From the NCBI GenBank assembly GCA_040954595.2, contig CM082593.2:7352043-7416042 (forward strand): a stretch of 64,000 nucleotides of DNA. Reading direction: 5' to 3'. Below, one piece after another: positions 1 through 64,000 of this stretch. Origin of the DNA: Balanoglossus misakiensis. Its lineage: Eukaryota; Animalia; Hemichordata. Both the position numbers and the translations under genes were made by a program. Position 1 is the stretch's first letter. Every line of letters begins with the position of its first letter. Below the pieces are notes generated by a model that saw nothing but the letters and a program-made list of their open reading frames with translations, searched no databases and was not told the origin of the DNA.

Positions 1-615
1 CCTTTGCACGACATTAATTTTCTCATGTCAGGACTATTCGATTTCAGTTCAATATCTGAATTTTTTTAAATACTTTTTACAAATTTTAAGTTGTGTATTT
101 CTTTCTGGTGTATCTTGAATTTATCAGGCTTCTGTCTATATCACCATCACTGATCTTTCACACATCGAGCTAATTTTTCACAATAACAGACTGAGTACAC
201 TTTTGAACATAGCCCATGCATTCTGGAAAAGGGGAGGGGTGAATCCCACTACGTGTACAATGATGATCACAGATCATCAATTTTAATTGCACACATCATA
301 TGAAGAGCGCCCTCAAACATATATAACCACAAAAACTGACCAACCATATTTTTTAAAACAGCGCCCTCTGTAGCCAGGGTGGGATACAAGCACATCCCAC
401 AAAACCTAATTTGGTGTATACATGCAAAATGCCTTAAACTGGTGAAGAAATTTAATTACATTACACCTACTCCTAATGAAACGTGACAGACACAACTGTT
501 GTCTGGCTTTCTGTTACTATAAATACCCTGTCTGTTTCCCTTTGCATTGAGATTAATCAAATCAGGATACAGGTTCTGTGTTTCTGCTTCTAAAGAGGAT
601 TTGGGAGCCTGCATA

Positions 616-690
616 GTGTGTGTGTGTGTGTGTGTGTGTGCAATAACTGCATGCGTGCGTGTGCGTGCGTGCGTGCATGCCTGTGTACGT
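616..690. repeat. (TG)n / (TGCG)n microsatellite
   Basis: Pure GT run 616-640 followed by degenerate TGCG repeats; explains the spurious THTH/CVCV ORFs. Confidence 0.9.
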
Positions 691-1589
691 TCATGTACGC
701 ATCTGAAATATGTTTTCAATTTCAACATGCATAATGATGGCCGCCGATCACATGACTGAGTGTGTACATAAATACCCCATGCTCACATATGATATACCAC
801 AGCACTGCAGATGTGAATTCTGCTCCAAGATGTCCACACAGCTAGGGAACTGTAATTGTCCATGAATGCCAGACTTCTACCATCCACAAACAATTGTGAT
901 CAAAACCGAATAAATTGCAATTTTTTAATGAAAATTTCTGACAATATGACAACGTTGTTTTCAATGGTGGGGATCATCCCAAGTACCGGGGAATGGGAGT
1001 GACAGGGTTGCTCATGCCTTTAACATTTAATACAATGGAGTAAGCTGTGCATGTTACAAAGTTCCACTGCTAGTACACGCATTTGAAACACCAGGCACTA
1101 TACATAATTCTTAGTGGTTTTCACGGAAAGGGAAAACATCACAACATATGAATTACAATCTCCAAAAACCATTTCCTCTTTTTAGTTCCAAACTCGCTTC
1201 CTTCCTTCAGCTTTTATCTCCAGCAACCAAAACATCACGGCTGACTGCAACGTGTAACTTGCCGGGGTTAGAAATCCAATTTCATGTACTTGAGCAAATA
1301 CACCCTTTCATCATGCCCGTGTCGCCATGGAATCGAACCATCCATTCGATCACCAGAGTCCAATCATATTACCTCCAACACAGACATACGTGGAGATTTA
1401 CGAGCCATTTATCCTGCCAGTAAATACAATATTAGTGTACCATCACTGATGATTACACACGCATCTATTAATTTAAGTGACCTTACCAATCGGGTCATGC
1501 TCTAGTTTATAGCTGATGATCAGACAGGATTCACGAAGATTCAGGGACTCTACTGGCGACCCAGTTTAGTGAGAAATTAAATCAGGATC

Positions 1590-1778
1590 TTAAAGGTATA
1601 CAGTCACCTATGAAAATTTAGCTGCAGTTGCCATGGCAAACTGAGATCTATCCAATCACAGATTTCAGTGGGTGGCACAAGTGAAAAAAGAGTGCCACCA
1701 TATGTTCTTTAGAAAACTCAGATACACTATTTGAGCCATATATTGACATATATAAAGTGGGTGACCATGTACCTTTAA
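1590..1778 (+). mobile_element. Kolobok/T2-type MITE, family 1 copy 1
   Basis: TTAA-AGGTATACAGTCAC...GTGACCATGTACCT-TTAA: imperfect terminal inverted repeats with TTAA on both sides. Internal sequence (CCATGGCAAACTGAGATCTA, TTTCAGTGGGTGGCAC) recurs at 6052 and, inverted, at 16118. Confidence 0.8.
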
Positions 1779-4700
1779 TTGTAATACTTGTTTGCTCCAA
1801 AATAGAGACGATAACAGACACTGGTAGAATATCAATACACGGATAATATTACTACCATAGACAAACATGTCCCTACCAAAATATACCATTTGGGATTGGA
1901 AAATGCACGTGTGTGTAACTTGTGTCAGTTTGACTATTTTATTAAAGATTTGTTAGATTTTAAATTGCATTTAAGTCAGTGACAGACTCGACTCGAGTCT
2001 GCATACAGCACAGCGGTTCTAGTATATTAGACATACAGTCATGTACAAACCTCGGTTGATTAATTTACAACAACGATACCCTATGAAACAAGTTTCCTTT
2101 CAATTTTTTATGCACACTACAGATAAGGGTGTACTTCTTGTAAACAACCTCATAATTCTCTGAGATTGCAAGATCTATTTTCAGGTACGGGCAAATGAGT
2201 GTATGACTGTGAATATTGAAAACGGTAAATACAGACCAAATCATCCCCACCCATTTTCTTCTTACAAAGGTCCAGCCTACCACTAACTACAATGGGGTTA
2301 GACCATCAGTATGATGTCATGAGGAAGAGGTTTACACAGGGCTGATTACATACAGCCTCTACTTAATACAGTGTTTAGTCTTGTATATAATCAAGAAATG
2401 GACTGTGAGATATACATACGCTTTAATCAAGTCAACACAAATCAGTATGCTGTGTACATTTCCCTGCGGCAATAATAACATTCAATCCCTGCCAAGTCTA
2501 GTTAAGCAAGTCTGCTGTCTGCTATCACAGTCTAATAGCATGCTCGTAGATTGTCCCCATGAAACTGATACAAGTCTTGTGGTAATCCCATTTGAGCTAT
2601 GCATTATTATTCAGCTCACTGGGTTAACAACACTACTTATAATTCATTTTTGATGGCTGGCCATTACTGTCTGTCTGTCCCAGTCAACAAGCTTGTCCTC
2701 AGATGAGCTCTCATTCTATCTGTGGTCTGGCTGATCTGACGTAATGAGGCTGACACCCCTGGCTTTCAGTGGTTTGGTCCATTCACCAATCACCACAAGA
2801 AACCAATGGGGATGTTGTTTTCATCAGAGGAGATGGTCATGATAGTTGCATCTCTCAATCCGAACCTTGTTTTGTGGTTTATTTGCATTTGCCAACATTT
2901 CTTGACAAGTTTGGGAACATAAATATTTGGTTTTAGTAACATTTTTTGTTGTCAACTACTGCATCGATCAACCTGACATTCTGAATCCACATGAACAACA
3001 ACTGCCTATAGTATGCATCTTTAAAAGAAGACTTTTCAAATGATCTATTACCTTTCCAAGTAAACAGAACAGCAATGTGAAAAAAAGGTCTTGACATAAT
3101 GATCCCATAATGATGTAGAGATATTTTGCAGAGAAATAAAACGAAGACCGGCTTCTTCAAGGGTCTTGCTCAACTGAACAACATACCAGACATTTCTGTT
3201 TCAATCAGCCTCTGGCCACAAATACTTCGGACAGGTTTTACCCATTCATGGCCGGTGATGTGAGAGATAGGCCTAGAAGGTCTTTTTAGGTGGATACTTA
3301 GCCTTTTCTACACCTCGGTTTGGACGAACTCTGGAGTTATCAGTGCCAATGTTGGACCACTCAGGAGGGAAATGGGGAGGGGGTTGACACAAAATACTGC
3401 CTTGTATAGAGATCCATACATGTATGCGAGGTACTGGACTGGCCTATGGTTTGATCAAACATGGTGTATAGAGAGCCCAATCCATACATGGCCATATTTT
3501 GTGAAAAACCCTACATTATTGTTGACATCATTTTCGACCACTCTGACATTCACTTATCAACAATAACAATGCATAATGTCACCTGCATACTGATTTTTCA
3601 ACAGTAAAAAACTGACACAAATTTCTCAAAAGAAATTATTTCAGCCTGTGCTTATGTCTATAACACCAGGCAATGGACGTCCAGAAATGGGAACATGATT
3701 CAAGAGAAAATATGCACACACACACAGGCACCTTGCGTGAAGGGGGTAAAAAGTTCGAGACAGCCTCGCGAGGGTTAATAACAAAGGTGGGCAGTTCGAG
3801 GAGGAATGTGAAAACCTATCGCCCTCCAACAATGAGACGCAATCAGCTTGTGTACAAAATCACGTGGAATGCGATAAAAATGGAGATTTTCTGTAATATA
3901 ATATTCGGAGCAAACTAATCAAGTGTATAAATACTGCCGTCGGTAATGGTTACATCAGAATTTCCTCGGCGCAAATGCATTTAATGACTAACACTTCCAA
4001 CATTAGGATATGGAATTAATACCCTGATCGCTTGAGTGTGGCCAGCCTTTGGTTTTAATTACTAGCAGTTCGTGCAAAAACACAAAAAGTCCACATAAAA
4101 TTCATTTTGAATGTGGAAACTTAATATAATATAAAACCACGCAGAGATCAAATTCTTACATAATCAATCATTATAGGTGTTTTGCTAATTCACCTGTTGA
4201 GGTTGGTTGGGATGGAAACCTTACTTCCAGCTCAGCCATTAGTCGTATATGCATGTAGTGACATAGTCATTAATGTTTATCTCGTCCTGATGGAACACCT
4301 AACATTTGAATAAATGGCAGTTTACTGACCTCTAGCATAGTGGTGCATATCACTGGTCACGAGACACTCTGCCAGTACACTATATAGGTTAGATTCTAAT
4401 CTGAAAACCTAAATCAGCAAAAAACTAAAAATTCACGTAAAATCTACGAAGCAAAAAAAATGTTGATTGCCAGCAAGTTATTGAGTCCTAATTAAGTTCT
4501 ACACTTAAATTGGTCACGACATTTATGGGGTTAGTTGTACTTTTAATGCCTTTAATATCTCAGCTGTAATTTTTTCTTTCACGCCATTTTGCGTTTAATG
4601 CATGCATGATTAATTCCTTCAATGAAAACGTCAAAATAATGTTACGCTTTAGCCCTAACTACTCCACGTCATCATTTTTCATTCATTAGTGTCAACCGGA

Positions 4701-5035
4701 GTCAAGGACAACTGATGTGACTCACAATAATTAACACGGATGTTGCTAGGAAACTGACAAAAAAATGACGGATGATTCACGCGAGTTTTATTTCTGAGCG
4801 CAACATGCGTTGATGATGGACGTACTTTAGTCAGATTAACCACAATACGCGAATAAAAGATTTGATGATTTTTTTTTGTGTCAATTGAAATAAATGGGTA
4901 ATGGGGTTGAGATAGGACTTGTTGATACAGAGATACATGGCCCACCAGACGTGTTTCATATCTGGTAGTTCATGTTTGGTTGTGATTGTACAGTACACAG
5001 TGACACAGAGCACAGCAAAACAATATATTAACTCG

Positions 5036-5130
5036 AACCCTTTCAGCACCATGGTTTGGTCCAAACTCATTGTATTCTATGGTAAACATGGACCTCTACA
5101 GAGGAAACTGGGGGTGAAAGCAGGGTGAAG
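5036..5130 (+). mobile_element. ~95-bp piggyBac-like MITE, family 3
   Basis: AACCCTTTCAGCACCATGGTTTGGTCCAAA...GGGGTGAAAG. Related copies at about 11460-11519 (-, ends GAAAGGGTTAA), 13221-13305 (+) and 18148-18241 (-). TTAA-CCC termini are piggyBac-like. Confidence 0.65.
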
Positions 5131-5165
5131 TCACTGGTGGAATACAAAGACTAGAATCTTGTCAT

Positions 5166-5426
5166 TTAAAGGGACAAAGTCTCTCTCTCTCACTGCCCTT
5201 TTTCCATCCCACTTGTAGACATGAGAGTGAAAAACTCGCCAAAATGAATAATCAGTCTCCACCATTTATTCATTTTGGCAAGATTTTTACACTCATATCC
5301 TACGAAGTTGTGTGTGGTCGTATGTTGGTTCACTATATATCCACATGAAGAATAACATAAAAGGTGTCTTGAATCAAATATAATTAATGGAAAAAGGGCA
5401 ACGAGAGAGAGACTTTGTCCCTTTAA
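5166..5426 (+). mobile_element. Kolobok-type MITE, family 2 (complete copy)
   Basis: Long TIR AGGGACAAAGTCTCTCTCTC..TGCCCTTTTTCCAT / ATGGAAAAAGGGCAACGAGAGAGAGACTTTGTCCCT with TTAA at both ends; the right half recurs at 14571-14743. Confidence 0.85.
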
Positions 5427-5597
5427 TTGAAATGCGTGCCACCAACCCAGACATGGGTAGTTGAGTGCGAACTAGAATGACTGGGGGACAGTGTCTGGCG
5501 TAAATGGATCATGCTTTGTTAGGGACTGACAACCGTGACTGCTTAATTTGGATGTCCAGGTTGCGACGACTATTTAAAGACTAAATCAAGTGATTAC

Positions 5598-5708
5598 CTG
5601 TCTACATCATCCTTAAACACATAAATTGACTGTTTTGCTGAGAAGTTATCGGCGTGCAATGAACTGGAAGACAGCAGCTCAAGGACTTTTCGCAGTTCTT
5701 GTATCTCT
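5598..5708 (-). CDS. Possible internal exon (111 nt), perhaps of the PDZ gene
   Basis: aacag|...GACAG|gtaatc, open frame EIQELRKVLELLSSSSLHADNFSAKQSIYVFKDDVD. Its phase does not cleanly join the PDZ first exon and no domain is recognisable. Confidence 0.3.
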
Positions 5709-6051
5709 CTGTTACGAAACAAAATTACCGTAATTTCTTCTGAGCATCATCAAAAGACATTCTTTACAAACAGTAACCGTCAGTGAGAACACAATTTTTA
5801 CACCCCTACACTTAGTCCAGTCTCCCTATTTTCAACTGAAGCTTAACCAATGTAGGGCACAGGTACTGCGGATTAGGGGTGGTAAGGACGGTACATCAAC
5901 ACACTTTCCTAACAAACATGCTTACATATGTAAACCACAATGCACAGACCACGGATCACTGGTTCTGTGGTCTACACAGCAGGTACTACATGTACTCAGT
6001 GACGCTGTTGTAAAATATATAACTGTGAATGCTGGTCTAATGACTTTGAGT

Positions 6052-6247
6052 TTAAAGGTATATGGTCAACTAAGGAAAATTAGCTATGTAGTTACCATGG
6101 CAAACTGAGATCTAGCCAATCACAAATTTTCAGTGGGTGGCACACCCGAAAAAAAAGAGCGCCACCATATGTTCTTTAGAACGCTCAAATACGCCATTTC
6201 AGCCATATATGGGCGTATGTAAATTGGAGGTGACTGTATACCTTTAA
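6052..6247 (+). mobile_element. Kolobok/T2-type MITE, family 1 copy 2
   Basis: TTAAAGGTATATGGTCA...GGTGACTGTATACCTTTAA; internal similarity to 1590-1778. Confidence 0.8.
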
Positions 6248-9200
6248 TACACACCCATGCTTGATGTTGGCATGTTGATATACATCACAGCCTATACGTA
6301 ACTATCCACATGCCTGAACGGAATATAGTCGGTTAAACTTACAGTTTTCATTGATACTCACTTTCACCGTCTTGTGTTCGGAAATCAATAACTGTGAGAA
6401 ATCCACATTTTTACCAGCGTTTATTTCAAGCAGCATGCAGGGTCGAACACAAAGGTCGAATATAAAATTCAAATAAAGATTTAATAAGCGCAACTTGAAA
6501 CCATGACTTGTGTACATGTATCTATGTCAAATACAGGGAACGGTGTTTCATTGCAAGATCAATGAAGACAAAAATTCACATGTAGAGTCTGTACTGTACG
6601 TGACCTTGTTTGAACCTATAGATATGGAGTACATGACAGTAACTAAGAGACTTCAAACATTTCAGGGTTTTCACTCTGTATGATACTTCTTCACATCTCA
6701 AGGCTCTCTTGGACTATCAGTTGTCACACCGATACTTGTGATTTCTCAAATTTCCCAACTTGCCACTCCCAAGTCACCAGAATTGTTACAGTTGACGCAT
6801 AAAATTTTAGACTGGCCTTACAACACTTCTCCCAGAGCAATAGAAAAATAATGTCTACTGTCCTTTACAGTTATGCAAATCACCTAAATTTGCTATGCAA
6901 ATTATTTAACATCGTATCAGACCCTGCCTTTTTATACCCTTTATCTCTTTAATTAGATTTTTATCAGACATGGCACAAAAATATGTTAGGTATACTTTAC
7001 ATTTCACAAATCATCATGAAGATAGTGCTAGTGAAACAAATGATATCACAAATGTGTTCCATAATTTGAAAGGGATTTAATCAAATACAGCACACAACCA
7101 GCAAAAACAATAATCCCATTTTATTTTCCTGTCTACCTTTAACAAGATTCATATTGAAGTAACCTAATTTACATTATTCATTTATAAAAGTAGGCTATAT
7201 ACATTAAAGTATATTAAATTTACCTCTGTCTTTATTGAATGTGTGACAATGAGAATCAATTAGCATATAATCAAATTTTCGCAAACAAAAGAAAATTGCA
7301 TCTGAATTTCAATGGCAATTATAATAACAATAACTGCAGTCTACTATTGCTCTTCCTAGAAATTTCTGATAGAGATGGGGCTCATTAACATAACAGTGTT
7401 TCTATTGTTTTCCTCAAATTAAATGGTATTGGCCGCTAACTTTTTATATTGTTAATAATAATAATACCTTGTAGTAGTCTGATGTATGTGGGGAGCTTTA
7501 GCATCTGAGTATCAGGACGTTAAAAACATTGTAGTTACAGAATATGTTAGCAATGGCAGCCAGGAAATGTCTATAACAGCCAACACCCCTTATACCATTA
7601 CCAGTGATATAGCTCACACCCTTACATGACAGGGGTGTGGGAAATTCACCATGCGACAGACATGTTATTTTCAGCCGTCCATAAGAGATTCCCACTGCCC
7701 TGCAAATTACCAACCCTAGGAGCAGTTTATCGCATCCCTTGTCTGACCACTGACACTTATGACATGGACCATACGTGTTCAACAGAGAAGCCATTTTTGA
7801 CAAACTTTGCACAAGCTAGCACAGGGTTTGAAAAGCTTCATATAGAGACATACTGTAAAACGGGTTATTTTCGCGACAGGAAATTTTTGCGATATCAAAA
7901 GAGGCAACTGCTATTTTTAAGTTTTAATTATCATACACCTCGCTGGTATCTCATGTTAAGCCTCTATTTAAAAACATATGTTTCTCTTTCAAATTCAGTT
8001 ATTTTATGTTTTATTTTTTTTGGACTGAATATACCAATTTGTAAATTTACAAACAAATCAGAGAAACCCGCGGGAACACAATACGGTCAGATTCAAGTAT
8101 GTTATATTTAATCAAGGTGACAACTCAATTTAAATGTACAGGCAGTATAATTTACATTGTTAGTGTTGACTGAATTCAAGTTCTAACTCAAATTCAAGTG
8201 TCACTTACAGGCTGCATTGATATGCCCATTATTGAATATTTCAAGAAATTTTGGGATTACAATAACCTAGCATACTGTGTACATGCAATACACACATACA
8301 ACAAATCACACACAAATGACATTGTCATACATACACACACAATTATATATCAATTCTGAAACATACCAAATATGTCACAGCTGCTTTTTAATTCTTTTGA
8401 CCTTGATTTGACTTTGTAATATTAAACTGTCCTTGACCTTGGGGAAAATAGGGTAGAGTTACCTGTAAATACCTATATATATGCTTGGAAAACCCCATAA
8501 AGAGTTCTCTCTTATTCAAAATCTTGCAGTGAGTGACCCCTAATTTTATTCCTAATTTTACGAGAGAATAATCCAAAGTTACCTCAGGCAAAAAATATGA
8601 GAACAAGTTTAAGAATTTGATTTCTCGCTTTCCATTATACCTATATTAATTCCCATCCCAATGACTCATATTATCTTCTGAGTGATCCTCTATCATGCTG
8701 TACTTTAAAAAAGCAGTGCTTGCTAAATGTGTACAGTATACTCAGTCAGCTATTATGATTCATTACCTATCAGGGAATAGTTGCTTTCTTGTACGTACGT
8801 TTGTTACTGTAAATATGTACAGTACTTGGTAGGAAAGACCGCAATATTTTGGAAAAATACTAACTCATAAACTGTATTTTAAGACAGATATATTTACATT
8901 ATAACTATCACAGTAAGTAGAGAAATACACTGAAATATGCATGTATCAGTATCAAACTGGTCGAGTCCTAGAGTGATGAAAGGAAAATAAGGGATTACGA
9001 TTTCATGTACTTTACTAAACACTGAATAACAGATTGCGGTTATTCTTCAGGGATTGTGATAAACAAATCTGCCACAGTCTGGGGTGAATGAGTCAATGCC
9101 TGCTAGTAATGCATATTTTTCTAATTCAATGGAAAACACTTGTATATTTTTTCTTATTAAAGGGACTGTTGGTCAAATATAGTATGTAGATTGGCAACCA

Positions 9201-10441
9201 ATTAAACTCATATTCTCCAACACCGCAAACTATTTCTGTGGTAAATTCCCTGTTTTTCTTTAATTTAATTAATGTAACTGATTTTGGTAATATGCAAGTA
9301 AGTGTAATATGTAATAGCTATGGTCAAATGCTACATTGTACATTTGAGTTTTCGACAGAGGGAGGGGGCTTGATCGAATTAAACAATATTCGTCGCTTTA
9401 TTGAACTTCTGTGATGATCTGAGATGGTTCCCTTTAGTATGTGGGCTTACTACCTCTGACAGTTTGATCAAGAATGTGAAAAGATTCATTGCAACAGTTT
9501 TTTTTCCTGCCAACCTATCATGTGTAAATTAAAGTGCATTTCAAAACCCGTCTTGAATGTGTTTGTACTGCTTCAGGCTCTATATTATACATGTAGTTCT
9601 AATCAGGGGCCACCCAATGATCTAATGAGCTCCAGCAAGATATCAAATCAGCTAGGGTACTGCATAGCTCTGCGTACAGGCTGTGGTGGAGGCTGTGTAA
9701 CGCCGGGAACACACAAACCTGTACGCAGAGCTAGGGTACTGGCTTGGGCTAGAAATGGAAATACATGTATTAAAGTACAACTTCTGCGGTTATAAATATC
9801 AATTCATGACATGAAGTGGATGAGCTCTACACAGACGACAAAATTATAGGATTAATAGATATCACATGAATATTCACCGGAATTTTAAAAATCACACACG
9901 CAGGACTTCTCTTACTGAACACGCCCCCATCCTGATCACAGTCAATGTATCTAGAGTACTGTTTGTTTTGTAACTCTTAGTGCCACTTGCTAAATTGCAG
10001 CTTACATAATATAAAACGAGCCAGTTTCTTGAATTGTTCGGGTTACGTAAATTAATCGCCTGTTCGTTAAAGAAAGGCACGAAGGTCACCCCGCCCTCTC
10101 CAAAATATTTCAACCGTAACCACACACACACACACAATTTGGTGTGCACCACAACAAACACGATCGTCTCGTGTTCGTGCCTGGATGTAAATAAAAGCAC
10201 AGCGGCGAATATTGTCATGATTGTCGGCAAATACAAGGTGCTGCCGACAAAGAAGACATTATTCTTGCGTCGTATGCACAGGGGCTACCTCAATCACAGC
10301 ATTGTTAAACGCGATCATCGCGTGATGGACAGCAATCGAAACTACTTTCTAAACCAACCTAATACACAATACATGCCTCGGTACACGTCGTGTCAGACGA
10401 TGAAAGATTTACGCATTTAGCAATAGCGCGATCGGCCATAC

Positions 10442-10600
10442 CTGGGGACAATGTGCCGCGGCTGAACCTTCCAATATGTCGCATATAACCGGTGGAAATT
10501 CAGAACCGAGTCCCCCAACGATGGAGAATCCGAAGCCCGCAGAATATTGGTTCCGATGTAACGAGAGATGCTTTACAACTGACCGTGCAGTGTCCGCCAT
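10442..10600 (-). CDS. First coding exon of a protein with an N-terminal PDZ domain (remainder lies to the left, probably partly outside the window)
   Basis: MADTARSVVKHLSLHRNQYSAGFGFSIVGGLGSEFPPVICDILEGSAAAHCPQ has the PDZ carboxylate loop GFGFSIVGG and the GSAA helix. ATG context aacATGG; phase-0 donor CAG|gtatgg. Confidence 0.8.
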
Positions 10601-11707
10601 GTTGGATGTTTTCCTCTGACCCCTTAGGCAAGCTAAATTTAAACCTTTATGTTTTTCAAGTTTTTATTTACGATTTCTCCCTGATCGTAACATCTGCATT
10701 TTTCGAAAGGGTCTGATAGCAACGGTGCTTTGAAGGGCCCAGCAAAATAGACACAATGCATACAGAGATCAGAGTAAAATCCTGTCTTTGTAGCGGCAGA
10801 CATTCCCAAGCAATCGGGTCAAAGGTCAAGACTGGTTTTGAGTTGACACAACAATCGTAGGTGAGATTGTTTATGTATTTTGTTTCCACTTTTTGAATGG
10901 TTTAAAGGATCGATCGATTTACTTTTGTCAACCAGAGTGTGCGGGTGTGCTTTGATTTGTCGATAAAACCACCTAAGACCCAGAGATGTGGCGTCGATGG
11001 GGATAGACGCCACTTTATTTCCCCGCTCCATGAAGGAAGTCATGTCGCATGTTGTTGTTGTGTGAGTGCATGCAGGTTCAGTTGAGTTCAGAGACGCCAA
11101 CAGACATTATAGGGTCAATTCCGGCCAACGTAAATTATCTGACGCCTCTCCTGTGTGCACACCTGTTCAAAGTGTGCAGAGCTTTATTGACCAATCACAA
11201 GTGCTAGCTGTCATCTCCCTGTTTCACAGGTGTGCGGATAGTAACATGCATTGACCAATCAGAATATTGGCGGGGTCTAAATTAGCTAAACAGTGACAAT
11301 TGCGCTCGATCGCAAAGCTGTTTGTTTCTATTATTAGCTAACCCCAAAACTCTGCAGCTAATATGCATATAACTGTGTGTAATTAAGTCAAGTGGGTCAG
11401 GTCAGAATCCTGGGATTTCGAATCAATAAATGCAATTAGGGAAATTTTTCTTTCTAATGGTCCAACTTTACCATATAAAACAATAGATTTGGACCAAACT
11501 ATGGTGGTGAAAGGGTTAAAATTGACAAAAGTGTTCTTGTATGTAGAAAAAGTATTTCTTTTCTATTATCTTTTAGTTTCACCCACCATCAACTCACTCT
11601 TGATTTTTTTTTTTGGTCTTCAGATGCAGTACTATCGTGAGTAACATTTGCAAGAAATCTTGATGATGGTATGACAGATTTACGAGTGCAGCGAGATTGT
11701 TCACAGC

Positions 11708-14700
11708 ATGGCCGCCAGCTGGAAGGACCACAAAGAAAAGGGAGATTTTTACCTGAAGACCTACCAGTGCGTGCAGGCAGTCGACTGCTACAACCACGCC
11801 ATCGAGGGCGTGGAGAAGGGCGGTGTCAGGGTCGGCCTGGCGGACTTGTATTGTAGTCGGTCGCTCTGCTACTGCCGGATAGCAGAGAGTAAGACGGGGA
11901 CCCAAAGAACAAGCCTGTACAATCTTGCCTTGAAAGACGCTGACACTGCAATAAGCCTGGATGGGCGCTGCTTGGAGGGGTACAAGCGCAAAGTTTCTGT
12001 GTTATTGGGGATGAATCGCAAAGCTGATGGGATAGTGGTGCTAACAGATTTACTCAAACTCTACAAAGAAAAAGGTACTGATTTTAGTCGCTGCATCATC
12101 ACCTCACTGAAAATTTGTATCAGTGGTGTAGATACTGAGTGTTTTCTGTTTCAGTCCTCACAGACATAGTCCCGGGGGACATTCAGATTAGGCTTTGTCC
12201 ATCTGTGTGTCTACGCATCGATATACGTCCACTGCCATTTACTACATGGACAGTACATATTCACGTACATCACTTTGTTTCATGATATATACTCCTTCAG
12301 CCATTCATGCTGCCTCAAAATGTCAATTGTTGCAAAGATAGTCGATCAAATAACTGCAGATAGTTTTTTTTTAAGTCAAATATTCTAGGTAACAAAAGCC
12401 TGGGAAAACTACTGATATATATTTTTAGTGATTTTTTTTTACACAGGCTGTTCAGTGATATGATGACAGGTTTTCCAATAACAACATGATCAGTGTGCCC
12501 TCTAAGCCCATATGACGCACCACTGACTCAACAAACTCACTTTTGACCCAAGAAAATTATCCACACTACATGCAAAGGTATAGGGCTGACTCAGAGAAAT
12601 TTAAAGAAATTGACTCAAAGCTTTTAAAAATTATGCTTGTTAGAGGGCACTCTGAATATGATATACTTTGGATGACTTTCTTCCTGTCAGGATTAAACCA
12701 TCAGTCGGACCACTCGGTGTTGTCGCTAATCAGACAATATAAGTATTACAGCGATGACCGCGTAGTCAAGTCCAGTCCCTGGTACAAGGATTGTAGATTC
12801 AATAAACATATCAGTGTGGTTGATCCTGATGGGACTGGTGCATTTGAAGATCTGCGAACACCTCTGCAAACGCTGAACGTGAGTACAGTCTGGTGTTTAG
12901 TGGGCTCATTAAGGCGGCGAGATCAAAGAGATCTATTTGAATGTGAACGTCACTGAGTGGCAGGTACGGCCGGTTCGAAAAAATTTTCAAACGGAGATTT
13001 TCGGTACTACAAGTGATCGTAGTGCACCCATTTTTCTAAGACGTGTATGAAACACCACAGTAACCAGTTGGGTAGGAGATGCACCGAGTTTTTGCACAAC
13101 TGACATAATAAATATTTAGTGCAGTGAGGTGGGTTCAGTCCTATCAGCTTTCTTATTATCACAATGATAAACTTATATGATTGTCATTTGACTGGCAGAC
13201 TGGTGACATAAATGAAATTATTCAACCCTTTCACCACCATGGTTTGGTCCAACTCCATTGTTCTCAATGGCAATGCTGGACCTCTGTACAGGGAAATGGG
13301 TGAACATTTTAAATTAACAGTTATGCTTTTATTTGACTTCAGACAATATCAGTGAACTACATTTTATTTTTGTCATGAGAGTGTGCCTTTTAAGCCCATG
13401 ATGGGGACTCTAGGATTCATTATCGCTGATGTCAGTAGTAAAATTTAACCTTTAAACTGACTCAAAGAAATTTTCCATTTTTATCCGAGTCAAAATATAT
13501 CAGTAGTAAAGACTCATTAGATCTTAGATCACTTATATAATTTTAGCACCATGAGTTACCAGTACTTATATTTCTGCGTCTTAATTACCACCCCATAGGA
13601 AGTATCATTGTTGCTACGACCAGGTCGATACGTGGTCCCCCCAGGTGGTCTTAAGATCCGGTCCAATCAGGATGTTGACATCGTCGGTGACACCCGAGAT
13701 GGAAATGAGACGGTAACCATAGAAGCATCAGGTACTACTCCAGTTTGTCCTTCTTATTTCTGTATCATGTCGCCATGGATACTTGTAACTGATGGGAGGG
13801 GGGGGGGGGCTGTGTGAACGCCATATGAAACATCGTAGATTGGGTCTGATAAATATGAGAATTCAGGTTTGCAATCAGCTGAGTACAAGATTATTTGTTT
13901 CTTTGCATTTTACAGATAGCATTGATGGAACTTCTCATAGAGTAATTGTGACTAGCGGAGGGACTGTAAAGTTGACAAATGTAAATATTCTGCAGAACTG
14001 CAGTGATGAAACATTGCCAGGAATAGTTGTTGAAAAGGGTAAGTTCTATGGTTGCCATAACAACAGTGGTGTGATAATTCCCATCATGTATATTCTCCGA
14101 TTTGCAGGCAGAATTTGTAAATAATCACTGGCATAGGGAGTCCTGCAGCTTTTAGTTTGTCATCGCAAAGCTATGAAATGCCCTCAGTTGGGATGGAAAA
14201 TTTATTTTTATTCTTTATGCGAGTGTATGGTGTTGAGATATATATAGATTTACCTATTTGTGCACCAGTACATATGCATATCTTGGTCATGGAACAACAT
14301 TCCCATGATGCAGTTTCCTTATATAGAGGTGACGTGTCACACTCAATAAAGATTTACTTTTGGATTTCTCAAGTTTTGCTGATGCTTCCTGAATCGAGAA
14401 CGCGTGTTGGGGTGCATAATTAAATGTCTCACCCGCTGTAAATTTTGAGACTAATTTGTTATCAAATTTATAATATTATAGAAAAAAATAACTCCATCAA
14501 ACATAAGGATGTGAAACTTTTAACAAATTATTACTCAATAAAACTCTCCTGAATGAATCATCACTGTTTACCATTTATTCATTTTGGCAAGATTTTTACT
14601 TTCATATCCTACAAACGGGATGGAAGTTGTGTGTGGTTGAACATTGATTCACTATATCCACATGTAGAATAACATAAACGATGTCTTGTATCAAATATAA

Positions 14701-15248
14701 TTAATGGAAAAAGGGCAGCGAGAGAGAGACTTTGTCCCTTTAAAATTCAGTCAAACTTTTATATCCTTTTGCTCTGATAAAAGCAGGTACAGATTTTCCC
14801 ATAGTTTGCGAATCTCTTCTGATATTTTGTTCCACAGGAGGGAAATGCATTCTACACTCAGTCCAGGGTTATACCAAAGCTGGTATATACTGCAAAGCTG
14901 TCAATGAAGGCACAGAATTGAATATCAGGTAAGTTTGACCTTTGCATTGTAATAAGGTCAGAGATCAGGTGACTTCAGTAGATAGTTGAGCATGTTCTAT
15001 ATATATACATGTATGTGTGTGTGGAAGATATAGGGTGGCTTGTACGGGTATGCTTTGTATTCTAATTTTAGCATGTCACACAGTTGACAGACCCATGCCG
15101 TCTGTTTTCTAACCCCTCCGACCTAGGGATTACCTTTTAGGGGATTAAACTGGCATTGCAGCCATACATTGATGTAATTCTACCCTTTGTGCCAAAAAAC
15201 CTACTTGTTCCAAGCTGTATGTAATTATAACTGTATGTTATGAATTAC

Positions 15249-15279
<31 letters not shown>

Positions 15280-18089
15280 TGTATGTATGTATGTATGTAT
15301 GTATATATGTATGTATGTATGTATGACTTTGTTAGTGACTTGGGGGCAACTGAACAGTAATAGAAATTGTGTGGGTCTTCAGAATTTTAAACATTTGTAA
15401 GTTGATGGACTAGTATAAATAACCATTGTTACATTCAGCCTTATCTGCGCGATGCTGGTTGAGTCTTACCTCCAGTAATGTAGTCTTGCCTCGCCCCCTC
15501 CCATTTCCTTCCCGTACTCTCCTAAGGGGTCAAAAGGTCAACTATTCCAATCCATTTACCTTGTAGGAATTGTAAACTAAAAGGTGCTGTGTGTGGTGTC
15601 ATGGTTACAGAAGGATCTGTCCTTAAAATGAATGAGACACTTTTAACGGGCAAAGTTGGTAAGGCATGGAAAAAAAATTGGTAAAGTCAATAGAACAAGT
15701 ACCTTTCATTACGTAAATATTTATGGTGATGTTTTTCATATAATTTGTATACTCCAGTTAATGTATTGCATGTACTCGTAATGTGTAACTTAAGTTGGGA
15801 CTTCTTTCGTAAACTCTTTTTGTCTTTGCATGTAATGTTACTGTCATGTTAAACATTGTCCATATCTTGTAAATTCCTCTATTTTAATAGTAAATAAATT
15901 TTCCTGTTATCTTGTGTGATTACATCGTGTTCATTTGCATCTCATTCTTTATTAAAGACACACAATTGCCTGTATAAGTCTAGCCAAAGATGCCTTGGAT
16001 ATCGGCCAATCACAGAATTTCACTTGGGGGCCATGAAGACACTTATATTAGAGGTGACTGTGTGTGTACCTTTAATAAGTTGACTAATCATTTGTTTCTG
16101 AAAATTAAACATAACAGTTAGAGGTATACAGTCACCTCCAATTTACACACGCCCATATATGGCTGAAATGGAATATTTGAGCGTTTGAGTATTTGAGTAT
16201 TTTTTCGCATGTGCCACCCACTGAAAATCTGATTGGCTAGATCTCAGTTTGCCATGGTAACTATACCTAATTTTCCATAGGTGACCGTATACCTTTAATG
16301 TTCCTTGTGTAAGTATGAGTGGTTAACGAAAAGATAGAAACAGCATACTTAATAACGATGCACATGTTGCTATGTTACAGGTATAGAAATATCAGAGGGG
16401 GGTCAAGTTCATCTGCAAAACTCCACAATCAGCAAATGTGGTCATCAGGCGATTCTGTCTCACAGTGGTGCTACTGGCGCGCACGTTGTCAACTCAAAGT
16501 TTGTGAGCAATGGTCATGGATCTGACGAACACCTCCCAGCTGTTCATCTGTCAGCCGGGCACAATATCATCAAAGACTGTGAAATTCTGAAAACCCATGG
16601 GACGGGTAAGATCACGTGTTGATAGTTTGTAGTAGAGATTATACTTGTCAGGAAAATTTGAAATGAAGAAATAAGGGGCTCATTACAATCGTACAATCAA
16701 GGTACATTAATTTGCAGTCTTTTCGTCTAAAACTTCTCTGTTTAAATTGACTTGAAAATTGAGAGTTTCAAGATTTTGTATTCTCTTTGATCAAAATTGC
16801 TTTAAACTGTTCAGTAAATATAAGAACAATATCAAGAATTCTGCTGCTATAAGTAAAAAAAAATAAACCTCATTATTTTTTAGAAAGATGATTTTTCACA
16901 ACACAATTTTCCTTGTAAATTCCTTCACACAACCATATCACCCCTATTTTCATGTACGCAGGCCCATCATAGCTATGAAATTTGATGGGACTAGACCAAA
17001 GCTGACCTGAAAAGGGGCAAAGTTTATGAAAAATTTGTAAAATACATTCTAAATATAGAGTGACCAGCTTTGTGTGCGTTGTTAAAATTTATATATATTT
17101 TTCATCCATACAATGTGTCAGGGCTTTGTGCCTGTTGTTCAAATTTATATTTTTCATCTATACAATGTGTTTCAGGTGTGTGTATCGATGGCGGCTGTCA
17201 GTGCATCGTACAGAACTGTACATTCAAGGGAAATCCGACGGCTGTACGTGTCTCCCAGATGAGCAATTGCAAGGTGCTCGGTTGTCGGATGACAGAACTC
17301 TCAGTCGGCCTCAACGCACTGCACAACTCTAATGGCAGTATTCTCATGAAGGGCAACACCATCATGGGTGCCGCCATGTAAGTTACCTTGACGATAAAAC
17401 GTCCAACACAGTGCAGAAGTCACTGTTGTTTGATACGAGTGTCGATCACCATAGTGCGATTTTGCAAAGTTGTATGATTTTTTTTGCACAACACTGGCTT
17501 GATTTTCAAGATGACTGAAGGTCGTAGCTTTTCAGTAAATGTAGATATCAAGCAACAGAAACTTAATTTTCCACTTTATAGAATATGATTTATTATTGGC
17601 TGGGAATGCAGAGTTCAGAATAACAATGGCTGACTGTATACACACACAGAGGAGAATATGTCTTCATGTTATGGTATAGTGAGCGTACGACACCAATAAA
17701 ATCAGTCAGCTTTTTACCCAGGATTCATTGCACTCTCACCATGATTTTCTCAAAGAAAATTGTAATAATTTATAAAATAATTGTGGGCGATCTCATGTAC
17801 TTGATATGACCATAGAGGGCGCACTTTTCAAGACTTAAGTGAAAGTTTTGTCTTTCTGTACCCTGATGCTATGAGAGACATCTCAGTTTATTTGAGTTTT
17901 AATCTAACTTGCAGGGCTGAAGTGATGATGTCATCGCTTGATGTGGTACCCACCATGGAGGGGCGATTGCACAAAGTGAAAATAGCGGATGCCGGTAAAG
18001 ACAGACGAACCAAACACCACCCTACAAGTCCGCTTGCGAGGTCACCGCCGAAGTTTGACCCCAAGCCAGTCTACATCAAGGTATATTGA
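11708..18089 (+). CDS. TPR-domain + right-handed parallel beta-helix (pectin-lyase-like fold) protein, about 531 aa, 9 coding exons
   Basis: Exons 11708-12074, 12691-12878, 13599-13731, 13916-14038, 14838-14928, 15567-15658, 16381-16605, 17176-17377, 17915-18089. All introns GT-AG, phases consistent, 1596 nt open. N-terminal STI1-like TPRs (KEKGDFYLK..AVDCYNHAI..LYCSRSLCY..ALKDADTAISLD..GYKRK), then VVDPDGTGAFEDL..LLLRPGRY and repeated GI/GV-x-V-xx-G...NC beta-helix coils. Possible alternative last exon 18339-18371 (QKGHGKKLTK*) via donor at 18080. 5'UTR acceptor at 11623. Confidence 0.82.
14571..14743 (+). mobile_element. Kolobok-type MITE, family 2 (3' half), intronic
   Basis: Aligns to 5261-5426 and ends GACTTTGTCCCTTTAA. 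Confidence 0.8.
15250..15325. repeat. (TATG)n microsatellite
   Basis: Direct tetranucleotide run within an intron. Confidence 0.95.
16118..16298 (-). mobile_element. Kolobok/T2-type MITE, family 1 copy 3 (inverted); a degenerate relative lies at 15952-16075
   Basis: Reverse complement of 6052-6247 with an internal deletion; ends GGTGACCGTATACCTTTAA. Confidence 0.8.
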
Positions 18090-19657
18090 CCTCTGAACTT
18101 TGACCATAACCTGGTAGACTATGCAGAATGAATATGTCAAATTTTACCACCCCTCACCGGTGCCCCGTTTCCCACTGTAGAGGTCCAACTACACCATAGA
18201 AAACAATAGATTTGGACCAAACCATGATGGTTAAAGTGTTATAGAGTTGTTTCACCAAATGGGTGCTGTGTGTGCCTTAATTCAAACATGGTTTCGGAAG
18301 TAATTTGCGTATTTTTTGGTCCTCATTTTTTTCTTCAGCAGAAGGGGCATGGAAAGAAGCTTACAAAGTGAATCTGCATCATCAAAACGGAAAACAGACT
18401 TTGCCGGCCACATTGACAGAAAGACAAAGTTTACCAATCAGTATTTATCATGACCGACTTGTATGAATTTTGTGTGTGGAATCATAACAGAAGTCAGAAA
18501 CCCAATCCAGTACGATCGAACATGCAAATCAGTTGTTTAATTTCAGAATATTTATCTATGTCTTGTTTGGGATTATTTCAGTCATGTACATACATATCAA
18601 ATACATGTTTCAAGTGTCTTAAAGAAATAATGCTTACTTCTGCCATAATGTCTCAGATGGACAAGCCTGATTGGCCATTTTAGTTCAAATCGAAGGCCAG
18701 CTGAAGAGTATTGATATGCCACCGTTGGGGGCGCCATATAAGGTCAATCATCCAATGACTAAAGGAGTCGATGACAGGAGTCAGCGTAATTTTAATGAGA
18801 CAATTTGACTTTCCAACCTGTTATAATTTTATTTTCCATTCCAATTTTGCTCATAAATTGATTCAAGAGAAGATTTTTCATCAGATTTTAAGTTATTCAG
18901 GTGATATTTCAGCATTGTTTCATATAGAAAATAAATAAACTTTGTCAGTATTGTATCAAAATTAAGAATTTATCTCAAAACAGGTTAGTAACTTAGTATG
19001 GCAAAGAATATTTTGCTTCTCAGGAATTTATATTCCAAATCACCCAGGTCATAAACAACCACTGACTAAAGAACTAAATTATTTAATTGTTTCAAGTTTG
19101 TAAATGACTTTCTTCAAATACTTGTTCAAAGTGCTGTATATTTTATTGAAAATGTCTACATTTATTACAATAAATTTCTGAGTTCCAAAAAAATGTTGAT
19201 AACAAGTGAATTTCTGTGAAAATAGCATACCAAACTATAGTACATCCTCATACAACATTTAAAGCAAAACAGAAAATTTTGATCACTGATAACACGATCT
19301 TGTCTTGTGTGTAGCTCAAACATCAGTCCACAGAATTGCATCTCGTGTGTGTTTACTGAAGGAAAGTCCGGCAAATTGTTACACAGCATGAGTGACACAA
19401 AATTAAAAAATAAAACAATCTAAAATGATATAAATTAAACAAACATTCTTATGTTTTCATAAGTACATTACAAATGTGTCTTTTTCACCCCAAATATCTA
19501 ACTATCTGCTTTTGCCAATCTTACATAGTTTTCACATAATTTGATTGGAAGAATACCCCCATCCTTGTACATGTACCTGACATAGTGAGTGAGTCTAACA
19601 AATCTGTCGAAACAGGAGCGCAAGATTAGTGGGATAAATTGGACAGGCTTGCAATGT

Positions 19658-20643
19658 TCAGTTGAATACCAGTATACATGTAAATATGGCTTCCAGGATG
19701 GTGCACAGTCCCGTGAAATAGAAAAACCAGGTCTTGCCCTTGGCCAAGTCACCGGAACGAACAAAGAACACCTGTGTGAGTAGAAGAGTGAAAAATCAAC
19801 AGCCAATCAGATTAAACAAGTATTGATGTCATTTGAATCATAATAGACAGGAGACTTTGTCTTTTTGTATGCAGAATACTCAGTCTGCACTAGAACCAGC
19901 TATTCTACATCCATAACACACACCAGTCTTAGCCAAGCTAGGTAGCCCATATTTGTGTGATAATGTAGCTAAAGGCAAATAAATTGACCCCCTAGCAATA
20001 TGAACAAGAACAAACACTGGATCGCTCCCACGGGATTACTGATTGTAACCAATAGGGGAATATGCCATCTTGTCCTACTGTCCATAATTACATCTACACA
20101 CTTACCAGTATTCCCTGAATGAGAACAAATCCCAACAAACTGAGGCCAAGCAGGATGTACAGGGCTTCACCAGCAGCAACACATCTGTATATACTCAGCG
20201 ACAATGCAATCTGAAATTTTAACGATATCAACACATTCACACAGGAGAAATTGTAGAGATCTCAAGAGCTAATGGACGTGAATTAATGCAAGGAAATATG
20301 AGTGGGGTGAACACTAGATATTACATTTGTAATACGAAAAAAAATCCTTGCCTATACCAACTTTACCAGCGAGTCCTTATCTAAAAGTCATGATCATCAT
20401 TTACATGACAAGAATTTAGCATGGACAGGTTTGATTGAGGGAAAACACGTCATCATATGATAATCTCAAAGTTATTGCGACAAAATTGTGTTGTGTGTTG
20501 ATGCCCCCCTATTATAAACGCTACATACCAACACCATCACTGTAACCAGAGCAATGAACGCAATCTGCAAAATTTTCTGGAAAAATGGAAGATGAAGAAA
20601 ACGATTAATAATCGGACAAGTTTGGCATGTTACCTGGTCTCTC

Positions 20644-20701
<58 letters not shown>

Positions 20702-20865
20702 TAGTCTAGCGCACAATATTGAAGAACACATCATCCACTCACCGCTCGCGGACTCAGCGTACTGTCATGATAGAGGGGAGAGGTGGTGCCCTCAGGTGGA
20801 GGAGACGAGGGAGCTTTATCCTCCTTGGCACCATCCTTGCCCAATAAATACGATTTGTCTGACAT
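19658..20865 (-). CDS. TMEM243: TMEM243-like small multi-pass membrane protein, paralogue A (129 aa, 4 exons)
   Basis: Exons 20865-20743, 20576-20529, 20210-20106, 19771-19658, all phase 0 and GT-AG. Protein: MSDKSYLLG..PLYHDSTLSPRA|KILQIAFIALVTVMVL|IALSLSIYRC..LIQGIL|VFFVRSGDLAKGKTWFFYFTGLCTILEAIFTCILVFN. Three hydrophobic segments and an R-x-GDL motif as recalled for vertebrate TMEM243 (YWYRQGDL). Confidence 0.75.
20644..20699. repeat. (ATC)n microsatellite in intron 1 of TMEM243-like A
   Basis: Pure trinucleotide run; source of the poly-D and poly-I ORFs. Confidence 0.95.
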
Positions 20866-21234
20866 GGCGATTTGTCTCACTGGCGTTCCATCTGTTGTTA
20901 GTCTGTGTCCTGAAGATACATCAGAGTTAAACTGTAACACGGGTTGGTGACTGTGTAGGAACGTGTGCTTAGACTTCCTGGTTGATACTATTATGTGAAA
21001 AGGGGTCGAACTCTTTGGGATGTTTTTAAAAGACTATGTTCTGTTTCAAGAACTTCAATATTTGAGAAAGAATATACCTAATTTCTTTTTTCATATCGTT
21101 TGCCCTATTTGACCGTATTCTGGATGTCAATCACATTCTCTGGGTCCGTCGCAAAGTGAGACAGGTCAAAACGTCACCCTTTGCAAAGTTGACTTCAAGT
21201 CAGATGACCCTGTCAATATGTCAACAATTTGAAA

Positions 21235-22916
21235 ATGGCGGACAGTTCAGGAGGGGACCCGAAGTCTTCGGACTCAGGTGCAATATATCATGAAGTTTCG
21301 ACGAAGAAGGTGAGAATTTCGCTTTCTTGTCAGTGAACGTTATTCTTCCCAACCCTTACAGAATATAACGCTGTAATTTGTAATTCCAGTCCGCATTATT
21401 CTGTCGCCAGGGAAATTTCTTTGCTATTCAACGGTGATCACATGAGTGTCATGTATCAGTGATGTCAGTATCTAGGCCAGGTGACGTTTGGAGGAGTCAT
21501 GCTCGTATTCACTTGAAGCTCGACTTTACAGGGCCACAACTTTGCATTCATTATAGAAAAGGTTTTTCTGCAGAAATCCCATTTTACTTGTCAGTTAATT
21601 CCCAACCAAAATGACAAAGACGAACTCTCCGAGATCGAGAGAGATCGCATTTCATGCTGTCAGTTGCAGCCATCAAACCGCCCTCATCGCCCAAAGACTC
21701 TTACTATTTTGTTTTTATTAACTTTTCAGCTCTTGGCCGTCAAGATATATGGCGCGATCACAGCAGTTTTTGTTGTGGTGAGTTCAAACTTATAAACTTG
21801 CCCTCTGATTAGCCAGATACTGCTTTAAAATTGGTGCTTTTTTATCATTGCAAACATTTTATGGACACTAAGAATGATGTTTGCGATTCGCGCCATTTAC
21901 CAACTAACTCAGGTTATGTACATTTAAAATTTTCTTTGATTTTCAGATAGCAATGATATTTTGTATAGCAAAAGGAAAAGATGACTCTCATTATTTTCTA
22001 CTCCTGATCAATTTAATTATCAGCAGTTTGGTTGGCGTGGCTGTGGTATGTAGCCCTTTCTACTTTTACATGTTATTACACCCATTCAGCAAACAAATCC
22101 AAGCTTTTCAACTGCCTTACCATTCCAAACATTCATGACAATTTTTATGCAAAATGAAGTTTGAACAGAAGTAAACTCACTTCGCATTGCTTCTGCGTAT
22201 TGGATATGGTGGCTGTAAATTCTTAATTTCATCAGTCAAGTACCTTTTCATACTTCGTCCAAACTTTGATTTTGTCTTCTTCTTTTTTTCTTTCTCAACA
22301 GATGTGGTGGTACAGGAAGGGTGACTTAGTAAGTTAAAAATTCATCTTCGAATCCCTTGCCTCTTGAAAACTGTAACCATGGAAACTATCCATAATCCAT
22401 TTATTATGTCCATCCCCTCCGAAAACAAAACAGCAACGCCAACTCTACACCTGGTGTAACGTGTTAACCAGAATGGTCCATCCCCCTTCCCCATTGCCTT
22501 TAAAGTAGAAACTCAAATCCCATCATGCATGTACCAAAGTAACGGTTGTTTGATCTTGATCCCGGTTTTGGTAATGAAGAGTAATGAACTGTGCAATGTG
22601 TGTTTTGTGTTCATAGGCGGCCGATAAACTGTGGTTTCTTGCCCTGGTGGCCTCCGTGATCTTATTCCAGTGCATCACGGCCGACATCTACGTGTGGGGG
22701 CACAGCCCGCAGAGTCAGCCGTCGATCACCACGGTAGCGCCACCACCCACTAGAGTCACGCCCTCAAACCTCACAAATATCACAACTGCAGCTCCACCCA
22801 AACAACTTATGCATCAGAAATTGCAGACGTCATTGCCGAGTTCCAAAGAGCAGATCAGACCGCCAGGCAGTCCCAAGAAGTCGCCATCATCACATACGCA
22901 TCTTCCACCTGGATGA
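21235..22916 (+). CDS. TMEM243: TMEM243-like protein, paralogue B, with Pro/Thr/Ser-rich C-terminal tail (182 aa, 5 exons)
   Basis: Exons 21235-21309, 21730-21777, 21947-22045, 22302-22328, 22617-22916, all phase 0 and GT-AG. Protein: MADSSGG..AIYHEVSTKK|LLAVKIYGAITAVFVV|IAMIFC..LVGVAV|MWWYRKGDL|AADKLWFLALVASVILFQCITADIYVWG... WYRKGDL matches the TMEM243 motif. AATAAA at 23161. Confidence 0.78.
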
Positions 22917-23854
22917 TGTCATCAGATCGGATCCCACACTTATTTTTTGAAACTTCAGCTTTGAAATTTGATAGTAACAAGAAAACAATAGTATTTCTAA
23001 ACCATTCAAAAACTTGCAACAGAAAATGTTTTCTTAGATATTTTTTACTGATTTGAACTATTCATTTACACTGAATGAAGAATCATTTTAATTAAGCTTT
23101 CAGTGGAAATTTATTCTTTGGCCATTTTTGTGATGTAAAAGATTTATTTATTAAATCAGAAATAAATGTAAATACAGGTAGTTGTTTTCAAAGCTTGTGT
23201 GATGTCAAGTCCAAGATGAAGTTTGTCCCAGTAAATTATCAAGACGTTGGACCACCTGGACTTATACTAATATCTTCTGGATGTTTCCCATTCATCAATC
23301 AGGATTAGGAATAGTGATGGAGTATTGTGGGCTAAACTTCGAATGGGCAAATTATCATTTACTCATTATAATCATTTACTTCCACAGTGAATATCATGTG
23401 AAGTAAAAATAGCAACAACAAAAAAAGTTCTGAAAATCGGTCAATTAATGAAAGAAGTGAGTCTCACACAAAATTAATTCATTATTAAAAACGACATTTT
23501 TTATTCCCCTGGAAAATTACATGATGTACAGAATAACTATGTTGCTGTACAAATAACACAAAATCAAATTTATTTTTAAATAGTCATCACAATTTTCATA
23601 TTTATACACATGGGAAAAGTTTCCTGGTAAAAGGACAACATTGCAAATTGAAATAATGTATTACTATTAGTCATGGCCATAGTATTATTCATGTGACGTT
23701 AAAATTTAACTGAAAGACTAAAAATTTAAATTTACAGTGACACTTGAGATTATAAAAATATACAATATAATTTACATCTTGTGGATATTTTACAGAAATA
23801 AATACACGCATATTTATACACAGAATTAAGGTTGGCTATATCAGTCCGAGATTG

Positions 23855-26800
23855 CTATCGGCAACCACATTCTTCGGCGACCATATCTTCGTGTTCTTTG
23901 ACGACAATCTTGCCGTGCTCGTAGTACAGCATGCTGAGGGGGGCCAACTTGGTCGGGACGCAGCACGGGAGGGGTAGTGTGTCAGGGTCCCGGAGGTGGA
24001 AGAGTCCCCGAATGATGGCGTGGTTGTTCGGGTTGTGGTGGTTGTCCATGGGCGCGGGACACTTTCCGACGCACTGGTACGCGTTGAACTTCTTCGGGTA
24101 GATGATCCAGTCTCCCCAGCCGATCTCTTCGAAGTCGACGATCAGGTCTTCCTTCTTGCAGGGGTGCGGTTCGCGGGACTTCTTGGCTTCGAGCTCGTCC
24201 AGTTTCTTCTTCTTTTCTGCTTTGCTCTTCTCGCGCCGCTTCTTCTGTCGCCTGGCCTCGGTCGCGTCATCATCCGCGTCCCTGGTGCCTCGCTCTCTCT
24301 TCTTGTCTTTCTTCGAAGCTGCGTCCGACTTCTCGCCTTTCTTCTCACCTTTGACTTTGGTATAGGTGAAAGTGACTAGCTGAGCTTCGCTGTCGATCAG
24401 ATCCTCCCGCACCTTGATGATGTCATCGACGAGGTCGTCCGGGACGCCGACTTCGACGACGTGCTTGCCCCGGGTCGTCTTGACCCAGCGCTTGACCGCC
24501 TTGGTGACCTGGAAGACGACGCTGCCGTCGTTCTCGTCCAAGTGGTCCTGCTTGACGCGCTGTGACGTCACGGTGTCTCTGCGGTAACACGACGACGACG
24601 CGGCCTCGTCCCTCGCGTCGCCATCTCCCTCGCACGGCACCTCGAGGAGCTGGTACAGCGTCACTCGCATGTTCTTCACCCGCTTCTGTGTCGCCGGGAC
24701 GGGGATCCGCAGCTCGGCCAGTCGCAGGCGCTCCGAACGGGTCAAGACTGTCAGATCGAAAGCGTATCGCTGGAGTACTTGCGAAGACAGTTCGTGATGA
24801 GTCAGTTCTGTCGAAGAAAAAAAACAAGAGCAAAACAAAGATGGTTAGTCATGGAAACTTTGCAAGTAGCACAGTCATGACACATCCCAACTGATAAACA
24901 ATAAAAAATATAGAGTGGCCATCTGTAGAAACCCAGACAGCTAAAATGGTAAATTACTGGTTGATTAATCCGATAAAAATCGGTCCGAAGAAGGGGCGGA
25001 CTTATCGCTCAACTTGTTTAATCGGCCATAAGTGATATCAAGTAAGGTGTTAATTCGATCGCACGACGTCTGGTCAACATTTACCAACGTATTTCGTGAT
25101 GTATTTTCCCACGCTTGTTCACAAAAATATATGCATAGGCCTACTCGATATTAGCCTGCGATTCTGCTAACACACCGACGCACTTTAACCTAAGACAAGT
25201 ACTAACTATTAATTGCTTTCGGACAAACTTTTATTGCCTGGGCAGTGGCATAGGCAAAGTTTATACAACCAGTTGTAGTTGGCGAATCTCAACATTATAC
25301 GTGGGACTGAAGTTTGAACATATCATGTGTATATAGTGCGAAATGCTGGGCATATAAACAGATAATGAAACTGGCCGAAATAGCGAGGATCAATGCAAAA
25401 CATTAGTTGAGAGAAAAGTGACGGTTGGTGGATGGATGCGATGACATGTACACGCAGAGACACGCACATAGTACCGCTTCTAAGGTTTTGGGCTATTTCA
25501 CCACTCAAAGAATTCGTTTTTTTTTATCTCGAATCAGTCGCAAAACAATGCCCATGACCTATTACGCAAGATGGAAACGAACGGAATCCGCCTTTTAGAC
25601 AACTGTCTGGCAGCTCCTGAACACGTCTGTGTTGTTTTAAAAGCAAGACTTATAAACTAGACAATTTGCGTTGAATGAGACTTTTCAGCGAACTTGATGA
25701 GTAAGTCAACTGTGTAATTGATCCGGTCAGAGCTGCTATGCGCTAGACATCGCCCGAGGCTAACGTTTGTACCCGTTGTGGGGGACTGACACGTACCCGT
25801 CTGAAAATCATGCAGACGATAGCTGCAGTGAAAAGGCGCACTATATACCGCACTTAATCACTTTACCAAGTGGACCCCGTATGTCAACAGAGACCTGTTA
25901 ATAGGTGCAGTAATTGTTTACATACAATGTATCGGCTTGTTCACTGTTGTCATTGTGCCTATTATCAAATTAGGTAGATTACACGGAGTGTGTCTGAAAA
26001 ATAAACCATCGCCTCGCAAAACCAACTGACCACAAGTCTTGTACTGACTGAGACCGGGCACAGCCGCGAAATACGGTTTTGGTTCGTCTGTACCTAACAC
26101 TACCGTTCAGCTTTAGTTTCGGACCCTAAACAGATTACCGATAATACGAATGAAATTTAGCACTCACACCAGTGTCAAATGTATGCTAATTTGCCTTTAA
26201 AAAATCTCTCGGTACCCGTTTCCAAAATACCATCGATAGGCCAATTGTGACCAAAATTGAAGAACTTCAGTCATATTGTATTCTAATGAAAGACATTTAG
26301 CAGTGCCTTGCGTGCATAATTATTCTCAAATACTATCCTAAAACCAAAAGGTATCATAAGTTACACTGTTTCTATCATACACCTATGCCTAGTACACTTG
26401 AAGCAACTTCTAATTCGAAATTGTAGTATTAAAAGGATGACTTTGACATTAAAACTAACAAGGGCGCAGATAGTGTTCTTTTGGAGACGTTTTCCTCCTC
26501 GGCTAATCACAGGACAAAATCACCGTTATATATCTGAGTACTCACCAACTAATTTTGCTGTGATGCTTCTTATGGTGTCTGACTTCCTGATGGCCTTCTT
26601 CTCGAAGTTGGTCCTGATGTTCCCCGATTCTTGGTTCTGCAGCGCGTTGTACAGGTCCAGCATGAAGGTGGGCGACGGCGGCCTTCCCCCGGGGCTCGAC
26701 CGCCTGCTGACGTTGAACTCGGCCGCCAAGAAGTCGATGGTGCCGCCGAATTGCTTCATGCTGCCCACGCCCGCCGTGTGCTTCGCCTTGACTTCCGCGT

Positions 26801-26942
26801 CCTCCCTGTGGAACAGGAGGATATCGTCGGGTCTGCCGAAGATCATCGGGACCTGAGCATCACTGGCCGGGAACCCGCCCTCGGAAAAGGCGACCAGGTG
26901 GAGGAGACAGACAAGGGCGGACGATAACGTTAGGAAAGACAT
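23855..26942 (-). CDS. nodal: Nodal (TGF-beta superfamily ligand), 449 aa, 2 coding exons
   Basis: Exon 1 26942-26546 (signal peptide MSFLTLSSALVCLLHLVAFSEG, prodomain PTFMLDLY..DTIRS, G|gtgagt). Exon 2 24807-23855 (ttcgacag|AA, phase 1). Mature domain CKKEDLIVDFEEIGWGDWIIYPKKFNAYQCVGKCP..NHAI..CCVPTKLAPLSMLYYE..HEDMVAEECGCR has Nodal-type WIIYPK and LSMLYYE signatures. Confidence 0.9.
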
Positions 26943-26997
26943 TGTTGTTTCTCGGTTGCAATTTCCTAAAATGATTACCGTGGCTGCTTCTGCTGGC

Positions 26998-27005
26998 TTT
27001 TTATG
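26998..27005 (-). promoter_or_regulatory. TATA-like element of nodal
   Basis: CATAAAAA on the minus strand about 60 nt upstream of the ATG. Confidence 0.45.
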
Positions 27006-30000
27006 TGTTCAATGAAGTACGGCAATTTTTTTGAGAAAGTCCCCAGAACAAAAGAGTTTCTGGCGATTGACGGGAACGTTCCATTCACTTGCAAGGGGGA
27101 GGGGCTGCGTGTGTGTCCGTCAATGTACATCGTGTTCAAGTGCATGCGAATCTTCAGTTGTGTGACAGTGTCTCAAATTTGATATAACTTAATGTTTTAA
27201 GGTTATTTAAGCTTTTCTACGAAATTTGGGGGTAAATTCCGCAGTTTAAGGGCAAATTTAGGGTACCGGACTCCCCTACAATTTGGCATTGGTATGGCCC
27301 ATTTGTATATCTGTCATATCGCCGACAAGTTGGGCGGAGACATCAGAGGCCGGGCACAATGAGGTGTGAAGTTCGTCTGAAAAGTGCGGACGAGACGTTG
27401 ATCACGCTGATTCAATTCAATATTCATGACTTTGGCCGATCAGCATTGTTTGGTTGTCGGGAAAACTTTGACAAAGATGTGTACTAGTATGTAAGTGATG
27501 CTATCCGCTGAATAAGCGACGTACCATTGGTGCGCGTGTAGTATGACGTCAAGAAAAAGTTACGATTTCAGCGAGGCTCGTTTCTGTAAACGAAACATCT
27601 TCTTGATCTAAACAAATTTAAAGATATAAGTGTAGCTTCAAAAAGTGACAAGACCAACAATTCGTACTACATTTTTCATGAAAAACGTAAAAGAACTGCC
27701 TTCATGAACATGATTAGCCTAAGCTTATCATGTAGGGCTTCATATTCGTGCAGGTAGCCTTATTGTTGTGTAGTGTGGTAAGGTGTAGTGTAGTAAAGAG
27801 GCACAAGCTTATATGTCCGAGTATCGGGTGACTTAGAGAGAGAAATACAGACAGATATACAGAGAGGGAGAGCATTTTCTTCGAATCTTCTATTTTATTT
27901 GCGCCCATTTATATCACATACGGTTGTCAGACGAGATACCATCGAAAACCCCACCGAGAATTACACACCTTTACCACCAAAAAACACTTGTAAATTAAAC
28001 CTGTCAAAACTGTTAGTAAATATTGTGTTGTTTGTTTTCCGTTTCACAACAAGACCCGAACGATTAAAACTTCAAAGCTCGGTGTCCTTGCCGACTCATT
28101 CCGAAACGTCTTCCCCATCTCATGTACCGGTGGCCATACCGTTGTGTTTTCCGTCAGAAACCCCCAAATTCATGTAGAACTCGACTCGTGGAAATGTCTG
28201 TGAAATATACGATACAGTATAGTTCTTATCAAACCCTTATCGCCACTTGACAAATTTCACCTCCCGTTTAATCCGACAAGAAGGTGAGAACTAAGTAGTG
28301 GACCAATTACGCTGTGACACATGTACCGAAATTCGATTTTTATTTCGCGACGGATTTGAAGATCTCTGAAATTATCGCGTTGCTGTACACTAGGAATTGC
28401 GTGCTTTCACGAAATGTTACTTGTATCGGTCTCTCCTCGTGTTAAGCGATGACTGGAAAAAGGCCATCAGTTATCTGGAACTACATCAATCTTTATTTGC
28501 TTATCATTATCCCTTTAAGGTGTCTGGGATTAGTCACCTTCACGCCGAGGATAGACACCTTTTGGGGGAATGTGCTCAAGACACATGTGGTTATTCCATA
28601 CAAACCGTCAGCCAAACACTTACTCCAATTACTCTATATGTGGTTACATACCAAAGACACATTTACCGTACTAAAATCGGGAATTTTCATACGAAAAGTT
28701 TATCGTGTTTGCCCGGCTATTCGTTACTCTATAAATTTTCGCCAAAAGACAACGGTGTAACTATTAAAGTATTTAGCCATTTAACCGACAGTAGATTGAA
28801 ATAACTCGACACTGATAATTGCCTTGTTTGTAACGCCTTGAGCAAATTAAGCTTCGGAAAGTTTTCGGGTAGCGACAAAGACGACCGAAGAAGCGTCGAA
28901 TTATCACCAGAAACGCGACAAAGGAAATTTGAAATATCTCTCTTTCTTTGATGTTTTAACGGAAGAGAAACGTGGAGTGAACACAATCAAATCATACGCG
29001 CCGACAAGACAATGCGTTTGATTCAATCACGACCAACGGCGCGCGCGCGTGAATCGCCTTATCAATCGCGCGAAGTAAAACCATCGTCACATGATCAAAG
29101 GCGGCTCTTTTCGGGAAGCCGTGCTGTGAATCGGACGCGGTAATGCCGCACACGGTATAGACACACCGACATGTGAACTGATGTATCACGCATGTTTGCT
29201 GTCGATCTTGCGGCAATTGCAAGTCATATGCACAATCTTTATTTAATTATTATTTCATGTACGAGACTCTCATATCATGATATTACTTAAAGGGAAAGTA
29301 GCTCATTGTCTTTCTGTTGTTGTTGTCGTTTGTGGTGGGTACCGAAAAAGCGATTTATGATAAGCTTTGCGACGTTTCATCATTGCTCGTACCATCTTGT
29401 GCAGAATGTTTATAGACGCATGTTCACATATTGTTGGACTCAGTCTTCCGTGCATTCTTGGGGAGCGAGCGGCGAAATTTGGGTATCGTGTTTTTGGACG
29501 GTGTGCGTCAAACCAAGACAAATTTTAAATGCGTTTTGTGCTGACGTATGGGGGCATGTGGCGGAACAAAACACACCCATTCTGCCGATGCACTCACGCA
29601 GCCAGCGGTGGAAAAGGCGCCGGTCTCCGCCGCCCCAAGAAGACTTTCACTATTCTGTCACCCGTGGGCGCACTGATCCATCCCACGCATTCCACTGTAA
29701 ATCTTGTGGAGATCTGCGAACTTTCCAAACCTCTCATCCAACTGGGTAAAGTCAAATCAGGCAACTCACACGATGGAGACTCGTTAAAGACCAGCCTTGG
29801 TCAAAATTGCTTGTCATTACTATGTCTGAAACTATCGGGGAACTATTACTAGAATACCGACAATGTTCAATTTCTGGAAGAAAATGCTCAAAATGGTCGG
29901 TTACTTGATGGGAAAGATGCGTGTCTTTTGATTACTTCCCAAATTGGCCACGTAAACATTAAAGCGAAGCACCCGTGACAAATTGTGGGTTTGCTGCGGG

Positions 30001-32468
30001 GCATAAACCCGCACACCGTAGCCGAAATGAATTAATCCTTGATGAGGTACATTTTGGAAGAGATGCATGGCATTCGGAACGATTTCGCCCAGTTGACTCA
30101 TGCGATGCGGTCAATGGCAACGTGTACGTGTACGCCCGGCGCGCGGCTCTCTGCCTAAAGCGATGTACACCTACGCGTCCGTTGCTATCGTTACCGTGTC
30201 CGGGGAACCTCTTCTGCCACGGAACCAGTTTCTTAGCCTGGGGCGTTTGCACGTTTTCTGTGAAATTGCACACTATTGAGTGTATTATTGAACGATAAGG
30301 GCTTGGAATAACATTTATAGTAATTAGGGCGAAGCAAATCCGACCGGATCCCGGGCAAACCCGAACCGGATCATCACGGTCTTAATTTGGGATGTTCATT
30401 TGACTTATCGACAACGGTAACTAACATCCGCTCATCTATTTTGGGATACGTTCATTTATTCATGACTGGGCAAAACAATTTGAAAACAAACGAAATTGTA
30501 GTATTCTGTGTGGCTACCTGCCCACAGATACAGGTTATATGCCAGAAACATGAAAAACATTTTGCATTTTCATTGTTTTGTAACGTTTTTACCTCAAAAT
30601 ATGAGGTCAGCAAATAAGTAAATCAGCGTAGCCTAAAATAGATGCATGAGCGCGTGTTAGTTGTAAATTTTATTAAAACGACTCAGTGGAAGTTGTTGTT
30701 AACGTTTTCAATGACATTAAATCGGGAAATGCCACATTACACGAATAATCGGCTTTAGATTCGACTTTTAAAAAAGCGATGTTTATGTCAATCTCGTGAA
30801 GCTTATTGGTTCAAACATGATATCCTGGTAATCTGTTGGTGTGAGTTCATTATTTTGAGTATAAACTCTGAAAAAGTCTATGATTCCATCGAATTTGCGC
30901 GGTCTAACTCATCCGAGAACACACAAAATAAACCACGCGCACAAAAAGATGAATCGTGCATGATGTCACGTGGAGTGGCGTGTAATTTCATAACCAAGAA
31001 AACACAAAAAAATATCGTGCTCTATTTGTATTCTAAATTTTCAGAGCGAATGATCTATTTGAGTAAAATACCATGAGAAAAAGTTTCAGACATCGACGAT
31101 TTTCGAGGCGCGTACTACGGGCCCCAAGCGCTAAGATGTGTCGTGATGCATATCATGGGTTGAAAAATCGTGATTTAGGATTTGAATCAAAGATTGCAGA
31201 GTTACCCACTCTAAACTCAGACATCATGTGCATGTATTTCCCTGTCTATTCTGATTTCATACCAGCAAATGACTGAGCATAATTCAAGTTTATTTGTGGT
31301 CGTTTTATACGTGTCAGTAACAGGCCGCTAATAGATCCTGGGTAACGCATATTCAGCGACGTGTACATGATTCTTGGGTTTATATGGCACTAATACACCG
31401 CAGTGAATTTGCGTTCATCGCACATCTATTGGAATGACGTCACGCTGCAATCACTTCCACTTAATACCAGAAGCTCTTGGCATGTCAATGACCTTCGGGG
31501 GTCACATGTAGTCCTGTCCGTGTTGTAAACAACATGCAACAGACCCGTTTCCCAGAACCCATTTTCCGTATCTGTGTTCACGTTCGTTTTAAAAAATACA
31601 TAAAGTCGCTTTTTTAAAGAATGGGGATGAACTCAATTGGAATCATAGGCGTACGAGACGAGTGAGCAGTGAAAGCCAATCCAGTGTAGTACATGTATTC
31701 ATTTCCGGTTTTACTTGAAGACGGTGTGACGTCACGCAGTTCGTACACTTTGACCCCTTACGTGCGGCCGCGCTGCCACCTGTTGAATAAAGCGAATTTA
31801 CAATAAAAGATGCTCGTTCAACTTGGATCAAGAAATGCTATTAGCCCCCAAACGAGTTGTGCTGTAAAAATTTGATATCTTGTTCGGCGAAGTAGTACAA
31901 AAATTGCCCCTTTGATATTTTACTGTACCCCATAGGTTGTACACGGTTACGGAAAAAGACTACTGAATTGCAGCTTTGTACCAGCTGTTGGTGTTTCTGG
32001 CCTGTTCCATGTCCGATATGTGTTAGGAAGTGGCAATGTGGGCCTTCGCTTCTACGGTGTATTGACTCTAACATTGTGCGCGCACGAATCCTGTAACTTT
32101 CCATGGAGCAACTAGTCTTCTCGCGTGATACGGATGTGGATCGCCTTGGCCAATATTTTAACTGAAAACTTTTGTTGAGTGTTGGTGAAACGGTCCGTGA
32201 CGGGCGTTGAAGCATATAGAAAGCTGTGAGAAAGCTCTCAATGTCTATAATAATCTAACGTGAGGTAATTTCTAGTAACTATACGGCGTGGCCGAATATG
32301 AAAAACACTCGGATGTAGACCTACTCGATTTTCAACAGGTCACTGAAATGGAAAGTTTTCTTTGGGGGAGGGGTCACAGTGGAAAATTGAAATCACAGCA
32401 ACACACTTGCACAAGGAAGGGAAGACAATAATCTTTGTTATGTATATTTAAATTTTAAGCAGCTTCGC

Positions 32469-32479
32469 GGGGAAACCCC
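32469..32479 (+). promoter_or_regulatory. NF-kB (kappaB) site upstream of IL-17 copy 1
   Basis: GGGGAAACCCC about 120 nt upstream of TATATAA (about 32597). Confidence 0.65.
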
Positions 32480-32711
32480 GGGGTTAAGGAACACTGAGGC
32501 GAGCGTCGTCTGTGAAGAGCATGTGATGTGAACAGGCAAGCGCACCCTACTTTCCAACGTTAGCGCATATTCCGAAATTAGACTTGAGTTTCTTGTATAT
32601 ATAATCTCTCCGACATAGAGATGAAGATACAAGTCTACAAACTGAGCTCCAGCCTAAAAGCCGAGAAGTTTTCTATCAGACTAACTTACACTCTCAACTG
32701 TACTATCAGAT

Positions 32712-33519
32712 ATGGCAGGGTTCGACTCGAGAAATTTGAAAACAAAGCGAACGGTAAGATTTCTGTCACATGATGGAGACAAAACTCCACTAAGTTGTAC
32801 TTCTGTCGGCAGTCTAGTTTTCCGGACAGAAAAACACCTGTTTGCATTGTGACACGTGACAAATTGACAATCGAAGTGACCAATTGGCATCGAAATCACA
32901 CTGGAATTGTACTGATAACTAAGAAAATGACACGTTCACTTACGTGAACATGAGAGATTGCGTCTATCTTATTTTTATACGCTAACATCATTTGACATGC
33001 TCATATAGTACATTAATGAGAATTATTTACGTCGATTTTCAGGCAGTTGTTATCGTTTGGCTTCTGTTTGGTATCTGTGGTACCAGCGCTGGGCCTGTCT
33101 GTCAGCATCCAAGCGATGACGAACTCCGAGCGATGCTGAGTCAGTACGTACCGAACGCCCTCTCCTTCGCCACCTCTCCCGGTGCCTTCAGCGCCCCAGC
33201 CTCGACGGACTGCCCGGTCGGTTACGGCAGCGGCGCTCCCCTGTCGCTGAGGTCCAACTGCCCTTACTACAACGTGGAGAACACCGACGAGGAACGCTTC
33301 CCGAAGACCCTGGTGGAAGCCGAGTGCTACCGCTGCCAAAAGTGCATCACCGATCTGCGCGACGAGAGCGACTACCACCCGCTGTGGCGCTGCGAGAAGC
33401 TGACGGCCAAAGTCTGGGTGTTGCGCGACAGCGGAGTCTGCATCAACGGCCTGTACCAGTACAACGCCGTCCAGGTAAACGTCGGTCTGGCTTGCACATG
33501 CGGAAGGGAACGATTGTAA
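32712..33519 (+). CDS. IL17: Interleukin-17 family cytokine, copy 1
   Basis: Exon 1 32712-32753 (MAGFDSRNLKTKRT|gtaaga), exon 2 33043-33519 (phase 0). Signal peptide, RSNCPY, DEERFPKTLVEAEC and terminal CTC are IL-17 cystine-knot hallmarks. Confidence 0.9.
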
Positions 33520-36500
33520 GCATCTTGCGGCCGAGTACGTCCCGACTAGCATCTTCCGGGAACCCAGGCTTCTAAAAGTTTCTCAGATCGCATCTAAATC
33601 TAAATGAAAAGCTCATGCATTTACAGAAAAGTTTCTTTTTATAAACATACCAATTTGAATTTTATTTTGCAGCATTATGAAAAGCGTTTTGGGCACATGG
33701 CAATATTCGTCTCACTGAGATGGATAGTCGCGCACACTTTTGAAGATATTTGATTATTCGTACATCTGTCACACTCAAACTCTGTTTGCATGAGGCAGGT
33801 ACAAGACGTTGTCTTGTCGTCAAAGATATTACTTACTAATTTATTTAAAATAAGCGTATATAACATTTTGACATTCACGATGCTGACCACTTTACAAAGT
33901 AAATGACGTGTCAGCTTGAGTTGCCAATTTTTTTTTCTGACCACGCAAGTTATGCATCCAATTATTCATTGGGTAACGGGCAGCATGTGAACTTTGACCC
34001 GTAAAGGTGATAGTTCACACAGATCCGCCAAGTGCTCAGTGATCTATCAATGTATGTTACGTTTTCAGTGACACCATTTGTAAGTTGTTACAACTTAAAT
34101 ACATGTAATCGATTGTCATCGATTGCTAAAAATATTTATTTGAAAGTAAATGTTTTTATACATTTTTGAAAAAAAATATCAATGCAGAAAAATTATTCTT
34201 TTTTTTGGCTATTGATACAATTTGTAGTTTCTTTTTACAAATGCTATCAGGAGTTTACATTTTCGTATATGAATTAATCAGTTGTATTTGATTACTTCGA
34301 AAATGTATTCTAATTTATTTTTACATATGTAAAACAAAAACTTATCCTTGAATTGTATTTATTTATATTTTAGTCATATGTATCTTTAATTTATCATGCT
34401 AACTTAATTTTTGTTACAATTTAGCTAAATAAATATGTTTTGGTGCACTATATCTTCAAGTTGTGTGTGCATTTCATTCTCGGGGGAAAGCATGGAAATT
34501 TGTGTTTTTCTTCTTCTGGCGTTTTCACTTCTTGATTGCTGTCAGTATTTAGACGGCAAGATGCCGGGATCATGGACAGGGACGGTGTCCCATGTATGCT
34601 GTCGACAAGCGCTTGTGCCGTTTTGGTCCGGCGTTGTTATATAACTGCGCGTTCATGAAACACTGAATTCACACGGAAATCGTCTACGGCAGCACCTGCG
34701 TCGCCAACTTACACAAAGAAGGCGTGAGCGACTGCTAACAGTCCGTCTACCATGTCAAAATGCGTAATGACACCACTCTATAAGAAGATGGCTTGCTGAT
34801 GTTAAACTACGTTCTCCAGAAGGCCGCATGGTCTTCGACGATTTTGTGAAAATTACTCAAGTTGCAGATTCTCGACCTCGGAAGAAGCGCACATATAGTT
34901 ACATACAAAGTTCGGCAAGGGTGTGTCATCTTTTGTGAAATATTTGACCCAGACCCGGAAAAGTACTTAATATACTATCTCGTGAATCTTTTGTTGTAAA
35001 ATCTATGCCTTACTTTCATTAAACTCCCAGGGGAATATAGGCGATCCGGTGCATAAATCTAAAAATAACTTCGCCGACGTCACTTGCACGTTTGGTATGC
35101 GGATATAGACACGATATGCGCTCCTCTGTTATTAGGCCCCGCCCACGTTGTCTCTTGTGTTGTTTTGTGTTGTTTTTGTTTATTTGGGATGGGTTACCAG
35201 TAACAACGCTAAAACTGCATGAGATAATCACTGTGAGTATGGGCTATATGACGTATACATTCCAATGGTCTATCAAGTGTGGAAATGTCTACATTGCAGT
35301 ACACGTACGTCACCACTGAGTCACCTGAGTCAGGCCTACTAGCTACAGTCGAGGGCAGCCGATAATTCGTTTTACTCAACCGAGTCGTTGATGGCGCACC
35401 TCATATGCAGACAGACAAATCGGTGCCCTTCTTTACTTATATGTTTTGACCTTCCTACAACAACTCAAATCAATCATATCAAATCAAGATATTCTTTACA
35501 CTGTGGCCTTCGGAGTCTTAAGTATTACTTGACAGGTCTACTATTTCGGTAAATATCTGTAGACAACGCAAATCTGATAACAGCTGTATGAGGAGACCAT
35601 CCCGGGAGACCATATACCGAAAAACATGACCCATTTTTTTTATAACCACAACTTTGACGCTATTTTAAGTCTAATTATGTCATAACCCGACAACACATTT
35701 TGAACAGCGTAATATCCGCGTCGCACCCGATCCTGTTTGGTCAACAAAAATACAAACAAACAAGCACCCTTCGCAGCAGACGTCACAAAATACTTGTAGG
35801 TCATTCGAACAATAGAGGTGAAACGCACTGTTTCATGATGGCGCAGCGTGGACAGTGACTCTCCCTATAGGCCTATCGCTAATTGAGCAAAATCCTACGC
35901 GTACTAGGAAGCATTCGAGAATTAAAACTGAAGTATAAGCTTAAACAGTATCGACTGATCATTTTGGGAAGTGCTGAAGACAACAGCTACGCCCGGAAAG
36001 TTACATGTTGTTCTAACTTTGTTGTTCTGTTCCGACTTCCACCCGGATGTGAACCGTGACCACAAACCCCGTTATACCGGAGCTAGTCCGAAAGGCGCGC
36101 CACTAAACACCATTCCATTCCAAGACAATGATTATCCACGTCAGATAAGACAAATATCACTGCCTGCAATTAAAAAAACATACATTGTTCGTGAATAGAA
36201 TGGGGACAAAATGGTCATTTCAGTTTTCCTGGTTGGACGTCACTGCACGTGCAACAGGTTGCTCTGACGTCATCCAGTCAGCAGACGACATCTGTTTGAA
36301 GAGATTTTGTTCGGTAGATCACTGTCGACTGGATGATGGATAGAGGAGGAAAACAACGGCTTTCTAAAAACCGCTATAGCTGCTTTCTGTATACTGATAA
36401 ACTACAATAAACCAAAACTGGATCAAATGAGATACCAGTGCTCATTTTTGCCCATTGAAAGTCAAATAATCAGCATTGTGTTAGTAAAAATTAAAAACCG

Positions 36501-36807
36501 TTTTTGAAGTGACAAGAACAAGAAAATATACAAATTAAACTTTATTTAATAATGTAAAAGTTTGACTGTCCTTTACCGTCGAAAAGGTCACGTGACCATT
36601 ACATAGAATACTGCAAGCAGAGCACGTAAATTTCCAGGATGCTTATTAATAAACAATCGTTATGATGAATTATTTCGGAATTCCATCGTGGTTGTACTAA
36701 ACCCAATGAATACGTAATGATTTACTCTCCATTCGTGCTCATAGCATCTGCTGCACTAACGCGTTGTAGCTAGGCGTGGCGTGGCACGTTTCCAAGTGAC
36801 ATCATAA

Positions 36808-36818
36808 GGGGAAGTCCC
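36808..36818 (-). promoter_or_regulatory. NF-kB site upstream of IL-17 copy 2
   Basis: GGGGAAGTCCC (reverse complement GGGACTTCCCC) about 600 nt upstream of the ATG. Confidence 0.55.
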
Positions 36819-37413
36819 GATTCAGGAAGAGGAGTCACGTTACTAAATTTGTCGCGCAAATCTCTAAAAGATGAACGCATCTATCTTGGTTGTTGACACA
36901 AAATGTATAAAAACTGAAGTTTTGAAGTGAACAGGTATTCGGGCTGACCAAGACAGACAGACAGAGAGACAAACCAAGACACAGACAGCAGCGGTAGTCG
37001 GCGATCGACGGTCTTGTAGCGTCCAGTTGCAGCATCACGTGACATCTATTGGTTGAATCAAGAACCCCCTAAACCCCCTCCCCTCCAAAAAAACTCCCAG
37101 TGGAATACCGAACATCATGATGAAATCGAAATATGTGGTGAGTTTGTCCACTATGGAGAACGTTGTGTTTAACAATGTATAGTATTTTAATGGGAGAGTT
37201 GTTCTATGCAAGACGGCCAGGTCTTCAGGGATAAAGAAAACCAGAGTTGTTCATGGCGATGCCCTTTGCCATTGGGTTTTTTTTTGTCGAAAGAAAACGA
37301 CTTTGAATACTTCTGCGTATCGGGTTTACAGCTCTGCAGACGAACACTGTTTGTATCCTTTAATAGGCTGAATGACGTAAAACTCTGAGTAAAGATAAAC
37401 CATTTTACTGTGT

Positions 37414-38047
37414 ATGATAAAACTAGTGAAGACAAACTTAGTATGTCAAGCATCACGACCGCATCCATGATGCGTATTTATTTGTGTGGAGAGGGAACAT
37501 TTACTTTTTCTTTTCTTTTTAAAATCAAATTTAACAAATCTACGTTTCCGATTGTTTGCAGGTTGCCATTATTGTCTGTGTCATTTGTATCTGTGGTATC
37601 CATGGCAACCCAGTCAAGCGAGATGCGTGTCAACACCCGAGCCAAGACGATCTCCGAGCTATGCTGAGCCAGTACACCAACAACGCCCTTTCCTTCGCGA
37701 CGACACCGGGAGCCCACAGCCCGCCTAATTCGTCAGCCTGTCCCGGCGACGACTACGGGCGTGGAGCTCCCTTGGAACTGCGATCCAACTGCCCGTTCTA
37801 CAACGTCGAAGACACCGACGACCAGCGCTACCCGCCCACCTTGCTTCAAGCCGAATGTTACCAGTGCAAGAACTGCTTAGACGACTCCAGAGAATCCGGG
37901 TATCACGTGATGTACAGATGTGAGAAACTCACGCATCACGTTTGGGTCTTACGTAACAGTAATATTTGCATCGGGGGAATTTACCAGTACAACGCCGTGC
38001 AAATCGACATACCTGTTGCTTGCACATGCGCAAGAGAGAGACGGTAA
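37414..38047 (+). CDS. IL17: Interleukin-17 family cytokine, copy 2
   Basis: Probable exon 1 37414-37440 (MIKLVKTNL|gtatgt), exon 2 37562-38047. RSNCPF, DQRYPPTLLQAEC, CTC. AATAAA at 38545. Confidence 0.9.
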
Positions 38048-40575
38048 AACCCGGCGGAGTGGTTTAGGTTTTCACGTCTTGGTAAAACATCCAATGTGAA
38101 GACATATCTTTCACTTACAAGGTATATCGAATACTAGTAACTATGCTATAAGTGTATTTGTTACTATTTCTGAAACCTGTTTGTAGATATTTATTACGAT
38201 AAAGCATACGCACATTTAGGTGTATTACTAAAAGTATTTTACAATGTAAAATTCATATTTCAAGTTGTCCAGTCGTCGACACAGCAAAACACATCACAGC
38301 ACAAATGCAAGGCACCCTTCCTTTATTTAATTGTCAACGCGCAAGTCATGCGTCTTTTTAACGTCCCATCAAAACAGACCTGACGTTGATATTCCACCGA
38401 AGGTCTTTTATTACGATGGGACTTTTATGTATGTTACGTTCTAGTGACATTAATTGTACTCCCAGTGAGAATTGCTTATCATATTTATTTCATTTTAAGT
38501 TATTTAAATTATTACACTTGTAGTCTGTGTGGGCTTTTCCTTACAATAAAACGCATTACATTAGAAACAATATTCCTCGTGTGTGTGATCGCTTTGCTGG
38601 AACTTGTACAATTTGATATCGTAATTATTATTGCGTGAAAATGAACATATAACAATGACTAGTCATAATCATTTAAGCGATGCATCACCACATTATGTGC
38701 GAAAACACCAGCGGATGACCTATCGAAATCGAAAAAGGGGTCTTTACGCAGGAGAATGCGTGCGTGGAACAGCGACAGGCTGCTTCGTCATTGGGAAACC
38801 GAATTTTTGAGTTTGGGGCGTGTATGAAGCCACGTTAGATGTAGACTTGCTCCAAGTCTATGGGCTTCATTATGTGTAGGGAACGCGCAGTCGACGCTAC
38901 CCGAAACCACAAGCTCAGTCCCAAATTCGAAACTCACCTCACTACCAAAAACACGCTCAAGGCAAGCATTCACGCAAAAAGTATTGAAATTATTTATTAA
39001 GACAAAAAAACCCACCGAAAACACATTAGGCCTAAGTATTGAGATTTAAAAATCACCAAGCGACTAGTGGGCTAGTCTAGATTGTATGACGCAGGGGGGC
39101 GTATAAGACTTATCTCCAAATTACTTATGGCTAAACTACTTCAGACGAAGTGGACGGAGTACAGATAATTTCTTGGGGACTAAACATTATGGCTCTATAC
39201 GCCTGGTGCGATGCGAAAAGCACAATCCTAAAGTTTGGTCCGGCGCCGGCAACGATATACAGGTCACGTGGTTTCCCTTTGACCTTTGCGCTACATTTTT
39301 TAAACTTTGTACTATATTTTCGATTGTTGTCCTTTTTTATTTTTATTGCTAATGTCAGACGTCACAATACGCAGACTGGACATGGTTTTCTTTATACTTC
39401 CGCATTGAACAAAACTATTTGCCTTATCCACTGTGAGTCACAACAGTCTCACTTGACACGGTTATAAAACTGGCGTACGTCACTGGCATTGGTAAGGCCA
39501 ACTTGAACAGAACGACCGACGATAAATTTCAGCTCCGGAATGGAAATTTCGTGCGCGATCCACCGTGATCCTGATTTTTTTTATTTTTACATTTAAGTTT
39601 TTTTTCTGATCGAGTTTCTCATATGCCCACGATTCGCTATTGCTGAGAAATGGGTGAAATGTTCACTCAAATTATTGTTGTTGACGTCACTGTGACGTGT
39701 GTGGCACCGGTTTTTCTAGATTGGAAGATCTGCTGTGAGTGGACTGTGGAAATACTCATAAATAACCCGGTACGGATACTACTTTTTTGAAAATTAGGTT
39801 AGGCAGGTCGGAAATCTTCTAGGATTTTGGATTTTTTCGAACTTCTGCTGTGTGTTTTGAAGGCGCCTAAAATGCCGGACTGTCACCAGTTCATGCACTT
39901 GGCTTTTAAATATTTGGGGTTGGTCAGCCTGAGAACCACAACAATGTTTCGGCCGTAGGCCTACAAAGGAGGGAAAGATCACCAAGAAAGATTTCTTCAT
40001 AAAAGTATAGTTCGCATAGTTTAATAATCTTTAAGTTTAATAGAGCTATGAAAAAAATCTCGACAGTGAAATATTTACAGTTTCAGTGATTTGTCTAAAC
40101 AAAAGTACATATTATAATCTTGTAAATTATATAAATAAAGTTCATTGTGTTCGCCATAAATAAAAGTTACAATAAACAAATTTATATAAAGAAAAAAATA
40201 CAACGGTGTTCTGTAATGTGTTCCTCGCAAGAAGGACAACTGACGTCACTAAAACGCAACATACATGAAATTCCCATAAGATGACCCTGTGTGGTTTAAT
40301 TTTGTCAATCCACGTCGTTTTGATGGGAACATAACTGTTATAACAAGACGCGTTACTTGCGTAATGATTAAAAAAAAGACACATATCAAGTCGCTGGATC
40401 CGAAGATAAAAAAATTAACTCGCAAACCCATTTAGACTGAAAATATGGCTGTTTAAAACATAAAATAATACAATTTCTACGTACTTTGTTGTGCTATGAA
40501 TGTAAGCACCATGAGTTTGTATTCGTTTCGGACGGATCTGTAATTTTGCGCCAATATGAACTAGTATATTTTGAG

Positions 40576-41926
40576 TTATCTTCTTTCTCTTGCGCATGTG
40601 CAAGCAATAGGTATATCGATTTGCACGGCGTTGTACTGGTAAATTCCCCCGATGCAGATGTTACTGTTACGTAAGACCCAAACCTGATGCATGAGTTTCT
40701 CACATCTGTACATCACGTGGTACCCGGATTCTCTGGAGTCGTCTAAGCAGTTCTTGCACTGGTAACATTCGGCTTGAAGCAAGGTGGGCGGGTAGCGCTG
40801 GTCGTCGGTGTCTTCGACGTTGTAGAACGGGCAGTTGGATCGCAGTTCCAGGGCAGCTCCACGTCCGTAGTCGTCGCCGGGACAGGCTGACGAATTTGGC
40901 GGGCTGTGGGCTCCCGGTGTCGTCGCGAAGGAAAGGGCGTTGTTGGTGTACTGGCTCAGCATAGCTCGGAGGTCGTCTTGGCTCGGGTGTTGACACACAT
41001 CTCGCTTGACTGGGTTGCCATGGGTACGACTGACGGAGATTGCGCACAGGATAATTGCAAACTGCGAAAAAAATAATTATGAAAACGTCATAAAATTTGT
41101 TACATAGATTGATTTTCATTTCAAAAACTATAGTTTTAAAGTAATATTTTAAACTGTTGTAGTGTTGTGAGAATTTCCAAACAATTTTGAAGCAAGTTGA
41201 CTAAACCATGTGTTCTTTCGTGGAGGTCTACTGTTTCAAGGCAAACGTCCAGTTATTTCCCAGACTTAGATGGTTTCGGTTACTTCAACTATTAGCAATT
41301 TCCTGGTATAATAAAACCCTTGAAATCTAAACTACGGTCTTACTAAGGAGTGTACTGTTTTGATGAAGTTGCTGTTAATCTCGACTACACGGATTTCCGG
41401 ATGAAATAGAATTTGGTCACATTAATTATTTATTTTTTATTCTGGACAGAGTGGTGGACGCTCATGTTGGTGAAGATTTTAAGGTTCCCTGGAAACTATT
41501 CTTGCCCCACATTTCGGCAATGCTAAAATATAAGTGACGACTTTATGAATTAATACGGCGAGTTTGATTCCGTTATGTGTGTGATTGGTAGTGCGTTGAA
41601 TTGCATGGATGATGTCAATATACCAACTGGAAATGCTCATGGTGTGGGTCGGATTCTGTGTGCTGGTGCAGTGAATGTGTAGTGATTTTATTAAACGGGT
41701 TCGGATTCCTGAGAAAACGTTTTCCCTTGAAATTCTCACCCTACAGAAATATCGTTTGATGACGGAACTGATTATGCATGCATACAGGTTGTTGATCACG
41801 TGGTCTAAAGTGGGGTGGCACACGTGAAAGTCTTATGGAACAAAAATGTGCCGTTTGTTATAAAATGCCTCTACACGTTAAAAACAAAAAAAAACTCACC
41901 AAGAAATGTGTGTATGATTGGTCCAT
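40576..41926 (-). CDS. IL17: Interleukin-17 family cytokine, copy 3 (inverted; mature region near-identical to copy 2)
   Basis: Exon 1 41926-41900 (MDQSYTHFL|gtgagt), exon 2 41061-40576 (ttcgcag|FAIILCAISVSRTHGNPVKRDVCQHP...). TATAAAA at about 42110 on the minus strand. Confidence 0.9.
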
Positions 41927-42209
41927 GCTTATAGCGTTACTTGTAAATGTTGAAGTAAATGGAAGGGTCTTGAATGAGTTTAGTCACGCGATGTCGGTGG
42001 ACTTCGGTACCGTCGATGATCGTCCGGAAGGCTGAGGCCCAGTTGAGAGTAGTGTTCACCTCCGTCGGAGTGTTCAAGTCGAATGGCTTTTTGCTCGAAA
42101 TTCTCATGTTTTTATAGAAATGTTTCGACAGTACCAAATTAGCTCGCTCGGAAAGGAGCAACCTATTCGCGATCGCATGTTGCTAAAATTACGACAGGTT
42201 CCTGGCCGA

Positions 42210-42220
42210 GGGGAATTCCC
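42210..42220. promoter_or_regulatory. Palindromic NF-kB site upstream of IL-17 copy 3
   Basis: GGGGAATTCCC about 95 nt upstream of the minus-strand TATA box. Confidence 0.7.
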
Positions 42221-44170
42221 TCAGCCTGAGAGCTTTCTTCCGTGAACAAAACCAGCACGACCGATCCGTGTGAATAATGGATCTTATTTTTTAATTAGGG
42301 TACTATAATACAATCGCTCTAAAATTATCTGATAGTTAGTAAACGAAGTGAGTCACTGTCATGACAACCAGGTAAACAGTCGAGTCCCCCGCGGCCAGCG
42401 GCTGTGTTGTTGGGGACGTGACGCCTGGAGTAACCGTACGGGCCAAAAACTGCACCGTTAGTATTATACACACTTTTGGGACTCGACTGATAAAACATAT
42501 TTACATTTATACAGGCGCATATACCCATGCGCACTAGTGTCAGCCATTTCTGCAATGTACCGCGTCGACCAAAGCTGCAAACGATCAAATCGGCTCTGTA
42601 ATCTGTTTTTGAGACCTCGAGTGGGCAACTTATATGGGAAGACATTCTCATGTGACACAGGACAAACAACGCATTGCCCATCGTGTAATAAACGTACAAA
42701 CATTTTACAATTTTTGTTAAATTCTTCACCTATTCTAGTTTCATTACAAAACTTGCCTTGTATTTCTTGTCTTGCAACCCGTAGGTTTCACTGTACTTTT
42801 GCAGAATACAATTGTGTTATCGATATTCATCTAATCTTAACGACGTCATCGAGTCTACTGGGTTCGCCCCCAAAATATGGTTTGTAAACAAGCCCTTTAT
42901 TGATTTTATTGCGCAATCGATTGCTTCTCAGAATAGCTGAATTTACTTCATGCGATGTTATGAAACCTGAGTTCAAAATAAAGATACGTTCTTTTGCTCT
43001 CAGCCATTATTAAGACTGTTTAAATAATTAATTGTAGACTGCAGGAACAGCTAAAGACGTCTCAATGTTTAAGGATAACTGTGTCAGAATACAGAGAAAA
43101 CAACCGACACGATAGTACAGTGACTCGTACATTCAACCAGGCGGGAAAACTGACAGGAACGACGAACAGCTGCCGCACACTTCAGGGTGTCCACCGGAAA
43201 GTTCGACAACTTTCTTCCCTTTGTCCGAAATTTCACAACGTCTAAATCAAAAGGCGAGGTATAAGATTGTGACGTCATACACACGCGGTACGCGTCGCTT
43301 CGTGACTTACGATAATGTCGCACATCGCTGATGACGATATCTTGTGACTCACCCAAAAGGAACATTCGAAAGTCGTACGGGGAAGTGCAGGACGAACTGT
43401 TATCAAGAGGTTACCATACGGAGGTATACAAAACTAAGGTATATCTTCTGGACGTATACACTAAAGTAGATCGTCTATGATGACCTTGGCAGTGTGAAGC
43501 TGGTCATTTTTGTCATTGTTCCATGACGGAATAAAATCAATCACTTTTTTCACATCGAAATTATCTTTTCTTAGGAACTGATTAACCCACAGTCGGGAAA
43601 ATTAAACTTTAATTATTATTTTCTATCCGCAACTTGACAAAAAATAGAAGATTTCTAATGTATCTCTCGCCATACAGCAATATCATTTCGTCTAAAATTC
43701 CTATTCATAAAGAGTTCATAACCGAAATCAGTCTAACTTATTTTCTATTTTGCCTATATTAATGAAATTTTACCACAAAATGTTGATCTTGTACCAAAAT
43801 TGGCCAAAATAAATATTGGTTGTCGTCGTGATGAAATTGCTGCAAAAAAGAAGTTATCTAAACGGAGGACAGAGCGAAAAATGTCGGGCTGGAATCAGAC
43901 ATTTAAAGGTGTCTCCATACTATGGAGGTATAAGGAAGTGGTCTCGCTAACTTACAACGAAGAACATTGGTCTTAGTTGTGACCACCGCCTTCGCTTGTT
44001 ATCATGGCGAACAATGGCAATGACGTAAAGGAGAACTGTCATGGACGGTGCCGATGGTGGCGCTCGCCATGAATCAGTCTGCTATGTCGACACACCCCCG
44101 TGTGTTTTATACGCACAGGAACTCGAGGAAAACCGGTATCTATAGTTGAAGATAGCTGTGAGATTTTGCA

Positions 44171-44503
44171 TGGGTGTGTATGAAAATAATGGAGGGTAGT
44201 CGTTCAGACATTAAACAGGGGCCTTGGGCTTCATTGGAGTTCAACATCTGAACGATGCTTATAACATGACTCACAACAACATCTGGTGTACAGCATGGCC
44301 AATCACGAAGCACATACTGCTGTCCTGTCAGCCAATTGGCGTGGGTGTGTATGAAATGAATGGAGGGTAGTCGTTCAGACATTAAACAGGGGCCTTGGGC
44401 TTCATTGGAGTTCAACATCTGAACGATCTTTATAACACGACAACAACATCTGGTGTACAACACGGCCAATCATAAAGCACACAGTCCTGTCAGCCAATTG
44501 GCG
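44171..44503 (+). repeat. Tandem duplication of a ~170-bp unit (2 copies)
   Basis: TGGGTGTGTATGAAA..GGAGGGTAGTCGTTCAGACATTAAACAGGGGCCTTGGGCTTCATTGGAGTTCAACATCTGAACGAT..GTCCTGTCAGCCAATTGGCG occurs at 44171 and 44342. Confidence 0.9.
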
Positions 44504-46282
44504 ACTGGAACATGTACAACTATATACAGTGATTTTCATTGGTTGAGGATGCATGGCTTCACCAGGTGCTTTGAGACATCTGTGACTGTGCTTCATTCGT
44601 GTCACCTTTTTCACGGTAGAAGCCGCGTGTCGGATGACAACGAGTCCTCAGTGCTCGTTACCCAAAGTACGTAAAAATTTGAAGCAAAAAACATGGAAGA
44701 AGCTGACTTAAGCTCAGGTTTACCACATCAAAGCAGATTGTTTATGCCAAAGACGCAATACTATAATTGCACACATCTTCATTTATTCCGGATTTTAAAC
44801 CCATATGCCAAACACTCGCTTCATACAGAGGGGTATAGGGTTGGCCAGCGAGACAAACGAGGAGCTCTTCGTCAGCATTTGGGTGGTAGAAAGACTTTGT
44901 GGTTAAAATACAGCTACGGTGGCGGCCATATTCGCTTGCGGCAAAGCTTTATTGTTTATCTGGTTAAAACTTGCATATGCACTCATATTTAGGGTTTATA
45001 ATGCTTGTGTATGGTTCACTGCCTTCATCTGCATGGACTAATGGTAGTACAGTTTGAAACAAAAATTATGATAATTATCCCAAAAGTTGCAGCTTATGTG
45101 CCTTTAAGTGCGGAAGAAACGCGGAAAAACCCGCGGAAGTACCAGACTCAGCGAGTCTAAAAAATGTCAACGATCGCAAAATTTATCTTATGACTACAAT
45201 CGGAACTATTTTGTGCATGATTATAACCTCTCCATATCGTATAAATCAAGTGAATTATATGAAAACTACACTGACATTGTAGCAAATTGCTTGATTTCTG
45301 TACATATTAAGATTGGTTATTTACAAAAATTACTTTAATATTCTGCTAGATTGCGAATGTCTATACATGTACTAATTTTTTTACAGAAATGTTCTCAAGA
45401 CGTTATTCTCGCACAAGTAGTTCGGATCCGATCGTGGTAATTCGAGAGATACCTCGAATGAATACAGGAATATTTTTTTAATAAAACGAGGCATGTCTAT
45501 TGTAAAGCATAGTACCAAGTTGATTTCATCCATGGTTATGCGCATTCCATATTACACGCCGGAAGTGTGGATAAAAAACTTGGCAATGAAGGTTTTTATG
45601 ACTACACCTGACCATGTAAATGTGCTTGGTTCCTTGTTCCTACTTACCGGCAAACAAACTGTCAAAAATGCGTTCCTCAGTTTTGTCACGACATTATGAC
45701 AAAAGATTTGATTGAGAGAAAAAAACGCAATTTGGAGATAGAAGTAATTTTTGTCGAAATTCCGAAAATAAGCTTTTGAAGCATGGTTGCATAATGTGGA
45801 AAATCGCTGGGAAGTGGGTAATTAAGGGTCATAAATGTCGAGGGGTATCGAACGCGTCTGATCACTTGAAAACTGCACACACTTTCTTCGTTTTAGAACG
45901 CGCGTTGTCCTTAACCGTCCATTGAAGTCGTTGCATTCTGGTGGACGAATTATGACATGTCAACGACTGTTGCTTTGATACCAATATTAATAAACGAGGG
46001 CATTATAATTTTAATTTGAGTTTTTCTTGATACTTGTGTTGATAAAGAAGTATTGCGGTCTGATAATTGTGGAAAGTACCGGTCAAAACAGTGACGACAC
46101 TTTCAACTAAGAATAGAGTTCGTGATAAAAAAAAAACTTCAACCGCCAAGGTAAAAGACATTTTTATTGGAGTAAAATCATATAAAAGACCTATTGCCAT
46201 CCAAACCAAGTCACATTTTACTTGCTTTGAGAGAAGATCAAGACCGAAGCAGAGATTTCAACGTCAGAACACACGTACAACG

Positions 46283-47347
46283 ATGGCGTCATTAATGAAA
46301 ACCACTCTGGTGAGTTTACATGATTTCTCGTTGAGTATACTCGAAATCTTTGGAAGCTTCATGTTTGCCGCTGTCTGTGCGCACGAGAACCATCATGTGG
46401 TGCAAGAAATGTGAGATGGTTGATACATGCTATACCCAGAAAGCTCTTCGTGGTTACTCACGTTCCGTGGCAGTAATAAGTTGAATTTCGAGAAAACGCT
46501 ATTGTCATTTTCATGAAACTGTTCAAAAAATGCCGGAAGAGATGTTTATCCACTGATATAAAGGAAGCACTATGTTACCATGCCCGATTACTAGTTTTTT
46601 ATCAGAAAATATATTTCAACCATAGAAAAACTATAACACGTATGGAGAGTGAAGTTAAGGTCTTATTTGAGATGCAAAGCATAGGTCAACGTGTTCACAG
46701 TCTTTAACTGAAAATACACCGTTTGCTATTTAGTTTTCTTGATTTTAAAATTCATTTAAAAGTTTAAAAAAAAAAACAATATGACAATATTTTAAATTTT
46801 GAGTAGTCTCCAAACTTCGTGTTCTTTATCTTAATGTAAGCTTATTTTTTTTCCCCAATACCAGGTCGCATTCCTTTTGTGTATGGCTCTTGCGGATAAT
46901 GTCCATGGCAGTCCGGTCAAGCGAGAGGCATGCCAGTCCCCGAACGAGGATGCTCTCCGAGCCGAGTTGAAAGAGTTCGCGAACAACGCCCTGGGCTACG
47001 CGGTGACATCCGGGGCCTCCACCCCGCCCAACGTGACCGACTGCCCCGAGAGCTACGGGCCGGGCGCTCCGCTGGAACTGCGATCGAACTGCCCGTTCTA
47101 CCATGACGGAGTCACCGACGGCAACCGGTACCCGCCGACCCTGCTGGAAGCCGAGTGCTACGACTGTGCCTATTGTCTCGATGATTCCTCCGAAACCGGG
47201 TTTCACGCCCTCTACCGATGTGAAAAACTCACCCGAGAAGTTGTAGTTTTGCAAAGGGGTGTGTGCAGTAACGGCACTCATTACGATTACAACCCTGTCG
47301 TCTACGACATAGCCATCGCTTGCACCTGCGCAAGAAGTCGTATATAA
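46283..47347 (+). CDS. IL17: Interleukin-17 family cytokine, copy 4
   Basis: TATAAAA at 46181. Exon 1 46283-46309 (MASLMKTTL|gtgagt), exon 2 46865-47347. RSNCPF, NRYPPTLLEAEC, CTC. AATAAA at 47818. Confidence 0.9.
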
Positions 47348-50300
47348 AATAACCATAAATAGCTCTAACGCTTCGATACTTCTGGAAAACGAAATTATGA
47401 AGACTGCATTTTTCATTGGCGGAATTGCTATTTAAATTAGAAATTAGGGATTTTCTTATTATTAAGCGTATTATCAATATCATCACTGCATATATTCATC
47501 TTAAGTTATTTTTTGCTCAAAATCGTCTACTCTTACATGAGCACTAGACATTTCATTCTGACGTGTACAATATGTACAATTTTCCTCGCGAGTATCACGC
47601 ATGTTATTCTTAAAGATTTCCCAACAAAGAATGTGTTTTGTCAAAAAAATTTAAAATGTATGTTACGTTGTAGTGACACAATAATGTATACCCCGTTCCA
47701 GGGCTATTTTCGTAAGGCATTATGGTGCGCATGCGCATGGCCATTGACTCATTTGTCGCTGGATATCTCATGTTTACTCTGTAACGAAACCGCAGTGAAT
47801 AGACTGCTTGCATTGCAAATAAAGTTACTTTCTGACGGACATCTATACATGGTCAAATGAAAGATTGAGTGTCTCGTTCTCAAACAAGTAATGTAACATC
47901 GCAGATCACGTCGTTGTGAGGGTGTATAGACATGGACGCAGGTATAGGCCTATGCAATAGTAACTGTGTATATTCTAGTTACTTGTTGGGTAGATTTTGT
48001 TCATATATTCACAGTATCTCTAAGTATAACCACAGTAGTTATGATCGAGCTGCTATTTTATTACGGAGATAAATCAGTAGGAGCTATGGATGCTACTTTA
48101 CGCTTTGTTAGCAGTAGGCCTAATTCTGAACTTGAACGAGTCAGTTGTATGCCAACTTGGCCTACTCACTGACTGTATAGAGGAGACCAGAGAACATGAC
48201 AGAACAGCACAGCACAGAACAGAACAAAGTAAAACATTGCAGAATTTCACACACAGAGTTTCCGCTTTGAGTTTGAAGCGACGTAGTAAATGTACCCCTT
48301 CTACAAATTTCATTCGCCTTCGAACAATAACACGTGACGTACGCGTTCCCTAAAGAGGTGCGCCGAGAGGTAACCATGAACACTGCTTCATTGACGGGTA
48401 CAGCGTACACAAAGTATGACGGCATGGAACTTGATATTATAGGACTACGTCAAACTACGTACGGCAACCGTGCCTTGCATGACGTCACAGCGGTCAATCG
48501 ACCTCGCTTATACACGGTTGCCCCTTAATTCACACCCTGTGTGTACTACCGCCCAACACCGTTAAAATTGATCGATACCGGGGTTTCCCCGCTCCGCTCG
48601 CCAGCCAAGCGTACTTCCTTCTTCGTCAGTCACAGACACATCCCTTTGTTAAGGTCATCAGGCAAAAGAAAAAAAAGGGAAACGGTGCCCGAAAATACAT
48701 ATAGCGACACTTGATGTTCACGACACGGTTGTAATGCATCGTCGTAAACGACACGCCTTTTTACGACAACACCTCCTGCTCTGATTCGCGAGAATGAAGT
48801 CATGGTGCTTCTTTACTGAGACAGTTTTTCAGCTTTTATTGCAACGAACCTGGAAACTGCAAACTATGTCAACAAAGCAAACTCACAAAATGGTAGACAA
48901 CGAAATCTTTTTTTGGCAGGGTCACAAAGTCTCTAAATTTCTTTGTATGACTTGAAAAGTTGCGCGTTTTTCTTGTGTAGAGTTTTTTACATTTTTCTCG
49001 AGTAAAAGTCGTATGCTTTTGTAAGACTGCTGTTTTCTCGAAAGCAATGACATGCTTTAAAGAGTTAAGTCGTGGACGCTATGTTTATTACTATCTCCTG
49101 CCTATGACAAACTTTGACCAGATTCTAATAAACCTTCCATGGTATGTATTGCGCGCGCACAACTTCCGCCGGCGAGTTGGGTGGGTTATGATCGATTTTG
49201 CGTGAAAATCACCACAGTGATTAATGATTTGGGGGTGTATGTATATGACCATGGATCACTCTCAAACCGGACATCCAAACGGCGTAAATACAAATACCCG
49301 GATTGAAATTGTTTTTGTTTTTTTATCCGCACTGTTTGCTCCGGGATGCGGACTTTATAATCGGAAAACATGTTACAGCAACATAGATATGACTGATTCC
49401 ACACCGATACAGAGAATAGACTTTACATACCTTGGGAAGTAATTTCAGCAAGTGAACTTCGTGGTAGCTGTTAACTGTGTCTGGGCTGATGATCAGTTTG
49501 CTTCGACGAAAACCTGTATCAGAGTAGTACGCTGTAGTCCGGACAGGTGGTAGACTGAATGAAAGGCGCGTGGACTATAAGTGATATTTCAATACCTCTT
49601 CATGCAGAAGCTAGCGATCTTCTATGGATGGAATTGCGGAATTGAAATTTAGTAAAACAGATCATTTGCTTTTCGGTAATTTGTGTTATTTATATTAGCC
49701 GTGATCGTTTCTGTCATCCGGGTCACGCGGCCAAAAATATCAACGGCACTTGAAATGACATCCTCCGTAAAAAAAATAACACCAAAGGGTGGTGAATCTA
49801 TCATTTTGCGCTGTAAAACTTCCCTTCCCGTGGAAATAATATAAGGAGATATAAGTACAAAGGGATTGGATACTTGCTCAGTTACGCATTCAGGGCATTG
49901 TATAGTGTTTTCAATAAAAGCATAAACATTTTATCTAAAGGTATAACTGACACAGTGGAAGTTATCGGCCGAAAACCCTTCAGAGTTTCAGACGGGCGTC
50001 TGAAAAGCTGTCGTGTTTCAGTGTTCCATTGGCCAGTACTGTAAATGCACCCGAACACACCCACCCCTCCCATTTCCTTGAAATCAGATCAAACCATATA
50101 TACCAGCAGGTAATTGTGAATAGATGGGGACGTACCTCTGGTCTTCTTATTTGTTGCTTAAAGTGGAGACGCCTTGTGACAATGAATGTTTCGCTAATAT
50201 ATGAGCAATTGACAGTTTACCGTGAACACTTTATCAGCGAAACATCTGGAGAAGTTCGATATTTGAAACCCCCGGTAGAATCTTGTGACTCCGTTGTGAA

Positions 50301-52325
50301 TGGGGATGGTCTCCATTACCGACGAAAGTACCCACGTATAAGGTGCTTGTAAAGTCCCTTATTTACCAGGATTACTCCAAAAGGACCAGACTTACTTTGA
50401 CGCAAATTGAAATTAAATTATTATATGACGCTATAATCATTCAAAGTGATGTGAGATTAATACGGTTTCGTTCTGTGGGGGAAAGAATCGAAATAATAGA
50501 GAATTTTGAAATTGGTAGAAACTCACTAACTCACTCACTAACTCACTCACCCATTCACTCGTGATATATCCGAATTAGGCCTAATCATTTTAATCAACGC
50601 CATTATAGCAAGTTTCAAAGTAGGAACATGAAAGATAATAAACGAAATTGACCAAATGCAAACTCCAGTGCGACGTTTAAGACATACTCGCCGCTGTCAG
50701 TGACGAGGAAAAAGAACTCTACCACCTGTATGTTTTGCTCTTTGGGACGTGTACATGTGTATTTATGTTCCTTTCTGATTTACAAACTTAGCTCAGGGCA
50801 AGCGAGAAGAGCTTGATTGCCGTTTCCACCACCACAGTCCTTCCACACACAGAATGGACGTGTCTTCATGATGTCGCAAGTTGTTTTCACAGATTGCAAA
50901 CATTCAGTGTATAGTTAAAAAGTGCCGCACCGACCGGAAGATTTCCTAAATATATTTTACATCCACCCTTAAAATGGCATTCGTGTGGGCGCAAGTGGTT
51001 TTATGCTACCGTATAACGGACTCATATTGCATGCATAGTTGACATTTTTTCCCTCTGAAGGTGTGTCGGGATTTATTAATAATGACGGGAGAACTAAAGC
51101 AATCGGGGAAAAAATCATTCCGATGTGCTATGAAAATCTAATTACCTAGAAATGTAAGAGATCCGACTGTTTCTTAGTAAAATCTGGCATCAGCGACGGA
51201 GGATTAGCGATATTTATTGATTTCACTCCACACCATCTTTATATTTTATCACTATTGAAGTCATGGTGCCACTTGCTAAATGTTAGCTTATACTAGTATT
51301 AAAGAAAGGTGTGTATTTCATTGACAGGATTCATTAAAATTGATACAGAAGTAAGATTAATTTCCGATAGAAGTATCCATAAAGCAACACTTTAAATGAA
51401 CATGTTGATTAACCAAATAAATTACAACTCCCCACAAAAACTGTAAACGAATTTATAGGGCCTAAGTAATTTTGAAAGAAATCTTGTGTTAGCTAATTTA
51501 GCAGAACACAGTTTCAAACTCCAAGTCTTATACATTCCAATAAATATCTACCAACACGAGCATTTGTGCGAAACCAATGTCAAGAGTACAGGACTAAAAA
51601 AACGTACACTAGAATACACTGGCAGATATCATGGACGAATTTTTGATATGTAGCATATTAAACATCCACATTAGTCTAGGCTTTATACGCACTGTTCGCG
51701 CAACACCGGCAAAACCGGAAGTACTTGAAATAATTCTGTCTAAGCTACTTGTTTGCCTGATTCAATACACGAAGCTTCAAAATCTTGTGTGTGTATATTT
51801 TACTAATAATATCATCATTACCACAAGTGGCAGTATTTCAATTTGTGATTTATCAATATTTATGGACAGTATCTAATACCTATTTCCCTCTGATGTACAT
51901 CCTGGTAGGCAATCCATAGAGTCTACTGTATATTGTTAACATTCAATATTGAGTAGAATGCTAAATAGGGGAAGTGTGGCTCCCTACTTCGGATCACGGT
52001 CATTGTGAATTTCTTCTCGACTCGTTCATACAGGATCACCGTTACTCATCTGTTAAATATAACCCCCTCCCCTCCCCCCTCTCGGTCTTGCTCGGTATGT
52101 CGACACATTCCGAAATTTGGAGTTCGGGATGCCTAAACAGATTCCAACATTACGCAAGTTTCCAAACTTGTAAGTCTAATAGGGTATATAAATTCAAGCC
52201 CGTTGCCAACCAAGTCAACATTATACAGAGATCATCAGTCTGCTAATACTATTAAGGGCTGCTTTGGCATATCCTCCACAAATAGTATCTGGTTTTAGAG
52301 ACTGCTGCCAGCTTGAAACTTAAAC

Positions 52326-53165
52326 ATGGATCAGATTGACAGATGTATGGTAAGTACTTGACTTTTTTTCATCGATCAGTGGTTAACTTATGGTATAGCC
52401 AGTACCAGGTCTGTTTGAGAGCTTTTTAAAACAATGTTCATTAGTTTTTATCCGTTGAATTGAAATACCGTTTCGGTGGAAAAATTGCAAACTTCCATAC
52501 ACGTACAGATAAAATCATGTTTCTCAATCGATATAAATTGTCGTTATTTTTTTTATTTCACTGCTGGACTTCTAGTAACGATAGTAACGTACAAACGACT
52601 TGTATTTACATCCCGTAAAATTCATTTGAGTATTCTGCTCAGGTTTGTTAATATTCCCGGTGTCTTTTTTCAGATTGCGTGCTTCCTTGTCATGATGGCT
52701 ATCGCAGGTAGCTATGGCAACCCTGTCAAGCGACAAACATGTCAACAACCAAGCGATGAAGCTCTGGAGGACATGTTAATGCTGTACACGCCAAACGCCC
52801 TCTCCTACGCCACCACTTCCGGGTCCTACAGCCCGCCCTCATCGACCACCTGCCCAATTTCGTATGGTTCAGGCGCCCCCTTGGAAATCAGATCGACCTG
52901 CCCTTACTACCACGTTGAAAACACAGACAACGACCGCTACCCGCAAACCTTGGTTGAAGCCGAATGCTACGATTGTCAGAACTGCATCAGCGATCTCATC
53001 GAGAACTCCGACTACCATCCAATATGGCGGTGTGAGAAGATAACGACTGGTGACCTCTGGGTGTTGCAAAACACCTACACCTGCAACGCGCACGGTTTCT
53101 ACAATTACGTACCAATCAAAGTCAAATTATCAACAGCTTGTACTTGTGGCAGAGAACGCGTTTAG
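52326..53165 (+). CDS. IL17: Interleukin-17 family cytokine, copy 5
   Basis: TATATAAA at 52185. Exon 1 52326-52349 (MDQIDRCM|gtaagt), exon 2 52674-53165. RSTCPY, DNDRYPQTLVEAEC, CTC. Overlapping ATTTA run at about 53329-53341; AATAAA at 53799. Confidence 0.9.
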
Positions 53166-56100
53166 GTAATGAAGAAACCAACGGATTTCGTTTTCTTTCG
53201 CTTTGCTTTCTCGTTTTCGCCATGTGCCAGTTCCGCTATGCCTGCGTAGATCGTCACACGACTATTTTACATATGAATTATTATAGAGTTTATGCGAATT
53301 TTATTTTCCTGGAAACATTATCTTTTAATTTATTTATTTATTTGTCATTTTCATTTGTCCCCTGTGGACTCACTACAGAGATTGGATTATACATGTACAA
53401 TGTACATGTCAGTATTTATGCCTGGAATGTACAACATTTAAACTGTAATAACCCCGCAAGTGATGCGTTTAACTTACATGTATATGACCCAATGGTATGA
53501 AGCCACGGCTTTGGTAATCACTTCTTTGAAAAAAGGGAGTATACGATAATGTTTTGAAATCATCAGTGAAACTACAAAACGATTGCTACTATCGTGCTCT
53601 GAGAAACAGAAATCGCTGAATACTTTGGGTCGTATGTGTGGATTTGTTAGTTACGTTATAGTGACAACTGTGTAAGTTTTGAAAACTTTATTATTTCTCA
53701 TATACGGTTGAAATTCCGTAATCTGTTTACTTTCTTTCTTTTAAACTTTTGCGATGTTGTCTAGCATGTCATCAATCAAACTTTTAATAGGAAACTTTAA
53801 TAAAATGCAAAGATGCTTCTATAAATAGTTTGTGATGTGTTTTATGAGAAACGGAGATGCTCGCCAGTATGTGTATGAATGATAGAGATAGAGCGACAGA
53901 GAGAGAGAATGCGACAGAGAGAGACAGACAAACAGACAGACAGACTTTTGTTGTCGGTCGTTTACATTGCGGACTTCATCGGCACAAGCTGAGGAAGTCC
54001 TTCATGCTTGCAATAATAATTTCCATTTTATTACGAACATGACACATACACATATATTGGAAAATCCTAAGATATATTGCCAGTTTGTGAATTAACCCCA
54101 TCCCGTCACGCCCTATACGTATACCATACGTGGCATACGACCTAGAGCTAAAGGGGGGGATGTGTTGAGAAATTGCAGTCAACGGTGCTGGCTGAGTTAT
54201 GCTTAGTTTTCAATAAATAGTACGCCCCCTCTCACGTCGACTCCTTTCCGGTTATCCCAGAATGCATAGCGTCTTACGTCATGGAGTTCCGGTTATCAAA
54301 ATGGCAGACGACATGTAAGTTCGTAGTCCAGTAGACACTGAGTGACGGTACAGGCATTTGAAATGTTTGAATTTCGCCAATCTACGGAGTTTTGTGCTAT
54401 TGAAAAGAGGTAGCGTTAACGTTTTTCATTTATGCGATGATTTCAGGAGATCTACGCGTGTTTGAACAACATTTTCGGATATAATGTAGGCCTACAAGCT
54501 AGCCTTTCTCGCCAGTGGTGAAGACTGCAGAATGTGAGTTATTCGCTCAAGGAAGAGTATCAAATGCTCCCAGAGATTTGACAAACTGACAAGGGTTAAC
54601 GTTGGACGACGGACCTCCGCCACAACCCACCCCTTCCCATCAAACAGGTAATCAATTGATGTACTGTGCAGACATGGGACAAAGACTCTTTACTTGCTAA
54701 CATGTCTCTCGAGGTCGACGAACTTTATGATGCGGAGCATTTCGCAGTCCTGGGCTTCAGTTTAATTGCTATGAGGAATATGTGCATGTAATATTTCGCA
54801 AGATCGTACAGAATCACACAGGCTCTACACAAATGGACAGCCATATGGATGTTGACATCTTTCAGGGTAAGTCGCATCTTTTTCTAGATGGTCAACATAA
54901 ATCGATCGGCCTACACTGGCATACGATCAGTACGCGCATGGGCTAGTGACATTTTGCGCGGGCGATTGCTGGGTAGTCTTGTAAGACCTGTTTTTTTTGG
55001 TCGGCCTGGCTAAACCTGTTCTGACACTGTGAAGCTTGAAGCGGCATCCGCGCCTATTACGCCAAGCCTGGGTTCATCCCCAGATTGAATGTGCGCCCTC
55101 AACATTTCGCTGGGCCGGTGATTGCTTGGTAAAACCGAGAGAATTATTTTCCCTTCCGCCGGACGACAACTGACTGTCGTTGAAACGATTTGTCGGCATT
55201 TTGGACCGCTGTGTTACTTAAATGTGGTGCCTTTTGTCTACTAACTTGCGACGATCATCATATTAGTGCAAATTATAACATATTTGTAGCCCCTTGTAGG
55301 GACCGTGTTAATAATTTTGTCGACCTTGGCGGCGAGATGTTCGTCAAGACGTTTAAGTTTACGACGGATACGTGCTTTTCCCCCTCAAAGAATCGTGCCT
55401 ATCACCACTGTCAAACTAATGTCCAGTGATATAACCATTGGGTTATTTACCGTACGTGCGCATCTTTCCAGGAATATATCTTTTTGTCACCTCAAATGTT
55501 GTGACGCGTCTGTGTACACAATTCCCTTGGATATGCAAAGGGAAGTGAATTCACCGAAACGTTTAAAGGTCATACTGCAAGTTGTTTGCTGTAGATTTCA
55601 ATTTTGAAAAGAGGTTACCTGTGTCTTGAAAACAGTCCGAAAAAAAGCTATAGCGAAGGGGATGTTTTTCATAGCCACTAACTTAAACACACAGAACTGT
55701 GTAATTATCTTCCACACTCACAGAAAAGATTAAAAACACGTGTAAAGTTGGCGGTAAATATTCATATCTTCCATAGTTCGATCGCCGGTATTCACTGATC
55801 TTGTTTCTGGAAATGGCAACTGCCATTGTCGGCAAAAACATGACCGCTGGCAAAACAATTCTTGAAGGTCTACTTCCGCTAATACACATGTTTGACTTGT
55901 ACTCAAATTGTTATTTACGTCAAATTAGTTTATCCGTTGCTCGGCCACTTTCTTGGAATTCTCTCTAAGCCATTCCAGATTCTGTCACGCCAAGAATTGA
56001 GGTACTTCTCCGCATTCTACACATGCGTCGTCTTGTTGAGTGCGTTTTTATTGAAATCGATCTACAACCCTTCAGTTTACATTCTGCCAAGTGTAGTGGT

Positions 56101-57720
56101 ATTCGAAAGAAAACAAACACACACGGAAACAAACAATTTGCCGTTTTAAGAATTCCTGTCCACAGCCCAAACACCACCTGCTTAACTTTCTGCCGTCCGC
56201 GCATTATTTTCTCATACATTTATTTGTTGTAAATTTGATAACAGTTAAATGACAAGATATGCAGTAATGGAGGCTTATAACTTGTGCTTTTCAGGCTTGT
56301 TTGTAAACCTGGACTAGGTTCTAGGCCACCTCTCCCATAGGAATCGATTCGTCCAATATTTACTTACTATGTACACTGTCGCCTATAGAATGCCATGGGG
56401 AAGACTCTCATATAGGTTACACAAAGTTCATCGCTGGGGCACATTGTATTTGCTGAATATTCTTTTCACTAAAAACCTGTCACTAATCCGTTTACAGAAC
56501 TAGGATGCGCATGGGGCAAATTTATTTTTTAGTCTCGTTCAACTCTCCTTGACCCTATGTTTGGTCAAACTGGGGCGACTGCGTGCACTTTCTACCCCAT
56601 TCGTTCAACTTCACATCAACTTCACATCCGTACCATTGTTCCACCGATGTCAAAGATTTCATGCGGTCTGAAATTTAAGTTGGGAAATGCTTTCAGGTTC
56701 CAAGGAGCGAGAAATGTCGAGTACCAAACAGGCGTATCACTATTATACGCACCCCATCACTGACAATCTGAAATTGTGCCATACACGCGCTTCAAGCGTA
56801 ACACAGTAGCAGAGCAATAAGACAATTAAGTTGTAATGCGTTCCAAATACACCTGATAATTCCAATATACACACACCGGAAGCCCGAGTACAGGCGGGGG
56901 CCGTCGCGCCTGAAAGAGAAGGGTCAGCTCGCAGGATTTTCGGTTGGGGGAAGTGTCCAGTATACACACCCGCGGCACAATGCAACGATTGTCGGACACT
57001 TTCTGGTCTGTTGGCCACAAGGATATTTTTGGCGTCTGGGCGCGCGCGGGTGCTTTCCCCCGACCAATGACGACAATGATGGGCGGCAAAAGAGAGGGAG
57101 TGCTGACAAGCGTTTATCTTCCAAAGCGGTCAATAGAACTAAAACCGCCCTTTTGATCAGTCAGCAGTGAACAGTGAAATGTAAAAAAAGAGGCAAATAA
57201 AAAAACGTATAGAATAGTTGTTCACTTCACTGTCTCCTGAATAACAGGTGTTTTGCAAGCAAACACCAATCCACAAGAAAGTTAAATATTCCATTATCGA
57301 TGCATAATACACGAGGAAGTTACCTCCCATCTCACGAAGTGGACAGTGTCGTCACCCAGTGCAAGTTTTCCAAGCCTGGGGATAGGTAACATATGCAAAT
57401 CAAGAAATGTAGCGTGGCGGCTATTCAAATTACAGTTTTTAGAGCCTCTTGTGACCCGCGATGAGCGAATGCGCTAAATTTAAGCTTGTTGGGGTCTATA
57501 AAAAAGGCCACCGTCCCTGTCTGAGCATAGTGAACTTGAAGTGCAGATTAGACAACCGATAAAGATCTCCTGCAAATCTCAAGCCTTTCGCCGACCGTCG
57601 ACATCATCAGCGCATTCTCGCCGTCGCCACACGATCGATTGTACCGAAGATATACCGACGCCACATCATATTCGCCTTAGAGGAATTCGCTGCAGCAGGA
57701 CCAGTTCACATCATCCCATC

Positions 57721-59224
57721 ATGTATTCTGATCTGAGGCCGAGGAGAGCGTCTAACACCACAGCTTTCGGTGTTCTCACAAGAGTAATCGCGGTAAGCCA
57801 CTCACTAGTACATGTCTGGATTCACTCGTCCCAAATTCAGTCTTTCCCATACTGTGCCTCAACATTTCAAATTGTCAAAACTTGCCTGTAAAATCAAGAT
57901 TTGTCAATCATCACTCAAAGCACGGTCACTGCTCAAAGCTGTAACCTTCAGAGTAAGATAACTATTATAACTGGCCGATTTTCGTAAAGCCAAATGAAAA
58001 ACAGCAAAGAGAACGGAATTCTTTGATCATAACTTTTAACTTAATTCCTCACAATTCCCTGTGGTACAGAAAAATGGCCTCTGATGTTGATCACATAAAC
58101 GTCTCGCAGTTCTTCATACATCATATAAAAATGTATTTATTCTAACCAGAGCCAATTCTGACCAAATGACTCATCCTCACATACGGGTACTTGGCGATCC
58201 TCAAGTTATCAGAGAAAGTCCATGTACAAGCATGTTACATGAATTCTAACTGTAGCAGTGCAGAAGTTCCACTGTGTGATTTTCAAGCTATCACGTCGAT
58301 GTAAATTTAAGCTGATTAGCCTCGCGTTAGAAGTAGTAGATAATGTGATGAATATTCCAAGAGATTACCGCTTACGCATGAACGATGTCAAACAAAAAGT
58401 CTGAGTTGGCGTTCACTATTTATTTCCTCATGCTTCCTATCCATAGGTATTTTTATTTTAAAATATTCAAAATAGTCGCTATCGGGCATGGAAAAACTTC
58501 CCCACGCCCCTTTATTTCCAAAACACACTTTCCAGAGAAATAATATGATATTGAATTAACGCTGACCGTATATAGAAACTCAAAAACTCTATCTTCATAA
58601 AGTTTTGGCTGTTTCCAGTTAGAGAAAGGTCCTTCTTAGAAAGATTACTTAACGAGTTTTGATTGGGGTAGGGGCATCTTCTATATTTTCATAGAAATTA
58701 GCTGTTTGATGGTCTCATTTTTATAGATCGTTTTCATGTTGGTCTTGCTTGTCGACGTTACCAATGGCAACTCAATGAAGAGAGGTCCCTGCCGCGAGCC
58801 GAGCCGCTCAGACCTGCTGGCCAAGCTGAGGCAGTACAACGGAAACGCTCTGTCGTTCGCCGCGTCCGAGTCGTCGGTCGGCGAGTACCAGAAGCCCGCG
58901 TCGACGGCGTGCCCGCTCTCGTACGACGAGGGCGCCCCGTTGGAGCACCGCTCCACGTGCCCGTACTACTACGTGGAGAACACGGACGAGGACCGCTTCC
59001 CCGCCACCCTCATCGAGGCCCGCTGCTACCGCTGCCACACCTGCATCTCGGACCTGCGCTACCGACGCAACCACCATCCCAGCTGGCGCTGCGAGGAGGT
59101 CATGACCCCTGCCCTCTGGGTGCTCAGAAACAGCCACGAGTGCAATGTCGACGGAGAATACATCTATGTGGCTGACAAAGTTCACATCCAAACAGCATGC
59201 ACGTGTGGTAGAAGTAGATTTTAG
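57721..59224 (+). CDS. IL17: Interleukin-17 family cytokine, copy 6
   Basis: TATAAAA at 57497. Probable exon 1 57721-57792 (MYSDLRPRR..TRVIA|gtaagc), exon 2 58727-59224. RSTCPY, DEDRFPATLIEARC, CTC. AATAAA at 59485. Confidence 0.88.
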
Positions 59225-60020
59225 ATTTATGTCGTCATCAACTTCTGCCAACGCCACTTGCCGGCCAGAGCTTTATATGGCCCTCTGAATCCCGACTGAG
59301 TTATCATTACAAATAGCATTTGTGCTTATTTTAAAGAATAATTATTCGTGCATTTGAATTTCCCCTAAAAGATTATATTTTTTCGAAAGAAAGTAAAATA
59401 TATTCTATTTATATATTTATATTTGCTGTATGCAGTTAAATGTGTCGAATTTATTTGTTGGTGTGCACCAACTTCAATTTCTGAAATAAATCCTATTTGA
59501 AAATGAAAAAACACACACATCCGTCATTTTGCTGTGCTCATCTGTCTGCCTATATAGATTAGCATACAGTAGTTCAGTTCGGTGCACTTTGCTCTTCAAA
59601 CTACATGTATACTTTCAACAATAGATCACACTGCTCTTCTGTATTGTAGAGTGATTAGTTGATATTTATTAAATAGTAAAGAAACTGAAAACAATGGATA
59701 AAAGAAATTCAATCGTTCATATTGGACAAACAAGTGAAACGAATTTCATTTCTAACGAGAGTCACTCTGCCAAATCTAGATAGAGACCATTTCCGGATAT
59801 CCCGGGATGCCTAGCTTTTTACGTCAGTTCCGGTAGTCAAAATGGTTGACATGTAAATTTCGTCATCGAGTTGTTCTCGAGTTTCGTACATGTTGTGGAA
59901 ACGTTTTTATGTTTACCAAACTGTGGAGTTTTAATATGTGAAGTTGAACGTATGTGTGTGGTTGGAAAAAGGTAGAGTAATTTTTTTCGTTACATATTCT
60001 AAAAGTCTGCAAACCCGTCT

Positions 60021-63000
60021 TCATCGGGGACCACAGTCTGCACAATCGGAGCCAAGATCACAAAGATTGAACTTTGACCCCGGGCCGCCATCATCACACA
60101 TTCCATCATTGGGATAGCGACAATAATTCATACACAACAATGATGCACCTGAAAGAAGAATGCCAAACAAGATTATTTTCAATATGAGAATGAGCCCTTG
60201 GTATTTCCAAGGGGGTGACTCGGTCTATAGCAAGAGCAAAGAAGGGCAATTTTAGACTGAGACTACAACAACCATGCCAGTCCGACGCGTCAGTCAATCG
60301 ATAAAACTTGTCAATTAAATGTCATCAAGAAGATGAATACATGTATTTTCGAAAAGGATGAACGGACCCTACGCCATATGTCAGTTGTGGGCTGCTTTAC
60401 TCACTGTACGATAAACACCTAGGGCGCTGGTAGCATGATATACAATTGTGTAGTATAAAGTTGAGTCAACTTCAATTCAGTTATGTGAATACTTGTAGTT
60501 TTTAGGCCACTAGAAAATAGTCACCATGAAAAAGCCTAGGGCTTACTACAGCTCGTTTTTCATTATCACTTTAACTCGTAGGGACCGCAAAGTTAATATT
60601 TGGGTGAATTTTTGTAGGGGTTCGACATCAAATGTGAAATGGTTTAATGCCACGAGGTGGGGCGGCGCCGGTGGGGGGGGGGGGTAATGACGACGTAGCC
60701 TACCAGTAGGTGTTGGTGCAACACTGAGTGACGGGATTGCCAGCAGTTTATTTGGAGTGGTGTCACGCTCAGTCCCCGCTGACAACACGGTCATGTCAAT
60801 CACGCCTTTCAGTGAAGACTCCAGCAGGATGTCTTTGATTTGAGCCTGGGTCCGCGACGGGTTTTCTTGGAGGAGCAGCGCCGCCACGCCTGAAAGTAAA
60901 AGCTTGGTGGTCAAATCTCCGCCATTCGCCCAAAGTCGTCGCCTCGTTTGGCTCAATTTGTTTGGTTACATACGGCATTCCTTGTCGACTGGGCAATTAG
61001 CTGTGTTCGGTGTACTGAACGGCACGGCACTCAGAACATATGAGAGCTTTGTAAGTCTCTCCGTTTCGACTATTGAATTCGTTACGACAAATGTAATCTC
61101 GTGTAAAACAAGCTTACGTACATCGACGATATCGAACGGTCGTACATAGACTAGTGTACTTGTACGCCTACTATTCAAAAGTCCACGGACGGTGGTTGTA
61201 GCTAGCATAATCGAGTGATAGAGTGAGTTTTAACTTTTACGACAAAATAAGACCGTAAAACTTTTCATCAGCCAACAGTTGTCTCGACCCACTTTCCAAT
61301 GTCAGCAGAATGTATTTAAGTAACCTACCCGCTACATGAGGGGCGGCCATAGATGTACCCGACTTAGAGCTATATGCAGCATCACCGCCCGTGACGTCAG
61401 CACTGTATACATTGCTTCCTGGCGCCAGAATGTCAACAGCGCCACCATAGTTGGAATAGCTTGCAAACTTGTCGGCAGCATCGGTTGCTCCTACAGTTAT
61501 CGCCTGTAAACGGAAAGCGTGATCAGATAATGAGTGACGTCATTGTAAAGGCCTAGGGCCCTAGTCGCACCTTGGTGATCGACTTGAACGTCGTCAGAGT
61601 CAAGATCTCGTGGTGGCCTCGTAGCCGAGGCAATGCATTTGGGTAGAATCTCTCACAGCCCACGGTTCGCTACAAGGCTCTTCACTGATGCGCCCTCAAC
61701 TGTTTAGCAAAGGAGAAGCCCATGCAATCAGTCCATAAACCTGCATGGACGACGAGAGAGGGGCCGTGAGAGAGTCTACGCATTTGGGGTGCAATTGACA
61801 TGCAAAATTGTAAACAATCGACGATAGTAGACTACGAGTCCAGACCTTGCGTATGAATCTATCTAAAACACACTTGGTTTGGATTCTAGACTAAAGCAGA
61901 GCATACCTCAGCAGACGACGCGGGAGAGAATAATGCGGCGTCCTTGCCGTCGTTCCCAGCCGCCACAACAACGATGTACCCCGCGGATGTTAGACGTTCT
62001 ACCGCCAAATTCATGACTTCTGATCGACCGCCACGCAGCGACATAGATACAACGCTCGGTTTTATGTCCGACGAAGCAACGGTGTCCATAGCTGAAAAAT
62101 TGCAGGATTGAAAGCATGGGTTTATTGATTTGAAGGGGTCGAGGGGGAGGGGGGGGGGGTAGAAAGTAAGATTTCAAATAAGAGTAGCTGAACTATTCTC
62201 GCGCCCTGTTTGAGAATCGTGTTCCGGATCGAAAACGGAGTATTTCAGAAACACTCTACCAGTCCCTTGGACGGTGCACACCGTACCTTTAAGAATACCG
62301 GCTAACGATGCACGTTTATTGCAATCAAATACGCGGCATGAGTACAGTTGAACACCGGGGGCCACGCCCACCGTCTCGCCGCCAATTGTACCGGCACAGT
62401 GGGTCCCGTGTCCGTCACAGTCATTGCCCTGACGTTAGAAATAATTATTCAAAATTAATATATATCTGTCTGTCTATCTCTCAGTCAGTCAGTCTGTCTA
62501 TCTCTCTCTTTATCCCTCTATCTCTGTTTGACCGTCCGTACCGTCCGTCCGTCTGTCTGTCTGTTTCTTTATGACAAGTTAGACTTTGTTTCGCTTTTCA
62601 TTCACACATTATAAGAAATATTACATGCAGTAAATTGAGCGTCATCGTTTGTGATTTACTTTAGTGGGCCGTGGGTGCATTAGTTTAATCGAGCACGTTA
62701 GAGCAATAGTGAGTCATTCATAGCTGTCAAATATTTGCACTGTCAACGCCCATCTTATCTGTTCAGCGAACGAACACGTTCTCAGAAACGACTGGCAACC
62801 GAACCCTTAGCTCACCTGTAGGCCGTCAGAAAAATCATCGTAGAAATATTTTGCCCTGCCTCCAAATTCAGTGTGGGCGTAGAGGATACCGGTGTCAATG
62901 ACAAACACGTTGACCCCACTTCCGTCACCTGAAAGAACATTCAATACAGTCACCAGGATTCTGAGTGTCAAATCACATTATAGTAATTGCATTCTGTGTA

Positions 63001-63715
63001 AAAGGTCGATAATTCACTGTAGTAAGAGTTTGAAGAAATTATATGTTAACTGTATTTCGTGACTTTCTTTGATCAAAAAGTTGTGTCTTTGTAAACGCCC
63101 CACCCTACGTCACCCCCTCTCCGATGTCTGTAAATTCTGCCCAGTTGCGATACCTAAAGTACCCGGCTTGTAAGAACCATCTAACGGGAGTCTGGCTTGG
63201 TCGAGTCTGTCTAAACCCCATGGCACCGAGTCAAGATGTACTGTTTCGTCTTCCTCGACGAATTCTACTTCATCCATCCAGCGCAGCTGTAATGACAACA
63301 GCGTATTAATCTGTATCCTCATTTGCATACAGATGGTGACATTTTGAATCAGTGTGTGAAGTGGTCACAAAATAGTACGGCACCACGGTTCTCATGGCGC
63401 GTGTTTTGAACGATTCCTTATTATATCCAACAACAATGCTGACAATGCATATGGACAGTAGTGTTGCACATTTTTTAGGGAGGGGTTTCAGCAAGAAATG
63501 TCACGTGCAAAAATCGAAATATGCAGACATGCGCACAGAAGCAGAGCACGACTCCGCCAGCTCACAATTTCGACCGCGTCACCGGGAACCTTCGCTGTGA
63601 AACCTTTCATCAGGGTCTTGATGTCGTTGTGAAAGTCGACATGGTGTCCCCTCTCTTCGCACAATTGTTGCAGTTTGTCCTCCACTGCCGCCAGTTCGTC
63701 ATCGGTCAGGTCATC
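60021..63715 (-). CDS. Subtilisin-like serine protease, family S8A (proteinase K / aqualysin / PCSK9-like), 5' end outside window
   Basis: Exons 63715-63566 (I9 propeptide), 63286-63154 (or -63163; VPWGLDRLDQ), 62928-62816 (VIDTG, catalytic Asp), 62428-62287 (HGTHCAG, His), 62091-61907 (AAGN oxyanion), 61503-61329 (GTSMAAPHVAG, Ser), 60889-60704 (TPNKLL), 60148-60021 (6-Cys tail, stop). Phases are consistent throughout. Confidence 0.9.
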
Positions 63716-64000
63716 CTGAATGCATGGGAAAGACAACGCGTTTCGTTAAAATTTTCAGAGAATTCCGGCCATTACTTGGAGGAAAGCTTCTGGTGTGAGA
63801 AGCTTGTGTTGAGTGACGGTGGTTAAACGTTTAAAGCCCTACAGCTGACAAATTTCACATACAATGTACTTTTTCCACAATAAAATACTTCAAATATATT
63901 CCCTATCCTCTAAAATCCTCACCATTAAGCCATATTACTTGCATTTGCATCAGTTTGTTATCTCTTGGCGACGTATACCACGGTAGCTGCGTACTGTTTG

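Follow-up and report, generated by a model that had tools for sequence, protein, structure and literature searches.

The question raised by this locus is why a short block of sequence recurs behind five neighbouring IL-17 genes of Balanoglossus misakiensis, and whether the hairpin that it is predicted to form could be an alternative decay element (ADE) of the Roquin type, as an earlier sequence-only reading had proposed. The window analysed here is the whole stretch of 64,000 nucleotides from contig CM082593.2, and all positions are given within it.

The IL-17 gene cluster

Six neighbouring tandem IL-17 paralogues, with their closest relatives in Ptychodera flava, lie in the window, and all six score above the curated cut-off of Pfam PF06083 (37.8-52.1 bits; cut-off 24). 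Copy 1 (32712..33519, plus strand) has a predicted exon 1 at 32712-32753, called from pattern only, and exon 2 at 33043-33519, with its first AATAAA at 34428-34433. Copy 2 (37117..38047, plus) is predicted to have exons at 37117-37137 and 37562-38047, with the first AATAAA at 38545-38550. Copy 3 is inverted (40576..41926, minus), with predicted exon 1 at 41900-41926, exon 2 at 40576-41061 and ATTAAA at 40295-40300, 40036-40041 and 40020-40025. Copy 4 (46283..47347, plus; predicted exons 46283-46309 and 46865-47347) and copy 5 (52326..53165, plus; predicted exons 52326-52349 and 52674-53165) have their first AATAAA at 47818-47823 and 53799-53804, respectively. Copy 6, which is without the hairpin, is represented by exon 2 (58727..59224, plus) and a first AATAAA at 59485-59490 (+261); its exon 1 was looked for and not found.

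Copies 2 and 3 have 93% identity over the whole of exon 2, acceptor through stop, yet no alignment of their flanks could be made. At fourfold-degenerate sites, identity is only 34-65% in 14 of the 15 paralogue pairs. Copy 6 is nested with copy 5 in a 10-row tree (96/93), the base of a 27-row tree is unresolved, and the paralogue groups that carry the block have separate orthologues in P. flava. Further orthologues are XP_077999651.1 and XP_077999654.1 of Glandiceps and XP_006812732.2 and XP_006818600.1 of Saccoglossus. Scanning metagenomes with the IL-17 alignment gave 176 pattern matches, none of which was confirmed.

A conserved block in the 3' flanks

The block spans 16-23 nt, is common to five of the six paralogues and lies on the sense strand 314-536 nt 3' of the stop. 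All five hairpin sequences listed in the sequence-only reading were recovered at their positions and strands, and the stems begin at +536, +384, +314, +314 and +485 after the stops of copies 1-5, in line with the 310-540 nt first estimated. The same reading had described the flanks as unalignable except for short blocks, the hairpin being the strongest, and this proves correct: searching the five 950-nt flanks for the 18-mer that they share best returns the hairpin block, with 63 of 72 matches against 52.3±1.0 (maximum 57) in 150 shuffles and 51.6±1.0 (maximum 54) in 100 sets of real tiles of the window. With copy 3 left out, the score is 48 of 54 against a control maximum of 42, and the 5' regions of the five genes give a best 18-mer score of 53 and no alignable block. 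The conserved sequence is in fact longer than had been said, with ATGTA before the stem in copies 1-4 and TGT 5-7 nt after the stem in all five. Over both strands (128 kb), C-GUUNUA-G with 5 bp or more of stem is seen four times, always in these hairpins, against 0.27 in 60 shuffles, whereas the strict GUUYUA form alone (2 against 0.35-0.85 in shuffles) is not significant by itself. A covariance model recovers the five copies on which it was trained, at 35-42 bits, and no others; the next match reaches 15.9 bits. In the 3' flank of copy 6 the block is absent, the best match being 11 of 18, and the covariance model finds no match there either.

Rfam covariance models returned no match at E up to 1 in 33000-60500, and a pattern search allowing three mismatches gave an uninformative count (5 against 3.41 expected). 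Five metagenome matches to the 21-nt motif were taken as chance, all lying inside long ORFs on contigs of 51-53% GC and without IL-17 similarity. By the usual definitions we set aside an iron-responsive element, a histone stem-loop, a SECIS element and a miRNA site, given the size of the loop, the lack of an in-frame UGA and the variability of the central base.

Judged from its position in the sequence, the block is likely to lie in the 3'UTR of the IL-17 mRNAs. The earlier claim that the hairpin precedes the first clear poly(A) signal holds for AATAAA in all five copies, but in copy 3 an ATTAAA lies at +276, 45 nt before the loop, so that four of the five hairpins precede the first signal of either kind. 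That the hairpin is on the sense strand in 5/5 copies, the inverted gene included, is likewise correct, but the argument once drawn from the inverted copy 3 is void, because orientation is inherited by duplication.

The block could also be without present function, either an ancestral remnant kept alike by short gene-conversion tracts or a sequence beyond the true 3' ends. Conversion does occur at this locus, as exon 2 of copies 2 and 3 testifies. However, conversion requires homology, of which the flanks have none, and the block of these two copies is only 82% identical over 45 nt. The block is moreover common to paralogue groups with separate P. flava orthologues, and its score is far above all controls. 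We consider this explanation very unlikely.

Predicted folding of the block

The predicted fold is a stem of 5-7 bp closed by C-G, and the RNAalifold consensus of the copies is this same hexaloop hairpin. Copy 1 (34055..34073, plus) has a 6-bp stem and a 7-nt loop, GUUUUCA. Copies 2 (38431..38450, plus; loop GUUCUA) and 3 (40243..40262, minus; loop GUUUUA) carry the strict ADE consensus on stems that we correct to 7 bp, and ten consecutive bases of the copy 3 hairpin are identical to the start of the Roquin SELEX consensus. Copy 4 (47661..47678, plus) has a 6-bp stem with loop GUUGUA, and copy 5 (53650..53665, plus) a 5-bp stem with loop GUUAUA and a predicted 3-bp extension over a one-base 5' bulge. 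The stems of copies 1-4 (6, 7, 7 and 6 bp) fall strictly within the 6-8 bp of an ADE, and that of copy 5, with 5 bp plus the bulged extension, strictly does not.

The closing pair has a probability of 0.56-1.00 in all five copies in windows up to 120 nt, and it is higher on the sense than on the antisense strand in 25 of 25 settings. When whole predicted UTRs are folded with a 180-nt span, long-range folds disrupt the hairpin and the closing probability drops to 0.04, 0.00 and 0.02 in copies 1, 3 and 4. Sliding 80-nt folding z-scores fail to set the hairpin region apart consistently from copy to copy. One U-G pair of the stem is invariant, and copy 3 has two A-to-G changes at which pairing is preserved only as G-U. 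No double changes are seen in the six core stem pairs among the five copies, and covariation in the core stem is not above control (87-98 of 500 shuffles as high). The stem sequence hardly varies although Roquin is not reported to read it, which leaves a further constraint to be explained.

The loop and its match to Roquin

The earlier division of the loops is borne out, with exact GUUYUA in copies 2 and 3, GUURUA, a purine at position 4, in copies 4 and 5, and a 7-nt loop in copy 1. Taken together, the loops read GUUNUA: G1, U2, U3, U5 and A6 are invariant, apart from one inserted base in copy 1, the closing pair is Watson-Crick C-G in 5/5, and position 4, which is U, C, U, G and A in copies 1-5, is the sole freely varying base. 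In the crystal structure of ROQ with Ox40 (PMC5603727), loop base 4 is solvent-exposed and without protein contact, and mutating G1, U3 together with U5, or A6 abolishes ROQ binding to the Ox40 ADE. Compared base by base with that structure, the match to an ADE is better than the sequence-only reading argued, since the variable base is the contact-free position and the contact bases are kept. The suggestion that loop variants tune half-life per paralogue finds little support in copies 2-5, because base 4 has no protein contact; among the loop variants, the 7-nt loop of copy 1 is plausibly the only one that would weaken binding.

The published search consensus, a 6-8 bp stem with GUUYUA, predicts only 19 human genes as carriers (PMC6294493); copies 2 and 3 conform to it, and its strict form misses copies 1, 4 and 5. 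PMC11730611 reports that an ADE can accept changes at loop positions 1 and 4 as well as larger loops, and its supplement includes loop-altered ADEs, which may bear on the purines at position 4. In mouse Roquin PAR-CLIP, ADE motifs were not enriched over shuffles (PMC6145892).

The near-invariant sequence without double changes resembles a transcription-factor site, and its left half presumably resembles a bZIP half-site, so a DNA-level reading can be made: an enhancer or silencer on the 3' side, composed of bZIP-like and adjoining half-sites that form a near-palindrome by chance. Against this, the palindrome is imperfect in all copies, copy 3 departs further from it yet is fully paired as RNA, and in copy 1 an extra base separates the halves. 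No variants with one or two mismatches to the block occur elsewhere in the 64 kb, promoters included, and the loop pattern agrees base by base with a known RNA-protein structure. We regard a DNA site as highly improbable.

On these analyses, we think it rather probable that the conserved block is a Roquin ADE-type decay element in the 3'UTR of five IL-17 mRNAs. Residues Y250, K259 and R260 belong to the A-site of the Roquin ROQ domain. This site would stack on G1, U2 and U3 and read U3 and U5, with base 4 left in solvent. By binding the C-G-closed hexaloop, Roquin would trigger decay of the cytokine mRNA, recruiting deadenylation and decapping, and copy 6, without the hairpin, would escape such control. 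The promoters of copies 1-3 have kB-like sites, which the sequence-only reading also overlooked, called on what we take to be the kB consensus, at 32470..32479 (plus), 36809..36818 (plus) and 42211..42220 (minus), which are 118, 87 and 94 nt, respectively, before the predicted TATA boxes. Such sites combined with a decay hairpin would give a fast-on, fast-off cytokine pulse.

A possible alternative triloop fold

The block may be an RNA element whose main reader is not Roquin on the hexaloop: either an overlapping UGU triloop of the CDE or Regnase-1 type would matter, or some other RNA-binding protein would read the stem and the adjoining UGU(A) words by their sequence. The ATGTA extension of copies 1-4, overlooked in the sequence-only reading, is not needed by the hexaloop and completes a UGU triloop of 5-6 bp. 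In copy 1 (34049..34063, plus), this extension and the 5' arm form 6 bp and exclude the hexaloop fold, and copy 4 (47655..47669, plus) has a similar 6-bp alternative fold. The A-to-G change in copy 3 is compatible with both folds, the TGT 3' of the stem recurs in all five copies, and a second constraint, whether a triloop or a sequence reader, would account for the invariant stem. Both Regnase-1 and Roquin take Y-R-Y triloops (PMC13732794).

On the other side, the triloop has 5 bp in copies 2 and 3 and is impossible in copy 5, so that a Y-R-Y triloop on a 6-8 bp stem is possible in copies 1 and 4 only. It is not the dominant fold, being 3.8-6.4 kcal/mol weaker than the hexaloop, and its probability does not exceed 0.03 in copies 1-3 and is 0.11-0.23 for copy 4 in wider contexts. 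Its stem gives no sign of covariation, with 500 of 500 shuffles reaching its score, and the window holds no more Y-R-Y triloop hairpins than chance would give (50 against 54). The triloop explains neither the invariant 3' arm nor the ADE-like loop. We consider it unlikely that such a reader is the main one. Isolated CDE-like triloops, in copy 6 and elsewhere, are no more frequent than expected by chance.

A second helix upstream

The sequence-only reading missed a second helix, which ends 8-12 nt upstream of the stem in copies 1, 2, 3 and 5. In copy 1 (33966..34042, plus; arms 33966-33975 and 34033-34042) it has 10 bp and ends 12 nt before the stem, with 13 of 200 shuffles as good; in copy 2 (38363..38422, plus; arms 38363-38370 and 38415-38422), 8 bp, 9 nt and 1 of 200; in copy 3 (40270..40330, minus; arms 40323-40330 and 40270-40277), 8 bp, 8 nt and 20 of 200; and in copy 5 (53477..53640, plus; arms 53477-53492 and 53625-53640), 16 bp, 8 nt before the stem position and 0 of 200. 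Copy 4 is without such a helix (113 of 200 shuffles as good). The combined p of about 0.0006 is post hoc, because the helix was first spotted by eye; three double changes occur in 7 pairs among copies 2, 3 and 5. The helix is likely to support the hairpin site. We speculate that it would keep the hairpin free or give a second surface for Roquin or Regnase.

We further entertain, as a distinctly improbable extension, that these parts form an ancient composite Roquin/Regnase module on IL-17 mRNAs, in which the upstream helix is followed by a short linker and then by a single stretch able to fold as the ADE hexaloop or as the UGU triloop of CDE type. If so, the module would be older than the acorn-worm family split (up to about 370 million years), the selection of ADEs on immune transcripts would not have originated with mammals, and this would be the first overlapping ADE/CDE switch.

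Comparison with known systems

The sequence-only reading knew of no description of Roquin-mediated decay of IL-17 mRNAs in an invertebrate. Decay through Roquin and an ADE has been described for C. elegans ets-4, where the invertebrate Roquin, RLE-1, binds an ADE in vivo (PMC9371910), and the novelty of the present element therefore lies in its target, IL-17 itself, its lineage and its architecture. Invertebrates carry a single rc3h gene, and the ROQ domain is present in amphioxus Roquin (PMC11172303). In 2024, PMC11730611 put the number of confirmed ADEs at only about four and proposed a late origin of high-affinity ADEs, together with adaptive immunity in mammals; its text makes no mention of C. 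elegans or ets-4. If our reading is true, the IL-17 hairpins are the second independent invertebrate ADE and, in the literature searched, the first on IL-17 mRNA; they supply a natural series of five copies, in a deuterostome invertebrate, that varies just where the crystal structure permits it, and the search consensus would widen to GUUNUA. Such an element would also be a candidate mechanism for the rise and fall of IL-17 transcripts seen in sea urchin larvae (PMC5457136).

The ets-4 3'UTR carries an ADE and an RCE; RLE-1/Roquin binds it and REGE-1/Regnase cuts it (PMC9371910). It resembles the present case in being invertebrate and in having an ADE-type hairpin that adjoins a second structured element. 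It differs in that ets-4 encodes a transcription factor, unlike the IL-17 cytokines, and the IL-17 element is found in five paralogues. The neighbouring helix in the IL-17 flanks has no conserved apical loop and no recognised cleavage site. With the CDE and Regnase-1 Y-R-Y stem-loops (PMC6294493, PMC13732794), copies 1 and 4 share a UGU loop on a 6-bp stem, but the triloop has 5 bp in copies 2 and 3, is absent from copy 5 and is energetically minor; in UCP3 tests, activity was lower with 5-bp stems, and UGU had less effect than YAU (PMC6294493, PMC13732794). The multi-stem-loop Roquin response element of Nfkbid (PMC6145892) likewise places an ADE in a run of stem-loops. This likeness is clearest in copy 1, which has three further hairpins within 110 nt downstream, but such downstream extras are not common to the paralogues.

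The IL-17 hairpins also resemble the mammalian Ox40 and SELEX ADEs (PMC5603727, PMC11730611). Both have a C-G-closed GUUYUA hexaloop, matched exactly by copies 2 and 3, on a short stem; loop position 4 takes most of the variation, the 3' arm is purine-rich, and the element stands in the 3' flank of an immune gene. The IL-17 copies differ by purines at position 4 (copies 4 and 5) and the 7-nt loop (copy 1). The mammalian stem is long, GC-rich and bulged, whereas the IL-17 stem is AU-rich, of 5-7 bp and with an invariant U-G. In the mammalian elements the triloop fold stands beside the hairpin, while in the IL-17 flanks it overlaps the hairpin, and the target here is the cytokine IL-17.

Results

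Six tandem IL-17 genes lie between 32.7 and 59.2 kb of the window, as identified by open reading frames and by PF06083 in all six, and a short first exon, phase-compatible with exon 2 and downstream of a TATA-like box, is predicted by sequence pattern for copies 1-5. Four proteins were found among seven candidates in a word search, all from Ptychodera flava and 50-80% identical to copy 2, and among the 10 top matches identified of 555 in a profile search, the best five are Glandiceps and Saccoglossus proteins. Judged from these sequences, the DNA likely comes from a ptychoderid acorn worm, and the subfamily looks hemichordate-specific. In our trees, P. flava protein P0003 partners copy 1 (87/88), P0004 partners copy 6 (100/100), and P0001 and P0002 are grouped with copies 2-4 (100/98 in the second tree). 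This paralogue-wise pairing indicates that the main duplications are older than the split from P. flava. The Glandiceps and Saccoglossus proteins group weakly with copy 5 (83/75); for these lineages, divergence at about 373 million years before present is reported (PMC4729200), a possible upper age figure, not a result.

At fourfold-degenerate sites, 14 of the 15 copy pairs are 35-66% different, while copies 2 and 3 differ by only 5%. The 93% identity of these two is confined to the stretch from splice acceptor to stop (37552-38047, plus strand; 40576-41071, minus strand); their introns and flanks are unalignable, and a 45-nt hairpin block (82%) is the sole other aligning piece in about 3 kb. 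The sequences likely reflect exon-limited gene conversion between these inverted paralogues, and their flanks would therefore be older than the protein identity implies.

The cluster is adjoined by a TGF-beta family gene (23855-27008, minus strand), for which a Nodal/BMP2 chimera is the top hit among solved structures and which is therefore likely Nodal-like. Subtilase (Peptidase_S8) exons at 60546-62173 (minus strand; Pfam on 61240-61539) are convergent with copy 6. Dispersed repeats of 60-200 nt and 72-93% identity occur in introns of a multi-exon gene (1590-18241), for which the one exon tested gave no Pfam match. A 150-nt stretch of 70% identity, found 3' of copies 5 and 6 past the first poly(A) hexamers (54245-54393 and 59790-59932), is either a repeat or common regulatory DNA.

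The hairpin block is found 3' of the stop codon in copies 1-5, at 34055-34073, 38431-38450, 40243-40262 (minus strand), 47661-47678 and 53650-53665. All five hairpin sequences proposed by the sequence-only reading were confirmed; its placement of them before the first clear poly(A) signal holds for AATAAA in every copy, but an ATTAAA occurs sooner in copy 3, at +276. The block is alignable in 8 of 10 pairs of these copies, six of them at E <= 0.001; the 2.5-kb upstream regions of the IL-17 copies give no pairwise match at E <= 0.05, and the hairpin is absent from copy 6. Conservation exceeds the stem, with ATGTA 5' of it in copies 1-4 and TGT shortly 3' of it in all five. An unbiased shared-18-mer test selects the same block with 63 of 72 matches, compared with 52.3±1.0 (maximum 57) in 150 shuffles, 51.6±1.0 in 100 real tile sets and 53 in 5' regions. 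C-GUUNUA-G hairpins number four against 0.27 expected, and strict GUUYUA hairpins two against 0.35-0.85. The shared-18-mer score argues against a block without function, in our estimate the least likely explanation. Every covariation measure lies within the shuffle control (87-98 of 500 shuffles as high). In the 7-pair consensus stem, four pairs are invariant, two show a one-sided change to G-U, and the outermost shows a double change and is broken in two of five copies; one U-G pair is invariant.

The closing-pair probability is 0.56-1.00 in all five copies (mean of local windows up to 120 nt) and 0.25-0.92 at 300 nt, and the hairpin is lost in copies 1, 3 and 4 when whole predicted UTRs are folded with a 180-nt span. 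In the local windows the opposite strand always scores lower. Folding models thus make a strand-specific RNA hairpin plausible, with covariation offering no proof. A DNA site, which could account for conserved letters that do not covary, is very unlikely.

Discussion

The loop closely resembles the alternative decay element (ADE) that Roquin binds through its ROQ domain. In the ROQ-Ox40 structure as described in PMC5603727, the loop is closed by C-G with G1 stacked on the closing pair, Tyr250 stacks with U2 and U3, main-chain contacts read U3 and U5, A6 packs into the minor groove, and the base at position 4 faces solvent with zero contacts; binding is abolished by changes at G1, U3 plus U5, or A6. 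The contact bases and closing pair are invariant in our five copies, and loop position 4 (U, C, U, G, A) is the sole column with more than two letters in the 16-nt core. The SELEX ADE consensus agrees with copy 3 over its first 10 letters. Copies 2 and 3 both satisfy the consensus of a 6-8 bp stem with GUUYUA, which predicted 19 human genes, of which 4 of 4 tested responded to Roquin knockdown (PMC6294493). According to PMC11730611, ADE positions 1 and 4 are tolerant, tabulated natural ADEs carry C or U at position 4, and larger loops are bound at the micromolar level. The suggestion that loop variants tune mRNA half-life hence has little support for copies 2-5 and would apply to copy 1, with its 7-nt loop, at most, since position 4 is reported to be contact-free and tolerant.

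The stem letters are near-invariant although Roquin recognises stem shape, which may point to another RNA reader or to a triloop. An alternative UGU-triloop fold of the 5' arm, predicted to be made possible by the ATGTA extension and mutually exclusive with the hexaloop, would have 6 bp in copies 1 and 4 and 5 bp in copies 2 and 3. This fold is 3.8-6.4 kcal/mol weaker, reaches a probability of 0.11-0.23 in copy 4 only, and shows no covariation among the hairpin copies; we hold another RNA reader or the triloop to be unlikely, with some chance of being right.

Copies 1, 2, 3 and 5 each have an uninterrupted upstream helix that stops 8-12 nt short of the stem, with 13, 1, 20 and 0 of 200 shuffles as good; it is 16 bp in copy 5 and was not found in copy 4 (113 of 200 shuffles as good). 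Fisher's combined p is 0.0006, post hoc. A CCCA/UGGG core is common to copies 2, 3 and 5, where 7 pairs hold three double changes, provided that the arms are homologous; enclosed lengths vary widely and there is no common apical loop. Copy 4 (46865-47347) has a long branch, 0.96-1.31 in two trees, and keeps the hairpin although it is without upstream helix and kB-like site. Copy 1 has a 10-bp triloop hairpin at +185 (33704-33726) and three more hairpins directly 3' of the ADE-like one (34078-34160; the 80-nt window at +571 has z -5.1), none of them seen in other copies. Overlapping ATTTA runs, AU-rich-element-like in raw pattern matches, flank copies 1 (34355-34366) and 5 (53327-53341).

By raw count, three of the five kB-like loci in the window sit 87-118 nt upstream of predicted TATA boxes, in copies 1-3. 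Copy 5, without such a site nearby, carries at 52150-52157, about 30 nt upstream of its predicted TATA box, a C/EBP-like word. We consider it probable, from sequence and folding models, that these genes combine inducible transcription with Roquin-dependent decay through an ADE-type element: IL-17 transcription would be induced first, and Roquin would then promote deadenylation and decapping of the mRNA, a mechanism summarised in PMC13732794. A conserved sequence able to fold is where observation ends, and all later steps we infer. Sea urchin IL-17 subfamilies are reported to be up-regulated after bacterial challenge and then attenuated (PMC5457136).

Our searches of the open-access literature, reviews included, turned up neither an ADE in an IL-17 mRNA nor a 3'UTR element for hemichordate IL-17; a review notes that Regnase-4 acts on the 3'UTR of mouse IL-17A. 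For an invertebrate, ADE control by Roquin is already on record in C. elegans, where RLE-1 binds the ADE in ets-4 and ADE deletion raises ets-4 mRNA (PMC9371910). Invertebrates are reported to have one Roquin gene each (PMC11172303). As a parallel to the upstream helix, the nematode ADE requires an adjacent stem-loop (PMC9371910), and the double- versus single-strand preference of the second Roquin RNA site is disputed (PMC11730611). By sequence and predicted fold, the five-copy element appears to belong to the known ADE kind, while its natural loop variants and composite layout could amount to a distinct ADE variant.

Follow-up and report, generated by a model that had tools for sequence, protein, structure and literature searches.

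A conserved small motif upstream of ADE-like hairpins in the 3' regions of hemichordate IL-17 genes: a possible accessory site of a Roquin/Regnase-type decay element

Introduction

The Roquin CDE is a YRN triloop on a stem of 6–8 bp, and the ADE consensus is a GUUYUA hexaloop on a stem of the same length (PMC6294493). Roquin tolerates position-4 changes and larger ADE loops (PMC11730611). ADEs can act alone (PMC6294493), and cooperation among multiple hairpins has been shown for Nfkbid (PMC6145892) and NFKBIZ (bioRxiv 10.1101/2025.09.19.677199). In Caenorhabditis elegans ets-4, an RCE stem-loop and the neighbouring ADE are both needed (PMC9371910), and a composite Roquin/Regnase-type system is an already known kind. 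The choice of targets by Regnase-family nucleases in vivo and the cooperators of Roquin are described as open in the discussion of the ets-4 study (PMC9371910). Among the literature matches listed, we found none on post-transcriptional control of invertebrate IL-17.

Results

The window (the whole 64-kb stretch of DNA that was analysed) comes from an enteropneust hemichordate and contains six tandem IL-17 paralogs, recognized by their matches to Pfam PF06083. This identity of the host genes had been missed in the earlier note on the locus. The main coding exons are:

33040..33519, + strand: IL-17 gene 1 (PF06083, E 3.6e-12; 5' edge approximate)
37556..38047, + strand: IL-17 gene 2 (PF06083, E 8.9e-13; 5' edge approximate)
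40576..41070, - strand: IL-17 gene 3 (PF06083, E 1.2e-12; 5' edge approximate)
46865..47347, + strand: IL-17 gene 4 (PF06083, E 5.2e-12; 5' edge approximate)
52671..53165, + strand: IL-17 gene 5 (PF06083, E 2.7e-09; 5' edge approximate)
58727..59224, + strand: IL-17 gene 6 (PF06083, E 8.9e-14; without M1 and ADE-like hairpin, internal control)

The nearest relatives of these paralogs are the IL-17s of Ptychodera flava, and gene 1 pairs with a P. flava partner of its own (support 99/97). Four-fold site identity is 35–64% for gene pairs within genes 1–5, excluding 2/3. The coding exons of genes 2 and 3 are 93% identical over 496 nt and agree at 53 of 55 four-fold sites, which points to their recent homogenization. 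Sites of the kB type are present ~100–130 nt upstream of a TATA-like box in genes 1–3.

Five of the six paralogs carry a motif, M1, 216–426 nt 3' of the stop codon. Its consensus is CGCRAGU-N(1-3)-AYGCRU, and 10 of the 14 letters (C, G, C, A, G, U, A, G, C and U) are invariant in all five copies. The earlier note had reported five shorter strings, every one of which was recovered in its place and on its strand; the motif is real, and the quoted string was too short to cover it. The copies are:

33944..33957, + strand: M1 of gene 1, CGCAAGUUAUGCAU; 3-bp hairpin
38340..38353, + strand: M1 of gene 2; 5-bp hairpin, pentaloop AGUCA
40348..40361, - strand: M1 of gene 3; 4-bp hairpin with A.C, identical in the second allele
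47587..47602, + strand: M1 of gene 4; G-C inner pair, loop with 2-nt insertion
53455..53468, + strand: M1 of gene 5; 4-bp hairpin

The five 3' regions, their ADEs masked, were searched for ungapped motifs under a one-site-per-sequence model. M1 came out on top (score 92.4), copy 4 being placed on a shifted site. Neither 60 sets of dinucleotide shuffles (maximum 74.8) nor 60 sets drawn from elsewhere in the window (maximum 81.9) reached this score, so that M1 exceeded 120/120 null sets. With M1 masked as well, the best remaining motif of the five regions scored 69.0, which is not above the null. Leave-one-out weight matrices gave the held-out copies 15.0–19.1, compared with 13.5–14.5 for the best non-member among 127,940 positions; every held-out copy thus ranked above all other sites of the window, copy 4 by a margin of just 0.5. 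A covariance model of M1 recovered below E 0.4 the five training copies alone. The comparison is one of paralogs within a single genome. The 3' regions that flank M1 are unalignable, even between genes 2 and 3: 19 of 20 pairwise tests were no better than shuffles (lowest 9/200).

Placement in the 3'UTR is judged from stop codons and AATAAA/ATTAAA signals, and M1 lies 3' of the stop and 5' of the first AATAAA in genes 1, 2, 4 and 5. An ATTAAA at 40300, in the spacer of gene 3, is disrupted in the second allele and was for this reason not counted as a poly(A) signal. The sixth paralog (stop at 59222) has neither M1 nor an ADE-like hairpin. A contig joining 43788 to 40397 hinted at a further UTR copy, and no M1 or ADE was present at 42700–44200. 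Searching metagenome contigs with an IL-17 profile gave 81 pattern matches and no confirmed locus, and an ADE pattern search of metagenome contigs found none. Literal M1 strings in the literature appear, by the titles of the matches listed, to be primers or siRNAs. Readings of M1 as an RFX X-box, C/EBP, XRE or Pax site were dropped, as these sites would fit single copies or half of the motif.

M1 can be drawn as a small hairpin with the loop AGUNA or AGUAUCA, and the 2-nt insertion of copy 4 sits in this predicted loop. The predicted hairpin is weak or marginal (MFE −1.6 to −5.1 kcal/mol; z −0.13 to −1.59), with a probability of 0.64–0.95 in genes 2, 3 and 5, 0.30–0.47 in gene 4 and 0.00–0.15 in gene 1. 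Across the five copies, 20 of 25 stem cells are paired and 5 are unpaired. The outer pair is C.A in copies 1 and 4. The change from A-U to G-C in copy 4, which had been taken for compensatory, was not significant: covariation in the five paralogous copies did not rise above shuffles (212/500), and copy 3 has A.C at the very pair that copy 4 turns into G-C. In whole-module folds of gene 1, the 3' half of M1 prefers pairing with an AUGUAU upstream of the ADE.

With regard to known elements, M1 shares with the IRE an AGU triplet inside a small loop. IREs characteristically have an unpaired C five base pairs below their loop. The IRE loop is CAGUGU (PMC6795136), whereas M1 lacks a CAGUGN loop and an upper stem of 5 bp with a C bulge. 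Its loop of 5–7 nt starting with A and its stem of 3–5 bp also set it apart from the CDE and from the ADE, with its GUUYUA hexaloop and 6–8 bp stem. A cmscan of 32500–60500 against Rfam, to E 10, returned no IRE, the sole match being one chance bacterial sRNA. Loop, stem and the absence of an Rfam match thus bear out the view that M1 is not a canonical IRE or CDE.

Downstream of each M1 copy lies a predicted companion hairpin that resembles the ADE:

34056..34072, + strand: ADE-like hairpin of gene 1; 7-nt loop GUUUUCA, AUGUAU just before
38433..38448, + strand: ADE-like hairpin of gene 2; loop GUUCUA, AUGUAU just before
40245..40260, - strand: ADE-like hairpin of gene 3; loop GUUUUA, AUGUAU just before
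47662..47677, + strand: ADE-like hairpin of gene 4; loop GUUGUA, AUGUAU just before
53650..53665, + strand: ADE-like hairpin of gene 5; loop GUUAUA, without AUGUAU

The companion matches the ADE consensus in genes 2 and 3 (GUUYUA loop, 7-bp stem) and deviates from it in gene 1 (7-nt loop), gene 4 (GUUGUA, 6 bp) and gene 5 (GUUAUA, 5 bp), each time in a manner that Roquin is reported to tolerate. It shares with the Roquin ADE of Ox40 and SELEX (PMC5603727, PMC6294493) the C-G closing pair and, in genes 2 and 3, the loop. The likeness is limited to the companion, as M1 itself has an A/G-rich loop of 5–7 nt on 3–5 bp. We regard the companion as a candidate ADE that Roquin would bind.

M1 always lies upstream of the companion on the sense strand of the IL-17 gene, as the earlier note had it, although in gene 1 the companion loop has 7 nt and is not a hexaloop. 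From the end of the 11/13-mer to the hexaloop stem we measured 100, 81, 89, 61 and 183 nt in genes 1–5, in agreement with the 60–185 nt given before. M1 is also, as had been proposed, a separate element, conserved in company with the ADE-like hairpin (5/5 module-bearing genes; both absent in gene 6). Given the P. flava partner of gene 1, the module of M1 and ADE probably predates the split of the two species.

The variable spacer of 59–181 nt between M1 and ADE is itself predicted to fold into one long helix, a new feature that had been overlooked and that is strong in genes 1, 2 and 5:

33966..34042, + strand: predicted spacer helix of gene 1 (z −3.63, 0/200 shuffles)
38363..38422, + strand: predicted spacer helix of gene 2 (z −4.88, 0/200 shuffles)
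40271..40329, - strand: predicted spacer helix of gene 3, base UUCCCAU/AUGGGAA (z −0.47, not significant)
47614..47652, + strand: weak A/U spacer fold of gene 4, shortest spacer (z +0.60, not significant)
53482..53635, + strand: predicted spacer helix of gene 5 (z −4.61, 0/200 shuffles)

None of 120 random windows had z ≤ −3.6. The helix did not reach significance in genes 3 and 4, and in genes 2, 3 and 4 the antisense strand of the spacer equals or surpasses the sense strand in folding. With the predicted helix formed, the linear spacers of 59–181 nt would shrink to about 19–28 nt without a pairing partner.

Gene 3 has a second allele, seen in DNA contigs of a single sample (three sets), that differs by 22 events in 342 nt. 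Motif, helix base and ADE, 53 nt together, are free of such events (P 0.034; islands picked after the fact), and for M1 alone the test has little power (P 0.43, or 0.14 in the local bubble). The interior of the predicted gene 3 spacer helix differs between the alleles and its base is the same.

Discussion

Our best reading is that M1 is likely a protein-binding RNA site that cooperates with the ADE. With a probability that we would put slightly short of even, it is the accessory second site of a composite Roquin/Regnase-type mRNA-decay element in the IL-17 3' regions. In this model Roquin would bind the downstream ADE-like hairpin, and the spacer, taken up into the predicted long helix, would leave M1 ~19–28 nt from that hairpin. 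The small M1 hairpin would be read or cut by a second factor, and the IL-17 message would be short-lived after induction. We infer that the 3'UTR location, the binding by Roquin and the decay of IL-17 messages are likely. As the partner of M1 we would guess at a Regnase-family nuclease, the strongest candidate that can be named and the kind of enzyme that acts at the ets-4 RCE. Regnase reportedly shows little preference for sequence, so the invariant loop letters of M1 would be unaccounted for by Regnase alone; these letters point to some sequence-reading component.

The closest layout is that of ets-4, where an ADE-type hairpin and a second, upstream stem-loop lie within ~100 nt in an immune-regulatory mRNA (PMC9371910); the 5' position of the RCE follows from primers that place the ADE at the 3' end of F1S. 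A second stem-loop near and 5' of the ADE is found here in all five module-bearing genes. The ets-4 ADE loop GUUGUA, read from primers, is that of gene 4, and in both AUGUA precedes the ADE stem. The likeness is one of layout, the RCE sequence being given only in a figure. The ets-4 target is a transcription factor, whereas here it is a cytokine family with a long, variable spacer. Nfkbid (PMC6145892) and NFKBIZ (bioRxiv 10.1101/2025.09.19.677199) likewise pack several hairpins into a short piece of UTR, and the placement of these hairpins relative to one another matters. This likeness too is one of layout, and the M1 module has no CDE in its ground-state fold. On NFKBIZ, Regnase reads stems and not loop letters (bioRxiv 10.1101/2025.09.19.677199), in contrast with the invariant loop letters of M1.

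The invariance of 10 of 14 letters, loop included, despite a weak stem would also suit an independent RNA element, at which a sequence-specific protein controls translation, localization or stabilization without cooperation with Roquin, and ADEs can be self-sufficient (PMC6294493). We consider this unlikely, as M1 and ADE strictly co-occur, keep their order and are lost together, and strong predicted spacer helices would hold them at a similar effective distance.

The invariant M1 pairs are Watson–Crick, and M1 could therefore equally be an inverted repeat read in the DNA. A transcription-factor site made of such spaced half-sites, serving as downstream enhancer or silencer of each duplicate, would moreover fit the lack of RNA-specific covariation and the weak folding of M1. 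It would leave unexplained the 2-nt insertion between the half-sites of copy 4, the position of M1 inside the predicted UTR and its fixed link to a hairpin whose invariant U-G and loop match a protein-bound RNA element, and we hold it to be quite unlikely.

It is improbable that M1 is a second, non-canonical Roquin site, with two Roquin molecules acting together as on Nfkbid. Repression of Nfkbid needs several stem-loops, one of them recognized via structure and/or sequence (PMC6145892), and Roquin tolerates odd loops (PMC11730611), yet the M1 stem has 3–5 bp instead of 6–8 bp and its loop is neither YRN nor U-rich.

A structural switch, in which AYGCRU pairs with the AUGUAU before the ADE and chooses between the ADE fold and a UGU-triloop CDE-like fold, is suggested by the complementarity of the two strings (6/6 in genes 1 and 2, 5/6 in genes 3 and 4), by the pairing predicted in gene 1 at 0.84–0.93 and by the 5–6 bp UGU-triloop hairpin that AUGUAU and the 5' arm of the ADE can form in genes 1–4. 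The pairing costs 6.6–11.1 kcal/mol in genes 2–5 (P 0.00–0.04), however, AUGUAU is missing from gene 5, the CDE-like fold lies 1.7–4.6 kcal/mol uphill and the invariant 5' half of M1 is left unexplained, which makes a switch highly improbable.

The chances of a microRNA target site are just as slim. CGCAAGU is a contiguous 7-mer in four of five copies, and sea-urchin miR-4851 is complementary to GCAAGU, though at nt 6–11. This 7-mer is broken in copy 4, and a loop that varies and can expand interrupts the conserved letters. MicroRNAs are not known to pair with the target block 3' of the seed match, and a second conserved block lies at just this place in M1. In the sea-urchin, sea-star and Saccoglossus list (PMC3247247), no shared 6-mer matches a seed, ACTTGC is present solely outside seeds, and CTTGCG, ACGCAT, ATGCAT, ACGCGT and ATGCGT are absent from every listed miRNA. 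By eye, only single-copy 6–7-mer matches appeared (miR-153 in gene 1; sea-urchin miR-242 in gene 3).

Finally, that M1 lacks a function and is a remnant of duplication or of patchy gene conversion, for which the recent homogenization of the genes 2/3 coding exon might speak, is scarcely credible, because the flanks are unalignable, genes 2 and 3 included, and a 14-nt island common to five old paralogs exceeds all nulls.

Beyond an accessory site of a composite decay element, it is conceivable, if doubtful, that M1 is the site of a sequence-specific RNA-binding protein and joins a Roquin ADE and a spacer helix that tolerates differences in length to make up a cytokine-decay module of three parts, one of old standing in deuterostomes. 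If this is true, the locus is a natural five-copy mutagenesis series in which geometry, and not linear distance, couples the second factor to Roquin, and the module would reveal what specifies a Regnase target in vivo. Five diverged copies and a module-free sixth paralog are a ready set for reporter constructs and pull-down baits. If confirmed, the element would mean Roquin-type control of IL-17 outside vertebrates, together with a new small RNA motif.

A conserved motif behind the IL-17 stop codons

Genes 1–5 of the tandem IL-17 paralogs carry M1 (CGCRAGU-N(1-3)-AYGCRU; ten letters invariant) behind their stop codons. All five motif strings quoted in an earlier note were found in place, and its claim that they always precede a hexaloop hairpin (the companion, like the Roquin-bound ADE) also held: M1 lies 61–183 nt before it, on the sense strand, in genes 1–5. 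The motif starts 426, 294, 216, 241 and 291 nt past the respective stop codons and precedes the first AATAAA in genes 1, 2, 4 and 5. Both M1 and the hairpin are absent from gene 6.

With the ADE-like hairpin masked, M1 was the top 14-mer common to the copies (score 92.4), above 60/60 dinucleotide shuffles (maximum 74.8) and 60/60 sets of other window DNA (maximum 81.9). When both were masked, the best remaining shared motif was at null level (69.0). Each held-out copy (15.0–19.1) outscored the best non-member (13.5–14.5) in leave-one-out scans of 127,940 positions. Four-fold sites are 35–64% identical among genes 1–5, except in the recently homogenised pair 2/3 (53/55 identical), and 20 pairwise tests for alignment of the M1 flanks gave a lowest value of 9/200, in one only. 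Because four-fold sites have diverged and flanks are unalignable, the conservation of M1 is not residual homology; it is more than chance.

The gene cluster

The window is animal DNA (GC 41%) with six single-domain IL-17 paralogs at 33.0–59.2 kb (Pfam PF06083, E 2.7e-09 to 8.9e-14), gene 3 being inverted. Among ten homologs found, five Ptychodera flava proteins ranked first (50–80% identity), followed by Glandiceps talaboti and Saccoglossus kowalevskii, which marks the DNA as that of an enteropneust hemichordate. A 16-row protein tree paired gene 1 with P. flava P0002 (99/97), gene 6 with P0005 (100/100) and, more weakly, gene 5 with P0004 (86/61); gene 4 formed a long branch. Since gene 1 pairs with its own P. 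flava protein, the duplications separating it from genes 2/3 are probably older than the split from that species. Genes 2 and 3 (37552-38047, 40576-41071) form a tail-to-tail inverted pair. Their UTRs are mostly unalignable despite a coding exon 93% alike, likely a sign of gene conversion confined to the exon. Dispersed repeats, marked by very high contig depth, lie between IL-17 genes at ~38840-39080, 42630-42730 and 44900-45110.

Features around the IL-17 genes
~11600-18100, plus: gene combining right-handed beta-helix exons (PF13229) with exons that look TPR-like by eye, flanking the cluster
23855-27008, minus: neighbouring two-exon TGF-beta family gene (PF00019, PF00688), which we take to be Nodal-like
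32469-32479, 36808-36818, 42210-42220: perfect kB-type 11-mers, ~100–130 nt ahead of TATA-like boxes of genes 1–3
48580-48590, minus: further kB-type 11-mer between genes 4 and 5
60549-63745, minus: multi-exon subtilase gene (PF00082), flanking the cluster

The kB-type sites ahead of TATA-like boxes are consistent with pulse expression.

Predicted structure of the module

M1 is predicted to form a hairpin only weakly. Isolated copies 1–5 folded at -1.6, -5.1, -4.9, -2.4 and -3.5 kcal/mol (z -0.13 to -1.59). Within the module (M1, spacer and ADE-like hairpin), predicted hairpin probability was 0.64–0.95 in genes 2, 3 and 5, 0.30–0.47 in gene 4 and <=0.15 in gene 1. Two pairs are invariant. At the inner pair, three copies have A-U, one has G-C and one A.C; at the outer pair, three have C-G and two have C.A. 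Copy 4 has a 2-nt insertion inside the predicted loop, favouring the hairpin. Covariation was no better than in shuffles (212/500), so the A-U to G-C change of copy 4, previously read as compensatory, carries little weight. M1 is better conserved in its letters than in its fold, which is what one would expect of a small site read by a protein.

Spacer folding, as modelled here, was missed in the earlier note. The minimum-energy structure of every copy closes the M1-to-ADE stretch in a single predicted helix, significant in genes 1, 2 and 5 (z -3.63, -4.88, -4.61; 0/200 shuffles each), with no significant value in genes 3 and 4 (z -0.47, +0.60). No random 90-nt window reached z -3.6 (0/120; 25 shuffles per window). 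CCCA/UGGG closes the helix in genes 2, 3 and 5, with opposite polarity in gene 1 and only the 5' arm retained in gene 4. The predicted fold shortens linear spacers of 98, 79, 87, 59 and 181 nt (genes 1–5) to 21, 19, 28, 20 and 27 unpaired nt. Sense outfolded antisense only in genes 1 and 5.

The companion fits the ADE consensus, as given in PMC6294493 and PMC5603727, in genes 2 and 3; its deviations elsewhere are of kinds reported as tolerated in PMC11730611. The 5' arm of the ADE and the conserved AUGUAU that precedes it in genes 1–4 can together form a predicted CDE-like hairpin of 5–6 bp (UGU triloop, YRY), mutually exclusive with the ADE and 1.7–4.6 kcal/mol uphill.

Other local hairpins and sites
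34050-34064, 38427-38440, 40253-40266(-), 47655-47669: AUGUAU/ADE-arm alternative fold, absent from gene 5
47684-47704: second AUGUAU and weaker hexaloop hairpin CCC-GUUCCA-GGG, directly after the gene 4 ADE
47726-47737: perfect palindrome TGCGCATGCGCA downstream of that hairpin, presumably NRF1-like
59367-59383: CDE candidate of gene 6, which has no module; 7-bp all-A/U hairpin, UAU triloop, in a stretch weakly resembling the gene 4 spacer (E 0.03)

In one sample (runs X1–X3, possibly the assembly's own), contigs include a variant form of the gene 3 3' region with about the same depth; it is most likely the other allele. It differs by 18 substitutions and 4 deletions across 40023-40364; M1, the base of the helix and AUGUAU+ADE, 53 nt in all, are unchanged (P 0.034 if changes are placed uniformly, regions chosen post hoc). 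Some changes lie only 2–4 nt away from M1, and others are spread over the whole interior of the spacer; taken by itself, M1 gives P 0.43 (0.14 locally). This post hoc pattern may weakly support constraint on the module. One X2 contig links 43469-43788 with 40397-40538, a hint of haplotype rearrangement or of an additional gene 3-like copy; the 43.5–43.8 kb side has no module.

Possible roles of M1

In line with the earlier note, M1 falls outside the IRE and CDE definitions; the ADE definition excludes it too. We tentatively favour, at somewhat under even chances, a role as the accessory site in a composite element for mRNA decay of the Roquin/Regnase type: the spacer helix would fold and place M1 next to the ADE, and both would jointly promote mRNA decay. 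Beyond the conservation and position of M1, everything here is predicted or inferred.

The nearest system is C. elegans ets-4, where RLE-1/Roquin binds the ADE, REGE-1/Regnase cuts the neighbouring RCE stem-loop and both are needed (PMC9371910 and preprint). The ets-4 ADE loop GUUGUA (from primers) equals that of gene 4, with AUGUA just upstream (PMC9371910). Several hairpins also cooperate in Nfkbid (PMC6145892) and NFKBIZ (bioRxiv 10.1101/2025.09.19.677199), the active NFKBIZ hairpins being assigned differently in PMC10808253. Regnase shows scant sequence preference in vitro (PMC5943514; also PMC9371910, bioRxiv 10.1101/2025.09.19.677199) and prefers YRY loops in CLIP (PMC13732794), which M1 lacks; both speak against a pure Regnase site. 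The Roquin zinc finger favours AU-pure single strands (PMC11381341), unlike M1.

An independent RNA-binding-protein site is conceivable though unlikely. That M1 acts as a DNA element is a little less probable again. A second Roquin site is improbable. A folding switch, in which the M1 3' half would pair with AUGUAU, is predicted at 0.84–0.93 in gene 1 alone and lies 6.6–11.1 kcal/mol uphill elsewhere, leaving it very doubtful. Equally slim is the chance of the miRNA site proposed earlier, since the PMC3247247 list, not a full hemichordate set, has no seed matching the shared 6-mers; miR-4851, listed there for sea urchin alone, is complementary to M1 at nt 6–11 only. A neutral remnant is hardly credible.

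Sea-urchin IL-17s are sharply induced and then attenuated (PMC5457136, a paper in which 'UTR' does not occur). M1 has no Rfam match, and the literature searched, mostly non-subscription papers, held no description of it or of hemichordate IL-17 UTR control. M1 is a real small element, not described before, inside a known kind of system.
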